From Gemmatimonadales bacterium (lineage in GTDB: Bacteria > Gemmatimonadota > Gemmatimonadetes > Gemmatimonadales > GWC2-71-9): a stretch of 34,218 bases of DNA. The stretch spans positions 1 through 34,218 of the forward strand of contig JACCRH010000346.1 in assembly GCA_013813675.1 (NCBI GenBank). Direction: 5' to 3'. The first letter of the stretch is position 1; the number at the start of each line of letters is the position of its first letter. Positions 1 through 34,218 of this stretch are shown one piece after another. Under the pieces are notes generated by a model. That model was given only the letters and a program-made list of their open reading frames with translations, searched no databases and was not told where the DNA came from. A program made the translations under genes and the position numbers.

Positions 1-11
1 CGGAAGGGCCG

Positions 12-251
12 ATGGCCATCGTCACGGTCATCTACAACACTCCGAAGGACACGGCGGCGTTCGAGAAGTACTACCGGGATGTCCATCTCCCGCTGTTGAC
101 GGCGAACCAGCAGGAGATCGGACGCGAGCCGATGGCGATCGCCACCGTGATCGACAAGCAGCCCAAGGACTCGGTGGCGTTCGAGAAGTACTACGCTGAG
201 ACCCACCTGCCGCTCCTCGGCGCCAACCAGCAGGAAATCGGCTTCAATAAG
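12..251 (+). repeat. In-frame tandem duplication of 2 x 120 bp inside the EthD-like gene
   Basis: Units 12-131 and 132-251 align without gaps. Hand counting gives roughly three-quarters nucleotide identity, including the identical run ggcgttcgagaagtactac at 54-72 and 174-192. The peptides are MAIVTVIYNTPKDTAAFEKYYRDVHLPLLTANQQEIG and MAIATVIDKQPKDSVAFEKYYAETHLPLLGANQQEIG. Confidence 0.9.
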
Positions 252-446
252 GCGGAGCTGACCAAGTTCGAGTCCAACCTCGATGGCTCGGCGCCCGCGC
301 GCTACCGGCAGGCGGAGCTCTATTTCCCATCGCTGGCCGCGCTGAAGAAAGGCACCGCCACCCCGGGCTTCAAGAAGGTGGCCGGTGACCTTCCCAACTT
401 TGCCACTGGTGGTGTCGAGGCCCTGGTCGCGGTGGAGACGAGGTAG
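12..446 (+). CDS. EthD / TIGR02118-family small alpha+beta protein with a duplicated N-terminal segment
   Basis: The 144-aa ORF has GGAAGGG upstream of its ATG. Residues from Met41 onward (MAIATVIDKQPKDSVAFEKYY...HLPLL...AELYFPS..AL...DLPNFATGG) look like a typical ~100-aa EthD-family protein. The first 40 aa repeat that N-terminus. The true start could be ATG 132. Confidence 0.7.
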   Translation: MAIVTVIYNTPKDTAAFEKYYRDVHLPLLTANQQEIGREPMAIATVIDKQPKDSVAFEKYYAETHLPLLGANQQEIGFNKAELTKFESNLDGSAPARYRQAELYFPSLAALKKGTATPGFKKVAGDLPNFATGGVEALVAVETR

Positions 447-487
447 TGTGTTGATAGGAACCAGCGCACCGTACCGCCAGTGGTGTT

Positions 488-553
488 GTCACCCTGAGGG
501 AAGCGAAGGGGGCATCCGCTAGGCCATGGCTCCTTCGCTCCGCTCAGGATGAC
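488..553. repeat. REP/MITE-like palindromic element, copy A
   Basis: GTCACCCTGAGGGAAGCGAAGGGG, an 18-nt loop, then CTCCTTCGCTCCGCTCAGGATGAC. The right arm is identical to those at 27245-27268 and 34198-34218. It overlaps ATG 549 and the AGGA Shine-Dalgarno for ATG 555 of the next gene. Confidence 0.85.
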
Positions 554-1424
554 AATGCACGTCGTCATCCTTGCCTCTCGACAGGGCTGGCACACGCGGG
601 AGCTCACCCGCGCGCTGGAAGCTCGCGGGCATACCGGAACGATCGTACCGTACGAAGGGCTCACCGCGTCGATCGGCGGGCGTTCCGGCCTCAGGAGTGG
701 GACGGCCGAGCTGGACCAGGCCGACGTGGTGCTCCCCCGCATCATCCCCTCGGGATCGCTCGAGCAGATCATCTTCCGAGTGGATGCGCTGCACCGGCTG
801 GAGGAGCGGGGCGTCTCGGTCGTCAATTCGCCCCGCGCGATCGAGCGCACGGTGGACAAGTTCTGGACCTCGTGCCTGCTGGAGCAGTGCGGCATTCCTA
901 CGCCCGACACCGTGGTCTGCGAGGGCCCCGACGAGGCGATGGCCGCCTTCCGCGATCTGGGGGACGTCATCGTCAAGCCGCTCTTCGGCTCAATGGGGCT
1001 CGGCATGGTCCGGGTGGCGGACGAGGAGATGGCGTACCGCGTGTTCCGCACGGTCGAGACCATCCGCGGCGTCTTCTACCTGCAGCGCACGATCGACCAC
1101 GAGGGCCGAGACTTCCGGGTCTTCGTGGTGGGTGGGCGGGTGCTGGGAGCGATCGAGCGGCGCGCCGCGGGCTGGCGTACCAATATCTCCCGAGGCGGAG
1201 AGGCTCTGGCGGCCAGACTGCCGGATTCATGGGCGGCGCTCGCGATCCGGGCCGCGGCCGCGGTCGGCGCGGAGTACGCCGGTGTGGACCTGCTGCCGGC
1301 GCGGGACGGCACGGTGTACGCGCTCGAGGTGAACGGCATCCCCGGCTGGCGGGGACTGCAGGAGGCCACCGGGATCGACGTCGCCGGCGCACTGGTGGAT
1401 CACCTCGCCCGGCGGAACCGGTGA
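549..1424 (+). CDS. RimK-family ATP-grasp ligase, of the MptN / MfnD type seen in H4MPT and methanofuran cofactor clusters
   Basis: The 291-aa ORF shows the RimK-like pattern (VVNSPRAIERTVDKF, IVKPLFGSMGLGM, FRVFVVGGRV, GVDLL...YALEVNGIPGW). Its stop overlaps the GTG of the next gene (GTGA at 1421-1424). The start could be 549 or 555. Confidence 0.8.
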   Translation: MTMHVVILASRQGWHTRELTRALEARGHTGTIVPYEGLTASIGGRSGLRSGTAELDQADVVLPRIIPSGSLEQIIFRVDALHRLEERGVSVVNSPRAIERTVDKFWTSCLLEQCGIPTPDTVVCEGPDEAMAAFRDLGDVIVKPLFGSMGLGMVRVADEEMAYRVFRTVETIRGVFYLQRTIDHEGRDFRVFVVGGRVLGAIERRAAGWRTNISRGGEALAARLPDSWAALAIRAAAAVGAEYAGVDLLPARDGTVYALEVNGIPGWRGLQEATGIDVAGALVDHLARRNR

Positions 1425-2266
1425 CCGGGGATGAGATCGCGGCCACGGCACAACTGGCCTGCCTGCTCGAGGTCAGCGCGCCGAAGCCAGGCAATGTCTC
1501 CCCTGAGCGCCACTTCCATGACACTCGCTACGAGGACTTCCTGGCCAGCGCGGTCGCCATCGGCCCGGCGCTCGGCGCCGCCGGCGAGCATCCGCTCGGC
1601 GTCACCATCCGCACTGCCATCGAAGCGACCTCCCGGTGGACCGGCTCGAACACCAACCTCGGCATCGTGCTGCTGCTCGCCCCGCTGGCGCGGGCGGCGG
1701 CGCGAGACGGCGGCAGCCTCCGGCACCGGCTCGCGGCGGTGCTCGATGAGACCACGGTCGCCGACGCGGCCGAGACCTACGCCGCGATCCGGCGGGCGCG
1801 CCCCGGCGGCCTGGGCGCGGCGAGCGCGGAGGACGTCGCCACGCCGCCGACCGTGACCCTGCGCGAAGCCATGACGCTCGCGGCGGAGCGGGATACGATC
1901 GCCCGGGAATACACCAACCGATTCGCGCTCACTTTCGAGGTCGGCGCCCCCGCGTTGAGCGACGCAAGGCGGCGCGGACTCACCTGGTCCGATGCGGCGG
2001 TGGCGTGCTTTCTCGCCCTCCTCGGTGTCGTGCCCGACACCCACATCGCCCGCAAGCTCGGGCGGGCGGAGGCGGAGCGGATCACGGGACGGGCGCGTGA
2101 GGTCGTGGCCGCCGGGGGCACCGGGACCGCCGGGGGACGCGCGGCCCTGACCGCGCTCGACGCCGAGTTGCGCGATCCGCGGAACACCCGCAATCCGGGC
2201 ACCACCGCCGACCTGACCTGCGCCGCGTTGTTCGTCGTTATAATTGAGGGTGGCTGGGACCGCTGA
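1421..2266 (+). CDS. Triphosphoribosyl-dephospho-CoA synthase (CitG/MdcB) family protein, H4MPT-cluster type
   Basis: This is the in-frame GTG 1421 within track ORF 872..2266. The N-terminus AQLACLLEVSAPKPGNVSP matches the family E..(S/T)PKPG(L/N)V motif. The upstream part of the track ORF is an out-of-frame shadow of the rimK-like gene. Confidence 0.8.
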   Translation: MTGDEIAATAQLACLLEVSAPKPGNVSPERHFHDTRYEDFLASAVAIGPALGAAGEHPLGVTIRTAIEATSRWTGSNTNLGIVLLLAPLARAAARDGGSLRHRLAAVLDETTVADAAETYAAIRRARPGGLGAASAEDVATPPTVTLREAMTLAAERDTIAREYTNRFALTFEVGAPALSDARRRGLTWSDAAVACFLALLGVVPDTHIARKLGRAEAERITGRAREVVAAGGTGTAGGRAALTALDAELRDPRNTRNPGTTADLTCAALFVVIIEGGWDR

Positions 2267-2279
2267 CGAGAGGAACCCC

Positions 2280-2840
2280 GTGTCGAGCAGCTTCAAGGTG
2301 CAGGTGAGCAAGGACTACCTGGTCTTCGCCTCCGCCCACTTCATCACCTTCCGCGGTCACCAGTGTGAGACGCTGCACGGACACAACTACCGGGTGGGCG
2401 TGGCGGTCGAGGGCGCGGTGGACTCGGAGACCCTCTTCGTCCTCGACTTCAGCGTGCTGAAGCAGATCACCCGCAGGCTGGTGGACGAGATCGACCACAA
2501 GGTGCTGCTGCCCAAGCTGAATCCCAAGCTCGGCTACCGGGAAGACGGCAACCGCCTCGCGGTGGATTATTTCGGTGAGCCCACCTACGTATTCCCCCGG
2601 GCCGATTGCGCTCTGCTCCCCATCCAGAACAGCACGGCGGAGATGCTGGCGCAGTACCTCGGCACCCGGGTGCGCGACGAGCTGATCCAGGGCGGCTACC
2701 GTCACCTCACCCTGTTGGAGGTCGAGGTGGAGGAGAACTACGGGCAATCGGCGACCTACCGCGAGGTGCTGGCGCTCGACGGAGTGGAAGCGGGCGCCGC
2801 GAGAGCCAGCGCGTCGGCCGCGCCAACCCGCCCCGTGTGA
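2280..2840 (+). CDS. 6-pyruvoyl-tetrahydropterin synthase / QueD-family protein
   Basis: It carries ASAHFI...CETLHGHNYRVGVAVEG and VLDFSVLK, typical of PTPS/QueD. GTG 2280 is preceded by GAGAGGAA. ATG 2244 is also in frame. The C-terminal tail overlaps the convergent gene. Confidence 0.8.
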   Translation: MSSSFKVQVSKDYLVFASAHFITFRGHQCETLHGHNYRVGVAVEGAVDSETLFVLDFSVLKQITRRLVDEIDHKVLLPKLNPKLGYREDGNRLAVDYFGEPTYVFPRADCALLPIQNSTAEMLAQYLGTRVRDELIQGGYRHLTLLEVEVEENYGQSATYREVLALDGVEAGAARASASAAPTRPV

Positions 2841-3547
2841 AGGGCCGTCGCCACCAACACGCCGTCGCAGCCGGTGTCGCGAATCCGGTCCAGATCCCGC
2901 CGGCCGCCGACTCCGCCGCCCGCGAGGAGCCGCTCGGAAGGAAATCTCCGGCGGAGCACCTCCAGCAGACCCAGATCGACTCCGCCGCCGGTTCCGACCC
3001 GAGCCACATCGAGCACCAGCACTGTTCGCACTCCGGCGGCGACGGCTCGACTCGCCAGATCTACCGCCGTGGCGGGGGGGCCGCCCTGGTCACGCCTGGC
3101 CGGGCGCAGTACCGGGTGGCCCAGCCGAAGGTCGAGGCTGAAGACGACGCGCTCGGATCCGGCCGCGGCGACGATGGCGGCGAGGTCTTCGAACGCCCCA
3201 AGGGTCTCCAGGCCGACGACGACGCGCTCCACACCCACGGCGAGCATGCCCGTGGCCTCGGCCGCGTCGGTGATGCCGGCGTCCACCAGCAGTCCGCATC
3301 CCGCGGCTCCACGCTGCAGAGCGCGGAGCAAATCACGCTGGACGTCGCCACCCTGGATCGCGTCGAGGTCGGCGACGTAGCATTCGCGGGCGTCCAGGAC
3401 CTCGCGGTAGGCCTGGAGCAGGGCGAGGGGATCCCCTATCACGCCTGGCGTCAGCGCCGATTCCGCCGGCAGGTACCGTGCGCGCTTGCCTGCTCTGGCC
3501 TGAACCGCGGCACCGCGCGCCAGATCGAGCACAGGGATGAGCTGCAT
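2756..3547 (-). CDS. HisA/HisF-family (beta/alpha)8-barrel protein, H4MPT-cluster type
   Basis: Internal ATG 3547 of track ORF 2756..3820 gives MQLIPVLDLARGAAVQARAG..., then ...YVADLDAI, VVGLETL and LLAGGGVGGRRDL, as in HisA/HisF. The part upstream of 3547 is not protein-like. Confidence 0.75.
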   Translation of the reverse strand: MQLIPVLDLARGAAVQARAGKRARYLPAESALTPGVIGDPLALLQAYREVLDARECYVADLDAIQGGDVQRDLLRALQRGAAGCGLLVDAGITDAAEATGMLAVGVERVVVGLETLGAFEDLAAIVAAAGSERVVFSLDLRLGHPVLRPARRDQGGPPATAVDLASRAVAAGVRTVLVLDVARVGTGGGVDLGLLEVLRRRFPSERLLAGGGVGGRRDLDRIRDTGCDGVLVATALHTGRVGAADALALAAPASTPSSASTSR

Positions 3548-4616
3548 GACCCATTCTATCCGTAGTAGTCCGTCGGCTGCCACTCGGCGTACGGCCGTGC
3601 TCGGCTGGGACATCGGCGGAGTCAACACCAAGGCGGCCCGGGTCGAGATCGAGAACGGCCGTCTCTCGCTTCTTCGGTCGGTGTTGGCGCCGCTGGAGAT
3701 GCAGCGCGAGTCGGCGGCGCTCGTCCCCACCCTGCGCCGGCTCGCCACCCTGCTCGGCGGCGGGCCAGTGACCCACGCCGTGACGATGACGGCGGAGCTC
3801 TCCCAGGCGTTCCGGACCAAGCGCGAAGGCGTGGGCTTCGTGCTGGATGCGCTGGTGGAGGCGTTCCCCGGTGAGCCGGTGGAGATCTACGGCGCCGAGG
3901 GCCGATTTCTCGATCCCGCCGGCGCGCGGCAGCGGCCTCTCGAGGTCGCCTCGGCCAACTGGGCCGCGACCGCCCGATTCGTCGGGCGGCAGGTAAGCGA
4001 CTGCCTGATGGTGGACATCGGAACCACCTCCAGCGACATCATCCCGATCGAGGCCGGCAACCCGTGCGCCCGAGGCCGGACCGATCCCGAGCGGCTGCTG
4101 AGCGGTGAGCTGGTCTATACCGGTGCGTTGCGCACGCCGGTCGAAGCGGTGGCTCACGAGGTGCCGCTGTGGGGTGGCCGCTGCCCGCTCGCCGCCGAAC
4201 GGTTCGCCTTGATCGGAGACGTGTACCTCTGGCTGGGTGCGCTGGACGCTCGAGACTACACCGTCACCGCTCCCGACGGCCGCCCCCCGACCCGCGAATT
4301 CGCCGGCGAACGGCTCGCCCGCGCGGTCTGTGCCGACGCGGAGATGCTGGACGAGGAGGCGGTGGGAACGATCGCGCGGGCACTGGCGGAAGCTCAGGTC
4401 TCCACCATCACCGACGCGATCCGCCGGGTCCGTGCGCGACATCCGGGGCTCGGGACCGCCGTAGTCGCCGGGCTCGGCGACTTCGTCGCGGGCGAGGCGG
4501 CGAACCGGGCGGGACTCGAGGTCGCCCGGCTCTCTGATCGGATCGGCAGCGCCGCGCGCACGGCACCGGCCGCCGCGGTGGCCTGGCTGCTGGCCGAGGC
4601 GGCCACGGGGGGATGA
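3537..4616 (+). CDS. Hydantoinase/oxoprolinase-like protein (H4MPT-linked C1 transfer pathway protein family)
   Basis: It contains LGWDIGGVNTKAARV and MVDIGTTSSDIIPI, the ASKHA-type phosphate motifs of the hydantoinase A family. The start is ambiguous: ATG 3537, ATG 3546 or GTG 3597. Confidence 0.75.
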   Translation: MSCMTHSIRSSPSAATRRTAVLGWDIGGVNTKAARVEIENGRLSLLRSVLAPLEMQRESAALVPTLRRLATLLGGGPVTHAVTMTAELSQAFRTKREGVGFVLDALVEAFPGEPVEIYGAEGRFLDPAGARQRPLEVASANWAATARFVGRQVSDCLMVDIGTTSSDIIPIEAGNPCARGRTDPERLLSGELVYTGALRTPVEAVAHEVPLWGGRCPLAAERFALIGDVYLWLGALDARDYTVTAPDGRPPTREFAGERLARAVCADAEMLDEEAVGTIARALAEAQVSTITDAIRRVRARHPGLGTAVVAGLGDFVAGEAANRAGLEVARLSDRIGSAARTAPAAAVAWLLAEAATGG

Positions 4617-5227
4617 CGCCCGTCGTCATCAAGATCGGGGGAGGGCTGCTCGGCGTGAGCGGCGCGCTCGAGGCGGTGTGCCCGGCGGTCTGCGCGATGG
4701 GGCGGCGCGAGCCGGTCGTGGTGGTCCCAGGTGGCGGGCCGTTCGCGGACGCGGTGCGGGCCCTCGATCGCCACACCGCCCTCTCGGCGGAAACAGCCCA
4801 CCGGATGGCGATCCTGGCCATGGATCAGTATGCCCACCTGCTGGCGGAGCGGATCGAGGGCGCCGTTCTGGTGGAGGAACCCGGCGGCCTCGCCGCGGTT
4901 CACGCCGCCGGGCGCGCGGCGGTGCTGGCGCCCTCCCGCTGGCTCCGGGCCGCCGATCCGCTGCCGCACAGCTGGGATGCGACGAGCGACAGTGTGGCGG
5001 CGTTCGTGGCCGGCGCGCTCGACGCTAGTCGTCTCGTGCTGGTGAAGCCGGCGGAGGTAGGGGAGGAGGGAGTGGACCGATGCTTCGCGATGGTGGCGCC
5101 GGCGGGACTCGAGGTCAGCGTGATGGGATGGGCGCGGTTCGCGGCATCCGCCTCGACCCGGGCTTCGCTCCGTTCCGCCTCGCGGCCAACAGCTGCCCCA
5201 TTCGCTCCGCCGTCAGCGGGCGGCTGA
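4613..5227 (+). CDS. Amino-acid kinase (aspartate/glutamate/uridylate kinase) family protein, H4MPT-cluster type
   Basis: The N-terminus VVIKIGGGLL, plus VVVPGGGPFAD and ATSDSVAAFVAG, fit the family. ATGA overlaps the previous stop at 4613-4616. The low-complexity C-terminal tail overlaps the convergent EAL gene, so the real end is uncertain. Confidence 0.7.
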   Translation: MTPVVIKIGGGLLGVSGALEAVCPAVCAMGRREPVVVVPGGGPFADAVRALDRHTALSAETAHRMAILAMDQYAHLLAERIEGAVLVEEPGGLAAVHAAGRAAVLAPSRWLRAADPLPHSWDATSDSVAAFVAGALDASRLVLVKPAEVGEEGVDRCFAMVAPAGLEVSVMGWARFAASASTRASLRSASRPTAAPFAPPSAGG

Positions 5228-8108
5228 AGAAGTACCCCTGCATGTCGTCGCAGCCTTGCTCCCGCAACAGCTTCACGTGCGCATCCGTCTCCACGCCCTC
5301 CGCGGTCACCGTAAGACCCAGGGCGTGGCCCAGGGCGATGATCGCGGTAGAGATCGCCGCGTCGTCGGGATCGCTGATGATCTCGCGGACGAAGGTGCGG
5401 TCGATCTTCAGCGTGTCCAGCGGGAAGTGCTTGAGATAGCTGAACGACGAGTACCCGGTTCCGAAGTCGTCCACCGACAGATGCAGCCCCATCGCGCGGA
5501 GGGCGTGCAGCGTGTCGGTGCCTTCCTTCTGGTGGTTCACCAGCGCCGTCTCGGTCAGCTCGAGCCCCAGATACCGCGCCTCCAGGCCGGTCTCGCGGAG
5601 GATCCGGGCGACGGTGTCGGTGATGCTGCGGGTGAGTTGTCTGCTGGAGAGGTTCACCACCACCCGGATCGGCGCCAGGCCCATACCCTGCCAGGCCAGA
5701 TTCTGGATGCACGCGGTCCGCATCACCCACTCACCCAGCGGCACGATCAGGCCGTTCTCCTCCGCCAGCGCGATGAACTCCGAGGGCAGCAGCAGTCCGA
5801 GCTCGGGGTGACGCCAGCGGACCAGCGCCTCGGCGGCCACCGGGACCGCGGTCTGGGCGTCCACGATGGGCTGATAGTGGACCTCGAATTCCTCCCGCTC
5901 CAGCGCGCGCCGCAGCGAATTCTCCAGTGTCAGCCGCTGCATGGCCGTGGCATTCATGGCGCGGGAGTATGCCTGGTAGCTGTTGCCCCCCTGCTCCTTC
6001 GCCTTGTACATCGCGGTATCGGCGTGCATCAGCAAGGTCTCGAGGTCTTTGCCATCGAAGGGGTAGACCGCGATCCCGATGCTGGCGTTCACGAAGATCT
6101 CGTGGCTTTCGATCCTGAAGGGGTGTGCCAGGCTCGAGAGGATCCGCCGGGCCAGCTTGCCGGCGTCCTCCGGATCGGCGAGCCCCGGCATGATGACGGT
6201 GAACTCGTCTCCGCCGAGGCGCGCCACCTCGGGGTCGAGAGCGTCCCTCGCGGAGCCCACCTCATCCTCCCGGTCGCGGCAGCAGTTTCGGAGCCTGGCC
6301 GCCACCTGCTGCAGCAGGTGGTCGCCAGCCTCGTGGCCCAGCGTGTCGTTGATCCGGCTGAAGTGGTCCAGGTCGATGAAGAACGCCGCGACGAGCTTTT
6401 CGCCCCGGCTGGCTTCCTCCAGCGCGTTGGACAGCCGCTCCTTGTAGGAGAGCCGGTTGGGCAAGCCGGTCAGGCTGTCGTAATAGGCGAGGCTTCGCAC
6501 CTGCTCCAGCATCCGGGCATTCGCCAGCGCGACCGCGGCCTGGTCCGCGAGCCGGCGAACCTGGACCCGCGCATCGGTGTCGGGCCTGTCCTCGGCGTGC
6601 TCCGCCAAGGCGATGACGCCGACCAACTGGCTCTGGAACCGGAGCGGAAGCACGAAGAACGCGCCCCGGCCCAGCTCGGCCAGCGGCGCGATGTACGGCC
6701 TGACGGGCTCGCCCTCGACCAGCTCGACGGTGCCGGAGTCGGGCCCTTCGAGGAGCACTTGTACGTCGGCGGCGCGCAGATCGACCCGCACGTGGACCCG
6801 GCTGCCGTCGGCATAATCGTGCACCAGGCTGGGCAGCGACTTGGCTCCGTCGGGCGCCGTCAGCGTCACGCTCACGGCGCGGCAGGGATAGATGTCTGGA
6901 AGCCGCGCCAGCAACGTGGAGACGATCTCGCCGGCACTGGTGGCGGAAAGCACCGCGCGGTCGATCTCGGCCGCGGTGGCCAGCGCCTGGAATTGCCGGT
7001 CGAGCTGGGTGGCCATGGCGTTAAACGACGCGCCCAGCTCCTCGAACTCGTCCCGGCTCTTGATCGCGACTCGACTGCCGAAATCGCGCCCCGCGATTCG
7101 GCGGGTGCCCTCCTGCAGCTCGCGAAGTGGAATGAGACTGCGCCGAATGCGGTCCACGCTCAACACCAGGACCGCGGCGGTGGAGACGAGCACCACGATG
7201 AGCAGCGAGTCGGTGAACCGGACCACCGGACCCATGACTTCCTTCCTCGAGTGGCTGAGGATCAGGCTCCAGGTCGGGGCCGAGAAGACTTCGTCGAGGA
7301 GAATGGGCCAGGCCGACGAGACGTAGGGCTGGAGGTCGAAGCTGGCGAGGGAGTCGGCCCCCGGCCCGGCGTCCAGTCCCAACGTCTGGAAGGCGGAGTG
7401 GACGCCGGTGACCGAGCTGATCAAGACGTGCCCGCTGTCGTCCTTGACCGTGAGAATCGTCCCGGGCGCGATCAGGCTCTGGTCGAACGTCGCCCAGAGA
7501 TAGTCGCGGTCGATCTCTCCGATCAGCAGGCCGTGCACGCCGGCCGCCCGGCCGAGTTTCGCGGTTACCCGCCGCACCATGTAGGTACGAGTGGGACGCG
7601 CGTCGCCGAGCACCACCGTCAGGAGCGGAAGCCGGTCGGCGAGATCGGCCTTGTCGGACTCGGTCAGCCGCGGCAGCTCGGTCAGCGTGTCGGACAGCGG
7701 AACCCGTCTCCCGTCGTCGCCGAGGAACTCCAGGGCCGAGAACCCCCGACCGGCCGAGGGATCCAGGGCAGGCAGGCCCGGCCGACTCGAAGAGCCTCCG
7801 GCTGAAACCTGCAGAATCGGATGGGCGGCGAGGTTCTTGAGCGTGCCGTCGAGCAGCAGGAGCCGCTCGAATATCGCGGCGCCGAAGGTCTTGCTCGCCT
7901 GGTGGAGCCGGGTTTCGCTCTGGGCGATGAGGTACTGCGTGACGTGCCGGTATGACATCGTAGCCACGACCGCGGTGGGGACCACGGCGCAGCCGACGAA
8001 AAGGAGGAGCAGACGGCGGCCGAACCTGCTTCGCAACGGCCCCGGGTGACGCGACAGGTTCATGTCCGCTGGGTTAGGCGTTCCGGCCGGGCCGATGAGT
8101 GGGTGCAA
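5115..8108 (-). CDS. Membrane sensor diguanylate cyclase/phosphodiesterase (TM, periplasmic sensor, TM, HAMP, GAF-like, GGDEF, EAL)
   Basis: The ORF is 997 aa. Two hydrophobic segments (LLLLFVGCAVVPTAVVATM and LLIVVLVSTAAVLVLSV) flank a ~270-aa region. A HAMP-like segment follows (IPLRELQEGTRRIAGRDF...LGASFNAMATQL). The GGDEF motif is canonical (RLGGDEFTVIM). EAL motifs are present (EALVRWRHPE, DDFGTGYSS, KIDRTF, EGVET). The start may be ATG 8063 (MNLSRHP...). Confidence 0.9.
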   Translation of the reverse strand: MHPLIGPAGTPNPADMNLSRHPGPLRSRFGRRLLLLFVGCAVVPTAVVATMSYRHVTQYLIAQSETRLHQASKTFGAAIFERLLLLDGTLKNLAAHPILQVSAGGSSSRPGLPALDPSAGRGFSALEFLGDDGRRVPLSDTLTELPRLTESDKADLADRLPLLTVVLGDARPTRTYMVRRVTAKLGRAAGVHGLLIGEIDRDYLWATFDQSLIAPGTILTVKDDSGHVLISSVTGVHSAFQTLGLDAGPGADSLASFDLQPYVSSAWPILLDEVFSAPTWSLILSHSRKEVMGPVVRFTDSLLIVVLVSTAAVLVLSVDRIRRSLIPLRELQEGTRRIAGRDFGSRVAIKSRDEFEELGASFNAMATQLDRQFQALATAAEIDRAVLSATSAGEIVSTLLARLPDIYPCRAVSVTLTAPDGAKSLPSLVHDYADGSRVHVRVDLRAADVQVLLEGPDSGTVELVEGEPVRPYIAPLAELGRGAFFVLPLRFQSQLVGVIALAEHAEDRPDTDARVQVRRLADQAAVALANARMLEQVRSLAYYDSLTGLPNRLSYKERLSNALEEASRGEKLVAAFFIDLDHFSRINDTLGHEAGDHLLQQVAARLRNCCRDREDEVGSARDALDPEVARLGGDEFTVIMPGLADPEDAGKLARRILSSLAHPFRIESHEIFVNASIGIAVYPFDGKDLETLLMHADTAMYKAKEQGGNSYQAYSRAMNATAMQRLTLENSLRRALEREEFEVHYQPIVDAQTAVPVAAEALVRWRHPELGLLLPSEFIALAEENGLIVPLGEWVMRTACIQNLAWQGMGLAPIRVVVNLSSRQLTRSITDTVARILRETGLEARYLGLELTETALVNHQKEGTDTLHALRAMGLHLSVDDFGTGYSSFSYLKHFPLDTLKIDRTFVREIISDPDDAAISTAIIALGHALGLTVTAEGVETDAHVKLLREQGCDDMQGYFFSRPLTAERMGQLLAARRNGAKPGSRRMPRTAPIPSR

Positions 8109-8212
8109 GCGAGTGCGTCGGGAGTCGTAGCCGATTGATAGGCAATACTTATGCCCCTGCGGCCGATTGCATAGCTCCTTTCGCGGTGCAGATTTGAGAT
8201 GCTGCGGAGGCG

Positions 8213-8965
8213 CTATCCCGGCGATGGGCCTCGCGTTCTGCCAATCGGCGCGGCCGCCTCGGCATCGAGCCGCTCCCGGATTCGGCGCACCAGGAGCGAG
8301 TCGACCCAGCCCTCCCGCCCGCCCCGGCAGGCCGCGCCCCGCACCCCCACCACGTCGGCGATATCGCGGAGGTGACCAAGCGAGGTAAGATCCAGACTTC
8401 CCGCGGCCGCGAACAGCAAGCCGGCCGAACGGGCGCCTGCCGAGAGGCTGCTCAGCCGATCAAGGGAGAGCCAGTCGAGCAGGCTCCTACCATCCTTCAG
8501 GCAGGTGTCGACCAGAAAGGCGCGCGCGCCGGCCGTGATGGCCAGGTGAAGCAGATCCTCCGGCAGCGGCGAGTGCCCACTCCCATGATCGGCGTAGGCG
8601 ACCGGCACCACGATGTGATCGGCTCCGAGAGGTGCGGCCGTCTCCAGCGCCGCGGCCAGGATCGAGGCCAGGACGAAGTCGGACCGCTGACCCGCGAACC
8701 CCAGCTTCAAGTAGATGGGAGCGCCGCGTCCGGGTAGTCTCACCCTAGCCAGAGCTCGCCGTACCGCGACGGGCGAAGTGAAGTCGCCCAGTGCCACGCT
8801 GAACGGCACCGCGGCCGGCACCCGCCCCGAAATCGCCCGCATCGCCTCCGGCGAGACCGCCCCGAGCGAGCCGTGGGCCGGCTCTTTGGCGTCGATGATA
8901 TCGGCGCCTCCGCCCAGCGCAGGTCCCACCTCGCCCACGGCACGCACGCTCACCAGCAACTGCAT
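8213..8965 (-). CDS. mfnB: (5-formylfuran-3-yl)methyl phosphate synthase (DUF556), methanofuran/methylofuran biosynthesis
   Basis: MQLLVSVRAVGEVGPALGGGADIIDAKEPAHGSLGAV matches the MfnB N-terminal signature (LLVSVR..E...A..GGADIID.K.P..GSLGA). It is followed by a TIM-barrel-like pattern. Confidence 0.8.
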   Translation of the reverse strand: MQLLVSVRAVGEVGPALGGGADIIDAKEPAHGSLGAVSPEAMRAISGRVPAAVPFSVALGDFTSPVAVRRALARVRLPGRGAPIYLKLGFAGQRSDFVLASILAAALETAAPLGADHIVVPVAYADHGSGHSPLPEDLLHLAITAGARAFLVDTCLKDGRSLLDWLSLDRLSSLSAGARSAGLLFAAAGSLDLTSLGHLRDIADVVGVRGAACRGGREGWVDSLLVRRIRERLDAEAAAPIGRTRGPSPG

Positions 8966-8997
8966 CGGGCTCCCTTGTGAGATGCTAACACCCTGAT

Positions 8998-9762
8998 ATG
9001 TTAGGATTTATGAAGTTAAACGGAAAGACCGTCGTCGTGACCGGCGGGTCCAGCGGAATCGGGCGGGCCATCGCCCTGCGGTGCGCCGGTGCCGGAGCCG
9101 ACGTCCTCATTTCCTATCGCCGTAACCGCCAGGGCGCCGACCAGGCCGCGGGTGAAATCGCCGCCACCGGTCGGCGGGTCGAGGTTCTCCAGGCCAACCT
9201 CGCGCGGGAGGAAGACATCACCGCGCTGGCGCGAGAAGCCCGGTCGAGGCTCGGCCGGGTCGACGTATGGATCAACAACGCGGGCGCCGATATCCTGACC
9301 GGCAACGGTGGGCGGCTCACCCCGCTGGAGAAGCTCGACCTGCTGCTCGCGGTGGACGTGCGCGGCACCGTCCTGGCCTCGTGGGCCGCGGCAGGGCTGA
9401 TGCGCCAGCAGGACGGGACCGGCGTGATCATCAACATGTCCTGGGACCACGTCGATCTCGGGATGGCCGGCGAGAACCCGGTGCTCTACTCGGCGGCCAA
9501 AGGCGCGGTGATGAGCTTCAGCAGGTCGTTCGCGCGTGAGGTGGCGCCCCACATCCGGGTCAACATCCTCGCGCCGGGGTTCATCGAGACGGCCTTCGGA
9601 GAGGATGCGGACAGCCGCTTCCGCGACGAGGTGGTGGAGCTCACACCGCTCAAGCGGTGGGGAACGCCGGATGACGTCGCGGCGGCCGCTCTGTTCCTCG
9701 CCTCGGACGAAGCGACGTTCATCACCGGACAGATGATCATGGTGAACGGAGGGGTGGTGTAA
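8998..9762 (+). CDS. Short-chain dehydrogenase/reductase (FabG-like SDR), possibly a pterin or cofactor-side-chain reductase
   Basis: It has TGGSSGIGRAIA (TGxxxGxG), NNAG and YSAAKGAV (YxxxK). The start could be ATG 8998 or ATG 9010. Confidence 0.85.
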   Translation: MLGFMKLNGKTVVVTGGSSGIGRAIALRCAGAGADVLISYRRNRQGADQAAGEIAATGRRVEVLQANLAREEDITALAREARSRLGRVDVWINNAGADILTGNGGRLTPLEKLDLLLAVDVRGTVLASWAAAGLMRQQDGTGVIINMSWDHVDLGMAGENPVLYSAAKGAVMSFSRSFAREVAPHIRVNILAPGFIETAFGEDADSRFRDEVVELTPLKRWGTPDDVAAAALFLASDEATFITGQMIMVNGGVV

Positions 9763-9823
9763 TGCGGAACATTCGTCATCCCGCGCTCGGCGCGGGATGA
9801 TGCCACGAACTGGAGGAGATGCC

Positions 9824-10186
9824 ATGCCTGCAACCAAAGAGCGCACCTACAACGAGTCCGAGATCGCGGAAAAGCTGAAGGAGCTTTCCGGCTGGTATTT
9901 CGAGGATGGCTGGATCCGGCGGATATACAAGACCGACGGATGGCCCACCACCCTGATGCTGGTGAACGCCGTCGGGTATATGGCCGAGGCAGCCTACCAT
10001 CATCCGGACCTCACGGTGACCTGGGGCCGGATCACCGTCAAACTACAGAACCACGCCGCCGGCGGGATCACCGACAAGGACTTCGAGCTGGCTCGCAAGA
10101 TCGAGGAGGTCGCCCTCTGGCGACCCCAGGGTGGCGCCCTGGAAGGCACGCCGAACAAGTGGGTGCGGCCGGGGGATCCGAGGTAG
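9824..10186 (+). CDS. Pterin-4a-carbinolamine dehydratase (PCD/DCoH family)
   Basis: GGAGGAG at 9812-9818 lies 5 nt before ATG 9824. It carries GWPTTLMLVNAVGYMAEAAYHHPDLTVTWGRITVKL, which holds the family HHPD motif. Confidence 0.85.
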   Translation: MPATKERTYNESEIAEKLKELSGWYFEDGWIRRIYKTDGWPTTLMLVNAVGYMAEAAYHHPDLTVTWGRITVKLQNHAAGGITDKDFELARKIEEVALWRPQGGALEGTPNKWVRPGDPR

Positions 10187-10188
10187 GT

Positions 10189-10287
10189 CGGAACGGCGGA
10201 ACGGCGGTACGGCGGAACGTGAGTGCTCCGGCGCGGAACTCCGACCCGGAGCGCGACCGCCGTACCGCCGTACCGCCGTTCCGCCGG
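10189..10287. repeat. Long intergenic hairpin built from CGGAACGG/CGGTACGG octamer repeats
   Basis: 10195-10215 (GGCGGAACGGCGGTACGGCGG) is the perfect reverse complement of 10265-10285. The 49-nt loop holds an inner 7-bp hairpin, GCTCCGG 10225-10231 paired with CCGGAGC 10246-10252. The structure fills the whole gap between the TAG at 10186 and the GTG at 10288. Confidence 0.85.
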
Positions 10288-11682
10288 GTGCTTTTCGTCT
10301 CCGGCAAACTCGCCGAGCCCGCGCTCCGGCGGGTATTGGAAGAGATGCAGCCGTCGTTCGAGGCTCCGGTGGCGGTCATGAAGATCACGGTCGCGGCGCT
10401 GATGACGACGCCGTGGATCGCCCGGTTCCTGGAGGTCCCGCCCGACACCGATCTCGTCCTCATCCCCGGTCTCTGTGAGGGGGACGTCGAGATCCTCCGG
10501 AAGCGCTTCGGAGTGCGGGTGGAGAAAGGTCCCAAGGACCTCCGGGAGATCCCCCGGTACTTCGGCCAGGCCGCCGCCGCGGCCGAATACGGCGCCTACC
10601 GCATCGAGATTCTCGCCGAGATCAACAATGCTCCCAAGCTGTCGCTCGAGGCGATCGTGGCCGCCGCCGGCTATTTCCGCTCGAGCGGCGCCGACCTCAT
10701 TGACGTCGGCTGTACCCCCGGCCTCCCCTTCCCCGGACTGGGAGACGCGGTGCGGGCGCTCCGAAGCGCCGGCATGCGGGTCAGCATCGACAGCTTCGAT
10801 CCCTCCGAGATCCGCGCCGCGGTCGAGGCAGGCGCCGAGATGGTGCTCAGCGTCAACCGGTCCAACCTCGAGGTGGCGCGGGAGCTGAAAGGCACCGACG
10901 CCACGGCGGTGGTGATCCCCGACCAGGGGGAGGGAATCGACACCCTCGGTCCGAGCATCGAGGCGCTGGAGGCGTGGGGCGTTCCCTACCTTCTGGATCC
11001 GATCATCGAGCCGATCGGCTTCGGCTTCATGGCCTCGCTGGAGCGATACGCCGAAGTGCACCGGCGCTATCCTGAGGCGGGACAGCTCATGGGGATCGGC
11101 AACATCACCGAGCTGACCAGCGCCGACAGCACCGGCGTGAACGCCGTCCTGGTGGCCATCTGTGAGGAGCTGGGCGTGCGCGCCGTGCTCACGACCGAAG
11201 TCATTCCCTGGGCCCGGGGTGCGGTGCGGGAGATCGACATCGCCCGGCGGTTGATGCACCACGCGATCAGCCGCGGCACCCTTCCCAAGGGCGTCGACGA
11301 CCGGCTGGTGACGGTCAAGGATCCCGCGATCCTGGAATACGACGAGGCCGAGCTGCGGCGACTCCACGAGGCGGTCACCGACCCCAACTTCCGGATCTTC
11401 GCCGACCGGACCACGATCACGGTCTTCAACCACTCGCTCTTCGTTCGAGGTGACGACATCCAGGAGATCTTCTCGCGGCTGGGGGTGGAGGAGGCGGCCC
11501 ACGCCTTCTATCTGGGGCGGGAGCTGATGAAGGCCAAGCTCGCGGTCACCCTGGGAAAGACCTACCGCCAGGAGGGCGCGCTTGCCTGGGGATACCTGAC
11601 GCCGCCGGACGACGTGAAGTCGGAGCAGGTGAAGCTCACCGCACGAAAGCGGGGGCGCGGCGGCGCGCGCAGGGACCCATGA
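10288..11682 (+). CDS. Dihydropteroate-synthase-like pterin-binding protein with an N-terminal extra domain (H4MPT biosynthesis, MptH-like)
   Basis: This is in-frame GTG 10288 of track ORF 9940..11682. The N-terminus is VLFVSGKLAEPALRRVLEE. The pterin-binding barrel pattern includes GADLIDVGCTPG, VSIDSF and ILAEINN. The start is uncertain, since GTG 10219 is also in frame. Confidence 0.8.
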   Translation: MLFVSGKLAEPALRRVLEEMQPSFEAPVAVMKITVAALMTTPWIARFLEVPPDTDLVLIPGLCEGDVEILRKRFGVRVEKGPKDLREIPRYFGQAAAAAEYGAYRIEILAEINNAPKLSLEAIVAAAGYFRSSGADLIDVGCTPGLPFPGLGDAVRALRSAGMRVSIDSFDPSEIRAAVEAGAEMVLSVNRSNLEVARELKGTDATAVVIPDQGEGIDTLGPSIEALEAWGVPYLLDPIIEPIGFGFMASLERYAEVHRRYPEAGQLMGIGNITELTSADSTGVNAVLVAICEELGVRAVLTTEVIPWARGAVREIDIARRLMHHAISRGTLPKGVDDRLVTVKDPAILEYDEAELRRLHEAVTDPNFRIFADRTTITVFNHSLFVRGDDIQEIFSRLGVEEAAHAFYLGRELMKAKLAVTLGKTYRQEGALAWGYLTPPDDVKSEQVKLTARKRGRGGARRDP

Positions 11683-13163
11683 GCGGCCTTGTTCCGCTGG
11701 TGCAGGACCTTGACGGATTTCCCGACCCGGCGGAGCTGGCGGCGCGATTCCTAGATTCGCCCTACCTGCTGTTTCTCGACAGCGCCGCCGGCACCGGGTT
11801 CTCCTATCTCGCCGCCGACCCGGCCATCGTGGTGCGCAGCAAGGGCAAGGTCACCGAGGTCATGCAGGGCGACGCCTGGCGGATGGCGGAGGGGGACGCC
11901 CTCGATGTGATCCGCGGGATGTTGCAGGACGCGCGCGTCGATCCGGCGCCCGGGCTGCCCCCGTTCCAGGGAGGCGCCGCGGGATACATCGGATACGACT
12001 ACGGTGCCGTGCTCGAGCGGGTCCCGCCAACCCGCCACGACGATCTCGCGCTGCACGACGTGCTCCTGGGCTTCTACGACTGGGTGATCGCCTGGGACCA
12101 CCGCCAGGAGAGGGCGTGGATCGTCTCGCTCGGGTTGCCGGCGTGCGGCTCGGAGCGGGAGGGCCGGGCGCGGGAGCGGATGGAGGTGGTGGCGGCCCGG
12201 GCAACGAGGCGGTTGGACAGCGCGGAAACATCATCCCGAGCGACCGCGAGGGATGACGCTTCCCCACAGCGCCGCCGACCCACCGCCGCGCCGTCCTACC
12301 CGGTCACCTCCACCGATGCCGCGGTCGCGATCGGGCTCCGATCCACCTTCACTCACCGGGGGTATCTCGACGCGGTGGCCAAGGTGCGGGAGTACATCGT
12401 CGCGGGCGACATCTTCCAGGCCAACCTTTCTCAGCGCTTTCAGGCGCCGCTCGGGGAGCCGCCGTTCGAGCTGTACCGCCGGCTGCGGCAGCGCAATCCG
12501 GCGCCGTTCGCCGCCTATCTCGGATTCGGGGATGTGGTGGTGCTGAGCGTCTCCCCGGAGCGGTTCCTCCGGCTCGATCACGAACGCCAGGTGGAGACCC
12601 GCCCGATCAAGGGCACTCGCCCGAGGGGGCTGGTGCCGATGCACGACGCGGCGCTGGGACGGGCGCTGGCGGAGAGCGAGAAGGATCGCGCCGAGAACGT
12701 CATGATCGTCGATTTGTTGCGCAACGACCTGAGCCGGGTGTGCCGGCCGGGAACGGTGCGGGTTCCCGAGCTGTTTGCCCTGGAGCAGCATCCGACAGTC
12801 CACCATCTGGTCTCCACGGTGGTGGGCGAGCTGGAGCCGGCTGCCGACGCCGTGGACCTGGTGCGGGCCGCGTTCCCCGGGGGCTCGATCACCGGCGCCC
12901 CGAAGGTTCGGGCGATGGAGATCATCGCCGAGCTGGAGCCCACACGGCGAGGGGTGTACTGCGGCGCGATCGGCTACCTCAGCGCCACCGGCGCGATGGA
13001 CAGCAGCATCGTGATCCGCACCTTCGTGGCCACCGGCGGCGAACTATACTTTCAGGCCGGCGGCGGGATCGTGGCGGACTCCGATCCGGAGCTCGAGTAC
13101 CGCGAGACGATGGACAAGGCGCGAGCCCTCATCGAAGTCTTGAAGGGCGCGGCGGACTCATGA
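11679..13163 (+). CDS. pabB: Aminodeoxychorismate synthase component I
   Basis: Chorismate-binding motifs are present (FQANLSQRF, SPERFL, IKGTRPRG, FPGGSITGAPKVRAMEII, GVYCGAIGY). There are ATGA overlaps at both ends (11679-11682 and 13160-13163). Confidence 0.85.
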   Translation: MSGLVPLVQDLDGFPDPAELAARFLDSPYLLFLDSAAGTGFSYLAADPAIVVRSKGKVTEVMQGDAWRMAEGDALDVIRGMLQDARVDPAPGLPPFQGGAAGYIGYDYGAVLERVPPTRHDDLALHDVLLGFYDWVIAWDHRQERAWIVSLGLPACGSEREGRARERMEVVAARATRRLDSAETSSRATARDDASPQRRRPTAAPSYPVTSTDAAVAIGLRSTFTHRGYLDAVAKVREYIVAGDIFQANLSQRFQAPLGEPPFELYRRLRQRNPAPFAAYLGFGDVVVLSVSPERFLRLDHERQVETRPIKGTRPRGLVPMHDAALGRALAESEKDRAENVMIVDLLRNDLSRVCRPGTVRVPELFALEQHPTVHHLVSTVVGELEPAADAVDLVRAAFPGGSITGAPKVRAMEIIAELEPTRRGVYCGAIGYLSATGAMDSSIVIRTFVATGGELYFQAGGGIVADSDPELEYRETMDKARALIEVLKGAADS

Positions 13164-13834
13164 TCCTGCTGATCGACAACTACGACTCCTTCGTCTACAA
13201 TCTCGCGCGCTACGTCCGGGAGCTGGGCGAGGTTCCGGTGGTCCGGCGGAACGATGCCATAGCGGTGGAGGAGATCCTCGGCCTGGCGCCGAGCCACGTG
13301 ATCATCTCGCCGGGACCCTGCTCACCGGCGGAGGCGGGCATCTCCACCGAGCTGGTCCGCCGAGTGGGGCCCGCCATCCCGATCCTCGGCGTGTGCCTCG
13401 GCCATCAGTGTATCGGCGCCGCCTACGGCGGGGAGATCGTGCGCGCGACCCGACCGATGCATGGCAAGACCTCCCGCATCCACCACCGCGACAGCGATCT
13501 CTTCACCGGTCTGCCCAACCCGTTTCTCGCCTCCCGCTACCACTCACTGGTCATCTCTCCCGCCTCGGTACCCCAGGAGCTGGAGGTTACCGCGACCTCG
13601 GAGGACGGTGAGATCATGGCGGTAAAGCATGCCACCCATCCGGTCTACGGAGTCCAGTTCCATCCGGAGTCGGTGCTGACCGAGCACGGCTACCGGATGC
13701 TCGACCACTTCCTGCACGGGGTGCCCTCGATGCCGCGCGAGCTGCCTCCGGCCGCCGACCACGCCCTCGTCGCCCGCCCCCGCGAGAGCGCCTCTCTCGC
13801 CGCCGATCCGCCGCCGGTGGACCTGGTACGGTGA
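13160..13834 (+). CDS. pabA: Aminodeoxychorismate/anthranilate synthase glutamine amidotransferase component II
   Basis: Internal ATG 13160 of track ORF 12740..13834 gives MILLIDNYDSFVYNL. It also has GVCLGHQ (catalytic Cys) and QFHPES. Confidence 0.85.
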   Translation: MILLIDNYDSFVYNLARYVRELGEVPVVRRNDAIAVEEILGLAPSHVIISPGPCSPAEAGISTELVRRVGPAIPILGVCLGHQCIGAAYGGEIVRATRPMHGKTSRIHHRDSDLFTGLPNPFLASRYHSLVISPASVPQELEVTATSEDGEIMAVKHATHPVYGVQFHPESVLTEHGYRMLDHFLHGVPSMPRELPPAADHALVARPRESASLAADPPPVDLVR

Positions 13835-14376
13835 TCATTGAGACGCTGGTGACGTCGCTGGCACCGGACGGGACGGTCAACTTCGCGCCGATGGGCGTGG
13901 AGTGGGACGAGGACTCGCTGGTGCTCAAGCCCTTCCTGGCCACGACCACCTTCCGGAACGTGAGCGCCAGCGGCGCCGCGGTCGTCAACCTCACCGACGA
14001 CGTGATGCTCTTCGCCCAGGCCGCGATCTCGAGCCCGCGGTTTCCTTCGTTCCCCGCGGAGCTGGTGCGCGGAGTGGTGCTGGAGGCCGCCTGCTCGTGG
14101 CGGGAGCTGGAGGTGGTGCGGGTAGACGATACGCCCCCGCGGTCGCGGATCGACACCCGGGTGGTGCACCGAGGCCGGCGGCGGGAATTCCTCGGCTTCA
14201 ACCGCGCGCGCCACGCGGTGCTCGAAGCCGCGATCCTGGCCACCCGGACGCACCTGATCCCGGCGGACCAGGTCCGGGAGGAATTCGCCAAGCTTCAGGT
14301 GATCGTGGACAAGACGGCCGGCCCCCGCGAGCAACAGGCGATGGCGATGCTCACCGAGCATGTCGCTCGCCGGTAG
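13831..14376 (+). CDS. DUF447-family (split-barrel flavin-binding-like) protein, H4MPT-cluster type
   Basis: The GTG start overlaps the pabA stop (GTGA 13831-13834). MIIETLVTSLAPDGTVNFAPMGV fits the DUF447 N-terminus. Context supports the call. Confidence 0.7.
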   Translation: MIIETLVTSLAPDGTVNFAPMGVEWDEDSLVLKPFLATTTFRNVSASGAAVVNLTDDVMLFAQAAISSPRFPSFPAELVRGVVLEAACSWRELEVVRVDDTPPRSRIDTRVVHRGRRREFLGFNRARHAVLEAAILATRTHLIPADQVREEFAKLQVIVDKTAGPREQQAMAMLTEHVARR

Positions 14377-15340
14377 CGTCTTCGTTGAGACGGGCGCCCG
14401 CCTCCACTTCGGGGTGCTGGATCTGCGCGGCGCGCTGGGCCGCCGATTCGGCGGACTGGGCGCCGCGATTCCGTCGCCGTCGCTGCTCCTCGAGGTCGCT
14501 CGCTCGGAGGATGGGGTCTCCGCGGAAGGTCCGGACTCGGCGCGGGCGGCCGAGTTCGCGCGCCGCTTTCTGACCTTTCACGGCCTGGAAGGGGGAGCGC
14601 GCCTGGTGCTTCACCGGCGGATTCCGGCGCACAGCGGCCTCGGCTCGGGCACGCAACTCGGCCTGTCGGTGGCGCGGGGACTGGCCGAGGTGTACCACCT
14701 GCCGGCCGAGCCCGCCGGGCTGGCCCGGGCGGTGTCCCGAGGGCAGCGATCGGCCATCGGAACCTGGGCCTTTGCCCTCGGCGGATTTATCGTCGAGGGG
14801 GGACGCCGCCCCGGCGACGACGGCATCGCTCCGCTGATCGGCCGGTTCCCCCTGCCGGAGCGATGGCGCTACGTCGTCGCGGTGCCTCCCGGCCGTCCGG
14901 GGCTGAGCGGCGAGGCGGAGGCCGCGGCCTTCGAGCAGCTCCCACCGCCGGCGCCGGGCGAGGTGGAGCGGGTGTCTCACCTGGTGCTGATGCAACTCCT
15001 TCCCGCGCTCGTCGAGGCCGACCTCGCCGGGTTCGGCGAGGCGCTCTCGGCGGTCCAGCGGATCACCGGGGCGTGGTTCGCACCGCAGCAGGGGGGCGTG
15101 TTCGCTCCCGGCACCGGGGAGACGTTGATTCGGCGGATGGCCGGCTGGGGGGCTGCCGGCGTGGGACAGAGCTCCTGGGGGCCGGCGGTGTACGGCTTGA
15201 TCGATGGGGTGGAGGCGGGGCGCAAACTGGCCGAACGGTGCCGGGAATTCCTCGAGGGAAAAGGGCTGGTGTTCGAGGGCGGATTCGCCCGAGCCGGGGC
15301 CCGGGTGGCGAGGGGCGGACCCCCGGCCGGCAATGATTGA
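14360..15340 (+). CDS. mptG: Beta-ribofuranosylaminobenzene 5'-phosphate (RFAP) synthase, GHMP-kinase fold
   Basis: ARLHFGVLDL, the GHMP motif IPAHSGLGSGTQLGLSVA, and GQSSWGPAVYGL are present. It overlaps the previous gene by 17 nt. Confidence 0.8.
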   Translation: MSLAGSVFVETGARLHFGVLDLRGALGRRFGGLGAAIPSPSLLLEVARSEDGVSAEGPDSARAAEFARRFLTFHGLEGGARLVLHRRIPAHSGLGSGTQLGLSVARGLAEVYHLPAEPAGLARAVSRGQRSAIGTWAFALGGFIVEGGRRPGDDGIAPLIGRFPLPERWRYVVAVPPGRPGLSGEAEAAAFEQLPPPAPGEVERVSHLVLMQLLPALVEADLAGFGEALSAVQRITGAWFAPQQGGVFAPGTGETLIRRMAGWGAAGVGQSSWGPAVYGLIDGVEAGRKLAERCREFLEGKGLVFEGGFARAGARVARGGPPAGND

Positions 15341-15365
15341 CAGTTCATTTTTCAGGCTGTATACT
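15337..15365 (+). promoter_or_regulatory. Near-consensus sigma70-type promoter
   Basis: TTGACA (15337-15342), a 17-nt AT-richer spacer, then TATACT (15360-15365). The -35 hexamer overlaps the mptG stop codon. No convincing CDS follows for about 660 nt. Confidence 0.5.
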
Positions 15366-15989
15366 GGCCCACCTAAGCCTCCCGTACTCGGCGACTTGGC
15401 CGGTTCCGAAAGCGGGTTTGGCGCGAGCCGATCGTCTCGTCGCCACTCGGCATTACCCAGGAGCCGGATGCAGTTCCAGCGGCATCACGAGAGGCAGCCG
15501 CCTCCCCCGACTGCAGTCCATTTCTGACACATCGTGGTTCAGCGGCGTCGCTGAGGAATATGATGGGCGTATTCCCGTTGGCGGACACCTTGAGTTTCTT
15601 CTCGAATCCTTCGCCGTCCCGCGGGGGCCCGGCTCACGCGCCGGCCGGCGGACGGACCGACAAGGTCTGGTGGTGCTGCCATCAACCGACGAACCCGCAG
15701 CGTACCGCCGCCGCAGCGCACCCCCCAACCCACTACATTGCGTATCCACCGCATCCACGCGGTACCCGGGCCCCGGCCGGCATCTGGCGTGCTGATGGCC
15801 GGCCGGTACATCCGGCGAGCCTCGACCGCTCGTATATCAGATCGGACCGCGGGATGGGCGCCGAGCGCGGACCGCTGTCCGCCAGGTCCTGCCTGCCGGG
15901 ACTCCCCCGACCCAACCGGCACGCATGCGGCACCCGAGCCCGGTCGCCGCTTCCGCAGTCCTCGGGTTCGCAGCAAGTGGACTCCGATT

Positions 15990-16008
15990 GCAGTAGAAGC
16001 AGTAGAAT
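15990..16008 (+). promoter_or_regulatory. Perfect tandem 9-mer (GCAGTAGAA x2) with a TAGAAT -10-like hexamer just upstream of xoxF
   Basis: GCAGTAGAA occurs at 15990-15998 and again at 15999-16007. TAGAAT lies at 16003-16008, 24 nt before the xoxF ATG. No good -35 hexamer sits at 17-nt spacing. Confidence 0.3.
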
Positions 16009-16031
16009 CACCCTTCATCCTGAGGTCAGTT

Positions 16032-17873
16032 ATGAACCGTTTCACGCAGAAGGTGCTGTCTGGCGGAATCGCGGCGGGCCTGTCGTTGGCCGTCGTGGCC
16101 TCCGCCAACGCCCAGGCGGCGCGCTCGGGGGCATGGACCCTGAATGCGCCCGAGGGCGAATGGCACATGACGGGCCGTGATTATGGCTTGCAGCGCTTCA
16201 GTCCGCTCAAGCAGATCACGACCTCCAACGTGGCCGAGCTGCGGCCGGTCTGGTCGTTCTCGACCGGAACGCTGCGCGGGCATGAGGGCAACGCCCTCGT
16301 CGTCGGCAACGTGAAGTACATCCACACCAGTTTCCCCAACATCGTGTACGCGCTCGACCTCGCCAAGCCTGGCGCGCCCCAGATCTGGAAGTACGTGCCG
16401 AACCAGTCGCCCGACGCGATTCCCATCGCGTGCTGCGACCTGGTGAACCGGGGCCTGGCGTATCACCCGAGCGGGAAGCTCTTCATCCAGCTTCTCCAGG
16501 GCGAGCTGCTCGCGCTCGACGCGAAGAGCGGCAAGGAGCTGTGGAAGGCGAAGCACCCGGATAAGTCCAATGCCGGCGTCGAGGCGACCGGGTATAAGCA
16601 GGGCGCCACGATGACCAACGCCCCGATCGTGATCAAGGACATCGTCATCGCCGGCATCTCCGGCGGTGAATTCGGCGTCCGCGGCCGGGTCTCGGCGTTC
16701 AACACCAACGACGGCAAGCACATGTGGACGGCGTACTCGACCGGACCGGACGCCGAAGTCATGATCCAGGGTGACGCCAACGCCAACTATCCTTCCCACA
16801 AGGGCAAGGACCTCGGCGTGTCGACCTGGCAAGGCGATGAGTGGAAGCGGGGCGGCGGCACCACCTGGGGCTGGTACTCCTACGACCCCGAGCTCAACCT
16901 CTTCTACTACAGCACCGGCAACCCGGGAAGCTGGAATCCCGATCAGCGCCCTGGCGACAACAAGTGGTCGATGACCATCTTCGCCCGCAACCCGCAGACC
17001 GGGATGGCGAAGTGGGCCTATCAGATGACGCCGCACGACGAGTGGGACTATGACGGCGTCAACGAGAACGTTCTCTTCGAGAGCGGCGGCAAGAAGCTGC
17101 TGGCGCACTTCGACCGTAACGGCTTCGGCTATACGCTCGATCGCACCAACGGCAAGCTGGTCGTGGCGCAGCCCTACGGTCCGGTCAACTGGGCCAAGCG
17201 GGTGGATCTGAAGACCGGCGTGCCGGAGAAGGATCCCCGGTACGGCACCACCGCGAAGAAGAACACCGAGGGCATCTGCCCCGCGGCGATCGGCTTCAAG
17301 GATCAGCAGCCCGCGGCGTACTCGCCGATGACCGGCTACTTCTACGTGCCGGCCAACCACATCTGCATGGACTATGAAGGTGTGGAAGTGAAGTACACCG
17401 CTGGTCAGCCCTATGTCGGCGCCATCGTGCGCATGTTCCCGGGCCCGGGTGGTCACCGCGGCCGGTTCATCGCGTGGGATCCGATGAAGGGCAAGGTCGT
17501 CTGGGAAGCCAAGGAAGGTCTGGCGGCCTACGGCGGCGCGCTCACCACCGCCGGCGGGGTGGTCTTCTACGGCACCATGGAGGGCTGGCTCAAGGCCCTC
17601 GACCAGAAGACCGGCAAAACCCTCTGGCAGTTCAAGACCCCCTCGGGGATCATCGGCAACCCGATGACCTACAACGGGCCGGATGGCCAGCAGTACGTGT
17701 CCGTCCTTTCCGGCATCGGTGGCTGGGCCGGCATCGGCGTGGCCGCGGGTATCGGCGCTGAGGATCCGACCGCCGGTCTCGGCGCGCTCGGCGCCTTCGG
17801 CGACGCGGGGAACTTCAGCAACCAGGGCGGTGTGCTCACCGTCTTCGCGCTGAAGAACCCGACCATGAAGTAA
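16032..17873 (+). CDS. xoxF: PQQ-dependent methanol/alcohol dehydrogenase, XoxF (lanthanide-dependent) type
   Basis: Internal ATG 16032 of track ORF 15738..17873 has GAGG 6 nt upstream. The signal peptide is MNRFTQKVLSGGIAAGLSLAVVASANAQA. A vicinal Cys-Cys is present (PIACCDLVNRG). W-D-Y-D-G-V-N contains the extra Asp (codon 17052-17054) that marks lanthanide-binding XoxF, where MxaF has Ala. Confidence 0.92.
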   Translation: MNRFTQKVLSGGIAAGLSLAVVASANAQAARSGAWTLNAPEGEWHMTGRDYGLQRFSPLKQITTSNVAELRPVWSFSTGTLRGHEGNALVVGNVKYIHTSFPNIVYALDLAKPGAPQIWKYVPNQSPDAIPIACCDLVNRGLAYHPSGKLFIQLLQGELLALDAKSGKELWKAKHPDKSNAGVEATGYKQGATMTNAPIVIKDIVIAGISGGEFGVRGRVSAFNTNDGKHMWTAYSTGPDAEVMIQGDANANYPSHKGKDLGVSTWQGDEWKRGGGTTWGWYSYDPELNLFYYSTGNPGSWNPDQRPGDNKWSMTIFARNPQTGMAKWAYQMTPHDEWDYDGVNENVLFESGGKKLLAHFDRNGFGYTLDRTNGKLVVAQPYGPVNWAKRVDLKTGVPEKDPRYGTTAKKNTEGICPAAIGFKDQQPAAYSPMTGYFYVPANHICMDYEGVEVKYTAGQPYVGAIVRMFPGPGGHRGRFIAWDPMKGKVVWEAKEGLAAYGGALTTAGGVVFYGTMEGWLKALDQKTGKTLWQFKTPSGIIGNPMTYNGPDGQQYVSVLSGIGGWAGIGVAAGIGAEDPTAGLGALGAFGDAGNFSNQGGVLTVFALKNPTMK

Positions 17874-17881
17874 GCTGGTCA

Positions 17882-17918
17882 CCACCAGGGTTGGAGGGAT
17901 TTCCTCCGGCCCTGGTGG
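17882..17918 (+). terminator. Strong stem-loop 9 nt after the xoxF stop (attenuator or mRNA-stabilising hairpin, no U-tract)
   Basis: CCACCAGGG (17882-17890) pairs with CCCTGGTGG (17910-17918). The helix continues through two G-U pairs into GGAGG (17893-17897) paired with CCTCC (17903-17907). Confidence 0.4.
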
Positions 17919-17977
17919 GGGTAGATTCACTGAAGTGCACGGCGCCGATCATGGGGGCGCGCAGATGCGCCCCCGCG

Positions 17978-18008
17978 GTCGGCGCCGGTCGTTGTCGGCG
18001 CCGGTCGT
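17978..18008. repeat. Tandem direct repeat of 15 nt in the xoxF-xoxJ spacer
   Basis: GTCGGCGCCGGTCGT occurs at 17978-17992 and again at 17994-18008. Each copy contains the palindrome GGCGCC. An 8-bp hairpin precedes them, GGGGGCGC (17953-17960) paired with GCGCCCCC (17967-17974). Confidence 0.7.
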
Positions 18009-18073
18009 ACACGGAGTTCGGCCTGCCGGGTCGGCTCACCCGGCGACTCCCAAGCTGGAATGGATGGCACCCT

Positions 18074-18955
18074 ATGCCTCGCTCAACCCCCGGCCGCGCG
18101 GCGCTCGCGATCCTCGCCGCCGCAGGTCTCATGGCCAATCGGGCAGCCGCCCAGCAACTTCGCACCAACCTGCCGACGCCAGGCATCCTCCGGGTCTGTG
18201 CCGACCCCGACAACATGCCGCTCTCCAACGAGAAGGGCGAAGGGTTCGAGCAGAAGATCGCGGAGCTGATCGGCAGGGAATGGAATACCAAAGTGGAATA
18301 CGCCTGGTGGCCGGTGCGGCGGGGCTTCTTCAGCCGCGCGCTCAACGGCCGGTATTGCGACGTGGCGATCGAGGCTCCCTCGGGACTCGACATGGCCGGC
18401 GTGACGAAACCCTATTTCCGCTCCGGCTATTTCTTCCTCACCCGCAAGGACAGCGGCCTCGACATCAAGTCGCTCTCCGATCCCCGGCTCAAGAAGCTCA
18501 AGATCGGCGTCAACCTGCTCCACTCCGACGCCGAGAACACCCCGCCCGCCATGGCGCTGAGCCGCCATGGCGTGATCGGCAACCTCACCGGCTACAGCAC
18601 CTTCTACACCACCGAAGACCGGCCCGAGGACATCGTCGAAGGGGTGGCAAAAAAGGAAGTGGACGTCGCCATCGTGTGGGGGCCGGTGGCCGGATACTTC
18701 GCCAAGAAGTCGACCGTTCCCCTGGTGCTCACCCCGCTCGCCGAGCGGGACTCGTTGAGCGACTTCCCCTTCCGATTCAACATCGCGATGGGTGTCCGCC
18801 GGCGCGACCGGGAGCTCCGCGACAGCCTCGACGTCCTGCTGCAGCGCAAGCAGCCGGAGATCCAGGCCATCCTGAAGGAGTACCAGGTCCCGGTGTTTCC
18901 GGTCGTCGAAGAAAGCGATGACGACGACGCGCCTCCGCCCAAGCCCACTGGCTGA
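18074..18955 (+). CDS. xoxJ: XoxJ/MxaJ-like periplasmic solute-binding protein (quinoprotein-dehydrogenase-associated)
   Basis: Internal ATG 18074 of track ORF 17891..18955 gives the signal peptide MPRSTPGRAALAILAAAGLMANRAAA. LRVCADPDNMPLSN, YFRSGYFF and VDVAIVWGPVAGYFA are typical of the MxaJ/XoxJ/PedG family. Confidence 0.8.
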   Translation: MPRSTPGRAALAILAAAGLMANRAAAQQLRTNLPTPGILRVCADPDNMPLSNEKGEGFEQKIAELIGREWNTKVEYAWWPVRRGFFSRALNGRYCDVAIEAPSGLDMAGVTKPYFRSGYFFLTRKDSGLDIKSLSDPRLKKLKIGVNLLHSDAENTPPAMALSRHGVIGNLTGYSTFYTTEDRPEDIVEGVAKKEVDVAIVWGPVAGYFAKKSTVPLVLTPLAERDSLSDFPFRFNIAMGVRRRDRELRDSLDVLLQRKQPEIQAILKEYQVPVFPVVEESDDDDAPPPKPTG

Positions 18956-19018
18956 CGCCACCCTCGATTCGGAGGCCGCCGGCCGCCTCGCAGCCGGTGG
19001 GATCTCGACCCTATATCA

Positions 19019-19480
19019 GTGAAAGGACTGGCTCACAGCATGCGCACCTCCCTCTCCGCCACGCTCCGCCGGCTGGCCGCCGGTGGTGGCATTCTTCTGG
19101 CCGCCGTGACGGTTGGCTCCCGGCTGGAGGCCCAGGAGATTCGTGACCAGTACCACCAGGCGCCGCGGGACACCGTGTCACAGGCCGTGTACGACGGCTG
19201 GAAGCAATTCAACCTGAACTGCGCGCGATGCCACGGCGAGGATGTCCTGGGCACCACGATCGCCCCCCACCTCATCGTCTCGTTGAAGCCCCAGGGGCCG
19301 ATCAACACCAAGGAGGCGTTCCTCCAGGTGGTCTGCGCCGGCCGGCCGGCGAAGGGGATGCCGGCCTGGTGCTCCCTCGGAATGGATCCCGCCATCATCG
19401 AGAAGATCTACGCCTACGTGAAGGCGCGAAGCGACGGGAAGATGTCGCCCGGCAGGCCCGCCCGAAAAGTGCAGGGCTGA
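19019..19480 (+). CDS. Periplasmic mono-haem c-type cytochrome, probable electron acceptor of XoxF (XoxG / PedF-like role)
   Basis: It has a signal-like N-terminus, one CxxCH site (CARCH) and a distal GMPAW Met. The start could be GTG 19019 or ATG 19040. Confidence 0.8.
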   Translation: MKGLAHSMRTSLSATLRRLAAGGGILLAAVTVGSRLEAQEIRDQYHQAPRDTVSQAVYDGWKQFNLNCARCHGEDVLGTTIAPHLIVSLKPQGPINTKEAFLQVVCAGRPAKGMPAWCSLGMDPAIIEKIYAYVKARSDGKMSPGRPARKVQG

Positions 19481-19530
19481 GCAGGCTGGAAAAGCCGTTC
19501 AACCGCGTGCAAGGTGAAAGTGAGGTCCCC

Positions 19531-20346
19531 GTGGGAAGTGGAATCGTCGCGAGTCTCTGGATGGCCGGACTCCTCCGCTCCATGGCCCCTGTCGTGGCCG
19601 ACACTCCCATGGTTCGCCTCGATGCCGCCCAGGTGGCTCGCCGGCTGGCCGCCGCGCCGGAAGCCACCGCGCCCGATCTGTCCGGCGTAGACCTGAGTGG
19701 GCTCGACCTCACGGATGTCGACTTCAAACGGGCCGATCTCACCGGCGCTCGCCTCGTCGGAACCCGACTGGCCGGCGCCAATCTCTTCAGTTGCGATCTC
19801 ACCGACGCGGTGGGAACCGATGCGGTGCTCACCAAGGCCAATATGGACGGCACGGTGTTGCGCCGGGCCGACTTTCACCGAGCCGATCTGGCCGGCGCCA
19901 GCCTCTTCGCCACGATCCTGGAAAAGACCAACCTGAGTGGGGCCAATCTGGCCGGCACCCGGATCATCGGCTATCTCCGGAGCGCCAACCTCTCGGGCGC
20001 CAGCCTCAGAAACTCCAACGCCGGCGCCGACCCGGGCAATCAGTCCATGGGGGTCATGCGGGCGACGTTCGTCGGCGCGGACCTGCGCGGCGCCGACCTG
20101 AGCGGCGCCAACCTCTACAAAGCCGATTTCTCCCACGCCGATCTCACGGGCGCCAAGCTGCCGCGAGCCAACCTCGAGAATGCCGAACTGGTACAGACCG
20201 ACTTCAGCCGCGCCGACCTGACGGGCGCCCGCCTGGCCAAGTCCAACATCGAGGGCGCGAGCTTTCGCGGCGCCAGAGGTTTGGCACAGACTCAGGGCCT
20301 GGATCAGGCCCGTAACCGGGACAAGGCGATCTTCGATGCCCAATGA
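19531..20346 (+). CDS. Pentapeptide-repeat protein
   Basis: This is the downstream part of track ORF 19228..20346. Its upstream part overlaps the cytochrome gene out of frame. There is a long run of A(D/N)LxG-type pentapeptides (DLSGVDLSGLDLTDVDFKRADLTGARLVGTRLAGANLFSCDLTD...). The start is uncertain: GTG 19531 preceded by GTGAGG, GTG 19507, or ATG 19561. Confidence 0.75.
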   Translation: MGSGIVASLWMAGLLRSMAPVVADTPMVRLDAAQVARRLAAAPEATAPDLSGVDLSGLDLTDVDFKRADLTGARLVGTRLAGANLFSCDLTDAVGTDAVLTKANMDGTVLRRADFHRADLAGASLFATILEKTNLSGANLAGTRIIGYLRSANLSGASLRNSNAGADPGNQSMGVMRATFVGADLRGADLSGANLYKADFSHADLTGAKLPRANLENAELVQTDFSRADLTGARLAKSNIEGASFRGARGLAQTQGLDQARNRDKAIFDAQ

Positions 20347-21433
20347 CCGCGCTCGAGCCGTTTTCCGAATCGCGCTTCCTGCATGTTTGACCCTCTCCGG
20401 CACCGCATGTAGCGGGGACGGAGCGCGATCCGGCGGCGCCGCCGATTCCGCCTCCACCGCCTCCGACACTCCCGGGGCCGAGCTCGCGTATATAACCAAT
20501 GAGGGGTCGGGCGAGCTCACCATTCTGGACACGTCGACCGACAGCGTCGTCGGCACCATCTCCGTGGGGACCCGCCCCCGCGGCATCCGGCTCAGCGAGG
20601 ACGGCCGGACCGTCTACGTGGCGCTCAGCGGGTCGCCTCGCTGCCCGCCCACGATGCCCGACGAGGAGTGTGAGAAGCTCAAGGCCGACAAGACCAAGGA
20701 CGGCATCGGCGTGATCGACGTGGCGAGCCGGAAGGTGACCAAGGTGCTCCCGGGCGGCTCCGATCCCGAGGCGTTCGACATCAGCAAGGACGGAACCCGG
20801 CTCTTCGTCTCCAACGAGGACGCGGACTCCGCCACGATCGTGGACATCGCGAGCGGCAAGATCCTGAAGACGGTCTCCGTAGGCCGGGAGCCGGAGGGCG
20901 TGGAGCTGCATCCGAGCGGCGAGACCGTCTGGGTCACCGGCGAGACCGATCACGACGTCACCGTGCTCGACACCGACAGCGGCAAGGTGATTACCAGGAT
21001 CAGCGTCGGCAATCGCCCCCGCGATCTGGCGTTCAGCAGCGACGGCGGCCGGGCCTACGTCAGCTCCGAGACCGGCGGCACCGTGTCGGTGGTCGATGCC
21101 AAGACCCGCAAGGTTGTGCGGACCTTGACGATGCCGGAAGGCTCCAAGCCGATGGGAGTGGAGCTGTCGCCCGATCAAAAGCGCCTGTACGTGGCCAACG
21201 GCCGCGGCGGGTCGGTGTCGGTGGTGGACCTGGCCACCGACTCTATCGTCGCCACGGTCGAAGTCGGTGTCCGTCCCTGGGGGATCGGGCTCACCACCGA
21301 TGGTCGTAAGCTCTACAGCGCCAATGGCCCCTCCAACGACGTGACGGTGGTGGACACCGAAACCATGAAGGTGCTGAAGAAGATTCCCGCCGGCGAGCTG
21401 CCCTGGGGAGTCGCGGTCGGCCGGGCCCCGTGA
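20336..21433 (+). CDS. YVTN-family beta-propeller protein (PQQ-dependent-catabolism-associated type), probable lipoprotein
   Basis: The N-terminus is ...LPACLTLSGTACSG. Repeated propeller blades follow (YITNEGSGELTILD, YVALSG, LFVSNEDADSATIVD, VWVTGETDHDVTVLD, AYVSSETGGTVSVVD, LYVANGRGGSVSVVD, LYSANGPSNDVTVVD). It overlaps the previous gene by 11 nt. Confidence 0.85.
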   Translation: MPNDRARAVFRIALPACLTLSGTACSGDGARSGGAADSASTASDTPGAELAYITNEGSGELTILDTSTDSVVGTISVGTRPRGIRLSEDGRTVYVALSGSPRCPPTMPDEECEKLKADKTKDGIGVIDVASRKVTKVLPGGSDPEAFDISKDGTRLFVSNEDADSATIVDIASGKILKTVSVGREPEGVELHPSGETVWVTGETDHDVTVLDTDSGKVITRISVGNRPRDLAFSSDGGRAYVSSETGGTVSVVDAKTRKVVRTLTMPEGSKPMGVELSPDQKRLYVANGRGGSVSVVDLATDSIVATVEVGVRPWGIGLTTDGRKLYSANGPSNDVTVVDTETMKVLKKIPAGELPWGVAVGRAP

Positions 21434-21912
21434 TCCGGTGGCCCGTCGTTGCACTGGCGGTTCTGGCGCTGGGCGCGACCGCCCGGGGGCCCCAAGCCTT
21501 TCGATTCGAGCCTGACGCGACCGCCGAGCTCCGGCGGCTCTGGACCGGCAGCCGCGATGCCAAGACGGAGCGGGTGGCCTGCCTGGCGGGAGAGACCCGC
21601 CGGGACACCGTGATGATCATCCGCATCCTTCCCTTGACCGGCTGGGCGGACTCACTCGGGGTCTCCGCCGCGCCATCGCTGGAAACCTGCGCCCCGCCCC
21701 GCTGGCAGGGTACGGTGCATACCCACGTGGCCCTCTACGACGGCGCGCGGCCCTACTCCCGGTTTTCGGGGGCGGACCGCGGCGTCAATGGACTCTGGTG
21801 GCGCCGGTGGCACGCCGAGGGGCTGTTCTGCGTGCTGTACTCGGCGACCGGTGCCTATTGCGAGATCGACGGCCCCCGCGGCGTCGCCATCTTCCCCCGG
21901 TCCGCCTACTGA
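21430..21912 (+). CDS. Secreted Cys-rich protein with a JAB/MPN-like E...HxH...SxxD pattern (paralog 1)
   Basis: The GTG start overlaps the beta-propeller stop (GTGA 21430-21433). The signal peptide is MIRWPVVALAVLALGATARG. It carries ERVACLAGE and GTVHTHVALYDGARPYSRFSGADR, plus four Cys conserved with paralog 2. Confidence 0.7.
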   Translation: MIRWPVVALAVLALGATARGPQAFRFEPDATAELRRLWTGSRDAKTERVACLAGETRRDTVMIIRILPLTGWADSLGVSAAPSLETCAPPRWQGTVHTHVALYDGARPYSRFSGADRGVNGLWWRRWHAEGLFCVLYSATGAYCEIDGPRGVAIFPRSAY

Positions 21913-21920
21913 GGTCCGGC

Positions 21921-22424
21921 GTGCGGCTGGCGCTGATGTGCTGGTTGGGGGTCATGGCGGCGTACCCGGCTGCCGCGGCACAGGAACCGTCCCCGCGTGC
22001 CGGCTTCCGCTTCAGCCCGGAGGCCGGGGCGACGCTCCGCTCACTGTGGCAGGAGAGTGTGGAGGCGCAGCAGGAGCGCGTGGCCTGCCTCGCCGCCGAT
22101 ATCCGCGGCGACACGGTTTTCGTGAGTCGGATCCTCCGGATCGAGCCTGACGCCGCGGATTCCATGGGCATCTCGGCCACCGCCTCGATCGAGCGCTGCG
22201 GCCCGCCGAAGTGGGACGGCACGGTGCACACCCATGTGGCCCTCTACACCGAAGACGGCCCTTCGCGCCGTTTCTCGGGCCAGGACCGCACCGTCATGCG
22301 GCTGTGGTACGGCCGCTGGCGCTCGGATGGCGTGTTCTGCATCGTTTACAGCGAGCGAAGCGCACACTGCGAGGCCGACGGCGTCGTGGGCGGTCTGCGC
22401 TCCCGACCCCGTGTCGTACGCTGA
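21921..22424 (+). CDS. Secreted Cys-rich protein with a JAB/MPN-like E...HxH...SxxD pattern (paralog 2)
   Basis: This is in-frame GTG 21921 of track ORF 21798..22424, 8 nt after the paralog 1 stop, with GAGG upstream. The signal peptide is VRLALMCWLGVMAAYPAAAAQ. It carries ERVACLAAD and GTVHTHVALYTEDGPSRRFSGQDR. It is colinear with paralog 1 at roughly half identical residues. Confidence 0.7.
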   Translation: MRLALMCWLGVMAAYPAAAAQEPSPRAGFRFSPEAGATLRSLWQESVEAQQERVACLAADIRGDTVFVSRILRIEPDAADSMGISATASIERCGPPKWDGTVHTHVALYTEDGPSRRFSGQDRTVMRLWYGRWRSDGVFCIVYSERSAHCEADGVVGGLRSRPRVVR

Positions 22425-22446
22425 CCGGTCACCTTCGGACGACTTC

Positions 22447-24450
22447 ATGCCGCTTCGATATCTGGCACTCGCCGCCACGCTTGCCGCGCCGCTCGATCCG
22501 CCCGACACCGACAACCAGCCGTTCTGGACCGGTCATCCCGATGGCGCCGGATTCGAGCGAGCAGTGGAGCAGCGGCTGTTGCGCGCCCGGCGGATGCTCG
22601 ACCGTCTGGTGGCCGTGACGAGCCAGCGCACCATCTCCAACACCCTGGCGCCCTACGACCATATGACTCGGGAGCTGGATCGCGCGGCGAGCGAGGCCGG
22701 GCTGATCCGGAATGTCCACCCGGACTCGGCGCTGCGGCAGGCGGCGGAGCGAAGCGACCAGCGGGTGGCGGCCTTCGCGACCGAGCTGTCGCTCGACCGA
22801 CGCGTCTTCGAAGCGATCGAGTCGGTGGAGCTGCAGGACGCCGACCCGGTCACCCGGCACTATGTCGGCCGACTCCTGCGGGACTTCCGGCTCGCCGGGG
22901 TGGACCGGGATTCCGCCACCCGTGCGCGGATCAAGGTGCTGCGGGACGAGCTGGTCACCATCGGCCAGGAATTCGACCGGAACGTCCGGGACGACGTCCG
23001 AAGGATCGAGCTCGCGTCCGCCGCCGAGCTCGACGGACTGCCGGCCGACTTCATCGCGTCCCACCCGGCCGGGCCCAATGGGCGCATTGGTCTCACCACC
23101 GAATACCCCGATGTGATCCCGGTGCTCACCTACGCCCGAAGCGACGACCTGCGCCGACGGCTCCGCGCCGAGTTCGACAACCGGGCATACCCGGCGAACA
23201 TGGCGGTGCTCGACCGGATGATCGCCCGACGCGACGAGCTGGCCCGTCTGCTCGGCTTTACGTCGTGGGCGGACTACGCCGTCGCCGACAAGATGGTGGG
23301 TTCCGCCGCCAAGGCGTCGGCCTTCATCGACCGGGTCGTCGCCGCCTCGAAGGACGCGGCGGAGCGCGAGTATCTGATGCTGCTCCGCCGGAAGCAGCTG
23401 GACCAGCCGGGCGCGGCGGTGATCAACCGGTGGGAGACCGCCTACCTGCGCGAGCTGGTGCGCCGCTCGGAGTACGACTTCGATTCCCAGAAGGTGCGCC
23501 CCTATTTCCCCTACGAGCGGGTCAAGCAAGGCGTCCTGGATCTCTCCGCCCGGCTCTTCAACGTCAGCTTCCGACGAATGAAGGACCCGCCGGTGTGGCA
23601 CCCTTCGGTCGAGGGCTGGGAGATGCTGGAGGGCGGCGAGCTGGTCGGTCGGTTCTATCTCGACATGCACCCGCGCCCCGGGAAGTACGGCCACGCGGCC
23701 CACTTTCGGGTCCGCACCGGCACTACCGATGGGGCGCTCCCGGAATCCGCGCTGATCTGCAATTTCCCCGGCGGCACCCCCGGCGAGCCCGGCCTGATGG
23801 ATCACGGCGACGTCGAGACCTTTCTCCACGAGTTCGGCCACCTGATGCACGCCCTGCTGGCGCGCCAGCGCTGGAGCGGGGTGAGCGGCGTCAGAACCGA
23901 ATGGGATTTCGTGGAGGCGCCGTCGCAGATGCTGGAGGAGTGGGGCTGGGACCCGGCGGTGCTGGCGGGCTTCGCCCGGCATCACCAGACCGGCGAGCCG
24001 ATTCCCGCCCAGCTGGTTCACCAGCTCAAGCGGGCCACCGAGTTCGGCCGGGCGCTCGATATGCGCACCCAGATGACCTACGCCCGGATCTCGCTGTCCC
24101 TCTACGACCGCCCGCCGGCGCAGGTCGACAGCGACTCGATCGTCTCGGCGGTGACACGCGCCTACACGCCGGTGCCGCCGATGCCGGGCACGCACATGCA
24201 GACCTCGTTCACCCACCTCAACGGCTACTCGGCGTTCTACTACACCTACATGTGGTCGCTGGTGATCGCGAAGGATCTGTTCAGCCGGTTCGACCAGTCG
24301 GATCTGCTGGCGGCGGATCCGGCCCGCCGCTATCGACGCCTGATTCTGGAGCGGGGTGGATCGGCTCCCGCGGCACGGCTGGTTGAGGATTTCCTCGGCC
24401 GGCCGTTCAGCTTTAACGCCTGGCGGAAGTGGCTGGAGACCGGGACCTGA
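22447..24450 (+). CDS. M3-family zinc metallopeptidase (thimet oligopeptidase / Dcp-like)
   Basis: Internal ATG 22447 of track ORF 22234..24450 gives MPLRYLALAATLAAP. It contains the HEFGHLMH zinc motif and the downstream EAPSQMLE. Confidence 0.9.
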   Translation: MPLRYLALAATLAAPLDPPDTDNQPFWTGHPDGAGFERAVEQRLLRARRMLDRLVAVTSQRTISNTLAPYDHMTRELDRAASEAGLIRNVHPDSALRQAAERSDQRVAAFATELSLDRRVFEAIESVELQDADPVTRHYVGRLLRDFRLAGVDRDSATRARIKVLRDELVTIGQEFDRNVRDDVRRIELASAAELDGLPADFIASHPAGPNGRIGLTTEYPDVIPVLTYARSDDLRRRLRAEFDNRAYPANMAVLDRMIARRDELARLLGFTSWADYAVADKMVGSAAKASAFIDRVVAASKDAAEREYLMLLRRKQLDQPGAAVINRWETAYLRELVRRSEYDFDSQKVRPYFPYERVKQGVLDLSARLFNVSFRRMKDPPVWHPSVEGWEMLEGGELVGRFYLDMHPRPGKYGHAAHFRVRTGTTDGALPESALICNFPGGTPGEPGLMDHGDVETFLHEFGHLMHALLARQRWSGVSGVRTEWDFVEAPSQMLEEWGWDPAVLAGFARHHQTGEPIPAQLVHQLKRATEFGRALDMRTQMTYARISLSLYDRPPAQVDSDSIVSAVTRAYTPVPPMPGTHMQTSFTHLNGYSAFYYTYMWSLVIAKDLFSRFDQSDLLAADPARRYRRLILERGGSAPAARLVEDFLGRPFSFNAWRKWLETGT

Positions 24451-24462
24451 ACGAGCCGGGGC

Positions 24463-25005
24463 TCAGCTGAGCGGGCGGCGGGCGAGCACCGAGTCGGGGT
24501 TGCGGGCCGCGATCCTGCCGTCCAGTCCCCACACCCGCCCCGCTCGAGCCATGAAGAATGCCAGCATGAGGGAGAAGAGCACCAGGTGAAACCCCTGTTG
24601 TCCGGGGGACATCCACTGGGTGGCGAGCCCATAGTTCGTCACCAGTACCAGCCCGAGCAGCGACGCCACCCCGGTCAGCAGCCCCAGCGTCAGCCCGAGA
24701 CCCACCGCCGTCTCTCCCCAGGCGGTGAGCTGGGCGAACAGTTCCGGATGGGTGAGCACCGTGCCCTCGAGGAATTGCTTGTACTCGGCGATCGGGTTCT
24801 GCGAGGCTTGCTTCGCCACGATGGCCGGCATCACGCTGATCCACCGCTCCGAGACCGCCGGCAGCGGCAGAAATCCGCCGGCCAAGACGATGCTCATCTT
24901 CGTGACCAACGACTTCACGAAGTACAGTCCCACCACGATGCGCAGGAAGGCGATCCACTTGTCGGGGTGGGTCATCGTGATGGCGGAACGGGTGGCGTGG
25001 GTCAT
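24463..25005 (-). CDS. DoxX-family integral membrane protein
   Basis: Internal ATG 25005 (or 24975) of track ORF 24463..25125. It has four hydrophobic helices (WIAFLRIVVGLYFV, TAVGLGLTLGLLTGVASLLGLVLV, HLVLFSLMLAFF). The track ORF's upstream part runs through repeat copy B. Confidence 0.75.
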   Translation of the reverse strand: MTHATRSAITMTHPDKWIAFLRIVVGLYFVKSLVTKMSIVLAGGFLPLPAVSERWISVMPAIVAKQASQNPIAEYKQFLEGTVLTHPELFAQLTAWGETAVGLGLTLGLLTGVASLLGLVLVTNYGLATQWMSPGQQGFHLVLFSLMLAFFMARAGRVWGLDGRIAARNPDSVLARRPLS

Positions 25006-25047
25006 GATCTCGAGCTCCGAATGACGTGAGGGCCAGTGCGACAGATT

Positions 25048-25113
25048 GTCACCCTGAGCGCAGCGAAGGGGGCATGACCCAGCGTATGCTCCCTTCACTT
25101 CGTTCAGGGTGAC
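25048..25113. repeat. REP/MITE-like palindromic element, copy B (diverged)
   Basis: GTCACCCTGAGCGCAGCGAAGGGG, a loop, then CTCCCTTCACTTCGTTCAGGGTGAC. It lies between the prolyl oligopeptidase stop and the DoxX start. Confidence 0.8.
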
Positions 25114-25121
25114 AACCACCG

Positions 25122-27170
25122 TCAACCAGCCTCAAACTCCACCCCCACCTCCGAAAACACAAACGCCCAGGTATCGGTCAGCTCCTCGAGCACTTTGTTG
25201 AGCGGTTTGCCCGCGCCGTGGCCGGCGCGGGCCTCCAGCCGAAGCAGAATCGGTCGAGGGGACGAAGTCGCGGCCTGGAGCCGGGCGGTCATCTTGCGGG
25301 CGTGCATAGGGTCCACCCGCGTATCGCTCTCCGCGGTGGCGAGGAGGACGGCGGGGTAGGCCACGCCGTCACCCACGTGGTGATATGGGCTGTAGGCCCT
25401 GAGCCAAGGGAACTGCGCCGGATCCTCGGCCGACCCGTACTCCGGGATCCACAGCCGGGCGATCAGGAAACGGTGATACCGCAGCATGTCGAGCAGCGGC
25501 ACCTGGATCACGACGGCCCGGAACAGGTCGGGCCGCTGGGTGAGCACGGCACCCATCAGCAGGCCGCCGTTCGACCCGCCGGCGGCGGCCAGGCGCTCCG
25601 GTACGGTGTATCCCCGCGCGATCAGCCACTCGGCGGCCGCGACGAAGTCGTCGAAGCTGTTCTGCTTGCGGCCAAGCATGCCCTGCTGGTGCCAGTCCTC
25701 GCCGTACTCTCCCCCACCCCGGATGTTGGGAATGGCGACGACTCCGCCTCGCTCCAGCCACAGCAGCAGCGAGCGCGAGAAGGCCGGCGTCATGCTGATG
25801 TTGAAGCCGCCGTACCCTGTGAGGTAGACCGGATTGCCGCCGTCCCGCACCAGGCCCGCGCGGTGCACCAGGAACATCGAGACCTCGGTGCCGTCCCGGG
25901 AGCGGACCGCCACCTGGCTCACCTCGAACCGCGAGGGATCCACGTCGGCTTCCACCCGGCGCCAGAGCTCCTCGGCGCCGGTCTCCATGTCGATCCGGTA
26001 GACGCCGGGCGGGACGGTATACGAGGAGAAGCCATAGAAGAGCTCGCGACCGTCCCACTCCGCTCCGGCGCCGAACAGGCTGCCCAGCGTCGGCAGCGGG
26101 ATCTCGCGTACACCGCGGCCGTCGTGGTCAGTGAGCCTCAGCCTCGACGACGCCCGCTCGAGATAGCTGAGCGCGAGGTGGGCGGCGGTGACCCGCACGC
26201 CTTCCAGCACAGCGTCGTGGCGCGGTCCGACGATCTCCCGCCAGGCCTCGCGGTCCGGGCGCTCGGGATCCACCGCGTAGAGCCGGTAGGTCGGCGCGTC
26301 GAGGTTGGTGCGCATGAACAGCCGGCCGTGCATGACCTCGCCCTCGAACGAGGCAGGCAGGTCTTTGGCGACTGCCACCGGTGGCGCTCCGCTCCGAAGG
26401 TCCTGCAGGTAGAGGTCGGTCTGGTCGAAGGTCCGGGCGACTCCGATCACCAGCCAGCGCCCGTCGGGCGAGATCCCCACACTGGGCCAGTGCTCCTTCT
26501 CGGCGGGCTTGAGGACCAGCGGGTCGTCCGCCGGATCCGAGCCGAGGCGGTGGAAACGGATGGCCCGGTGGTAGTGCTCCTCGCCCGCCGGCGCTTGGCC
26601 GGCCGCGGGATAGCGGGTGTAGTAGAATCCCGTCCCGTCCGGAAGCCAGGCGAGATCGGCGGCACGGGTGTGCGGGATCCGGTCTCCGAGGAGTGTGCCG
26701 GAATCCACCTCCAGCACCTGAAGCACGCTCTCCTCGCTGCCGTTCTCCGACAGGCCGTACGCCAGCAGGCGACCGTCGTCGCTCGGGTAATACCAGTCCA
26801 GCGCAACCGTGCCACCGTCGTCGAGGGCGTTGGGATCAATCACTGCCCGGTCTTCGCCGTGCACGCCCTCCCGCAAATAGAGCACCGGCTGGTTCTGCCG
26901 TCCGTCGCGCCGCTGGTAGAAGTAGCGGCCCCGCGCCGGCGTGGGAACGCTGATCGCGCCGATCGCGAGCAGCTGGTCGAGCCGGCGATGGAGGTCGGCC
27001 CGGCCCGGCACGGCGTTCAGGTACGACCGGGTGAGCGCGTTCTGGGCCGCGGTCCACTCCCTCGTGGCCGGACTCTCGCCGTCCTCCAGCCAACGGTAGG
27101 GGTCGGGGATGGTCTCGCCGTGCAGCGTCTCGGCGGTGTCGGAGGTGGGCGTGGGGGGGTACTTGGGCAT
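25122..27170 (-). CDS. Prolyl oligopeptidase (S9A serine peptidase)
   Basis: Internal ATG 27170 of track ORF 25122..28265 gives MPKYPPTPTSDT...DPYRWLED, the typical POP N-terminus. The catalytic Ser is in GGSNGGLLMG. The C-terminal Asp/His region includes D.RV and GHG. Confidence 0.9.
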   Translation of the reverse strand: MPKYPPTPTSDTAETLHGETIPDPYRWLEDGESPATREWTAAQNALTRSYLNAVPGRADLHRRLDQLLAIGAISVPTPARGRYFYQRRDGRQNQPVLYLREGVHGEDRAVIDPNALDDGGTVALDWYYPSDDGRLLAYGLSENGSEESVLQVLEVDSGTLLGDRIPHTRAADLAWLPDGTGFYYTRYPAAGQAPAGEEHYHRAIRFHRLGSDPADDPLVLKPAEKEHWPSVGISPDGRWLVIGVARTFDQTDLYLQDLRSGAPPVAVAKDLPASFEGEVMHGRLFMRTNLDAPTYRLYAVDPERPDREAWREIVGPRHDAVLEGVRVTAAHLALSYLERASSRLRLTDHDGRGVREIPLPTLGSLFGAGAEWDGRELFYGFSSYTVPPGVYRIDMETGAEELWRRVEADVDPSRFEVSQVAVRSRDGTEVSMFLVHRAGLVRDGGNPVYLTGYGGFNISMTPAFSRSLLLWLERGGVVAIPNIRGGGEYGEDWHQQGMLGRKQNSFDDFVAAAEWLIARGYTVPERLAAAGGSNGGLLMGAVLTQRPDLFRAVVIQVPLLDMLRYHRFLIARLWIPEYGSAEDPAQFPWLRAYSPYHHVGDGVAYPAVLLATAESDTRVDPMHARKMTARLQAATSSPRPILLRLEARAGHGAGKPLNKVLEELTDTWAFVFSEVGVEFEAG

Positions 27171-27203
27171 TGGGAAATGTAGGGGGTGCGCGAGTGAGAG
27201 AAT

Positions 27204-27268
27204 GTCACCCTGAGCGAAGTCGAGGGGGCCCATGCTGGCACGGCCTCCTTCGCTCCGCTCAGGATGAC
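27204..27268. repeat. REP/MITE-like palindromic element, copy C
   Basis: GTCACCCTGAGCGAAGTCGAGGGGG, a loop, then CTCCTTCGCTCCGCTCAGGATGAC. It lies between the pfkA stop (27275) and the POP start (27170). Confidence 0.85.
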
Positions 27269-27274
27269 AACGCG

Positions 27275-28354
27275 TCAATCCCCCAGGCTGATCCCCAGCT
27301 CCCTCGCCGTCGCGATGATGTCGCCGTCGAGAGGGACGTTCTTGGGCCGGCCGACCACCTCGGCCAGCGGAACCCTGGTGATGTCGGGCCCGTTGAGGCC
27401 GACCATCGTTCCGAACGCCCCCTCGGCGATGGCTCGCACCGCGGCGCCGCCGAACCGGAGCGCGAGGAGGCGGTCGTACGTCGTCGGAGAGCCGCCCCGC
27501 TGGAGATGGCCGAGGACCAGCGTGCGGGTCTCCTTTCCGGTCCTGAGCTCGATCGCCCGGGCTACCTTGCTCGCGATCCCACCCAGCCGATCCACCGTAC
27601 CGATGCCCCGGCGTTCCACCAGCTCGATCGCTCCGTCGCTGGGACGCGCGCCCTCCGCGACCACCACGATGCTGAAGCGGCGCCCGGCCGCCTCCCGGGC
27701 GCGGATCTTGTCGCACACCCTCTCGATGTCGAACGGGATCTCCGGCAGCAGAATCACGTCGGCGCTGCCCGAGAGCCCGCTGTAGAGCGCGATCCACCCG
27801 GCGTAGCGGCCCATCAGCTCGACCACCATCACCCGGTCGTGGCTCTCCGCGGTGGAGTGCACCTTGTCGAGGGCCTCTGTCGCGGTGCTCACGGCGCTGT
27901 CGAACCCGAAGGTACGTTGGGTGCCGCTCACGTCGTTGTCGATCGTCTTGGGCACGCACACCACCGGCAGCCCTTTGCACCAGAGCTGGTGCGAGATCTG
28001 GAGGCTGCCGTCGCCGCCGATCGAGATCAGCGCGTCGAAGCCGCTGGCCTGGAAGGCCCCCACCAGGTCGTCCGAGCGGTCGGTCTCCGATTCGTTCCCC
28101 TGCTCGTCCCGCATCACGTAGCGGAACGGATTGCCACGGTTGGTGGTGCCGAGAATCGTCCCGCCGAGATGAGTGATGCCCCGAACCTCGGCGGGACCCA
28201 GCGGAACCACGCCGTTGAACGACAAGAGGCCCTCGTAGCCGCGCAGGATTCCGTAGGATCGCCAACCGCGGTAGTGAGCCGACAGCACCACCGCCCGAAT
28301 CACCGCATTGAGCCCCGGCGCGTCGCCGCCGCCGCTGGAGATGGCGAGCCTCAC
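27275..28354 (-). CDS. pfkA: ATP-dependent 6-phosphofructokinase
   Basis: MRLAISSGGGDAPGLNAVIR, IGGDGS, PKTIDNDV, MGRYAGW and LGHLQRGG are present. The start is a GTG that overlaps the stop of the upstream small gene (GTGA at 28351-28354). Confidence 0.9.
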   Translation of the reverse strand: MRLAISSGGGDAPGLNAVIRAVVLSAHYRGWRSYGILRGYEGLLSFNGVVPLGPAEVRGITHLGGTILGTTNRGNPFRYVMRDEQGNESETDRSDDLVGAFQASGFDALISIGGDGSLQISHQLWCKGLPVVCVPKTIDNDVSGTQRTFGFDSAVSTATEALDKVHSTAESHDRVMVVELMGRYAGWIALYSGLSGSADVILLPEIPFDIERVCDKIRAREAAGRRFSIVVVAEGARPSDGAIELVERRGIGTVDRLGGIASKVARAIELRTGKETRTLVLGHLQRGGSPTTYDRLLALRFGGAAVRAIAEGAFGTMVGLNGPDITRVPLAEVVGRPKNVPLDGDIIATARELGISLGD

Positions 28355-28584
28355 CCGGTTGCCTCTCGTATCAGCCTCACCACTTCTCCAGCCTCCGCGT
28401 GCCTCCGGCTGGCCTTCTTGGAAAAGACCAGCTCGCCGTCCACCCTGACCTCGAAAACGCCACCCGACGAGGGGATCAGGCGCACCTCCGGCTCAGGGAA
28501 GGACTGCTTCAGCTCGGCCGCCAGACCGGTGGCCCGAGACTCGTAGTTTCAGACCACGCAATACTGGATGGTCACCTGCATCAT
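28351..28584 (-). CDS. Rdx-family (SelW/SelT/SelH-like) redox protein with in-frame TGA (selenocysteine) at the CxxU position
   Basis: My own minus-strand translation gives MMQVTIQYCVV[TGA]NYESRATGLAAELKQSFPEPEVRLIPSSGGVFEVRVDGELVFSKKASRRHAEAGEVVRLIREATG*. The TGA is at 28549-28551. GGAGGG lies just upstream of the two ATGs. The ORF track shows only the first 11 codons, as the tail of a spurious 652-aa ORF. Confidence 0.7.
28513..28538 (-). promoter_or_regulatory. Candidate bacterial SECIS hairpin
   Basis: The mRNA reads UGA, 10 nt, then CUCGG(G)CC-A-CC-GGUCU-GG-C-GGCCGAG. That gives 7 outer pairs with one bulged G, 2 inner pairs, and a 5-nt apical loop containing GU about 21 nt after the UGA. 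Confidence 0.55.
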
Positions 28585-28613
28585 TGCCCTCCGCCCGGGG
28601 TGTGCCGCCGCGA

Positions 28614-28642
28614 ATCGTAGCCCTCCGCTGTGGCGAAGCCAA
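28614..28642 (-). promoter_or_regulatory. Candidate promoter for the selW-like/pfkA unit
   Basis: On the minus strand: TTGGCT (28642-28637), a 17-nt spacer, then TACGAT (28619-28614). It sits about 30 nt upstream of the ATGs. Confidence 0.3.
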
Positions 28643-28670
28643 GAGGGACCGACCGCTGTGACGAGCCTCC

Positions 28671-28699
28671 TTGTCAGTCCCGACCTGGCGGCGTATCTA
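28671..28699 (+). promoter_or_regulatory. Candidate promoter for the OmpA-family gene, implying a leaderless or near-leaderless mRNA
   Basis: TTGTCA (28671-28676), a 17-nt spacer, then TATCTA (28694-28699). The ATG at 28708 is only 8 nt past the -10 and has no Shine-Dalgarno. Confidence 0.35.
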
Positions 28700-28707
28700 T
28701 TTGACCC

Positions 28708-30246
28708 ATGCGAACCTACCGACGTCCTTCTCGATCCCTCGCCGAGGGGTACCGGGTAGTCCGTGCCCTGGCCCCGCTCCTGCTCTTTGCCTCGGCACTC
28801 CAGGCCCAGCAACGCCGGTATCTGGTCGAGCTTGGCGCCGGTGTTCTCAATCAATCCTATGGCTCCATCACCGAGCTCAAGAGCGCGTTCGGCGGAGTCG
28901 GGCGGGTCGGGCTCTGGCTGCCCTACCATTTCTCGGTCGAGCTCGAGGGCGCGTTTGCCGGGGCGAAGACCAAGGATACGGATGTCGGCGTCAGTACCAG
29001 GACCTTCATCGGGTCGATCCTCTACAACATTCCGCTGGGCCGCAACGCATGGGGACATCTCCGGGCGGGAGGGGGATCGACCAAGTTCGGTGATCCCTGT
29101 CCCACCGCTGTCGCCTCCACCATCATCTGTGGCAGCAGCAGCGCGCTGGCGGGCGGGGCGGGCGTGCGCGTCGGCATCGGCTCCGAGGTCCTCATTCGAG
29201 GCGATCTGGCCCTGACCCGCAACCGGAGTAAAGACCCTCCACGCAGCTTCACCAACCTCGGCGTGAGCGTCGGTCTCAGCTACATGCTCGGGAGCAAGCC
29301 GATCCCCGACAGCGATGGGGATGGCGTCCTGGAGAACCGCGACCGCTGCCCGGATACCCCAGCCGGCGCGCAGGTGGACGGGACCGGGTGCCCCAGCGAC
29401 AGCGACGCGGACGGCGTGCCCGACGGGGTGGACCGCTGCGCCAACACCGCGCCGGGCGCCTCGGTCAACTCGACCGGATGCACCCAGGACTCCGATGGCG
29501 ACAACATCGCCGACGGGCTGGACCGCTGCCCCGATACCGAGACCGGGGTGCTGGTGGACCCCAACGGCTGCCCCAAGGACAGCGACGGGGATTCCATTCC
29601 CGACGGCCTCGACCGCTGCTCCGAGACGCCGCGCGGCGCGACGGTGGACGCCCTCGGCTGCCCCGGGGACGAGGACGGCGACGGTGTGCTCGACGGTCTC
29701 GATCGCTGCCCCCGGACGCCGACGGGAGCGACGATCAACCCCGCCGGATGCCCCACGGCGCCCGGCGCGGCGGCGCGGCCGGCTCCACCCGATCCCCAGA
29801 CGCCGGCGCAGCCACCGGCGGTGACCCCACGACCGTCTCGGGTCCAGCGCGACCCGCCTCGACCCCAGCCGACGGCCAGAGCGTCTCGATCGGGGATCGT
29901 GGCGGGAGTCCTCCCCGGCGTCGGGTTTGCCCCCGGCACCGCGCGGCTTCTGCCCCAGTCGTACGCCGCGCTCGACTCCATCGCCGGGATCCTCCAGGCG
30001 GACACTACCCTTAGGGCGGAAGTCGGTGCGCACACCGACAACGCCGGCGTGGCCGCGCAGAACCAACATCTCACCAACCTCCAGGCCGACGCGGTGCGGA
30101 CCTACCTGGTCACCAAGGGCGTCAACTTTCAGCAGGTGCAGGCGCGGGGTTATGGCGGCGGCATCCCTCTCACCACCGACAATACGCCCCGCGGCCGGTT
30201 GGCGAACCGAAGAGTGGAGATCAAGCCGGTCGCACCGGGCCTCTGA
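28708..30246 (+). CDS. OmpA-family outer-membrane protein: N-terminal beta-barrel, five thrombospondin type 3 Ca-binding repeats, Pro-rich linker, OmpA C-terminal peptidoglycan-binding domain
   Basis: A signal-like LAPLLLFASALQAQQ is followed by alternating barrel strands. The middle is DSDGDG..D..DRCPDTP.G..V...GCP repeated five times. The C-terminus is GFAPGTARLLP...VGAHTDN...LQADAVRTYL...NRRVEI. Confidence 0.9.
   Translation: MRTYRRPSRSLAEGYRVVRALAPLLLFASALQAQQRRYLVELGAGVLNQSYGSITELKSAFGGVGRVGLWLPYHFSVELEGAFAGAKTKDTDVGVSTRTFIGSILYNIPLGRNAWGHLRAGGGSTKFGDPCPTAVASTIICGSSSALAGGAGVRVGIGSEVLIRGDLALTRNRSKDPPRSFTNLGVSVGLSYMLGSKPIPDSDGDGVLENRDRCPDTPAGAQVDGTGCPSDSDADGVPDGVDRCANTAPGASVNSTGCTQDSDGDNIADGLDRCPDTETGVLVDPNGCPKDSDGDSIPDGLDRCSETPRGATVDALGCPGDEDGDGVLDGLDRCPRTPTGATINPAGCPTAPGAAARPAPPDPQTPAQPPAVTPRPSRVQRDPPRPQPTARASRSGIVAGVLPGVGFAPGTARLLPQSYAALDSIAGILQADTTLRAEVGAHTDNAGVAAQNQHLTNLQADAVRTYLVTKGVNFQQVQARGYGGGIPLTTDNTPRGRLANRRVEIKPVAPGL
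29308..29757 (+). repeat. Five tandem 90-bp (30-aa) TSP3-type repeats within the OmpA-family gene
   Basis: In aa 201-350 each unit reads (D/E)SD(G/A)D(G/N/S)..D(G/N).DRC(P/A/S).T..G..V...GC(P/T). Confidence 0.85.
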
Positions 30247-30253
30247 TTTGCGG

Positions 30254-30300
30254 AAGAAGAACGCCGGGGCGCCACTGGGTGCCCCGGCGTTCTTCTTTCT
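30254..30300. terminator. Rho-independent (potentially bidirectional) terminator after the OmpA-family gene
   Basis: AAGAAGAACGCCGGGGC (30254-30270) pairs perfectly with GCCCCGGCGTTCTTCTT (30281-30297). Two further pairs sit in the loop region. The T-rich run TTCTTCTTTCT follows on the plus strand, and an A-rich mirror serves the minus strand. Confidence 0.8.
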
Positions 30301-30313
30301 CGGATCAGGGGTC

Positions 30314-31525
30314 ATGCACCGCTCTCTCAGGCTCGGCATTCTGGCGATTTTTCTGCACGTCGCCTCCCTCGAAGCCCAGCAGGGCCCCCGCTGGGCGGAC
30401 GAGCTGCCCCCCGCCCCGGCGCCCCCGGACTCGATCTTCGCCGTCCCGGGGATGGAGGCGCCGGTCCGCTGGCCCGCTCCGCCGCTCGACCGACCCCCGG
30501 CCAGCATGCGCGCCCTCTACGTCAACGCGTGGGCCTTCGGCGGCAAGCGCTTTCACGAGCTGGTGCGGCTCGCCGACCGGACCGAGGTCAATGCGTTCGT
30601 GGTGGACGTAAAGGACGACACCGGGTACCTCACTTACCGGTCCCAGGTCCGGACCGCGGTCGAGATCGGCGCCAACCAGCAGCTCCGCGCCCGCGACACA
30701 CGGGAGCGGGTTCGGATCATGCGCGAGCACGGGATTTTTCCCATCGCCCGCATCGTGGTGGCGAAGGACCCGTTGCTCGCCGCCAAGAAGCCCCTGTGGT
30801 CGGTCCAGCACGTGAACGGCGGACTCTGGCGCGACCGGCTCGACTTCGCCTGGGTGGATGCGTTCAACGATTCGATCTGGGTCTACGCCGCGGAGCTGGC
30901 CGCCGAGGCGGTGCGCATGGGCTTCGCCGAGGTGCAGTACGACTATGTGCGGTTCCCCGACGAGCCCGAGAGCCGTCTGGCGAGCGCGCTCTTCCCCGGC
31001 CGGCGTCCCGGCGAGACCAAGCGGCAGGGTGTGACCCGCAACCTGCGCCTGTTGCGGGAGCGAACCAGGCCGATCGGCGTGCCTTTCACCATCGACGTCT
31101 TTGGCCTCACCACCAGCGCGCGCGGCGACATGGGGATCGGGCAGTACTGGGAGGACCTGGTCACCACCGCGGACGTGGTGTTGCCGATGGTATACCCCAG
31201 CCACTACATGCGCGGGGTCTACAACCTGAAGCACCCCAATAGCGAGCCGTACCAGGTGATCCGGCGCGCGATGCAGGACGCGCTGCGCCGCTCGGCGCCC
31301 CTGGGAGAGACTGCCGAGATCCGGCCCTATCTCCAGGCGTTCACGCTGGGCCAGCCCCGCTACACCCCGGCGTTGGTGCGAGAACAGATCCGCGCCGCCG
31401 AGGAGCTGGGCCTCGATTCATGGGTGCTGTGGAACCCTAGGAGCGCCTACGACCCGGCGATCTTCCGTCCCAAAGCCGCTTCCTTGAGTGCGCTGCCAGT
31501 CACGGATGTGACCTCCGGGCAATGA
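30314..31525 (+). CDS. DUF4015-type putative glycoside hydrolase (TIM-barrel), secreted
   Basis: Internal ATG 30314 of track ORF 29927..31525 gives the signal peptide MHRSLRLGILAIFLHVASLEAQQ. RALYVNAWAFGG...LADRTEVNAFVVDVKDDTGYLTY and EVQYDYVRFP fit the family pattern. Confidence 0.75.
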   Translation: MHRSLRLGILAIFLHVASLEAQQGPRWADELPPAPAPPDSIFAVPGMEAPVRWPAPPLDRPPASMRALYVNAWAFGGKRFHELVRLADRTEVNAFVVDVKDDTGYLTYRSQVRTAVEIGANQQLRARDTRERVRIMREHGIFPIARIVVAKDPLLAAKKPLWSVQHVNGGLWRDRLDFAWVDAFNDSIWVYAAELAAEAVRMGFAEVQYDYVRFPDEPESRLASALFPGRRPGETKRQGVTRNLRLLRERTRPIGVPFTIDVFGLTTSARGDMGIGQYWEDLVTTADVVLPMVYPSHYMRGVYNLKHPNSEPYQVIRRAMQDALRRSAPLGETAEIRPYLQAFTLGQPRYTPALVREQIRAAEELGLDSWVLWNPRSAYDPAIFRPKAASLSALPVTDVTSGQ

Positions 31526-31570
31526 GTTGGCAGGGCCCTCCCCGGGGTGCTCGCCTCCCCTCCGACCGGC

Positions 31571-31598
31571 TTGACCGGCATTCAGCCAGGCTTATTCT
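31571..31598 (+). promoter_or_regulatory. Candidate sigma70-type promoter for the cytochrome c / thioredoxin-domain gene pair
   Basis: TTGACC (31571-31576), a 16-nt spacer, then TATTCT (31593-31598). An AGGAG Shine-Dalgarno lies a few nt before ATG 31646. Confidence 0.4.
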
Positions 31599-31645
31599 CA
31601 GAGACCGAGAGGTTGGCAACGCCCTCACCCCCATAGGAGTACACG

Positions 31646-32029
31646 ATGCTTTTCCCCGCTCGCCTCGGTCTGCTGCTCGCCCTGGCCGCGCTGGCAGGTG
31701 CCGGCGAGGCCGCCGCGCAGGATAAAGCCGCGCCCGCCGGCGGGACGCCGGCCGCGATCGCCAAGGGCGACACGATCTTCCACAAGACCGGCCTATGCTA
31801 CGCCTGTCACGGCAGCAACGCCGAGGGCACCATTGGACCCAACCTCACCGATGCGGAATGGCTGCACGGCGACGGCTCCTACGACATGATCGTCGCCACC
31901 GTGACGTCGGGGATTCCCGCCGAGAAAGCGAAGAAGGGCGTTCCCATGCCGGCCAAGGGCGGCAGCTCGATCACGGACGAAGAGGTGAAGGCGGTGGCGG
32001 CCTACGTCTATTCGTTGAGCCACAAGTAG
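31646..32029 (+). CDS. Small periplasmic class-I c-type cytochrome
   Basis: It has the signal peptide MLFPARLGLLLALAALAGAGEAAAQ, one CxxCH site (CYACH) and a distal VPMPA Met. Confidence 0.85.
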   Translation: MLFPARLGLLLALAALAGAGEAAAQDKAAPAGGTPAAIAKGDTIFHKTGLCYACHGSNAEGTIGPNLTDAEWLHGDGSYDMIVATVTSGIPAEKAKKGVPMPAKGGSSITDEEVKAVAAYVYSLSHK

Positions 32030-32035
32030 CCAGCC

Positions 32036-34126
32036 TTGTCCCCCAATCGTCTCGGCAACGCCGCCTCCGCCTACCTCCAGTCGGCGGCGCACCAGCCGAT
32101 CCATTGGTATCCCTGGGGCACCGATGCCTTCTCCGCGGCCCGAGGGCAGGACCGGCCGGTGCTGCTCGACATCGGCGCGGTGTGGTGCCACTGGTGTCAC
32201 GTGATGGACGGCGAGTCCTACGAAGACCCCGCGCTGGCCCAGTACCTCAACGACAACTTTATCTGCATCAAGGTGGACCGGGACGAACGGCCGGACGTGG
32301 ACGCGCGGTACCAGCGCGCGGTCCAGGCGTTCACCCGGCAGGGCGGCTGGCCGCTCACGGCGTTCCTGACGCCGGAGGGCGAGGTGTTCTACGGGGGCAC
32401 CTATTTCCCCCCTGAAGGAAAGTACGGGCAGCCGGGATTCCGCACGGTGCTCGGAAGCGTGCTCGAGGCGTATCGCTCCCGGCGGGGGCAAGTGGAGGCG
32501 CAGGCGCAGGCGATCCGCCGAGTGCTCGACGCCCATCTCGACGAGAGCGCGCCGGGGGAGCCGTCGGCGGCGCTGTTGACCGAAGCGGAGAATCAGATCG
32601 CCCGAGTGTTCGATCCGGTCCATGGGGGGTTCGGCAGCCAGCCGAAATTCCCCCATCCCGGCGCGGTGACCCTCCTGCTCCATCGCTGGCACGACCAGCC
32701 CGGCGACGAGATCCGGCGCATCATCGATCGAACGCTCGAAGGCATGGCTCGGGGCGGGATGTACGACCAGCTGGGCGGAGGGTTCCACCGCTACAGCGTG
32801 GACGCGAAGTGGATCGTGCCGCATTTCGAAAAGATGTCGTACGACAACTCGGAGCTGCTGAAGGCGTATCTCGACGCCCACGCGGCGTTCGGAATCGAGG
32901 AGTACGCCGAGGTGGCGCGGGGGATCGTGCGCTGGGTCCGTGAGGTCGCCTCGGACCCCGAGGCCGGCTACGCCGCGAGCCAGGATGCCGACGTCGGCCT
33001 GGACGACGACGGCGACTACTTCACCTGGACGAGGGAGGAGGCCGCCGCGGTCCTCTCGGGGGACGAGCTGGACGTGGCCGCCGCATTCTACGACATCGGC
33101 ACCGCGGGCGAGATGCATCACAATCCGGGCAAGAACGTCCTCTTCGTCGCGGCGCCGCTGCCGGCGGTAGCTCGGCTCACCGGTCTCACGGAGGACGCCG
33201 CCAGGCTGCTGCTCGCGTCCGCGCGGCGGAAGCTGCTCGAGGCCAGAGCCCTCCGACCCGCGCCGTTCATCGACCGCACCCGTTACGCCAACTGGAATGC
33301 GATGATGGCGTCGGCGATGCTGCGTGCCTGGGCGGTGCTGGGCGATGCCCGGGCCCGCAGTCACGCGCTCGCGACGCTCGCGCTGCTGCGGCGCGAGAGC
33401 CCGGAGCCCGACGCCTTGTCCCACACCCCTGGCGGCGTCACCGGCCTGGTGGATGACCAGGTGCAGGCGGCCGCGGCGGCGCTCGACGCCTACGAAGCCA
33501 CCGGCGACCGGGAGTGGCTGCACTGGGGCGAGCGGCTCATGGCGCGGGTCTGGAAGGACTACTGGGACGATGCCGCGGGTGGATTGTTCGACACTGCCCG
33601 CGGCCGGAGCGGCGAGGAGGGTCTGCTCCCCGCTCGGGTCAAGCCGGTGCAGGACACACCCACGCCGTCGCCCAACGGGGTCGCGGGCATCACCTTCACG
33701 CGGCTGCACGAGCTGACTGGCGAAGCGCTCTGGCGCGAGCGGGCGGGTGCGCTGGCCTCGGCCTTCGCCGGCGGTGCCGCCGACCTCGGGCTTCACGGCT
33801 CGGCCTTCCTGCTGGCGCTCGACTGGTACCTCAATCCCACCACCCACCTGGTGGTGATCGGCGAGGAGGGCGACGAAACCGCCGCTGCGATGCACCGGGT
33901 GGCGCTCGCCGGCTTCGCGCCCCGGCGGGTGGTACAGCGGCTCACGCCGGCGCAAGCCGGGCCAGGCAAGCTGCCGCCGGCGCTGGCGGGTATGCTGGCG
34001 GCAGGAGCGGGGACGCGAGGCTATGCCTGCATCGGCACGAGCTGCAGCCTTCCGGTCTCGACGCTCGCTGACTGGGAGCGTCAGGTGTCGGCAATCAGTC
34101 GGCAGAGTAGTGTGTCATCATCCTGA
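32036..34126 (+). CDS. Thioredoxin-domain (DUF255) plus six-hairpin glycosidase-like protein (YyaL / SSP411 family)
   Basis: TTG start at 32036. The N-terminus (M)SPNRLGNAASAYLQSAAHQPIHWYPWG and VWCHWCHVMDGESYED match the family. Its TGA stop (34124-34126) lies inside repeat copy D. Confidence 0.9.
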   Translation: MSPNRLGNAASAYLQSAAHQPIHWYPWGTDAFSAARGQDRPVLLDIGAVWCHWCHVMDGESYEDPALAQYLNDNFICIKVDRDERPDVDARYQRAVQAFTRQGGWPLTAFLTPEGEVFYGGTYFPPEGKYGQPGFRTVLGSVLEAYRSRRGQVEAQAQAIRRVLDAHLDESAPGEPSAALLTEAENQIARVFDPVHGGFGSQPKFPHPGAVTLLLHRWHDQPGDEIRRIIDRTLEGMARGGMYDQLGGGFHRYSVDAKWIVPHFEKMSYDNSELLKAYLDAHAAFGIEEYAEVARGIVRWVREVASDPEAGYAASQDADVGLDDDGDYFTWTREEAAAVLSGDELDVAAAFYDIGTAGEMHHNPGKNVLFVAAPLPAVARLTGLTEDAARLLLASARRKLLEARALRPAPFIDRTRYANWNAMMASAMLRAWAVLGDARARSHALATLALLRRESPEPDALSHTPGGVTGLVDDQVQAAAAALDAYEATGDREWLHWGERLMARVWKDYWDDAAGGLFDTARGRSGEEGLLPARVKPVQDTPTPSPNGVAGITFTRLHELTGEALWRERAGALASAFAGGAADLGLHGSAFLLALDWYLNPTTHLVVIGEEGDETAAAMHRVALAGFAPRRVVQRLTPAQAGPGKLPPALAGMLAAGAGTRGYACIGTSCSLPVSTLADWERQVSAISRQSSVSSS

Positions 34127-34218
34127 GCGGAGCAGTATGTCATCCTGAGCGGCACTGTCATCCTGAGCGGAGCGAAGGAGCCGAAGCGCCGCTCAGCCTC
34201 CTTCGCTCCGCTCAGGAT
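34114..34218. repeat. REP/MITE-like palindromic element, copy D, with a triplicated left arm (cut by the window end)
   Basis: CATCCTGAGCGG occurs at 34119-34130. GTCATCCTGAGCGG occurs at 34139-34152. GTCATCCTGAGCGGAGCGAAGGAG occurs at 34157-34180. A loop and CTCCTTCGCTCCGCTCAGGAT (34198-34218) follow. Confidence 0.85.

Follow-up and report, generated by a model that had tools for sequence, protein, structure and literature searches.

Tandem exported proteins with a predicted JAB/MPN fold at the 3′ end of the XoxF gene cluster of Gemmatimonadota

We found that a tandem pair of genes at the end of a XoxF-type methanol dehydrogenase cluster encodes a novel variant within the known JAB/MPN superfamily. 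The pair, here called JAB-A and JAB-B, lies in a 34,218-nucleotide stretch of DNA from a soil Gemmatimonadales bacterium (the window), and comparison across genomes revealed that its position is fixed: the genes close the XoxF cluster on its 3′ side, beside a DoxD gene, inside the methylotrophy island. According to structure prediction, both proteins carry the MPN/JAB fold, with the residues of the catalytic motif placed at the canonical JAMM secondary-structure positions. As for function, we think it moderately likely that A and B are periplasmic JAMM-fold zinc amidohydrolases that serve the XoxF island as accessories specific to this lineage.

JAB-A (21430..21912, plus strand) and JAB-B (21921..22424, plus strand) both begin with GTG and encode 160 and 167 amino acids, respectively. 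The original prediction described two adjacent genes for paralogs of about 160 residues, roughly half of them identical, and A and B are indeed real tandem paralogs: the open reading frames were confirmed, BLASTP aligned the two proteins at 55% identity across 129 residues (E 7e-49), and every shared sequence block named in that prediction was found in the A/B alignment. JAB-A is described as an exported MPN/JAB-fold protein from its reading frame, sequence, homologs and AlphaFold model, and JAB-B as its paralog from the reading frame, the BLASTP match and the same alignment and motif. GC3 is 0.87 in A and 0.86 in B, with similar values in the adjoining genes. For B, the start at 21921, which has GAGG 5 nt upstream, was favoured over the longer 21798 open reading frame because the orthologs are 167 amino acids long. 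Database searches returned 210 homologs for A and 1069 for B. Comparison of the A and B lineages showed 58 conserved positions at which the two agree and 11 at which each has its own fixed residue, the latter including the x of S-G-x-D (A115 in A, Q121 in B).

The reading of the pair as JAB/MPN-like held at the level of the fold. A template-free AlphaFold model based on a 70-sequence alignment reached a pLDDT of 86.8 and a pTM of 0.83; a run with 22 close sequences gave a pLDDT of 50 and was discarded. When the model was compared to the PDB using Foldseek, 50 of the 50 listed matches were MPN/JAB proteins, and 102 matches had E ≤ 1e-3. The matched proteins include CSN6, Rpn8, Rpn11, CSN5, BRCC36, an archaeal Rpn11 homolog and BubCD, and the alignments to JAMM/MPN proteins have a probability of 1.00 and query-normalised TM-scores of 0.50-0.61. 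In the BFVD viral library, the named top matches are phage JAB/MPN proteins. Within the model, the Glu of the motif precedes strand 2, the HxH lies at a strand end and the S..D at a helix N-terminus. No unrelated known fold was assigned to the proteins by profile searches.

The A/B family is absent from the protein-family libraries that we searched. Pfam gave no match for A or B even at E ≤ 10, NCBIfam gave nothing beyond noise (a match of B only to LpxC, at 20 bits for a cut-off of 423, was rejected as such) and PHROGs gave no match for the family. Neither the JAB (PF01398), Prok-JAB (PF14464) and RadC models nor solved JAMM proteins matched A or B significantly. Searches of the PDB by phmmer and hmmsearch, with two profiles of the family and two of its divergent members as queries, gave noise only, and the matches to a PH domain, a designed knot protein, eIF2-alpha and antibody chains were set aside. 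When 55 homologs were scanned singly against Pfam, one Prok-JAB match was obtained (E 0.005) with no listed family above threshold. The best match to DUF4329 (PF14220), found in one of the 55 members (P0352), scored 13.6 bits and fell below the gathering cut-off of 28.6 bits (E 0.065). Comparison by hhalign to four canonical JAMM domains, whose sequences were validated through their PDB matches, was non-significant (E 0.2); at this non-significant score, the alignment nevertheless brings E/E, HTH/HSH and SGAD/SGVD into register. The link to the JAB/MPN superfamily is one of predicted fold and motif only.

The motif itself, which the original prediction had likened to the JAMM zinc site E...HxH...SxxD, is present in both proteins, as E47...H97-T-H99...S113-G-A-D116 in A and as E52...H103-T-H105...S119-G-Q-D122 in B. 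On the plus strand, its codons are 21568-21570 (E47), 21718-21720 (H97), 21724-21726 (H99), 21766-21768 (S113) and 21775-21777 (D116) in A, and 22074-22076 (E52), 22227-22229 (H103), 22233-22235 (H105), 22275-22277 (S119) and 22284-22286 (D122) in B. Across 55 representatives with identity down to 24%, E47, C51, H97 and H99 are invariant (55/55), and D116 (54/55), S113 (53/55) and G94 (53/55) are nearly so. E, H, H and D rank as the family's most conserved residues, and E, C, H, H and D show no variation in its 20 most divergent members. The HxH takes the form H-T-H in 53 of the 55 members and H-S-H in two. In A and B alike, exactly 13 residues separate HxH from S, close to what had been estimated, and neither protein has the canonical JAMM spacing HxH-x7-S-x2-D, with its 7 residues. 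Across the family this loop ranges from 7 to 30 residues with a mode of 12-13, a length of 7 being found only in P0324; the loop is variable, and its length of 13 residues in A and B is no fixed feature.

Both proteins have a clear signal peptide with Sec-type features, namely a basic N-region, a hydrophobic core and an AxA cleavage-type end. In A, the signal peptide comprises residues 1-18 (21430-21483) and reads M-I-R-W-PVVALAVLALGATA, followed by RG; in B, it comprises approximately residues 1-20 and reads M-R-LALMCWLGVMAAYPAAAA, followed by QE. An N-terminal hydrophobic segment is found in 49 of the 55 homologs, and export is a predicted trait of the whole family. The four conserved cysteines noted in these exported proteins were found in A (C51, C87, C134 and C144), in B (56, 93, 140 and 150) and in the family alignment; B has an additional, non-conserved Cys7 within its signal peptide. 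Of the 55 members, two have lost or substituted C134 and two C144, and the members without both are P0357 and P0365 (alignment A3), a pattern of loss that supports the reading of two disulfides. These would stabilise the fold, with C51-C87 and C134-C144 as the probable pairs.

With the JAMM/MPN+ proteins (Rpn11, CSN5, AMSH and BRCC36, together with the Caldiarchaeum Rpn11 homolog, the Mec+/CysO-processing enzymes and BubCD), A and B have in common the MPN alpha/beta fold, the secondary-structure positions of E, HxH and S..D and a conserved Gly three residues before HxH; MPN proteins also tend to come as paired subunits. JAMM/MPN+ proteins differ in being cytoplasmic, whereas A and B are exported by a Sec signal peptide and have their four conserved cysteines, probably in two disulfides. 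The HxH-to-S loop is 7 residues in the former, compared to 13 in A and B and 7-30 in their family, and HSHP is replaced by HTHV. Unlike JAMM/MPN+ loci, the A/B loci have no ubiquitin-like partner or E1/E2-like gene nearby, and their context is a periplasmic methanol-oxidation cluster.

This cluster is read from the plus strand. It opens with a gene for a XoxF-type PQQ methanol/ethanol dehydrogenase (16032..17873; 613 aa with a signal peptide; TIGR03075, 658 bits) that contains the lanthanide-type DYD motif ('WDYDG' within 'HDEWDYDGVNE'). It is followed by the gene of a XoxJ/MoxJ-like periplasmic binding protein (18074..18955; TIGR03871, 275 bits, above the cut-off), whose start was set at M62 of a long open reading frame to match the 293-aa orthologs, by a XoxG-like c-type cytochrome gene (19019..19480; Pfam Cytochrome_CBB3, a weak TIGR03874 match and CxxCH) and by a pentapeptide-repeat protein gene (19530..20346; Pfam Pentapeptide, 1e-45) with a conserved place in the cluster and an approximate start, set by comparison with 271-aa orthologs. 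The beta-propeller gene (20336..21433; TIGR03866, 263 bits for a cut-off of 287; TIGR02276 repeats and Pfam beta-propeller families) comes next, and its stop codon (TGA, 21431-21433) overlaps the start of JAB-A (GTG, 21430-21432) as GTGA, which bears out the proposed translational coupling of the two genes. We found no terminator-like site within the XoxF-JAB cluster and no Rfam match in the xoxF leader. About 665 nt upstream of xoxF, the sequence TTGACA-17-TATACT (15337..15365, plus strand), which matches the consensus at 11 of 12 positions and is identified by this match only, is a candidate promoter of the xoxF-to-JAB transcription unit; the block is kept in approximately 38 related loci.

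On the other side of the pair, 22 nt after JAB-B, lies a gene for an M3-family zinc oligopeptidase (22447..24450, plus strand; Pfam Peptidase_M3, 1e-106), and then a DoxD/DoxX-family membrane protein gene on the minus strand (24463..25125; Pfam DoxD/DoxX). The M3 gene is found at this position in 15 of 66 related loci. It is a variable insert outside the core of the cluster, and we rejected it as a functional partner of A and B because of this low frequency. The description of A and B as the end of the operon accordingly stands for the 51 of 66 related genomes in which the M3 gene is absent and B comes last, but in the window itself a same-strand gene follows.

The association with xoxF and PQQ loci extends to other genomes: of the 49 species-level genomes with sufficient flanking sequence, 48 have a PQQ dehydrogenase gene at most 8 kb from the JAB gene, and in 73 of 77 related loci the beta-propeller gene lies directly upstream of the JAB gene. 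It also survives rearrangement. We observed three different gene orders, and in all of them the JAB gene remains within the same XoxF and H4MPT island. In the rearranged type II/III loci, linkage to xox is kept wherever the contig is long enough and linkage to DoxD is always kept, with DoxD (minus strand) and JAB (plus strand) as divergent neighbours. In type II loci, this opposite-strand DoxD gene stands between the JAB gene and the xox genes, so that the JAB gene is not always in the xox operon. The proposed membership of A and B in the XoxF operon is supported by the conserved co-location and by the GTGA coupling, with the type II loci as an exception. The original prediction is supported overall, none of the outcomes that it named as refuting having occurred.

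The A/B family is small and almost confined to Gemmatimonadota. Among 1.84 billion proteins it forms 129 clusters at 50% identity, and 78 of the 80 best species-level genome matches belong to this phylum, in a scan that used a close alignment (A1) and is biased towards Gemmatimonadales; the two remaining matches fall on short contigs that share the synteny. Two JAB copies are present in 69 of the 80 loci. A tblastn search of plasmids with B gave no match. The other accessories of the XoxF cluster (xoxJ, xoxG, the TIGR03866 beta-propeller and the pentapeptide-repeat protein) are likewise periplasmic, in line with xoxF and conserved in position. For A and B there is no model in NCBIfam or Pfam, and unlike xoxJ, xoxG and the propeller, which are found in many phyla, they do not occur wherever there are XoxF systems across phyla, being found in Gemmatimonadota nearly exclusively.

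This distribution bears on an alternative in which A and B serve as general JAMM hydrolases of the periplasm or as partners of DoxD/DoxX, and their proximity to xoxF is inherited Gemmatimonadota gene order. Because almost all of the evidence comes from one phylum, the synteny may partly be of this kind. Furthermore, the DoxD gene is the most constant neighbour, adjoining JAB in 60 of 60 loci with enough flank, the divergent DoxD-JAB pair is kept where JAB is no longer in line with xoxF, and a few distant paralogs elsewhere adjoin unrelated genes, for a histidine kinase, an FtsX permease, a FabI-like reductase, an asparagine synthase and an amidohydrolase. Against this, JAB stays inside one and the same island in all three gene orders, the PQQ dehydrogenase remains close by in all but one of the 49 loci, and in the commonest order JAB is translationally coupled to the beta-propeller gene of the cluster. 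We regard this alternative as unlikely, although one to be taken seriously.

If A and B are zinc amidohydrolases of the XoxF island, as we favour, each protein would bind one Zn2+ in the periplasm through H97, H99 and D116 (A numbering), with E47 activating water and S113 stabilising the intermediate, by analogy to known JAMM enzymes. The amide bond cleaved, peptide or isopeptide, would be in a periplasmic substrate linked to the XoxF/DoxD system. MPN proteins are typically dimers or paired subunits, and some residues are fixed separately in each paralog, so that A and B may form a heterodimer, and possibly a homodimer in single-copy lineages.

The same metal ligands could instead serve non-catalytic binding, in which case A and B would chaperone or buffer lanthanides or zinc in the periplasm through the His/Asp/Glu site, and a location beside a lanthanide enzyme fits such a role. 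However, the family also keeps the Glu that acts as general base in the JAMM set, and its Ser, as expected of enzymes, while the MPN proteins that lack catalysis, Rpn8 and CSN6, are without these catalytic residues. In lanthanide sites, such as those of XoxF and lanmodulin, the ligands are carboxylate and carbonyl oxygens and not a His-x-His pair, which makes lanthanide binding by the His site unlikely on chemical grounds. By analogy, the His-His-Asp site suggests a zinc hydrolase rather than a lanthanide binder, and we consider a metallochaperone decidedly improbable. The 'metal handling or maturation' role that the original prediction offered for the pair is a guess.

Extracytoplasmic JAB domains that are divergent from the ubiquitin-directed ones are known from Tox-JAB-2 (DUF4329, PF14220), the JAB domains of polymorphic toxins and phages, with the motif E, H[ST]H, S, D (PMC3482391, Zhang et al. 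2012). That A and B are secreted toxins or effectors of this type, or RadC-like nucleases, unrelated to metabolism, is highly improbable: the motif is the same and accommodates the prevalent H-T-H, secreted phage versions exist (PMC3482391), one member has the weak DUF4329 match given above and one homolog only, the most divergent (P0365), lies within a phage tail region, but Tox-JAB-2 domains are C-terminal modules of RHS/toxin proteins, whereas A and B are stand-alone proteins of a conserved metabolic cluster with no RHS or toxin-delivery module, no immunity gene or immunity-type neighbour and no polymorphism, their chromosomal synteny is stable in the best 80 species-level matches, two tandem genes for one and the same fold do not make a toxin-immunity pair, the Tox-JAB-2-like ORF24 of Xanthomonas phage OP1 gave no meaningful hhalign match (11 columns only, E 0.33), and a nuclease would have no obvious substrate in the periplasm of its producer.

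A more specific form of the zinc amidohydrolase reading, to which we give a low probability, is that A and B are a dedicated periplasmic JAMM amidase of lanthanide methylotrophy. Such an enzyme would mature the XoxF system by specific cleavage of XoxF, XoxJ, XoxG or the beta-propeller protein, or would release lanthanide from a chelator by cutting an amide bond in it.

These results identify A and B as a conserved, unannotated part of the XoxF island of Gemmatimonadota. In a grassland-soil proteome, the XoxF methanol dehydrogenase of Gemmatimonadetes was the most abundant protein (PMC5103831), and a description of XoxF3 clusters in Gemmatimonadetes and Acidobacteria lists other conserved hypothetical proteins and no JAB-like one (PMC10875860). 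The restriction to one phylum limits the generality of the finding. Prokaryotic JAB/MPN members were described in 2012 as intracellular except for toxin and phage versions (PMC3482391), and A and B would give the superfamily a place in the periplasm, within a metabolic system. If they are active amidases, they provide a concrete and testable candidate for an accessory step still missing from the picture of lanthanide-dependent methanol oxidation, or for the function of the DoxD protein that always adjoins them. Should the dedicated amidase reading be true, the pair would be the first periplasmic JAB/MPN enzyme to take part in metabolism, and lanthanide enzymes would need, in order to function, a step that had so far gone unrecognised.

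The original prediction of two exported, Cys-rich paralogs with a JAMM/MPN-like motif at the end of a xoxF operon is confirmed as an observation, and its JAB/MPN and XoxF-cluster reading is supported. Genes A (21430-21912, 160 aa) and B (21921-22424, 167 aa) both start with GTG, have a third-position GC (0.87 and 0.86) like that of the adjacent genes, and encode proteins with 55% identity across 129 residues (E 7e-49). Both are annotated as 'hypothetical protein' in database records from a Gemmatimonadales MAG. As predicted, a GTGA combines the stop of the beta-propeller gene upstream with the start of A; 8 nt separate A from B, and a GAGG lies 5 nt ahead of the B start at 21921, which we preferred over a longer ORF from 21798 because the orthologs have 167 aa. 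Both N-termini are Sec-like, in line with the signal peptides that had been claimed: after a basic residue come 12-14 hydrophobic ones, and the segment closes with AxA. The motif reads E47...H97-T-H99-x13-S113-G-A-D116 in A and E52...H103-T-H105-x13-S119-G-Q-D122 in B, so that the spacer of about 13 residues is exactly 13 in both, and the two proteins have four Cys in common.

When 1.84 billion representatives were searched exhaustively with a profile, this family proved to have only 129 clusters at 50% identity. Across 55 full-length representatives, with identity to A down to 24%, E47, C51, H97 and H99 (A numbering) are invariant, and conservation is 90% or higher at S41, A50, C87, P90, G94, T98, S113, D116, W123, C134 and C144. 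In the 20 most divergent members, none of the five E, C, H, H and D positions varies. The stretch from HxH to Ser ranges from 7 to 30 residues (mode 12-13, with the canonical 7 in one member), so that the 13 residues in A and B reflect a variable loop and not a different site. C134 is missing in 2 of the 55 members, as is C144, and in the family alignment A3 the members without both are the homologs P0357 and P0365, a paired absence that is as expected for a putative disulfide pair.

A hydrophobic N-terminal segment was present in 49 of the 55 representatives, the remainder being mostly truncated gene calls, and homologs P0340 and P0344 look like lipoproteins. A twin-arginine motif is absent, which makes Sec the likely export route. 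We infer a periplasmic location for A and B from these N-terminal segments, from the conservation of the Cys pairs and from the company of XoxF, XoxJ and XoxG, which are themselves periplasmic.

Next, we considered the fold. Searches of Pfam, NCBIfam and PHROGs and sequence searches of the PDB did not link the family to JAB, and hhalign against four canonical JAMM domains did not reach JAB (E 0.2), with the single alignment setting E/E, HTH/HSH and SGAD/SGVD in register. AlphaFold reached a pLDDT of 50 on 22 close sequences, and 86.8 (pTM 0.83) for mature A when 70 sequences, divergent members among them, were aligned. This model had 102 Foldseek matches in the PDB at E<=1e-3, and all 50 that were listed are MPN/JAB proteins (query-normalised TM-scores 0.50-0.61), including CSN6, Rpn8, Rpn11, CSN5, BRCC36, eIF3h, an archaeal Rpn11 homolog and BubCD; the named top matches in a viral structure library were phage JAB/MPN proteins. 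In the model E47 lies just ahead of strand 2, H97 and H99 at a strand end, and S113 and D116 at a helix N-terminus, a predicted placement that puts them at the JAMM positions. The modelled fold and the motif thus place the family in the JAB superfamily as a new and deeply diverged branch that belongs to no curated family; the novelty is at the level of the branch, the superfamily itself being already known. Tox-JAB-2 (DUF4329) has an E, H[ST]H, S, D motif and secreted phage versions, the other prokaryotic JAB domains then known being intracellular (Zhang et al., PMC3482391). Its phage OP1 representative, ORF24 (DUF4329 match E 6e-5), had no profile similarity to the A/B family.

The window is a methylotrophy island. 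A tetrahydromethanopterin-biosynthesis-type block (498-15340) contains ATP-grasp ligase, PTPS, HisA-like, Hydantoinase_A-family, amino-acid kinase-family, DUF6513/pterin-binding, pabB-like, GATase, DUF447 and GHMP kinase genes, with a HAMP-GAF-GGDEF-EAL signalling protein on the opposite strand in its midst (5115-8108, minus). The XoxF-type PQQ dehydrogenase (16032-17873; TIGR03075 658 bits; 'WDYDG') is followed 3' by genes for a MoxJ-like binding protein, a c-type cytochrome, a pentapeptide-repeat protein (19530-20346, plus) and a YVTN beta-propeller, and by A and B. Beyond B are genes for an M3 peptidase, for DoxD (on the opposite strand) and for a prolyl oligopeptidase, followed by others. 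The pentapeptide-repeat gene is a constant part of the xoxF cluster across these genomes; at the related locus L089 it has an additional DUF3280 domain. A local AT-rich stretch some 665 nt ahead of the xoxF start codon ATG contains a promoter-like TTGACA-17-TATACT (11/12 consensus) at 15337 (plus). The leader (15337-16031, plus) had no Rfam match; its blocks 15340-15420 and 15480-15600 are nucleotide-conserved in about 30-38 related loci, and it holds a weakly conserved small ORF (15563-15736).

One genome per species was scanned, with neighbours mapped by tblastn, which gave 80 loci, 78 of them from Gemmatimonadota. The other two, L036 and L080, are short contigs assigned by binning to Chloroflexota and Acidimicrobiaceae; both carry the Gemmatimonadales order of pentapeptide, beta-propeller and JAB (L036 also a second JAB copy and DoxD), with JAB proteins 60-64% identical to A; they are probably mis-binned rather than a sign of broader distribution. 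Two tandem JAB copies were found at 69 of the 80 loci, the beta-propeller gene directly upstream at 73/77, a DoxD gene adjoining JAB at 60/60 and a PQQ dehydrogenase within 8 kb at 48/49, which bears out the tie to xoxF/PQQ loci. The M3 zinc oligopeptidase (22447-24450, plus), which starts 22 nt 3' of B and has a short hydrophobic N-terminus, is a variable insert, since an M3 peptidase is directly downstream at only 15 of 66 loci.

Metagenome homologs at 39-52% identity showed two further gene orders, xoxF-xoxJ-cyt c-pentapeptide-DoxD(-)-JAB(+)-H4MPT genes(-) and DoxD(-)-JAB(+)...pabB(-)...xoxF cluster, and the link of JAB to the island, above all to DoxD, therefore outlasts rearrangement. The DoxD/DoxX-family membrane protein gene (24463-25125, minus) is the most constant JAB neighbour, and the two are kept as a divergent adjoining pair in the rearranged loci L005, L089 and L115-L120; a functional link between their products is possible. 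In a rough neighbour-joining tree, the A lineage takes in the single-copy forms and the B lineage the rearranged ones. Distant paralogs (39-50% identity; loci L118, L107/L108, L123, L099 and L098) have no XoxF context, their neighbours being a GAF histidine kinase and KaiC-like ATPase, an FtsX/MacB permease and FabI-like reductase, DinB and asparagine synthase, an amidohydrolase, and a CarboxypepD_reg-domain protein. P0365 (10001-10528 of the 12-kb contig L006), the homolog that diverges most, lacks the C-terminal Cys pair, and its gene follows genes for phage tail-tube and tape-measure proteins.

If the site works as in a JAMM enzyme, H97, H99 and D116 would hold Zn2+, E47 would activate water and S113 would stabilise the intermediate, and the reaction would hydrolyse a peptide or isopeptide (amide) bond. 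Lanthanide handling is unlikely, because the His-x-His site is, to our knowledge, unlike known lanthanide sites. The general-base Glu and the Ser are kept beside the three ligands, which favours a catalytic role over plain metal binding. Candidate substrates for such catalysis are a component of the XoxF system, something tied to DoxD, or a small-molecule amide. MPN proteins commonly work as pairs, and the 11 positions fixed differently between the A and B lineages, the x of S-G-x-D among them, against 58 shared conserved positions, would fit a heterodimer or a substrate range divided between A and B, although this is speculation.

We found no description of these proteins in Pfam, NCBIfam, PHROGs or the published XoxF-cluster accounts located, and nothing relevant in the literature on xoxF together with JAB; XoxF3 clusters of Gemmatimonadetes and Acidobacteria were surveyed in a 2024 paper, which gives other hypothetical proteins, not A or B (PMC10875860). 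A and B are an unrecognised conserved partner of the XoxF cluster, confined to one phylum, and such a partner matters because in a grassland-soil proteome no protein was more abundant than the Gemmatimonadetes XoxF (PMC5103831).

Follow-up and report, generated by a model that had tools for sequence, protein, structure and literature searches.

Bacterial SelW-like members of the Rdx family are established selenoproteins (PMC2398784, PMC1794560). The family is well known, and few bacterial selenoproteins known so far are as abundant as its SelW-like CxxU members; for SelW-like sequences in GOS, Sec forms numbered 427 versus 56 for Cys forms (PMC2398784; PMC1794560). The gene context described for these proteins is that of Prx/SelW pairs (PMC2398784). 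In mouse, SelW was reported to bind pyruvate kinase M2, shifting glycolysis (PMC10943047). Annotation pipelines routinely truncate SelW-like selenoprotein genes.

We analyzed a window of 34,218 nucleotides (the whole stretch of DNA under study, from a Gemmatimonadales bacterium) in which a preliminary description had proposed a hidden SelW/Rdx-like selenoprotein gene next to pfkA (Table 1). The window was compared with 80 orthologous loci, each from a different Gemmatimonadales species, making a set of 81. We judge it highly probable (roughly 0.88) that this gene encodes a SelW-like selenoprotein, that its UGA is recoded via a SECIS element, and that it is the first cistron of an order-wide two-gene selW-pfkA operon. 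The product would be a SelW-like Rdx-fold thiol/selenol oxidoreductase with the active site Cys-Val-Val-Sec. In this mechanism, the UGA at 28551-28549 would be recoded to selenocysteine with the help of a hairpin presenting a GGUCU loop of the sort to which SelB, the elongation factor specific for Sec, binds, so that Sec-tRNA(Sec) would be brought to the ribosome. The selW-pfkA pair is conserved across the order Gemmatimonadales, and in the window ribosomes that have finished selW could re-initiate on pfkA because its start codon overlaps the selW stop (GTGA).

Table 1. Features of the selW-pfkA locus, in coordinates of the window
Feature	Position	Strand	Remarks
selW-like (Rdx family) selenoprotein CDS, predicted	28351..28584	(-)	77 codons; stop TGA 28353-28351
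In-frame TGA, predicted to be read as Sec	28549..28551	(-)	U of C-V-V-U; same codon TGA in 81/81 loci
Bacterial SECIS-type hairpin, candidate	28513..28538	(-)	26 nt, +11 to +36 after UGA; sequence CUCGGGCCACCGGUCUGGCGGCCGAG
Covarying core stem of hairpin	28534-28516	(-)	Pair counts and covariation controls in the text
Apical loop GGUCU of hairpin	28527-28523	(-)	G23 and U26 invariant across loci
pfkA, 6-phosphofructokinase	27275..28354	(-)	359 aa; NF002872 359 bits (cut-off 253); TIGR02483 421 bits
Shine-Dalgarno-like GGAGGG, putative	28587..28592	(-)	2 nt before first ATG, 5 nt before second
Candidate promoter TTGGCT-17 nt-TACGAT	28614..28642	(-)	Motif CTACGATTCGCGGCGG, kept ahead of selW throughout the clade of the window

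Gene structure and family membership

Translation of the minus strand from 28584 to 28351 gives MMQVTIQYCVV, the in-frame TGA, NYESRATGLAAELKQSFPEPEVRLIPSSGGVFEVRVDGELVFSKKASRRHAEAGEVVRLIREATG and a stop, which bears out the CVVU that had been read at this TGA. The Met conserved across orthologues aligns with the second ATG (28581) and not with the first. The second ATG is probably the start codon, and the predicted product is 76-77 aa long (start at 28581 or 28584). The earliest in-frame ATG, GTG or TTG past the TGA is a GTG at 28485, 22 codons on, that yields only a 44-aa ORF; the claim that no nearby ATG or GTG could rescue the protein was therefore correct. The preliminary description also saw no gene between pfkA and the OmpA-family gene. 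This is true of a list of ORFs that start with ATG, GTG or TTG but not of GenBank, where the locus is entered as MBA3318748.1, a truncated 57-aa "SelT/SelW/SelH family protein" that starts at a CTG within the hairpin loop. The same truncation affects dozens of orthologues: the GenBank and JGI entries are fragments of 56-67 aa that begin in the SECIS loop and have lost the catalytic CxxU. Judged from its sequence, the locus encodes a genuine small SelW/Rdx-type gene that is mis-annotated by truncation.

Searches run with U replaced by C placed the protein in the Rdx family, as proposed, with all three models above cut-off. Pfam Rdx PF10262 gave 84.7 bits (cut-off 22.6; E = 5e-24) over profile positions 1-74 of 74, spanning the TGA, and the NCBIfam models NF041051 and TIGR02174 gave 96.5 bits (cut-off 88) and 69.3 bits (cut-off 34.2). 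The closest solved relatives are Rdx CxxC proteins, the best being 2FA8 (E = 1e-10). YCVV-TGA aligns with YCTQC of 2FA8 and 3DEX so that the TGA corresponds to the second Cys of CxxC. A Cys is also found at this position in the other PDB homologues and in P0004, the closest Cys-form homologue (66-68% identical), and the alignments with solved and Cys-form proteins agree with the earlier placement of the TGA at the redox position of CxxC/CxxU.

The fold was modelled on P0004 and not on the window protein itself (pLDDT 74 overall, about 80-87 in the domain). The order of elements in this model is β1, CxxC loop, α1, β2-4 and α2, a thioredoxin-like β-α-β-β-β-α arrangement in which the first Cys closes strand 1 and the loop ahead of helix 1 contains the second. 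Rdx proteins were the top fold matches (TM 0.78-0.85, with 2FA8 and 2OBK at 0.80-0.85), followed by mouse SelW (2NPB) and then by thioredoxins. The modelled Cys-form homologue is thus predicted to have the Rdx fold, with the motif that corresponds to CxxU after β-strand 1.

Linkage of selW and pfkA

The stop/start overlap described earlier is present as GTGA at 28354-28351, where the GTG start of pfkA (28354-28352) overlaps the TGA stop of selW (28353-28351). Across the set, pfkA lies directly downstream of selW and on the same strand in 75 of 81 loci, with PfkA identities of 63 to 94%. Spacing in 74 loci comprised 33 stop/start overlaps and 26 gaps of 0-5 nt (59/74), an overlap or abutment on one strand of the kind that marks a coupled operon. 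Among the 33 overlapping pfkA starts, 27 have no SD-like motif and the majority are GTG or TTG. The window pfkA has its own GAGG 7 nt 5' of the start (28365-28362), so strict coupling is not required there. From this arrangement we infer that the two genes may be co-transcribed and translationally coupled and that SelW and PfkA may be functionally tied.

Upstream of selW, the putative Shine-Dalgarno sequence has counterparts in 31 of the 51 loci without a leaderless-like motif (38 with TACGAT upstream, 12 with neither motif and one with both). A leaderless start is predicted for the clade that has TTGGCG-18-TATCGT-7 nt-ATG. The candidate promoter motif was found again in 39 loci. A sigma-70 consensus scan did not call it (8 of 12 matches), so it is conservation that argues for this candidate.

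The adjacency of selW and pfkA could also be inherited synteny without functional meaning, with the overlap a by-product of genome compaction, and we give this explanation only slightly less than an even chance. All loci are from one order, six of them have no selW-pfkA linkage, and the wider neighbourhood is kept as well, with the OmpA-family gene in 66 loci and a prolyl oligopeptidase in 37. Marine relatives pair SelW with peroxiredoxin instead (PMC2398784). We looked in PfkA for a conserved Cys pair as a redox target and found none, leaving no obvious disulfide target for a SelW-like protein; the only well-conserved Cys is C214 (62/67). Against mere synteny, selW-pfkA is the most conserved pair of the neighbourhood (75/81 versus 37-66 for the others), it persists down to the lowest PfkA identity given above, and its tight spacing is retained in most loci.

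A further-reaching proposal is that PfkA synthesis in Gemmatimonadales is mechanically tied to Sec decoding, and that the SelW-like protein may also serve PfkA as its own redox partner, for instance at Cys214. We consider this unlikely. It would require that the weak GTG/TTG start of pfkA, often without an SD and overlapping the selW stop, receive most of its ribosomes from those that got past UGA-Sec about 200 nt upstream. If true, the availability of selenium or SelB would gate PfkA output, and the selenium status or redox state of the bacterium would be linked directly to the committed step of glycolysis. A literature search for a link between SelW and phosphofructokinase returned nothing relevant.

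Conservation of the UGA codon

Alignment of the orthologues settled whether this position holds a Cys codon or TGA: it is TGA at the identical codon in every locus, and all 80 orthologues share the architecture of the window gene. The 10 codons 5' of the TGA are in frame and conserved at the protein level in 81/81 loci, and residues there are fixed despite synonymous change (Ile5 in 80/81, Tyr7 in 77/81, Cys8 in 81/81 and Val9 in 80/81). The Cys-form homologue at locus L081 carries TGC at the UGA position, the only time that TGC was seen there among close relatives. Homologues displayed with a W at this position have a TGA translated under another genetic code. In most loci selW itself ends in TGA; thus, TGA is not a reassigned codon. 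An in-frame UGA that aligns with Cys and has conserved flanks is the signature of a bacterial selenoprotein gene, and the pattern suggests that Sec is indeed inserted here.

Read-through of the UGA by a near-cognate tRNA for Trp, Cys or Arg, with the hairpin acting as a generic stimulator, is very unlikely by comparison. In its favour, the codon is CGA (Arg) in one metagenomic relative, and Sec machinery was not seen in the window or the 80 loci. Neither the 34-kb window nor any of the loci (about 0.9 Mb of flanking DNA) contained a tRNA according to ARAGORN, tblastn of the same DNA with E. coli SelA, SelB and SelD as probes gave no match, and family scans of 20 window ORFs gave no sel genes, the nearest thing being a weak, partial match of a thioredoxin domain to the TsoB model. 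A literature search on the Sec trait in Gemmatimonadetes/Gemmatimonadota or Gemmatimonas found nothing relevant. However, the UGA occupies the second, catalytic residue of CxxC/CxxU, and the bacterial members of this family are established selenoproteins (PMC2398784, PMC1794560). The fdhF-type GGUCU loop is retained with an invariant G. A TGA kept by purifying selection in 81 species, with a single TGC among close relatives, is what Sec use would produce, in contrast to a leaky stop.

No other credible coding frame interrupted by TGA emerged when the window was scanned for them. A pattern scan of about 0.9 Mb for a TGA followed by a GGUCU-type hairpin in a coding frame yielded no additional candidates, using a filter that caught 47 of the 81 known sites.

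The hairpin downstream of the UGA

The hairpin claimed at 28538-28513 with a GGUCU apical loop folds as described, is conserved and covaries. In isolation it forms a GGUCU pentaloop at -12.6 kcal/mol, and it begins 10 nt past the UGA. Its conservation in relatives that carry TGA was upheld across the 81-locus set, where 87% of cells are paired, versus 18-47% after the partners are slid. At pair 15-33, 44 loci have G-C, 26 have A-U and 2 have C-G, and compensatory swaps occur at pair 18-30 in L050 and at pairs 19-29 and 20-28 in L037 and L080. None of 500 shuffles reached the observed covariation. A19-C29 is mismatched in the window and 28 other loci. In the loop, G23 (81/81) and U26 are invariant.

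The stem and loop also constrain codon choice. Synonymous entropy falls to about 0 bits at codons 17-21, compared with 1.1-2.0 bits in the other codons. For Gly19, GGT is used in 58/58 loci, whereas it makes up 10.5% of the Gly codons of the neighbouring pfkA genes. At Leu20, 81/81 loci have CTG or TTG and none has CTC, which makes up 44% of pfkA Leu codons; Leu20 is limited to these two codons because U26 and G27 of the hairpin are invariant. The Cys form instead uses the common GGC for this Gly, and its fold is shifted in register.

Folding energy did not differ significantly from that of shuffled sequences for either the region or the isolated hairpin (z = -0.4 to -1.35). The authentic E. 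coli fdhF SECIS, used as a control, was equally non-significant (z = -1.33), and we therefore dropped this score as a criterion. Rfam searches gave no hit to a SECIS or any other relevant family, whether at gathering score over the whole window or at E <= 10 over 28300-28700. Since the diversity of bacterial SECIS elements is too great for one general model (PMC12013277), we do not count this result against SECIS function. RNAalifold on the 81 sequences proposed an alternative 4-bp helix without covariation, which was rejected in favour of the register described above, the only one compatible with L037, L050 and the covariation at 15-33. The position, size and loop of the hairpin suit a bacterial SECIS, and SelB would be expected to bind it.

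It is scarcely credible that the TGA is a true stop and that the functional product is the annotated 57-aa C-terminal fragment, started at the CTG or TTG of Leu20. MBA3318748.1 and most JGI gene calls begin at this codon, and both triplets are allowed starts in table 11. Such a fragment would be without β-strand 1, the whole CxxU and half of Rdx helix 1, there is no SD ahead of the Leu20 codon, and the 10 codons before the TGA are conserved at the protein level.

Equally hard to credit is the idea that the hairpin is kept only through the conserved peptide R-A-T/A-G-L-A-A-E or for another RNA role (mRNA stability, pfkA control): the stretch does code for a conserved helix, with unexceptional folding energy and no Rfam match, but the constraint falls on synonymous sites (GGT in all 58 where 10.5% is expected), CGG/CGA third positions co-vary with GCC/GCT third positions, amino-acid changes are compensated in the RNA (T-G-L-A to I-G-L-M in L037; L050), the Cys form departs in both Gly codon and register, and the hairpin has the placement and loop of a bacterial SECIS.

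Significance

The preliminary description overrated the novelty of the locus. The family of the protein is known, and GenBank already has a truncated version of the gene; the selW-pfkA operon link, on which we found no relevant literature, appears to be undescribed and to be the only new element. It is a modest new observation and leaves the known mechanism of Sec decoding unchanged. From the loci compared, the Sec form appears to be fixed in Gemmatimonadales, a major soil lineage, and we found no published statement on selenium use in this order. The locus is a clear case of systematic mis-annotation, and a single rule (Rdx HMM, upstream TGA and GGUCU hairpin) would repair annotation throughout Gemmatimonadales. 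The selW-pfkA operon offers a testable handle on the long-unknown function of bacterial SelW-like proteins and on whether glycolytic flux is linked to redox or selenium status.

Comparison with known systems

The prokaryotic SelW-like selenoproteins of the Zhang/Gladyshev surveys (bacterial genomes, Sargasso Sea and GOS) belong to the same Pfam/TIGR family and carry CxxU after strand 1. Like the window gene, they encode about 75 aa, with the UGA near the N-terminus and a SECIS directly downstream. Unlike them, the window gene is from soil Gemmatimonadales and stands as first cistron before pfkA and not in a Prx/SelW pair. The Prx/SelW pair of marine relatives was observed in locus L084.

The solved bacterial Rdx CxxC proteins (2FA8 Atu0228, 2OBK, 2OKA, 2OJL, 2P0G and 3DEX) match at E = 1e-10 to 1e-5 with the redox motif aligned; they have Cys-x-x-Cys and about 100-108 aa, whereas the window protein is shorter and is predicted to have Sec. 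Mammalian SelW (2NPB) shares the Rdx fold and the CxxU motif, but identity is only about 24%, its SECIS is in the 3' UTR and there is no operon logic. The binding of mouse SelW to pyruvate kinase M2 is a loose parallel to bacterial selW-pfkA, a lead and not evidence for bacteria.

The parallel drawn earlier for the hairpin was the SECIS of E. coli fdhF, whose sequence we verified in 5,419 E. coli genomes. The two differ in stem sequence, which is unrelated, and in the window hairpin G14 is bulged and an A-C position is mismatched. The fdhF SECIS has a bulged U. The window loop lies one codon farther from the UGA, with its first G at +22 versus +19. Both are intra-coding hairpins directly past the UGA with similar folding energies, and the likeness of the loops holds: the apex GGU-CUG (Gly-Leu) is identical and in frame in both.

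Reading frame and gene calls of selW

We predict, with a probability of about 0.88, that the SelW-like gene directly upstream of pfkA (selW) is a genuine selenocysteine (Sec)-containing gene with a functional SECIS that is co-expressed with pfkA. Direct reading of the window bore out all coordinates and sequence statements of the preliminary description, including the overlap of the selW stop with the pfkA start.

Features of the selW-pfkA region (hairpin position 1 is the first base after the UGA)
Feature	Position	Strand	Description
selW CDS	28584-28351	minus	reads MMQVTIQYCVV-TGA-NYESRATGLAAELKQSFPEPEVRLIPSSGGVFEVRVDGELVFSKKASRRHAEAGEVVRLIREATG-TGA (translation)
internal in-frame TGA of selW	28551-28549	minus	direct reading
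selW stop TGA	28353-28351	minus	overlaps pfkA GTG 28354-28352 as GTGA (28354-28351)
pfkA, 6-phosphofructokinase	28354-27275	minus	NF002872 359 bits (cut-off 253); TIGR02483 PFK_mixed 421 bits
SECIS-type hairpin	28538-28513	minus	26 nt, begins 10 nt past UGA
hairpin outer stem			pairs 11-36, 12-35, 13-34
hairpin bulge			G14
hairpin core stem			pairs 15-33, 16-32, 17-31, 18-30, 19-29, 20-28, 21-27
hairpin loop			positions 22-26
CTACGATTCGCGGCGG region, window copy	upstream of selW	minus	TTGGCT-17 nt-TACGAT, candidate promoter
GGAGGG	2 nt before first ATG, 5 nt before second	minus	follows TACGAT in window

The mechanical ORF list holds only two pieces at selW, a 44-aa ORF starting from a GTG at 28485 and a spurious 652-aa ORF that ends ...MMQVTIQYCVV. 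Near the internal TGA there is thus no ATG, GTG or TTG, in keeping with the claim that no ATG or GTG lies close after it. A protein search found that GenBank already holds the gene as MBA3318748.1, a 57-aa 'SelT/SelW/SelH family protein [Gemmatimonadales bacterium]' from the same contig that begins at the CTG of Leu20. The same truncation occurs in nearly all of the best 120 database homologues (coverage ~70-74%), and the truncation or omission of such selenoprotein genes is a recognised fault of annotation (PMC12013277).

Family searches were made using the 77-aa product with U written as C. The proposed Rdx assignment was upheld by Pfam Rdx (PF10262; E = 5e-24, 84.7 bits, residues 3-74 on profile 1-74 of 74) and TIGR02174 (69.3 bits, cut-off 34.2); NCBIfam NF041051 'SelT/SelW/SelH family (seleno)protein' also matched (96.5 bits, cut-off 88). 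The nearest solved structures are the bacterial Rdx proteins 2FA8, 3DEX, 2OKA, 2OBK, 2OJL and 2P0G and human MIEN1, and C9 and U12 of the window protein align with the CxxC of these relatives. A structure model of P0004, the closest Cys-form homologue (66-68% identical to the window protein), has a domain pLDDT of ~80-87 and the order strand 1, CxxC loop, helix 1, three strands and helix 2. In fold comparison this model comes closest to those Rdx proteins (TM 0.78-0.85, rmsd 1.5-2.1 A), then to mouse SelW and after that to thioredoxins.

The internal TGA is conserved

Scanning a single genome for each GTDB species gave 80 orthologous loci, 79 of them from Gemmatimonadales/Gemmatimonadota MAGs; the remaining locus, L017, is a 1.7-kb contig from a Methylomirabilota bin. 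Alignment at the position proposed as U showed TGA at exactly the same codon in 80/80 loci and in the window, preceded in all of them by an in-frame, conserved M-x-V-x-I-x-Y-C-V-V. Cys8 is present in all 81 sequences (TGC in 71, TGT in 10) and Val9 in 80 of the 81, with four codons in use. Because synonymous variation with fixed residues is a mark of translated sequence, the stretch upstream of the TGA is, on this comparison, translated. The ordinary stop of selW is itself TGA in most loci, and thus the codon is not reassigned genome-wide.

Full-length database homologues are few, and the residue at the Sec position varies among them. Some have 'W', which in the one case inspected was a TGA translated with another genetic code; one has Cys (TGC) and one Arg (CGA). 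The CGA of this last, the metagenomic relative P0002 (L082:698-922), lies within C-V-T-R-T on a 1-kb contig, and the Arg form represents a dead variant or else an error in sequencing.

The hairpin downstream of the UGA is conserved and covaries

Folded alone, the 26-nt stretch forms the hairpin drawn in the preliminary description, with a GGUCU pentaloop and -12.6 kcal/mol. It is kept in the TGA-carrying relatives, with both-sided changes at four pairs. At pair 15-33, 44 loci have G-C, 26 have A-U and 2 have C-G, each partner being a synonymous third position (CGG/CGA/CGC with GCC/GCU/GCG). Pair 18-30 is swapped to G-C in one locus (L050), an A-C mismatch at 19-29 is mended to A-U in another (L080), and pairs 19-29 and 20-28 become A-U and U-A in a third (L037) at the cost of two amino-acid changes. 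Across the 81 sequences 87.1% of cells are paired under this structure, compared with 18-47% after shifting the 3' partners by 1-3 columns, and none of 500 shuffles reached the observed covariation values on any measure. An alternative short helix proposed by RNAalifold from the 81-sequence alignment had no covariation and was rejected.

Codon choice is also constrained here. Synonymous entropy at codons 17-21 is near zero, against 1.1-2.0 bits at four-fold codons elsewhere in selW. The Gly19 codon is GGT in 58/58 loci, although the neighbouring pfkA genes use GGT for just 10.5% of their Gly codons; where Ser or Arg replaces Gly19 the codon is AGT or AGG. Leu20 is encoded by CTG or TTG, and CTC, which accounts for 44% of Leu codons in pfkA, does not occur there; Ala21 is GCG in 78/79 loci. 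The loop is GGUCU in 58 sequences, AGUUU in 13, AGGCU in 7, AGUCU in 2 and AGGUU in 1, with G23 and U26 invariant in all 81. The one relative with Cys uses the ordinary GGC for this Gly, and its predicted fold is in another register. Rfam contained no family matching the hairpin region. Folding energies of the selW region and hairpin were no better than those of shuffles, a test that the true fdhF element also fails.

Linkage of selW to pfkA

In 75 of the 81 loci the gene that immediately follows selW on the same strand encodes a PfkA homologue (63-94% identity). Among the 74 with an intact pfkA start, the genes overlap in 33 (GTGA/TTGA in 26, ATGA-type or longer in 7), are 0-5 nt apart in 26 and 12-95 nt apart in 15. 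Most overlapping pfkA starts (27/33) have no GGAG, GAGG or AGGA at -18 to -4, and 22 of these 27 are GTG or TTG; in the window, a GAGG precedes the pfkA GTG by 7 nt. Synteny extends to the wider neighbourhood to a lesser degree, with a divergent OmpA-family gene in 66 loci and a prolyl oligopeptidase after pfkA in 37.

In the PfkA survey a single Cys is well conserved (C214, 62/67) and no Cys pair is, which leaves no obvious disulfide target. We consider it unlikely that the coupling has a regulatory or functional meaning beyond inherited synteny in the strong form, in which PfkA output would be gated by Sec decoding.

In six species (L053, L059, L064, L074, L076 and L079) pfkA is missing after selW (downstream of about 6240), and in four of these an uncharacterised ORF of 850-950 aa comes next on the same strand. 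At L073:6001-7165 a stop-less selW ORF extends, still in frame, as far as pfkA, which it enters at about residue 49, and the PfkA N-terminus, including the GGDAPG motif, is deleted; the alternatives are a SelW-PfkA fusion or pseudogene and a deletion in the assembly.

Two architectures occur upstream of selW. The window's clade keeps the motif CTACGATTCGCGGCGG about 25-45 nt upstream. A consensus scan did not call the window's TTGGCT-17 nt-TACGAT site, so a promoter there is something we infer. The other clade, 30 loci (L001, L005, L006 and about 27 more), has TTGGCG-18 nt-TATCGT, placed 45 nt upstream of the selW ATG and ending 7 nt before it, with no SD, which suggests a leaderless selW-pfkA mRNA. 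By contrast, the window's clade would have a leader with the CTACGATTCGCGGCGG motif and GGAG.

Sec machinery and other genes

No tRNA of any kind and no selA, selB or selD was found in the window or ~0.9 Mb of related loci, and the window and related loci yielded no second selenoprotein candidate. Residues 23-118 of a 698-aa ORF (32030-34126, plus strand) show weak similarity to the thioredoxin-like portion of the model for the selenoprotein TsoB (37.7 bits, cut-off 805); no in-frame TGA was seen, and its product is probably an ordinary thioredoxin-domain protein.

A methylotrophy-type gene set occupies 498-5227, 9763-13163 and 15594-21433. There are pterin/tetrahydromethanopterin-type biosynthesis genes (MptN-like ligase, PTPS, dihydropteroate-synthase-like, PabB/TrpE-like) and a PQQ methanol/ethanol-family dehydrogenase (TIGR03075, 658 bits) alongside a MoxJ-like binding protein, a cytochrome c and a beta-propeller protein. 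All these genes together form a module of methylotrophy type within a Gemmatimonadales MAG. The minus strand at 5115-8459 encodes a GGDEF-EAL cyclic-di-GMP signalling protein, large at about 1,100 aa.

Comparison with known systems

Bacterial SelW-like CxxU selenoproteins, with very few Cys homologues, were catalogued in 2005-2008 (PMC2398784, PMC1794560), and therefore selW, its motif and its SECIS belong to a known type of selenoprotein gene. What appears to be new is a Sec form fixed across an entire soil order and the tight, often overlapping, conserved selW-pfkA arrangement. We located no statement in the literature on selenocysteine use in Gemmatimonadota. The selW-pfkA link had been put forward as undescribed, and a search on SelW and phosphofructokinase indeed gave no paper connecting them.

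The likeness of the loop to the E. coli fdhF SECIS, whose sequence we confirmed at 100% identity inside fdhF in 5,419 genomes, holds: at the apex both elements carry GGU-CUG, read in the same frame, but in fdhF it is one codon closer to the UGA. Mouse SelW is reported to bind pyruvate kinase M2 (PMC10943047), only a loose parallel to the link with pfkA. In a low-GC marine relative (TARA/ENA; L084:651-1353) a TGA-carrying SelW-like gene follows a peroxiredoxin (AhpC-TSA) gene at a distance of 1 nt. Their order agrees with the Prx/SelW pairs reported from ocean (GOS) metagenomes (PMC2398784), whereas in the window the partner is pfkA instead.
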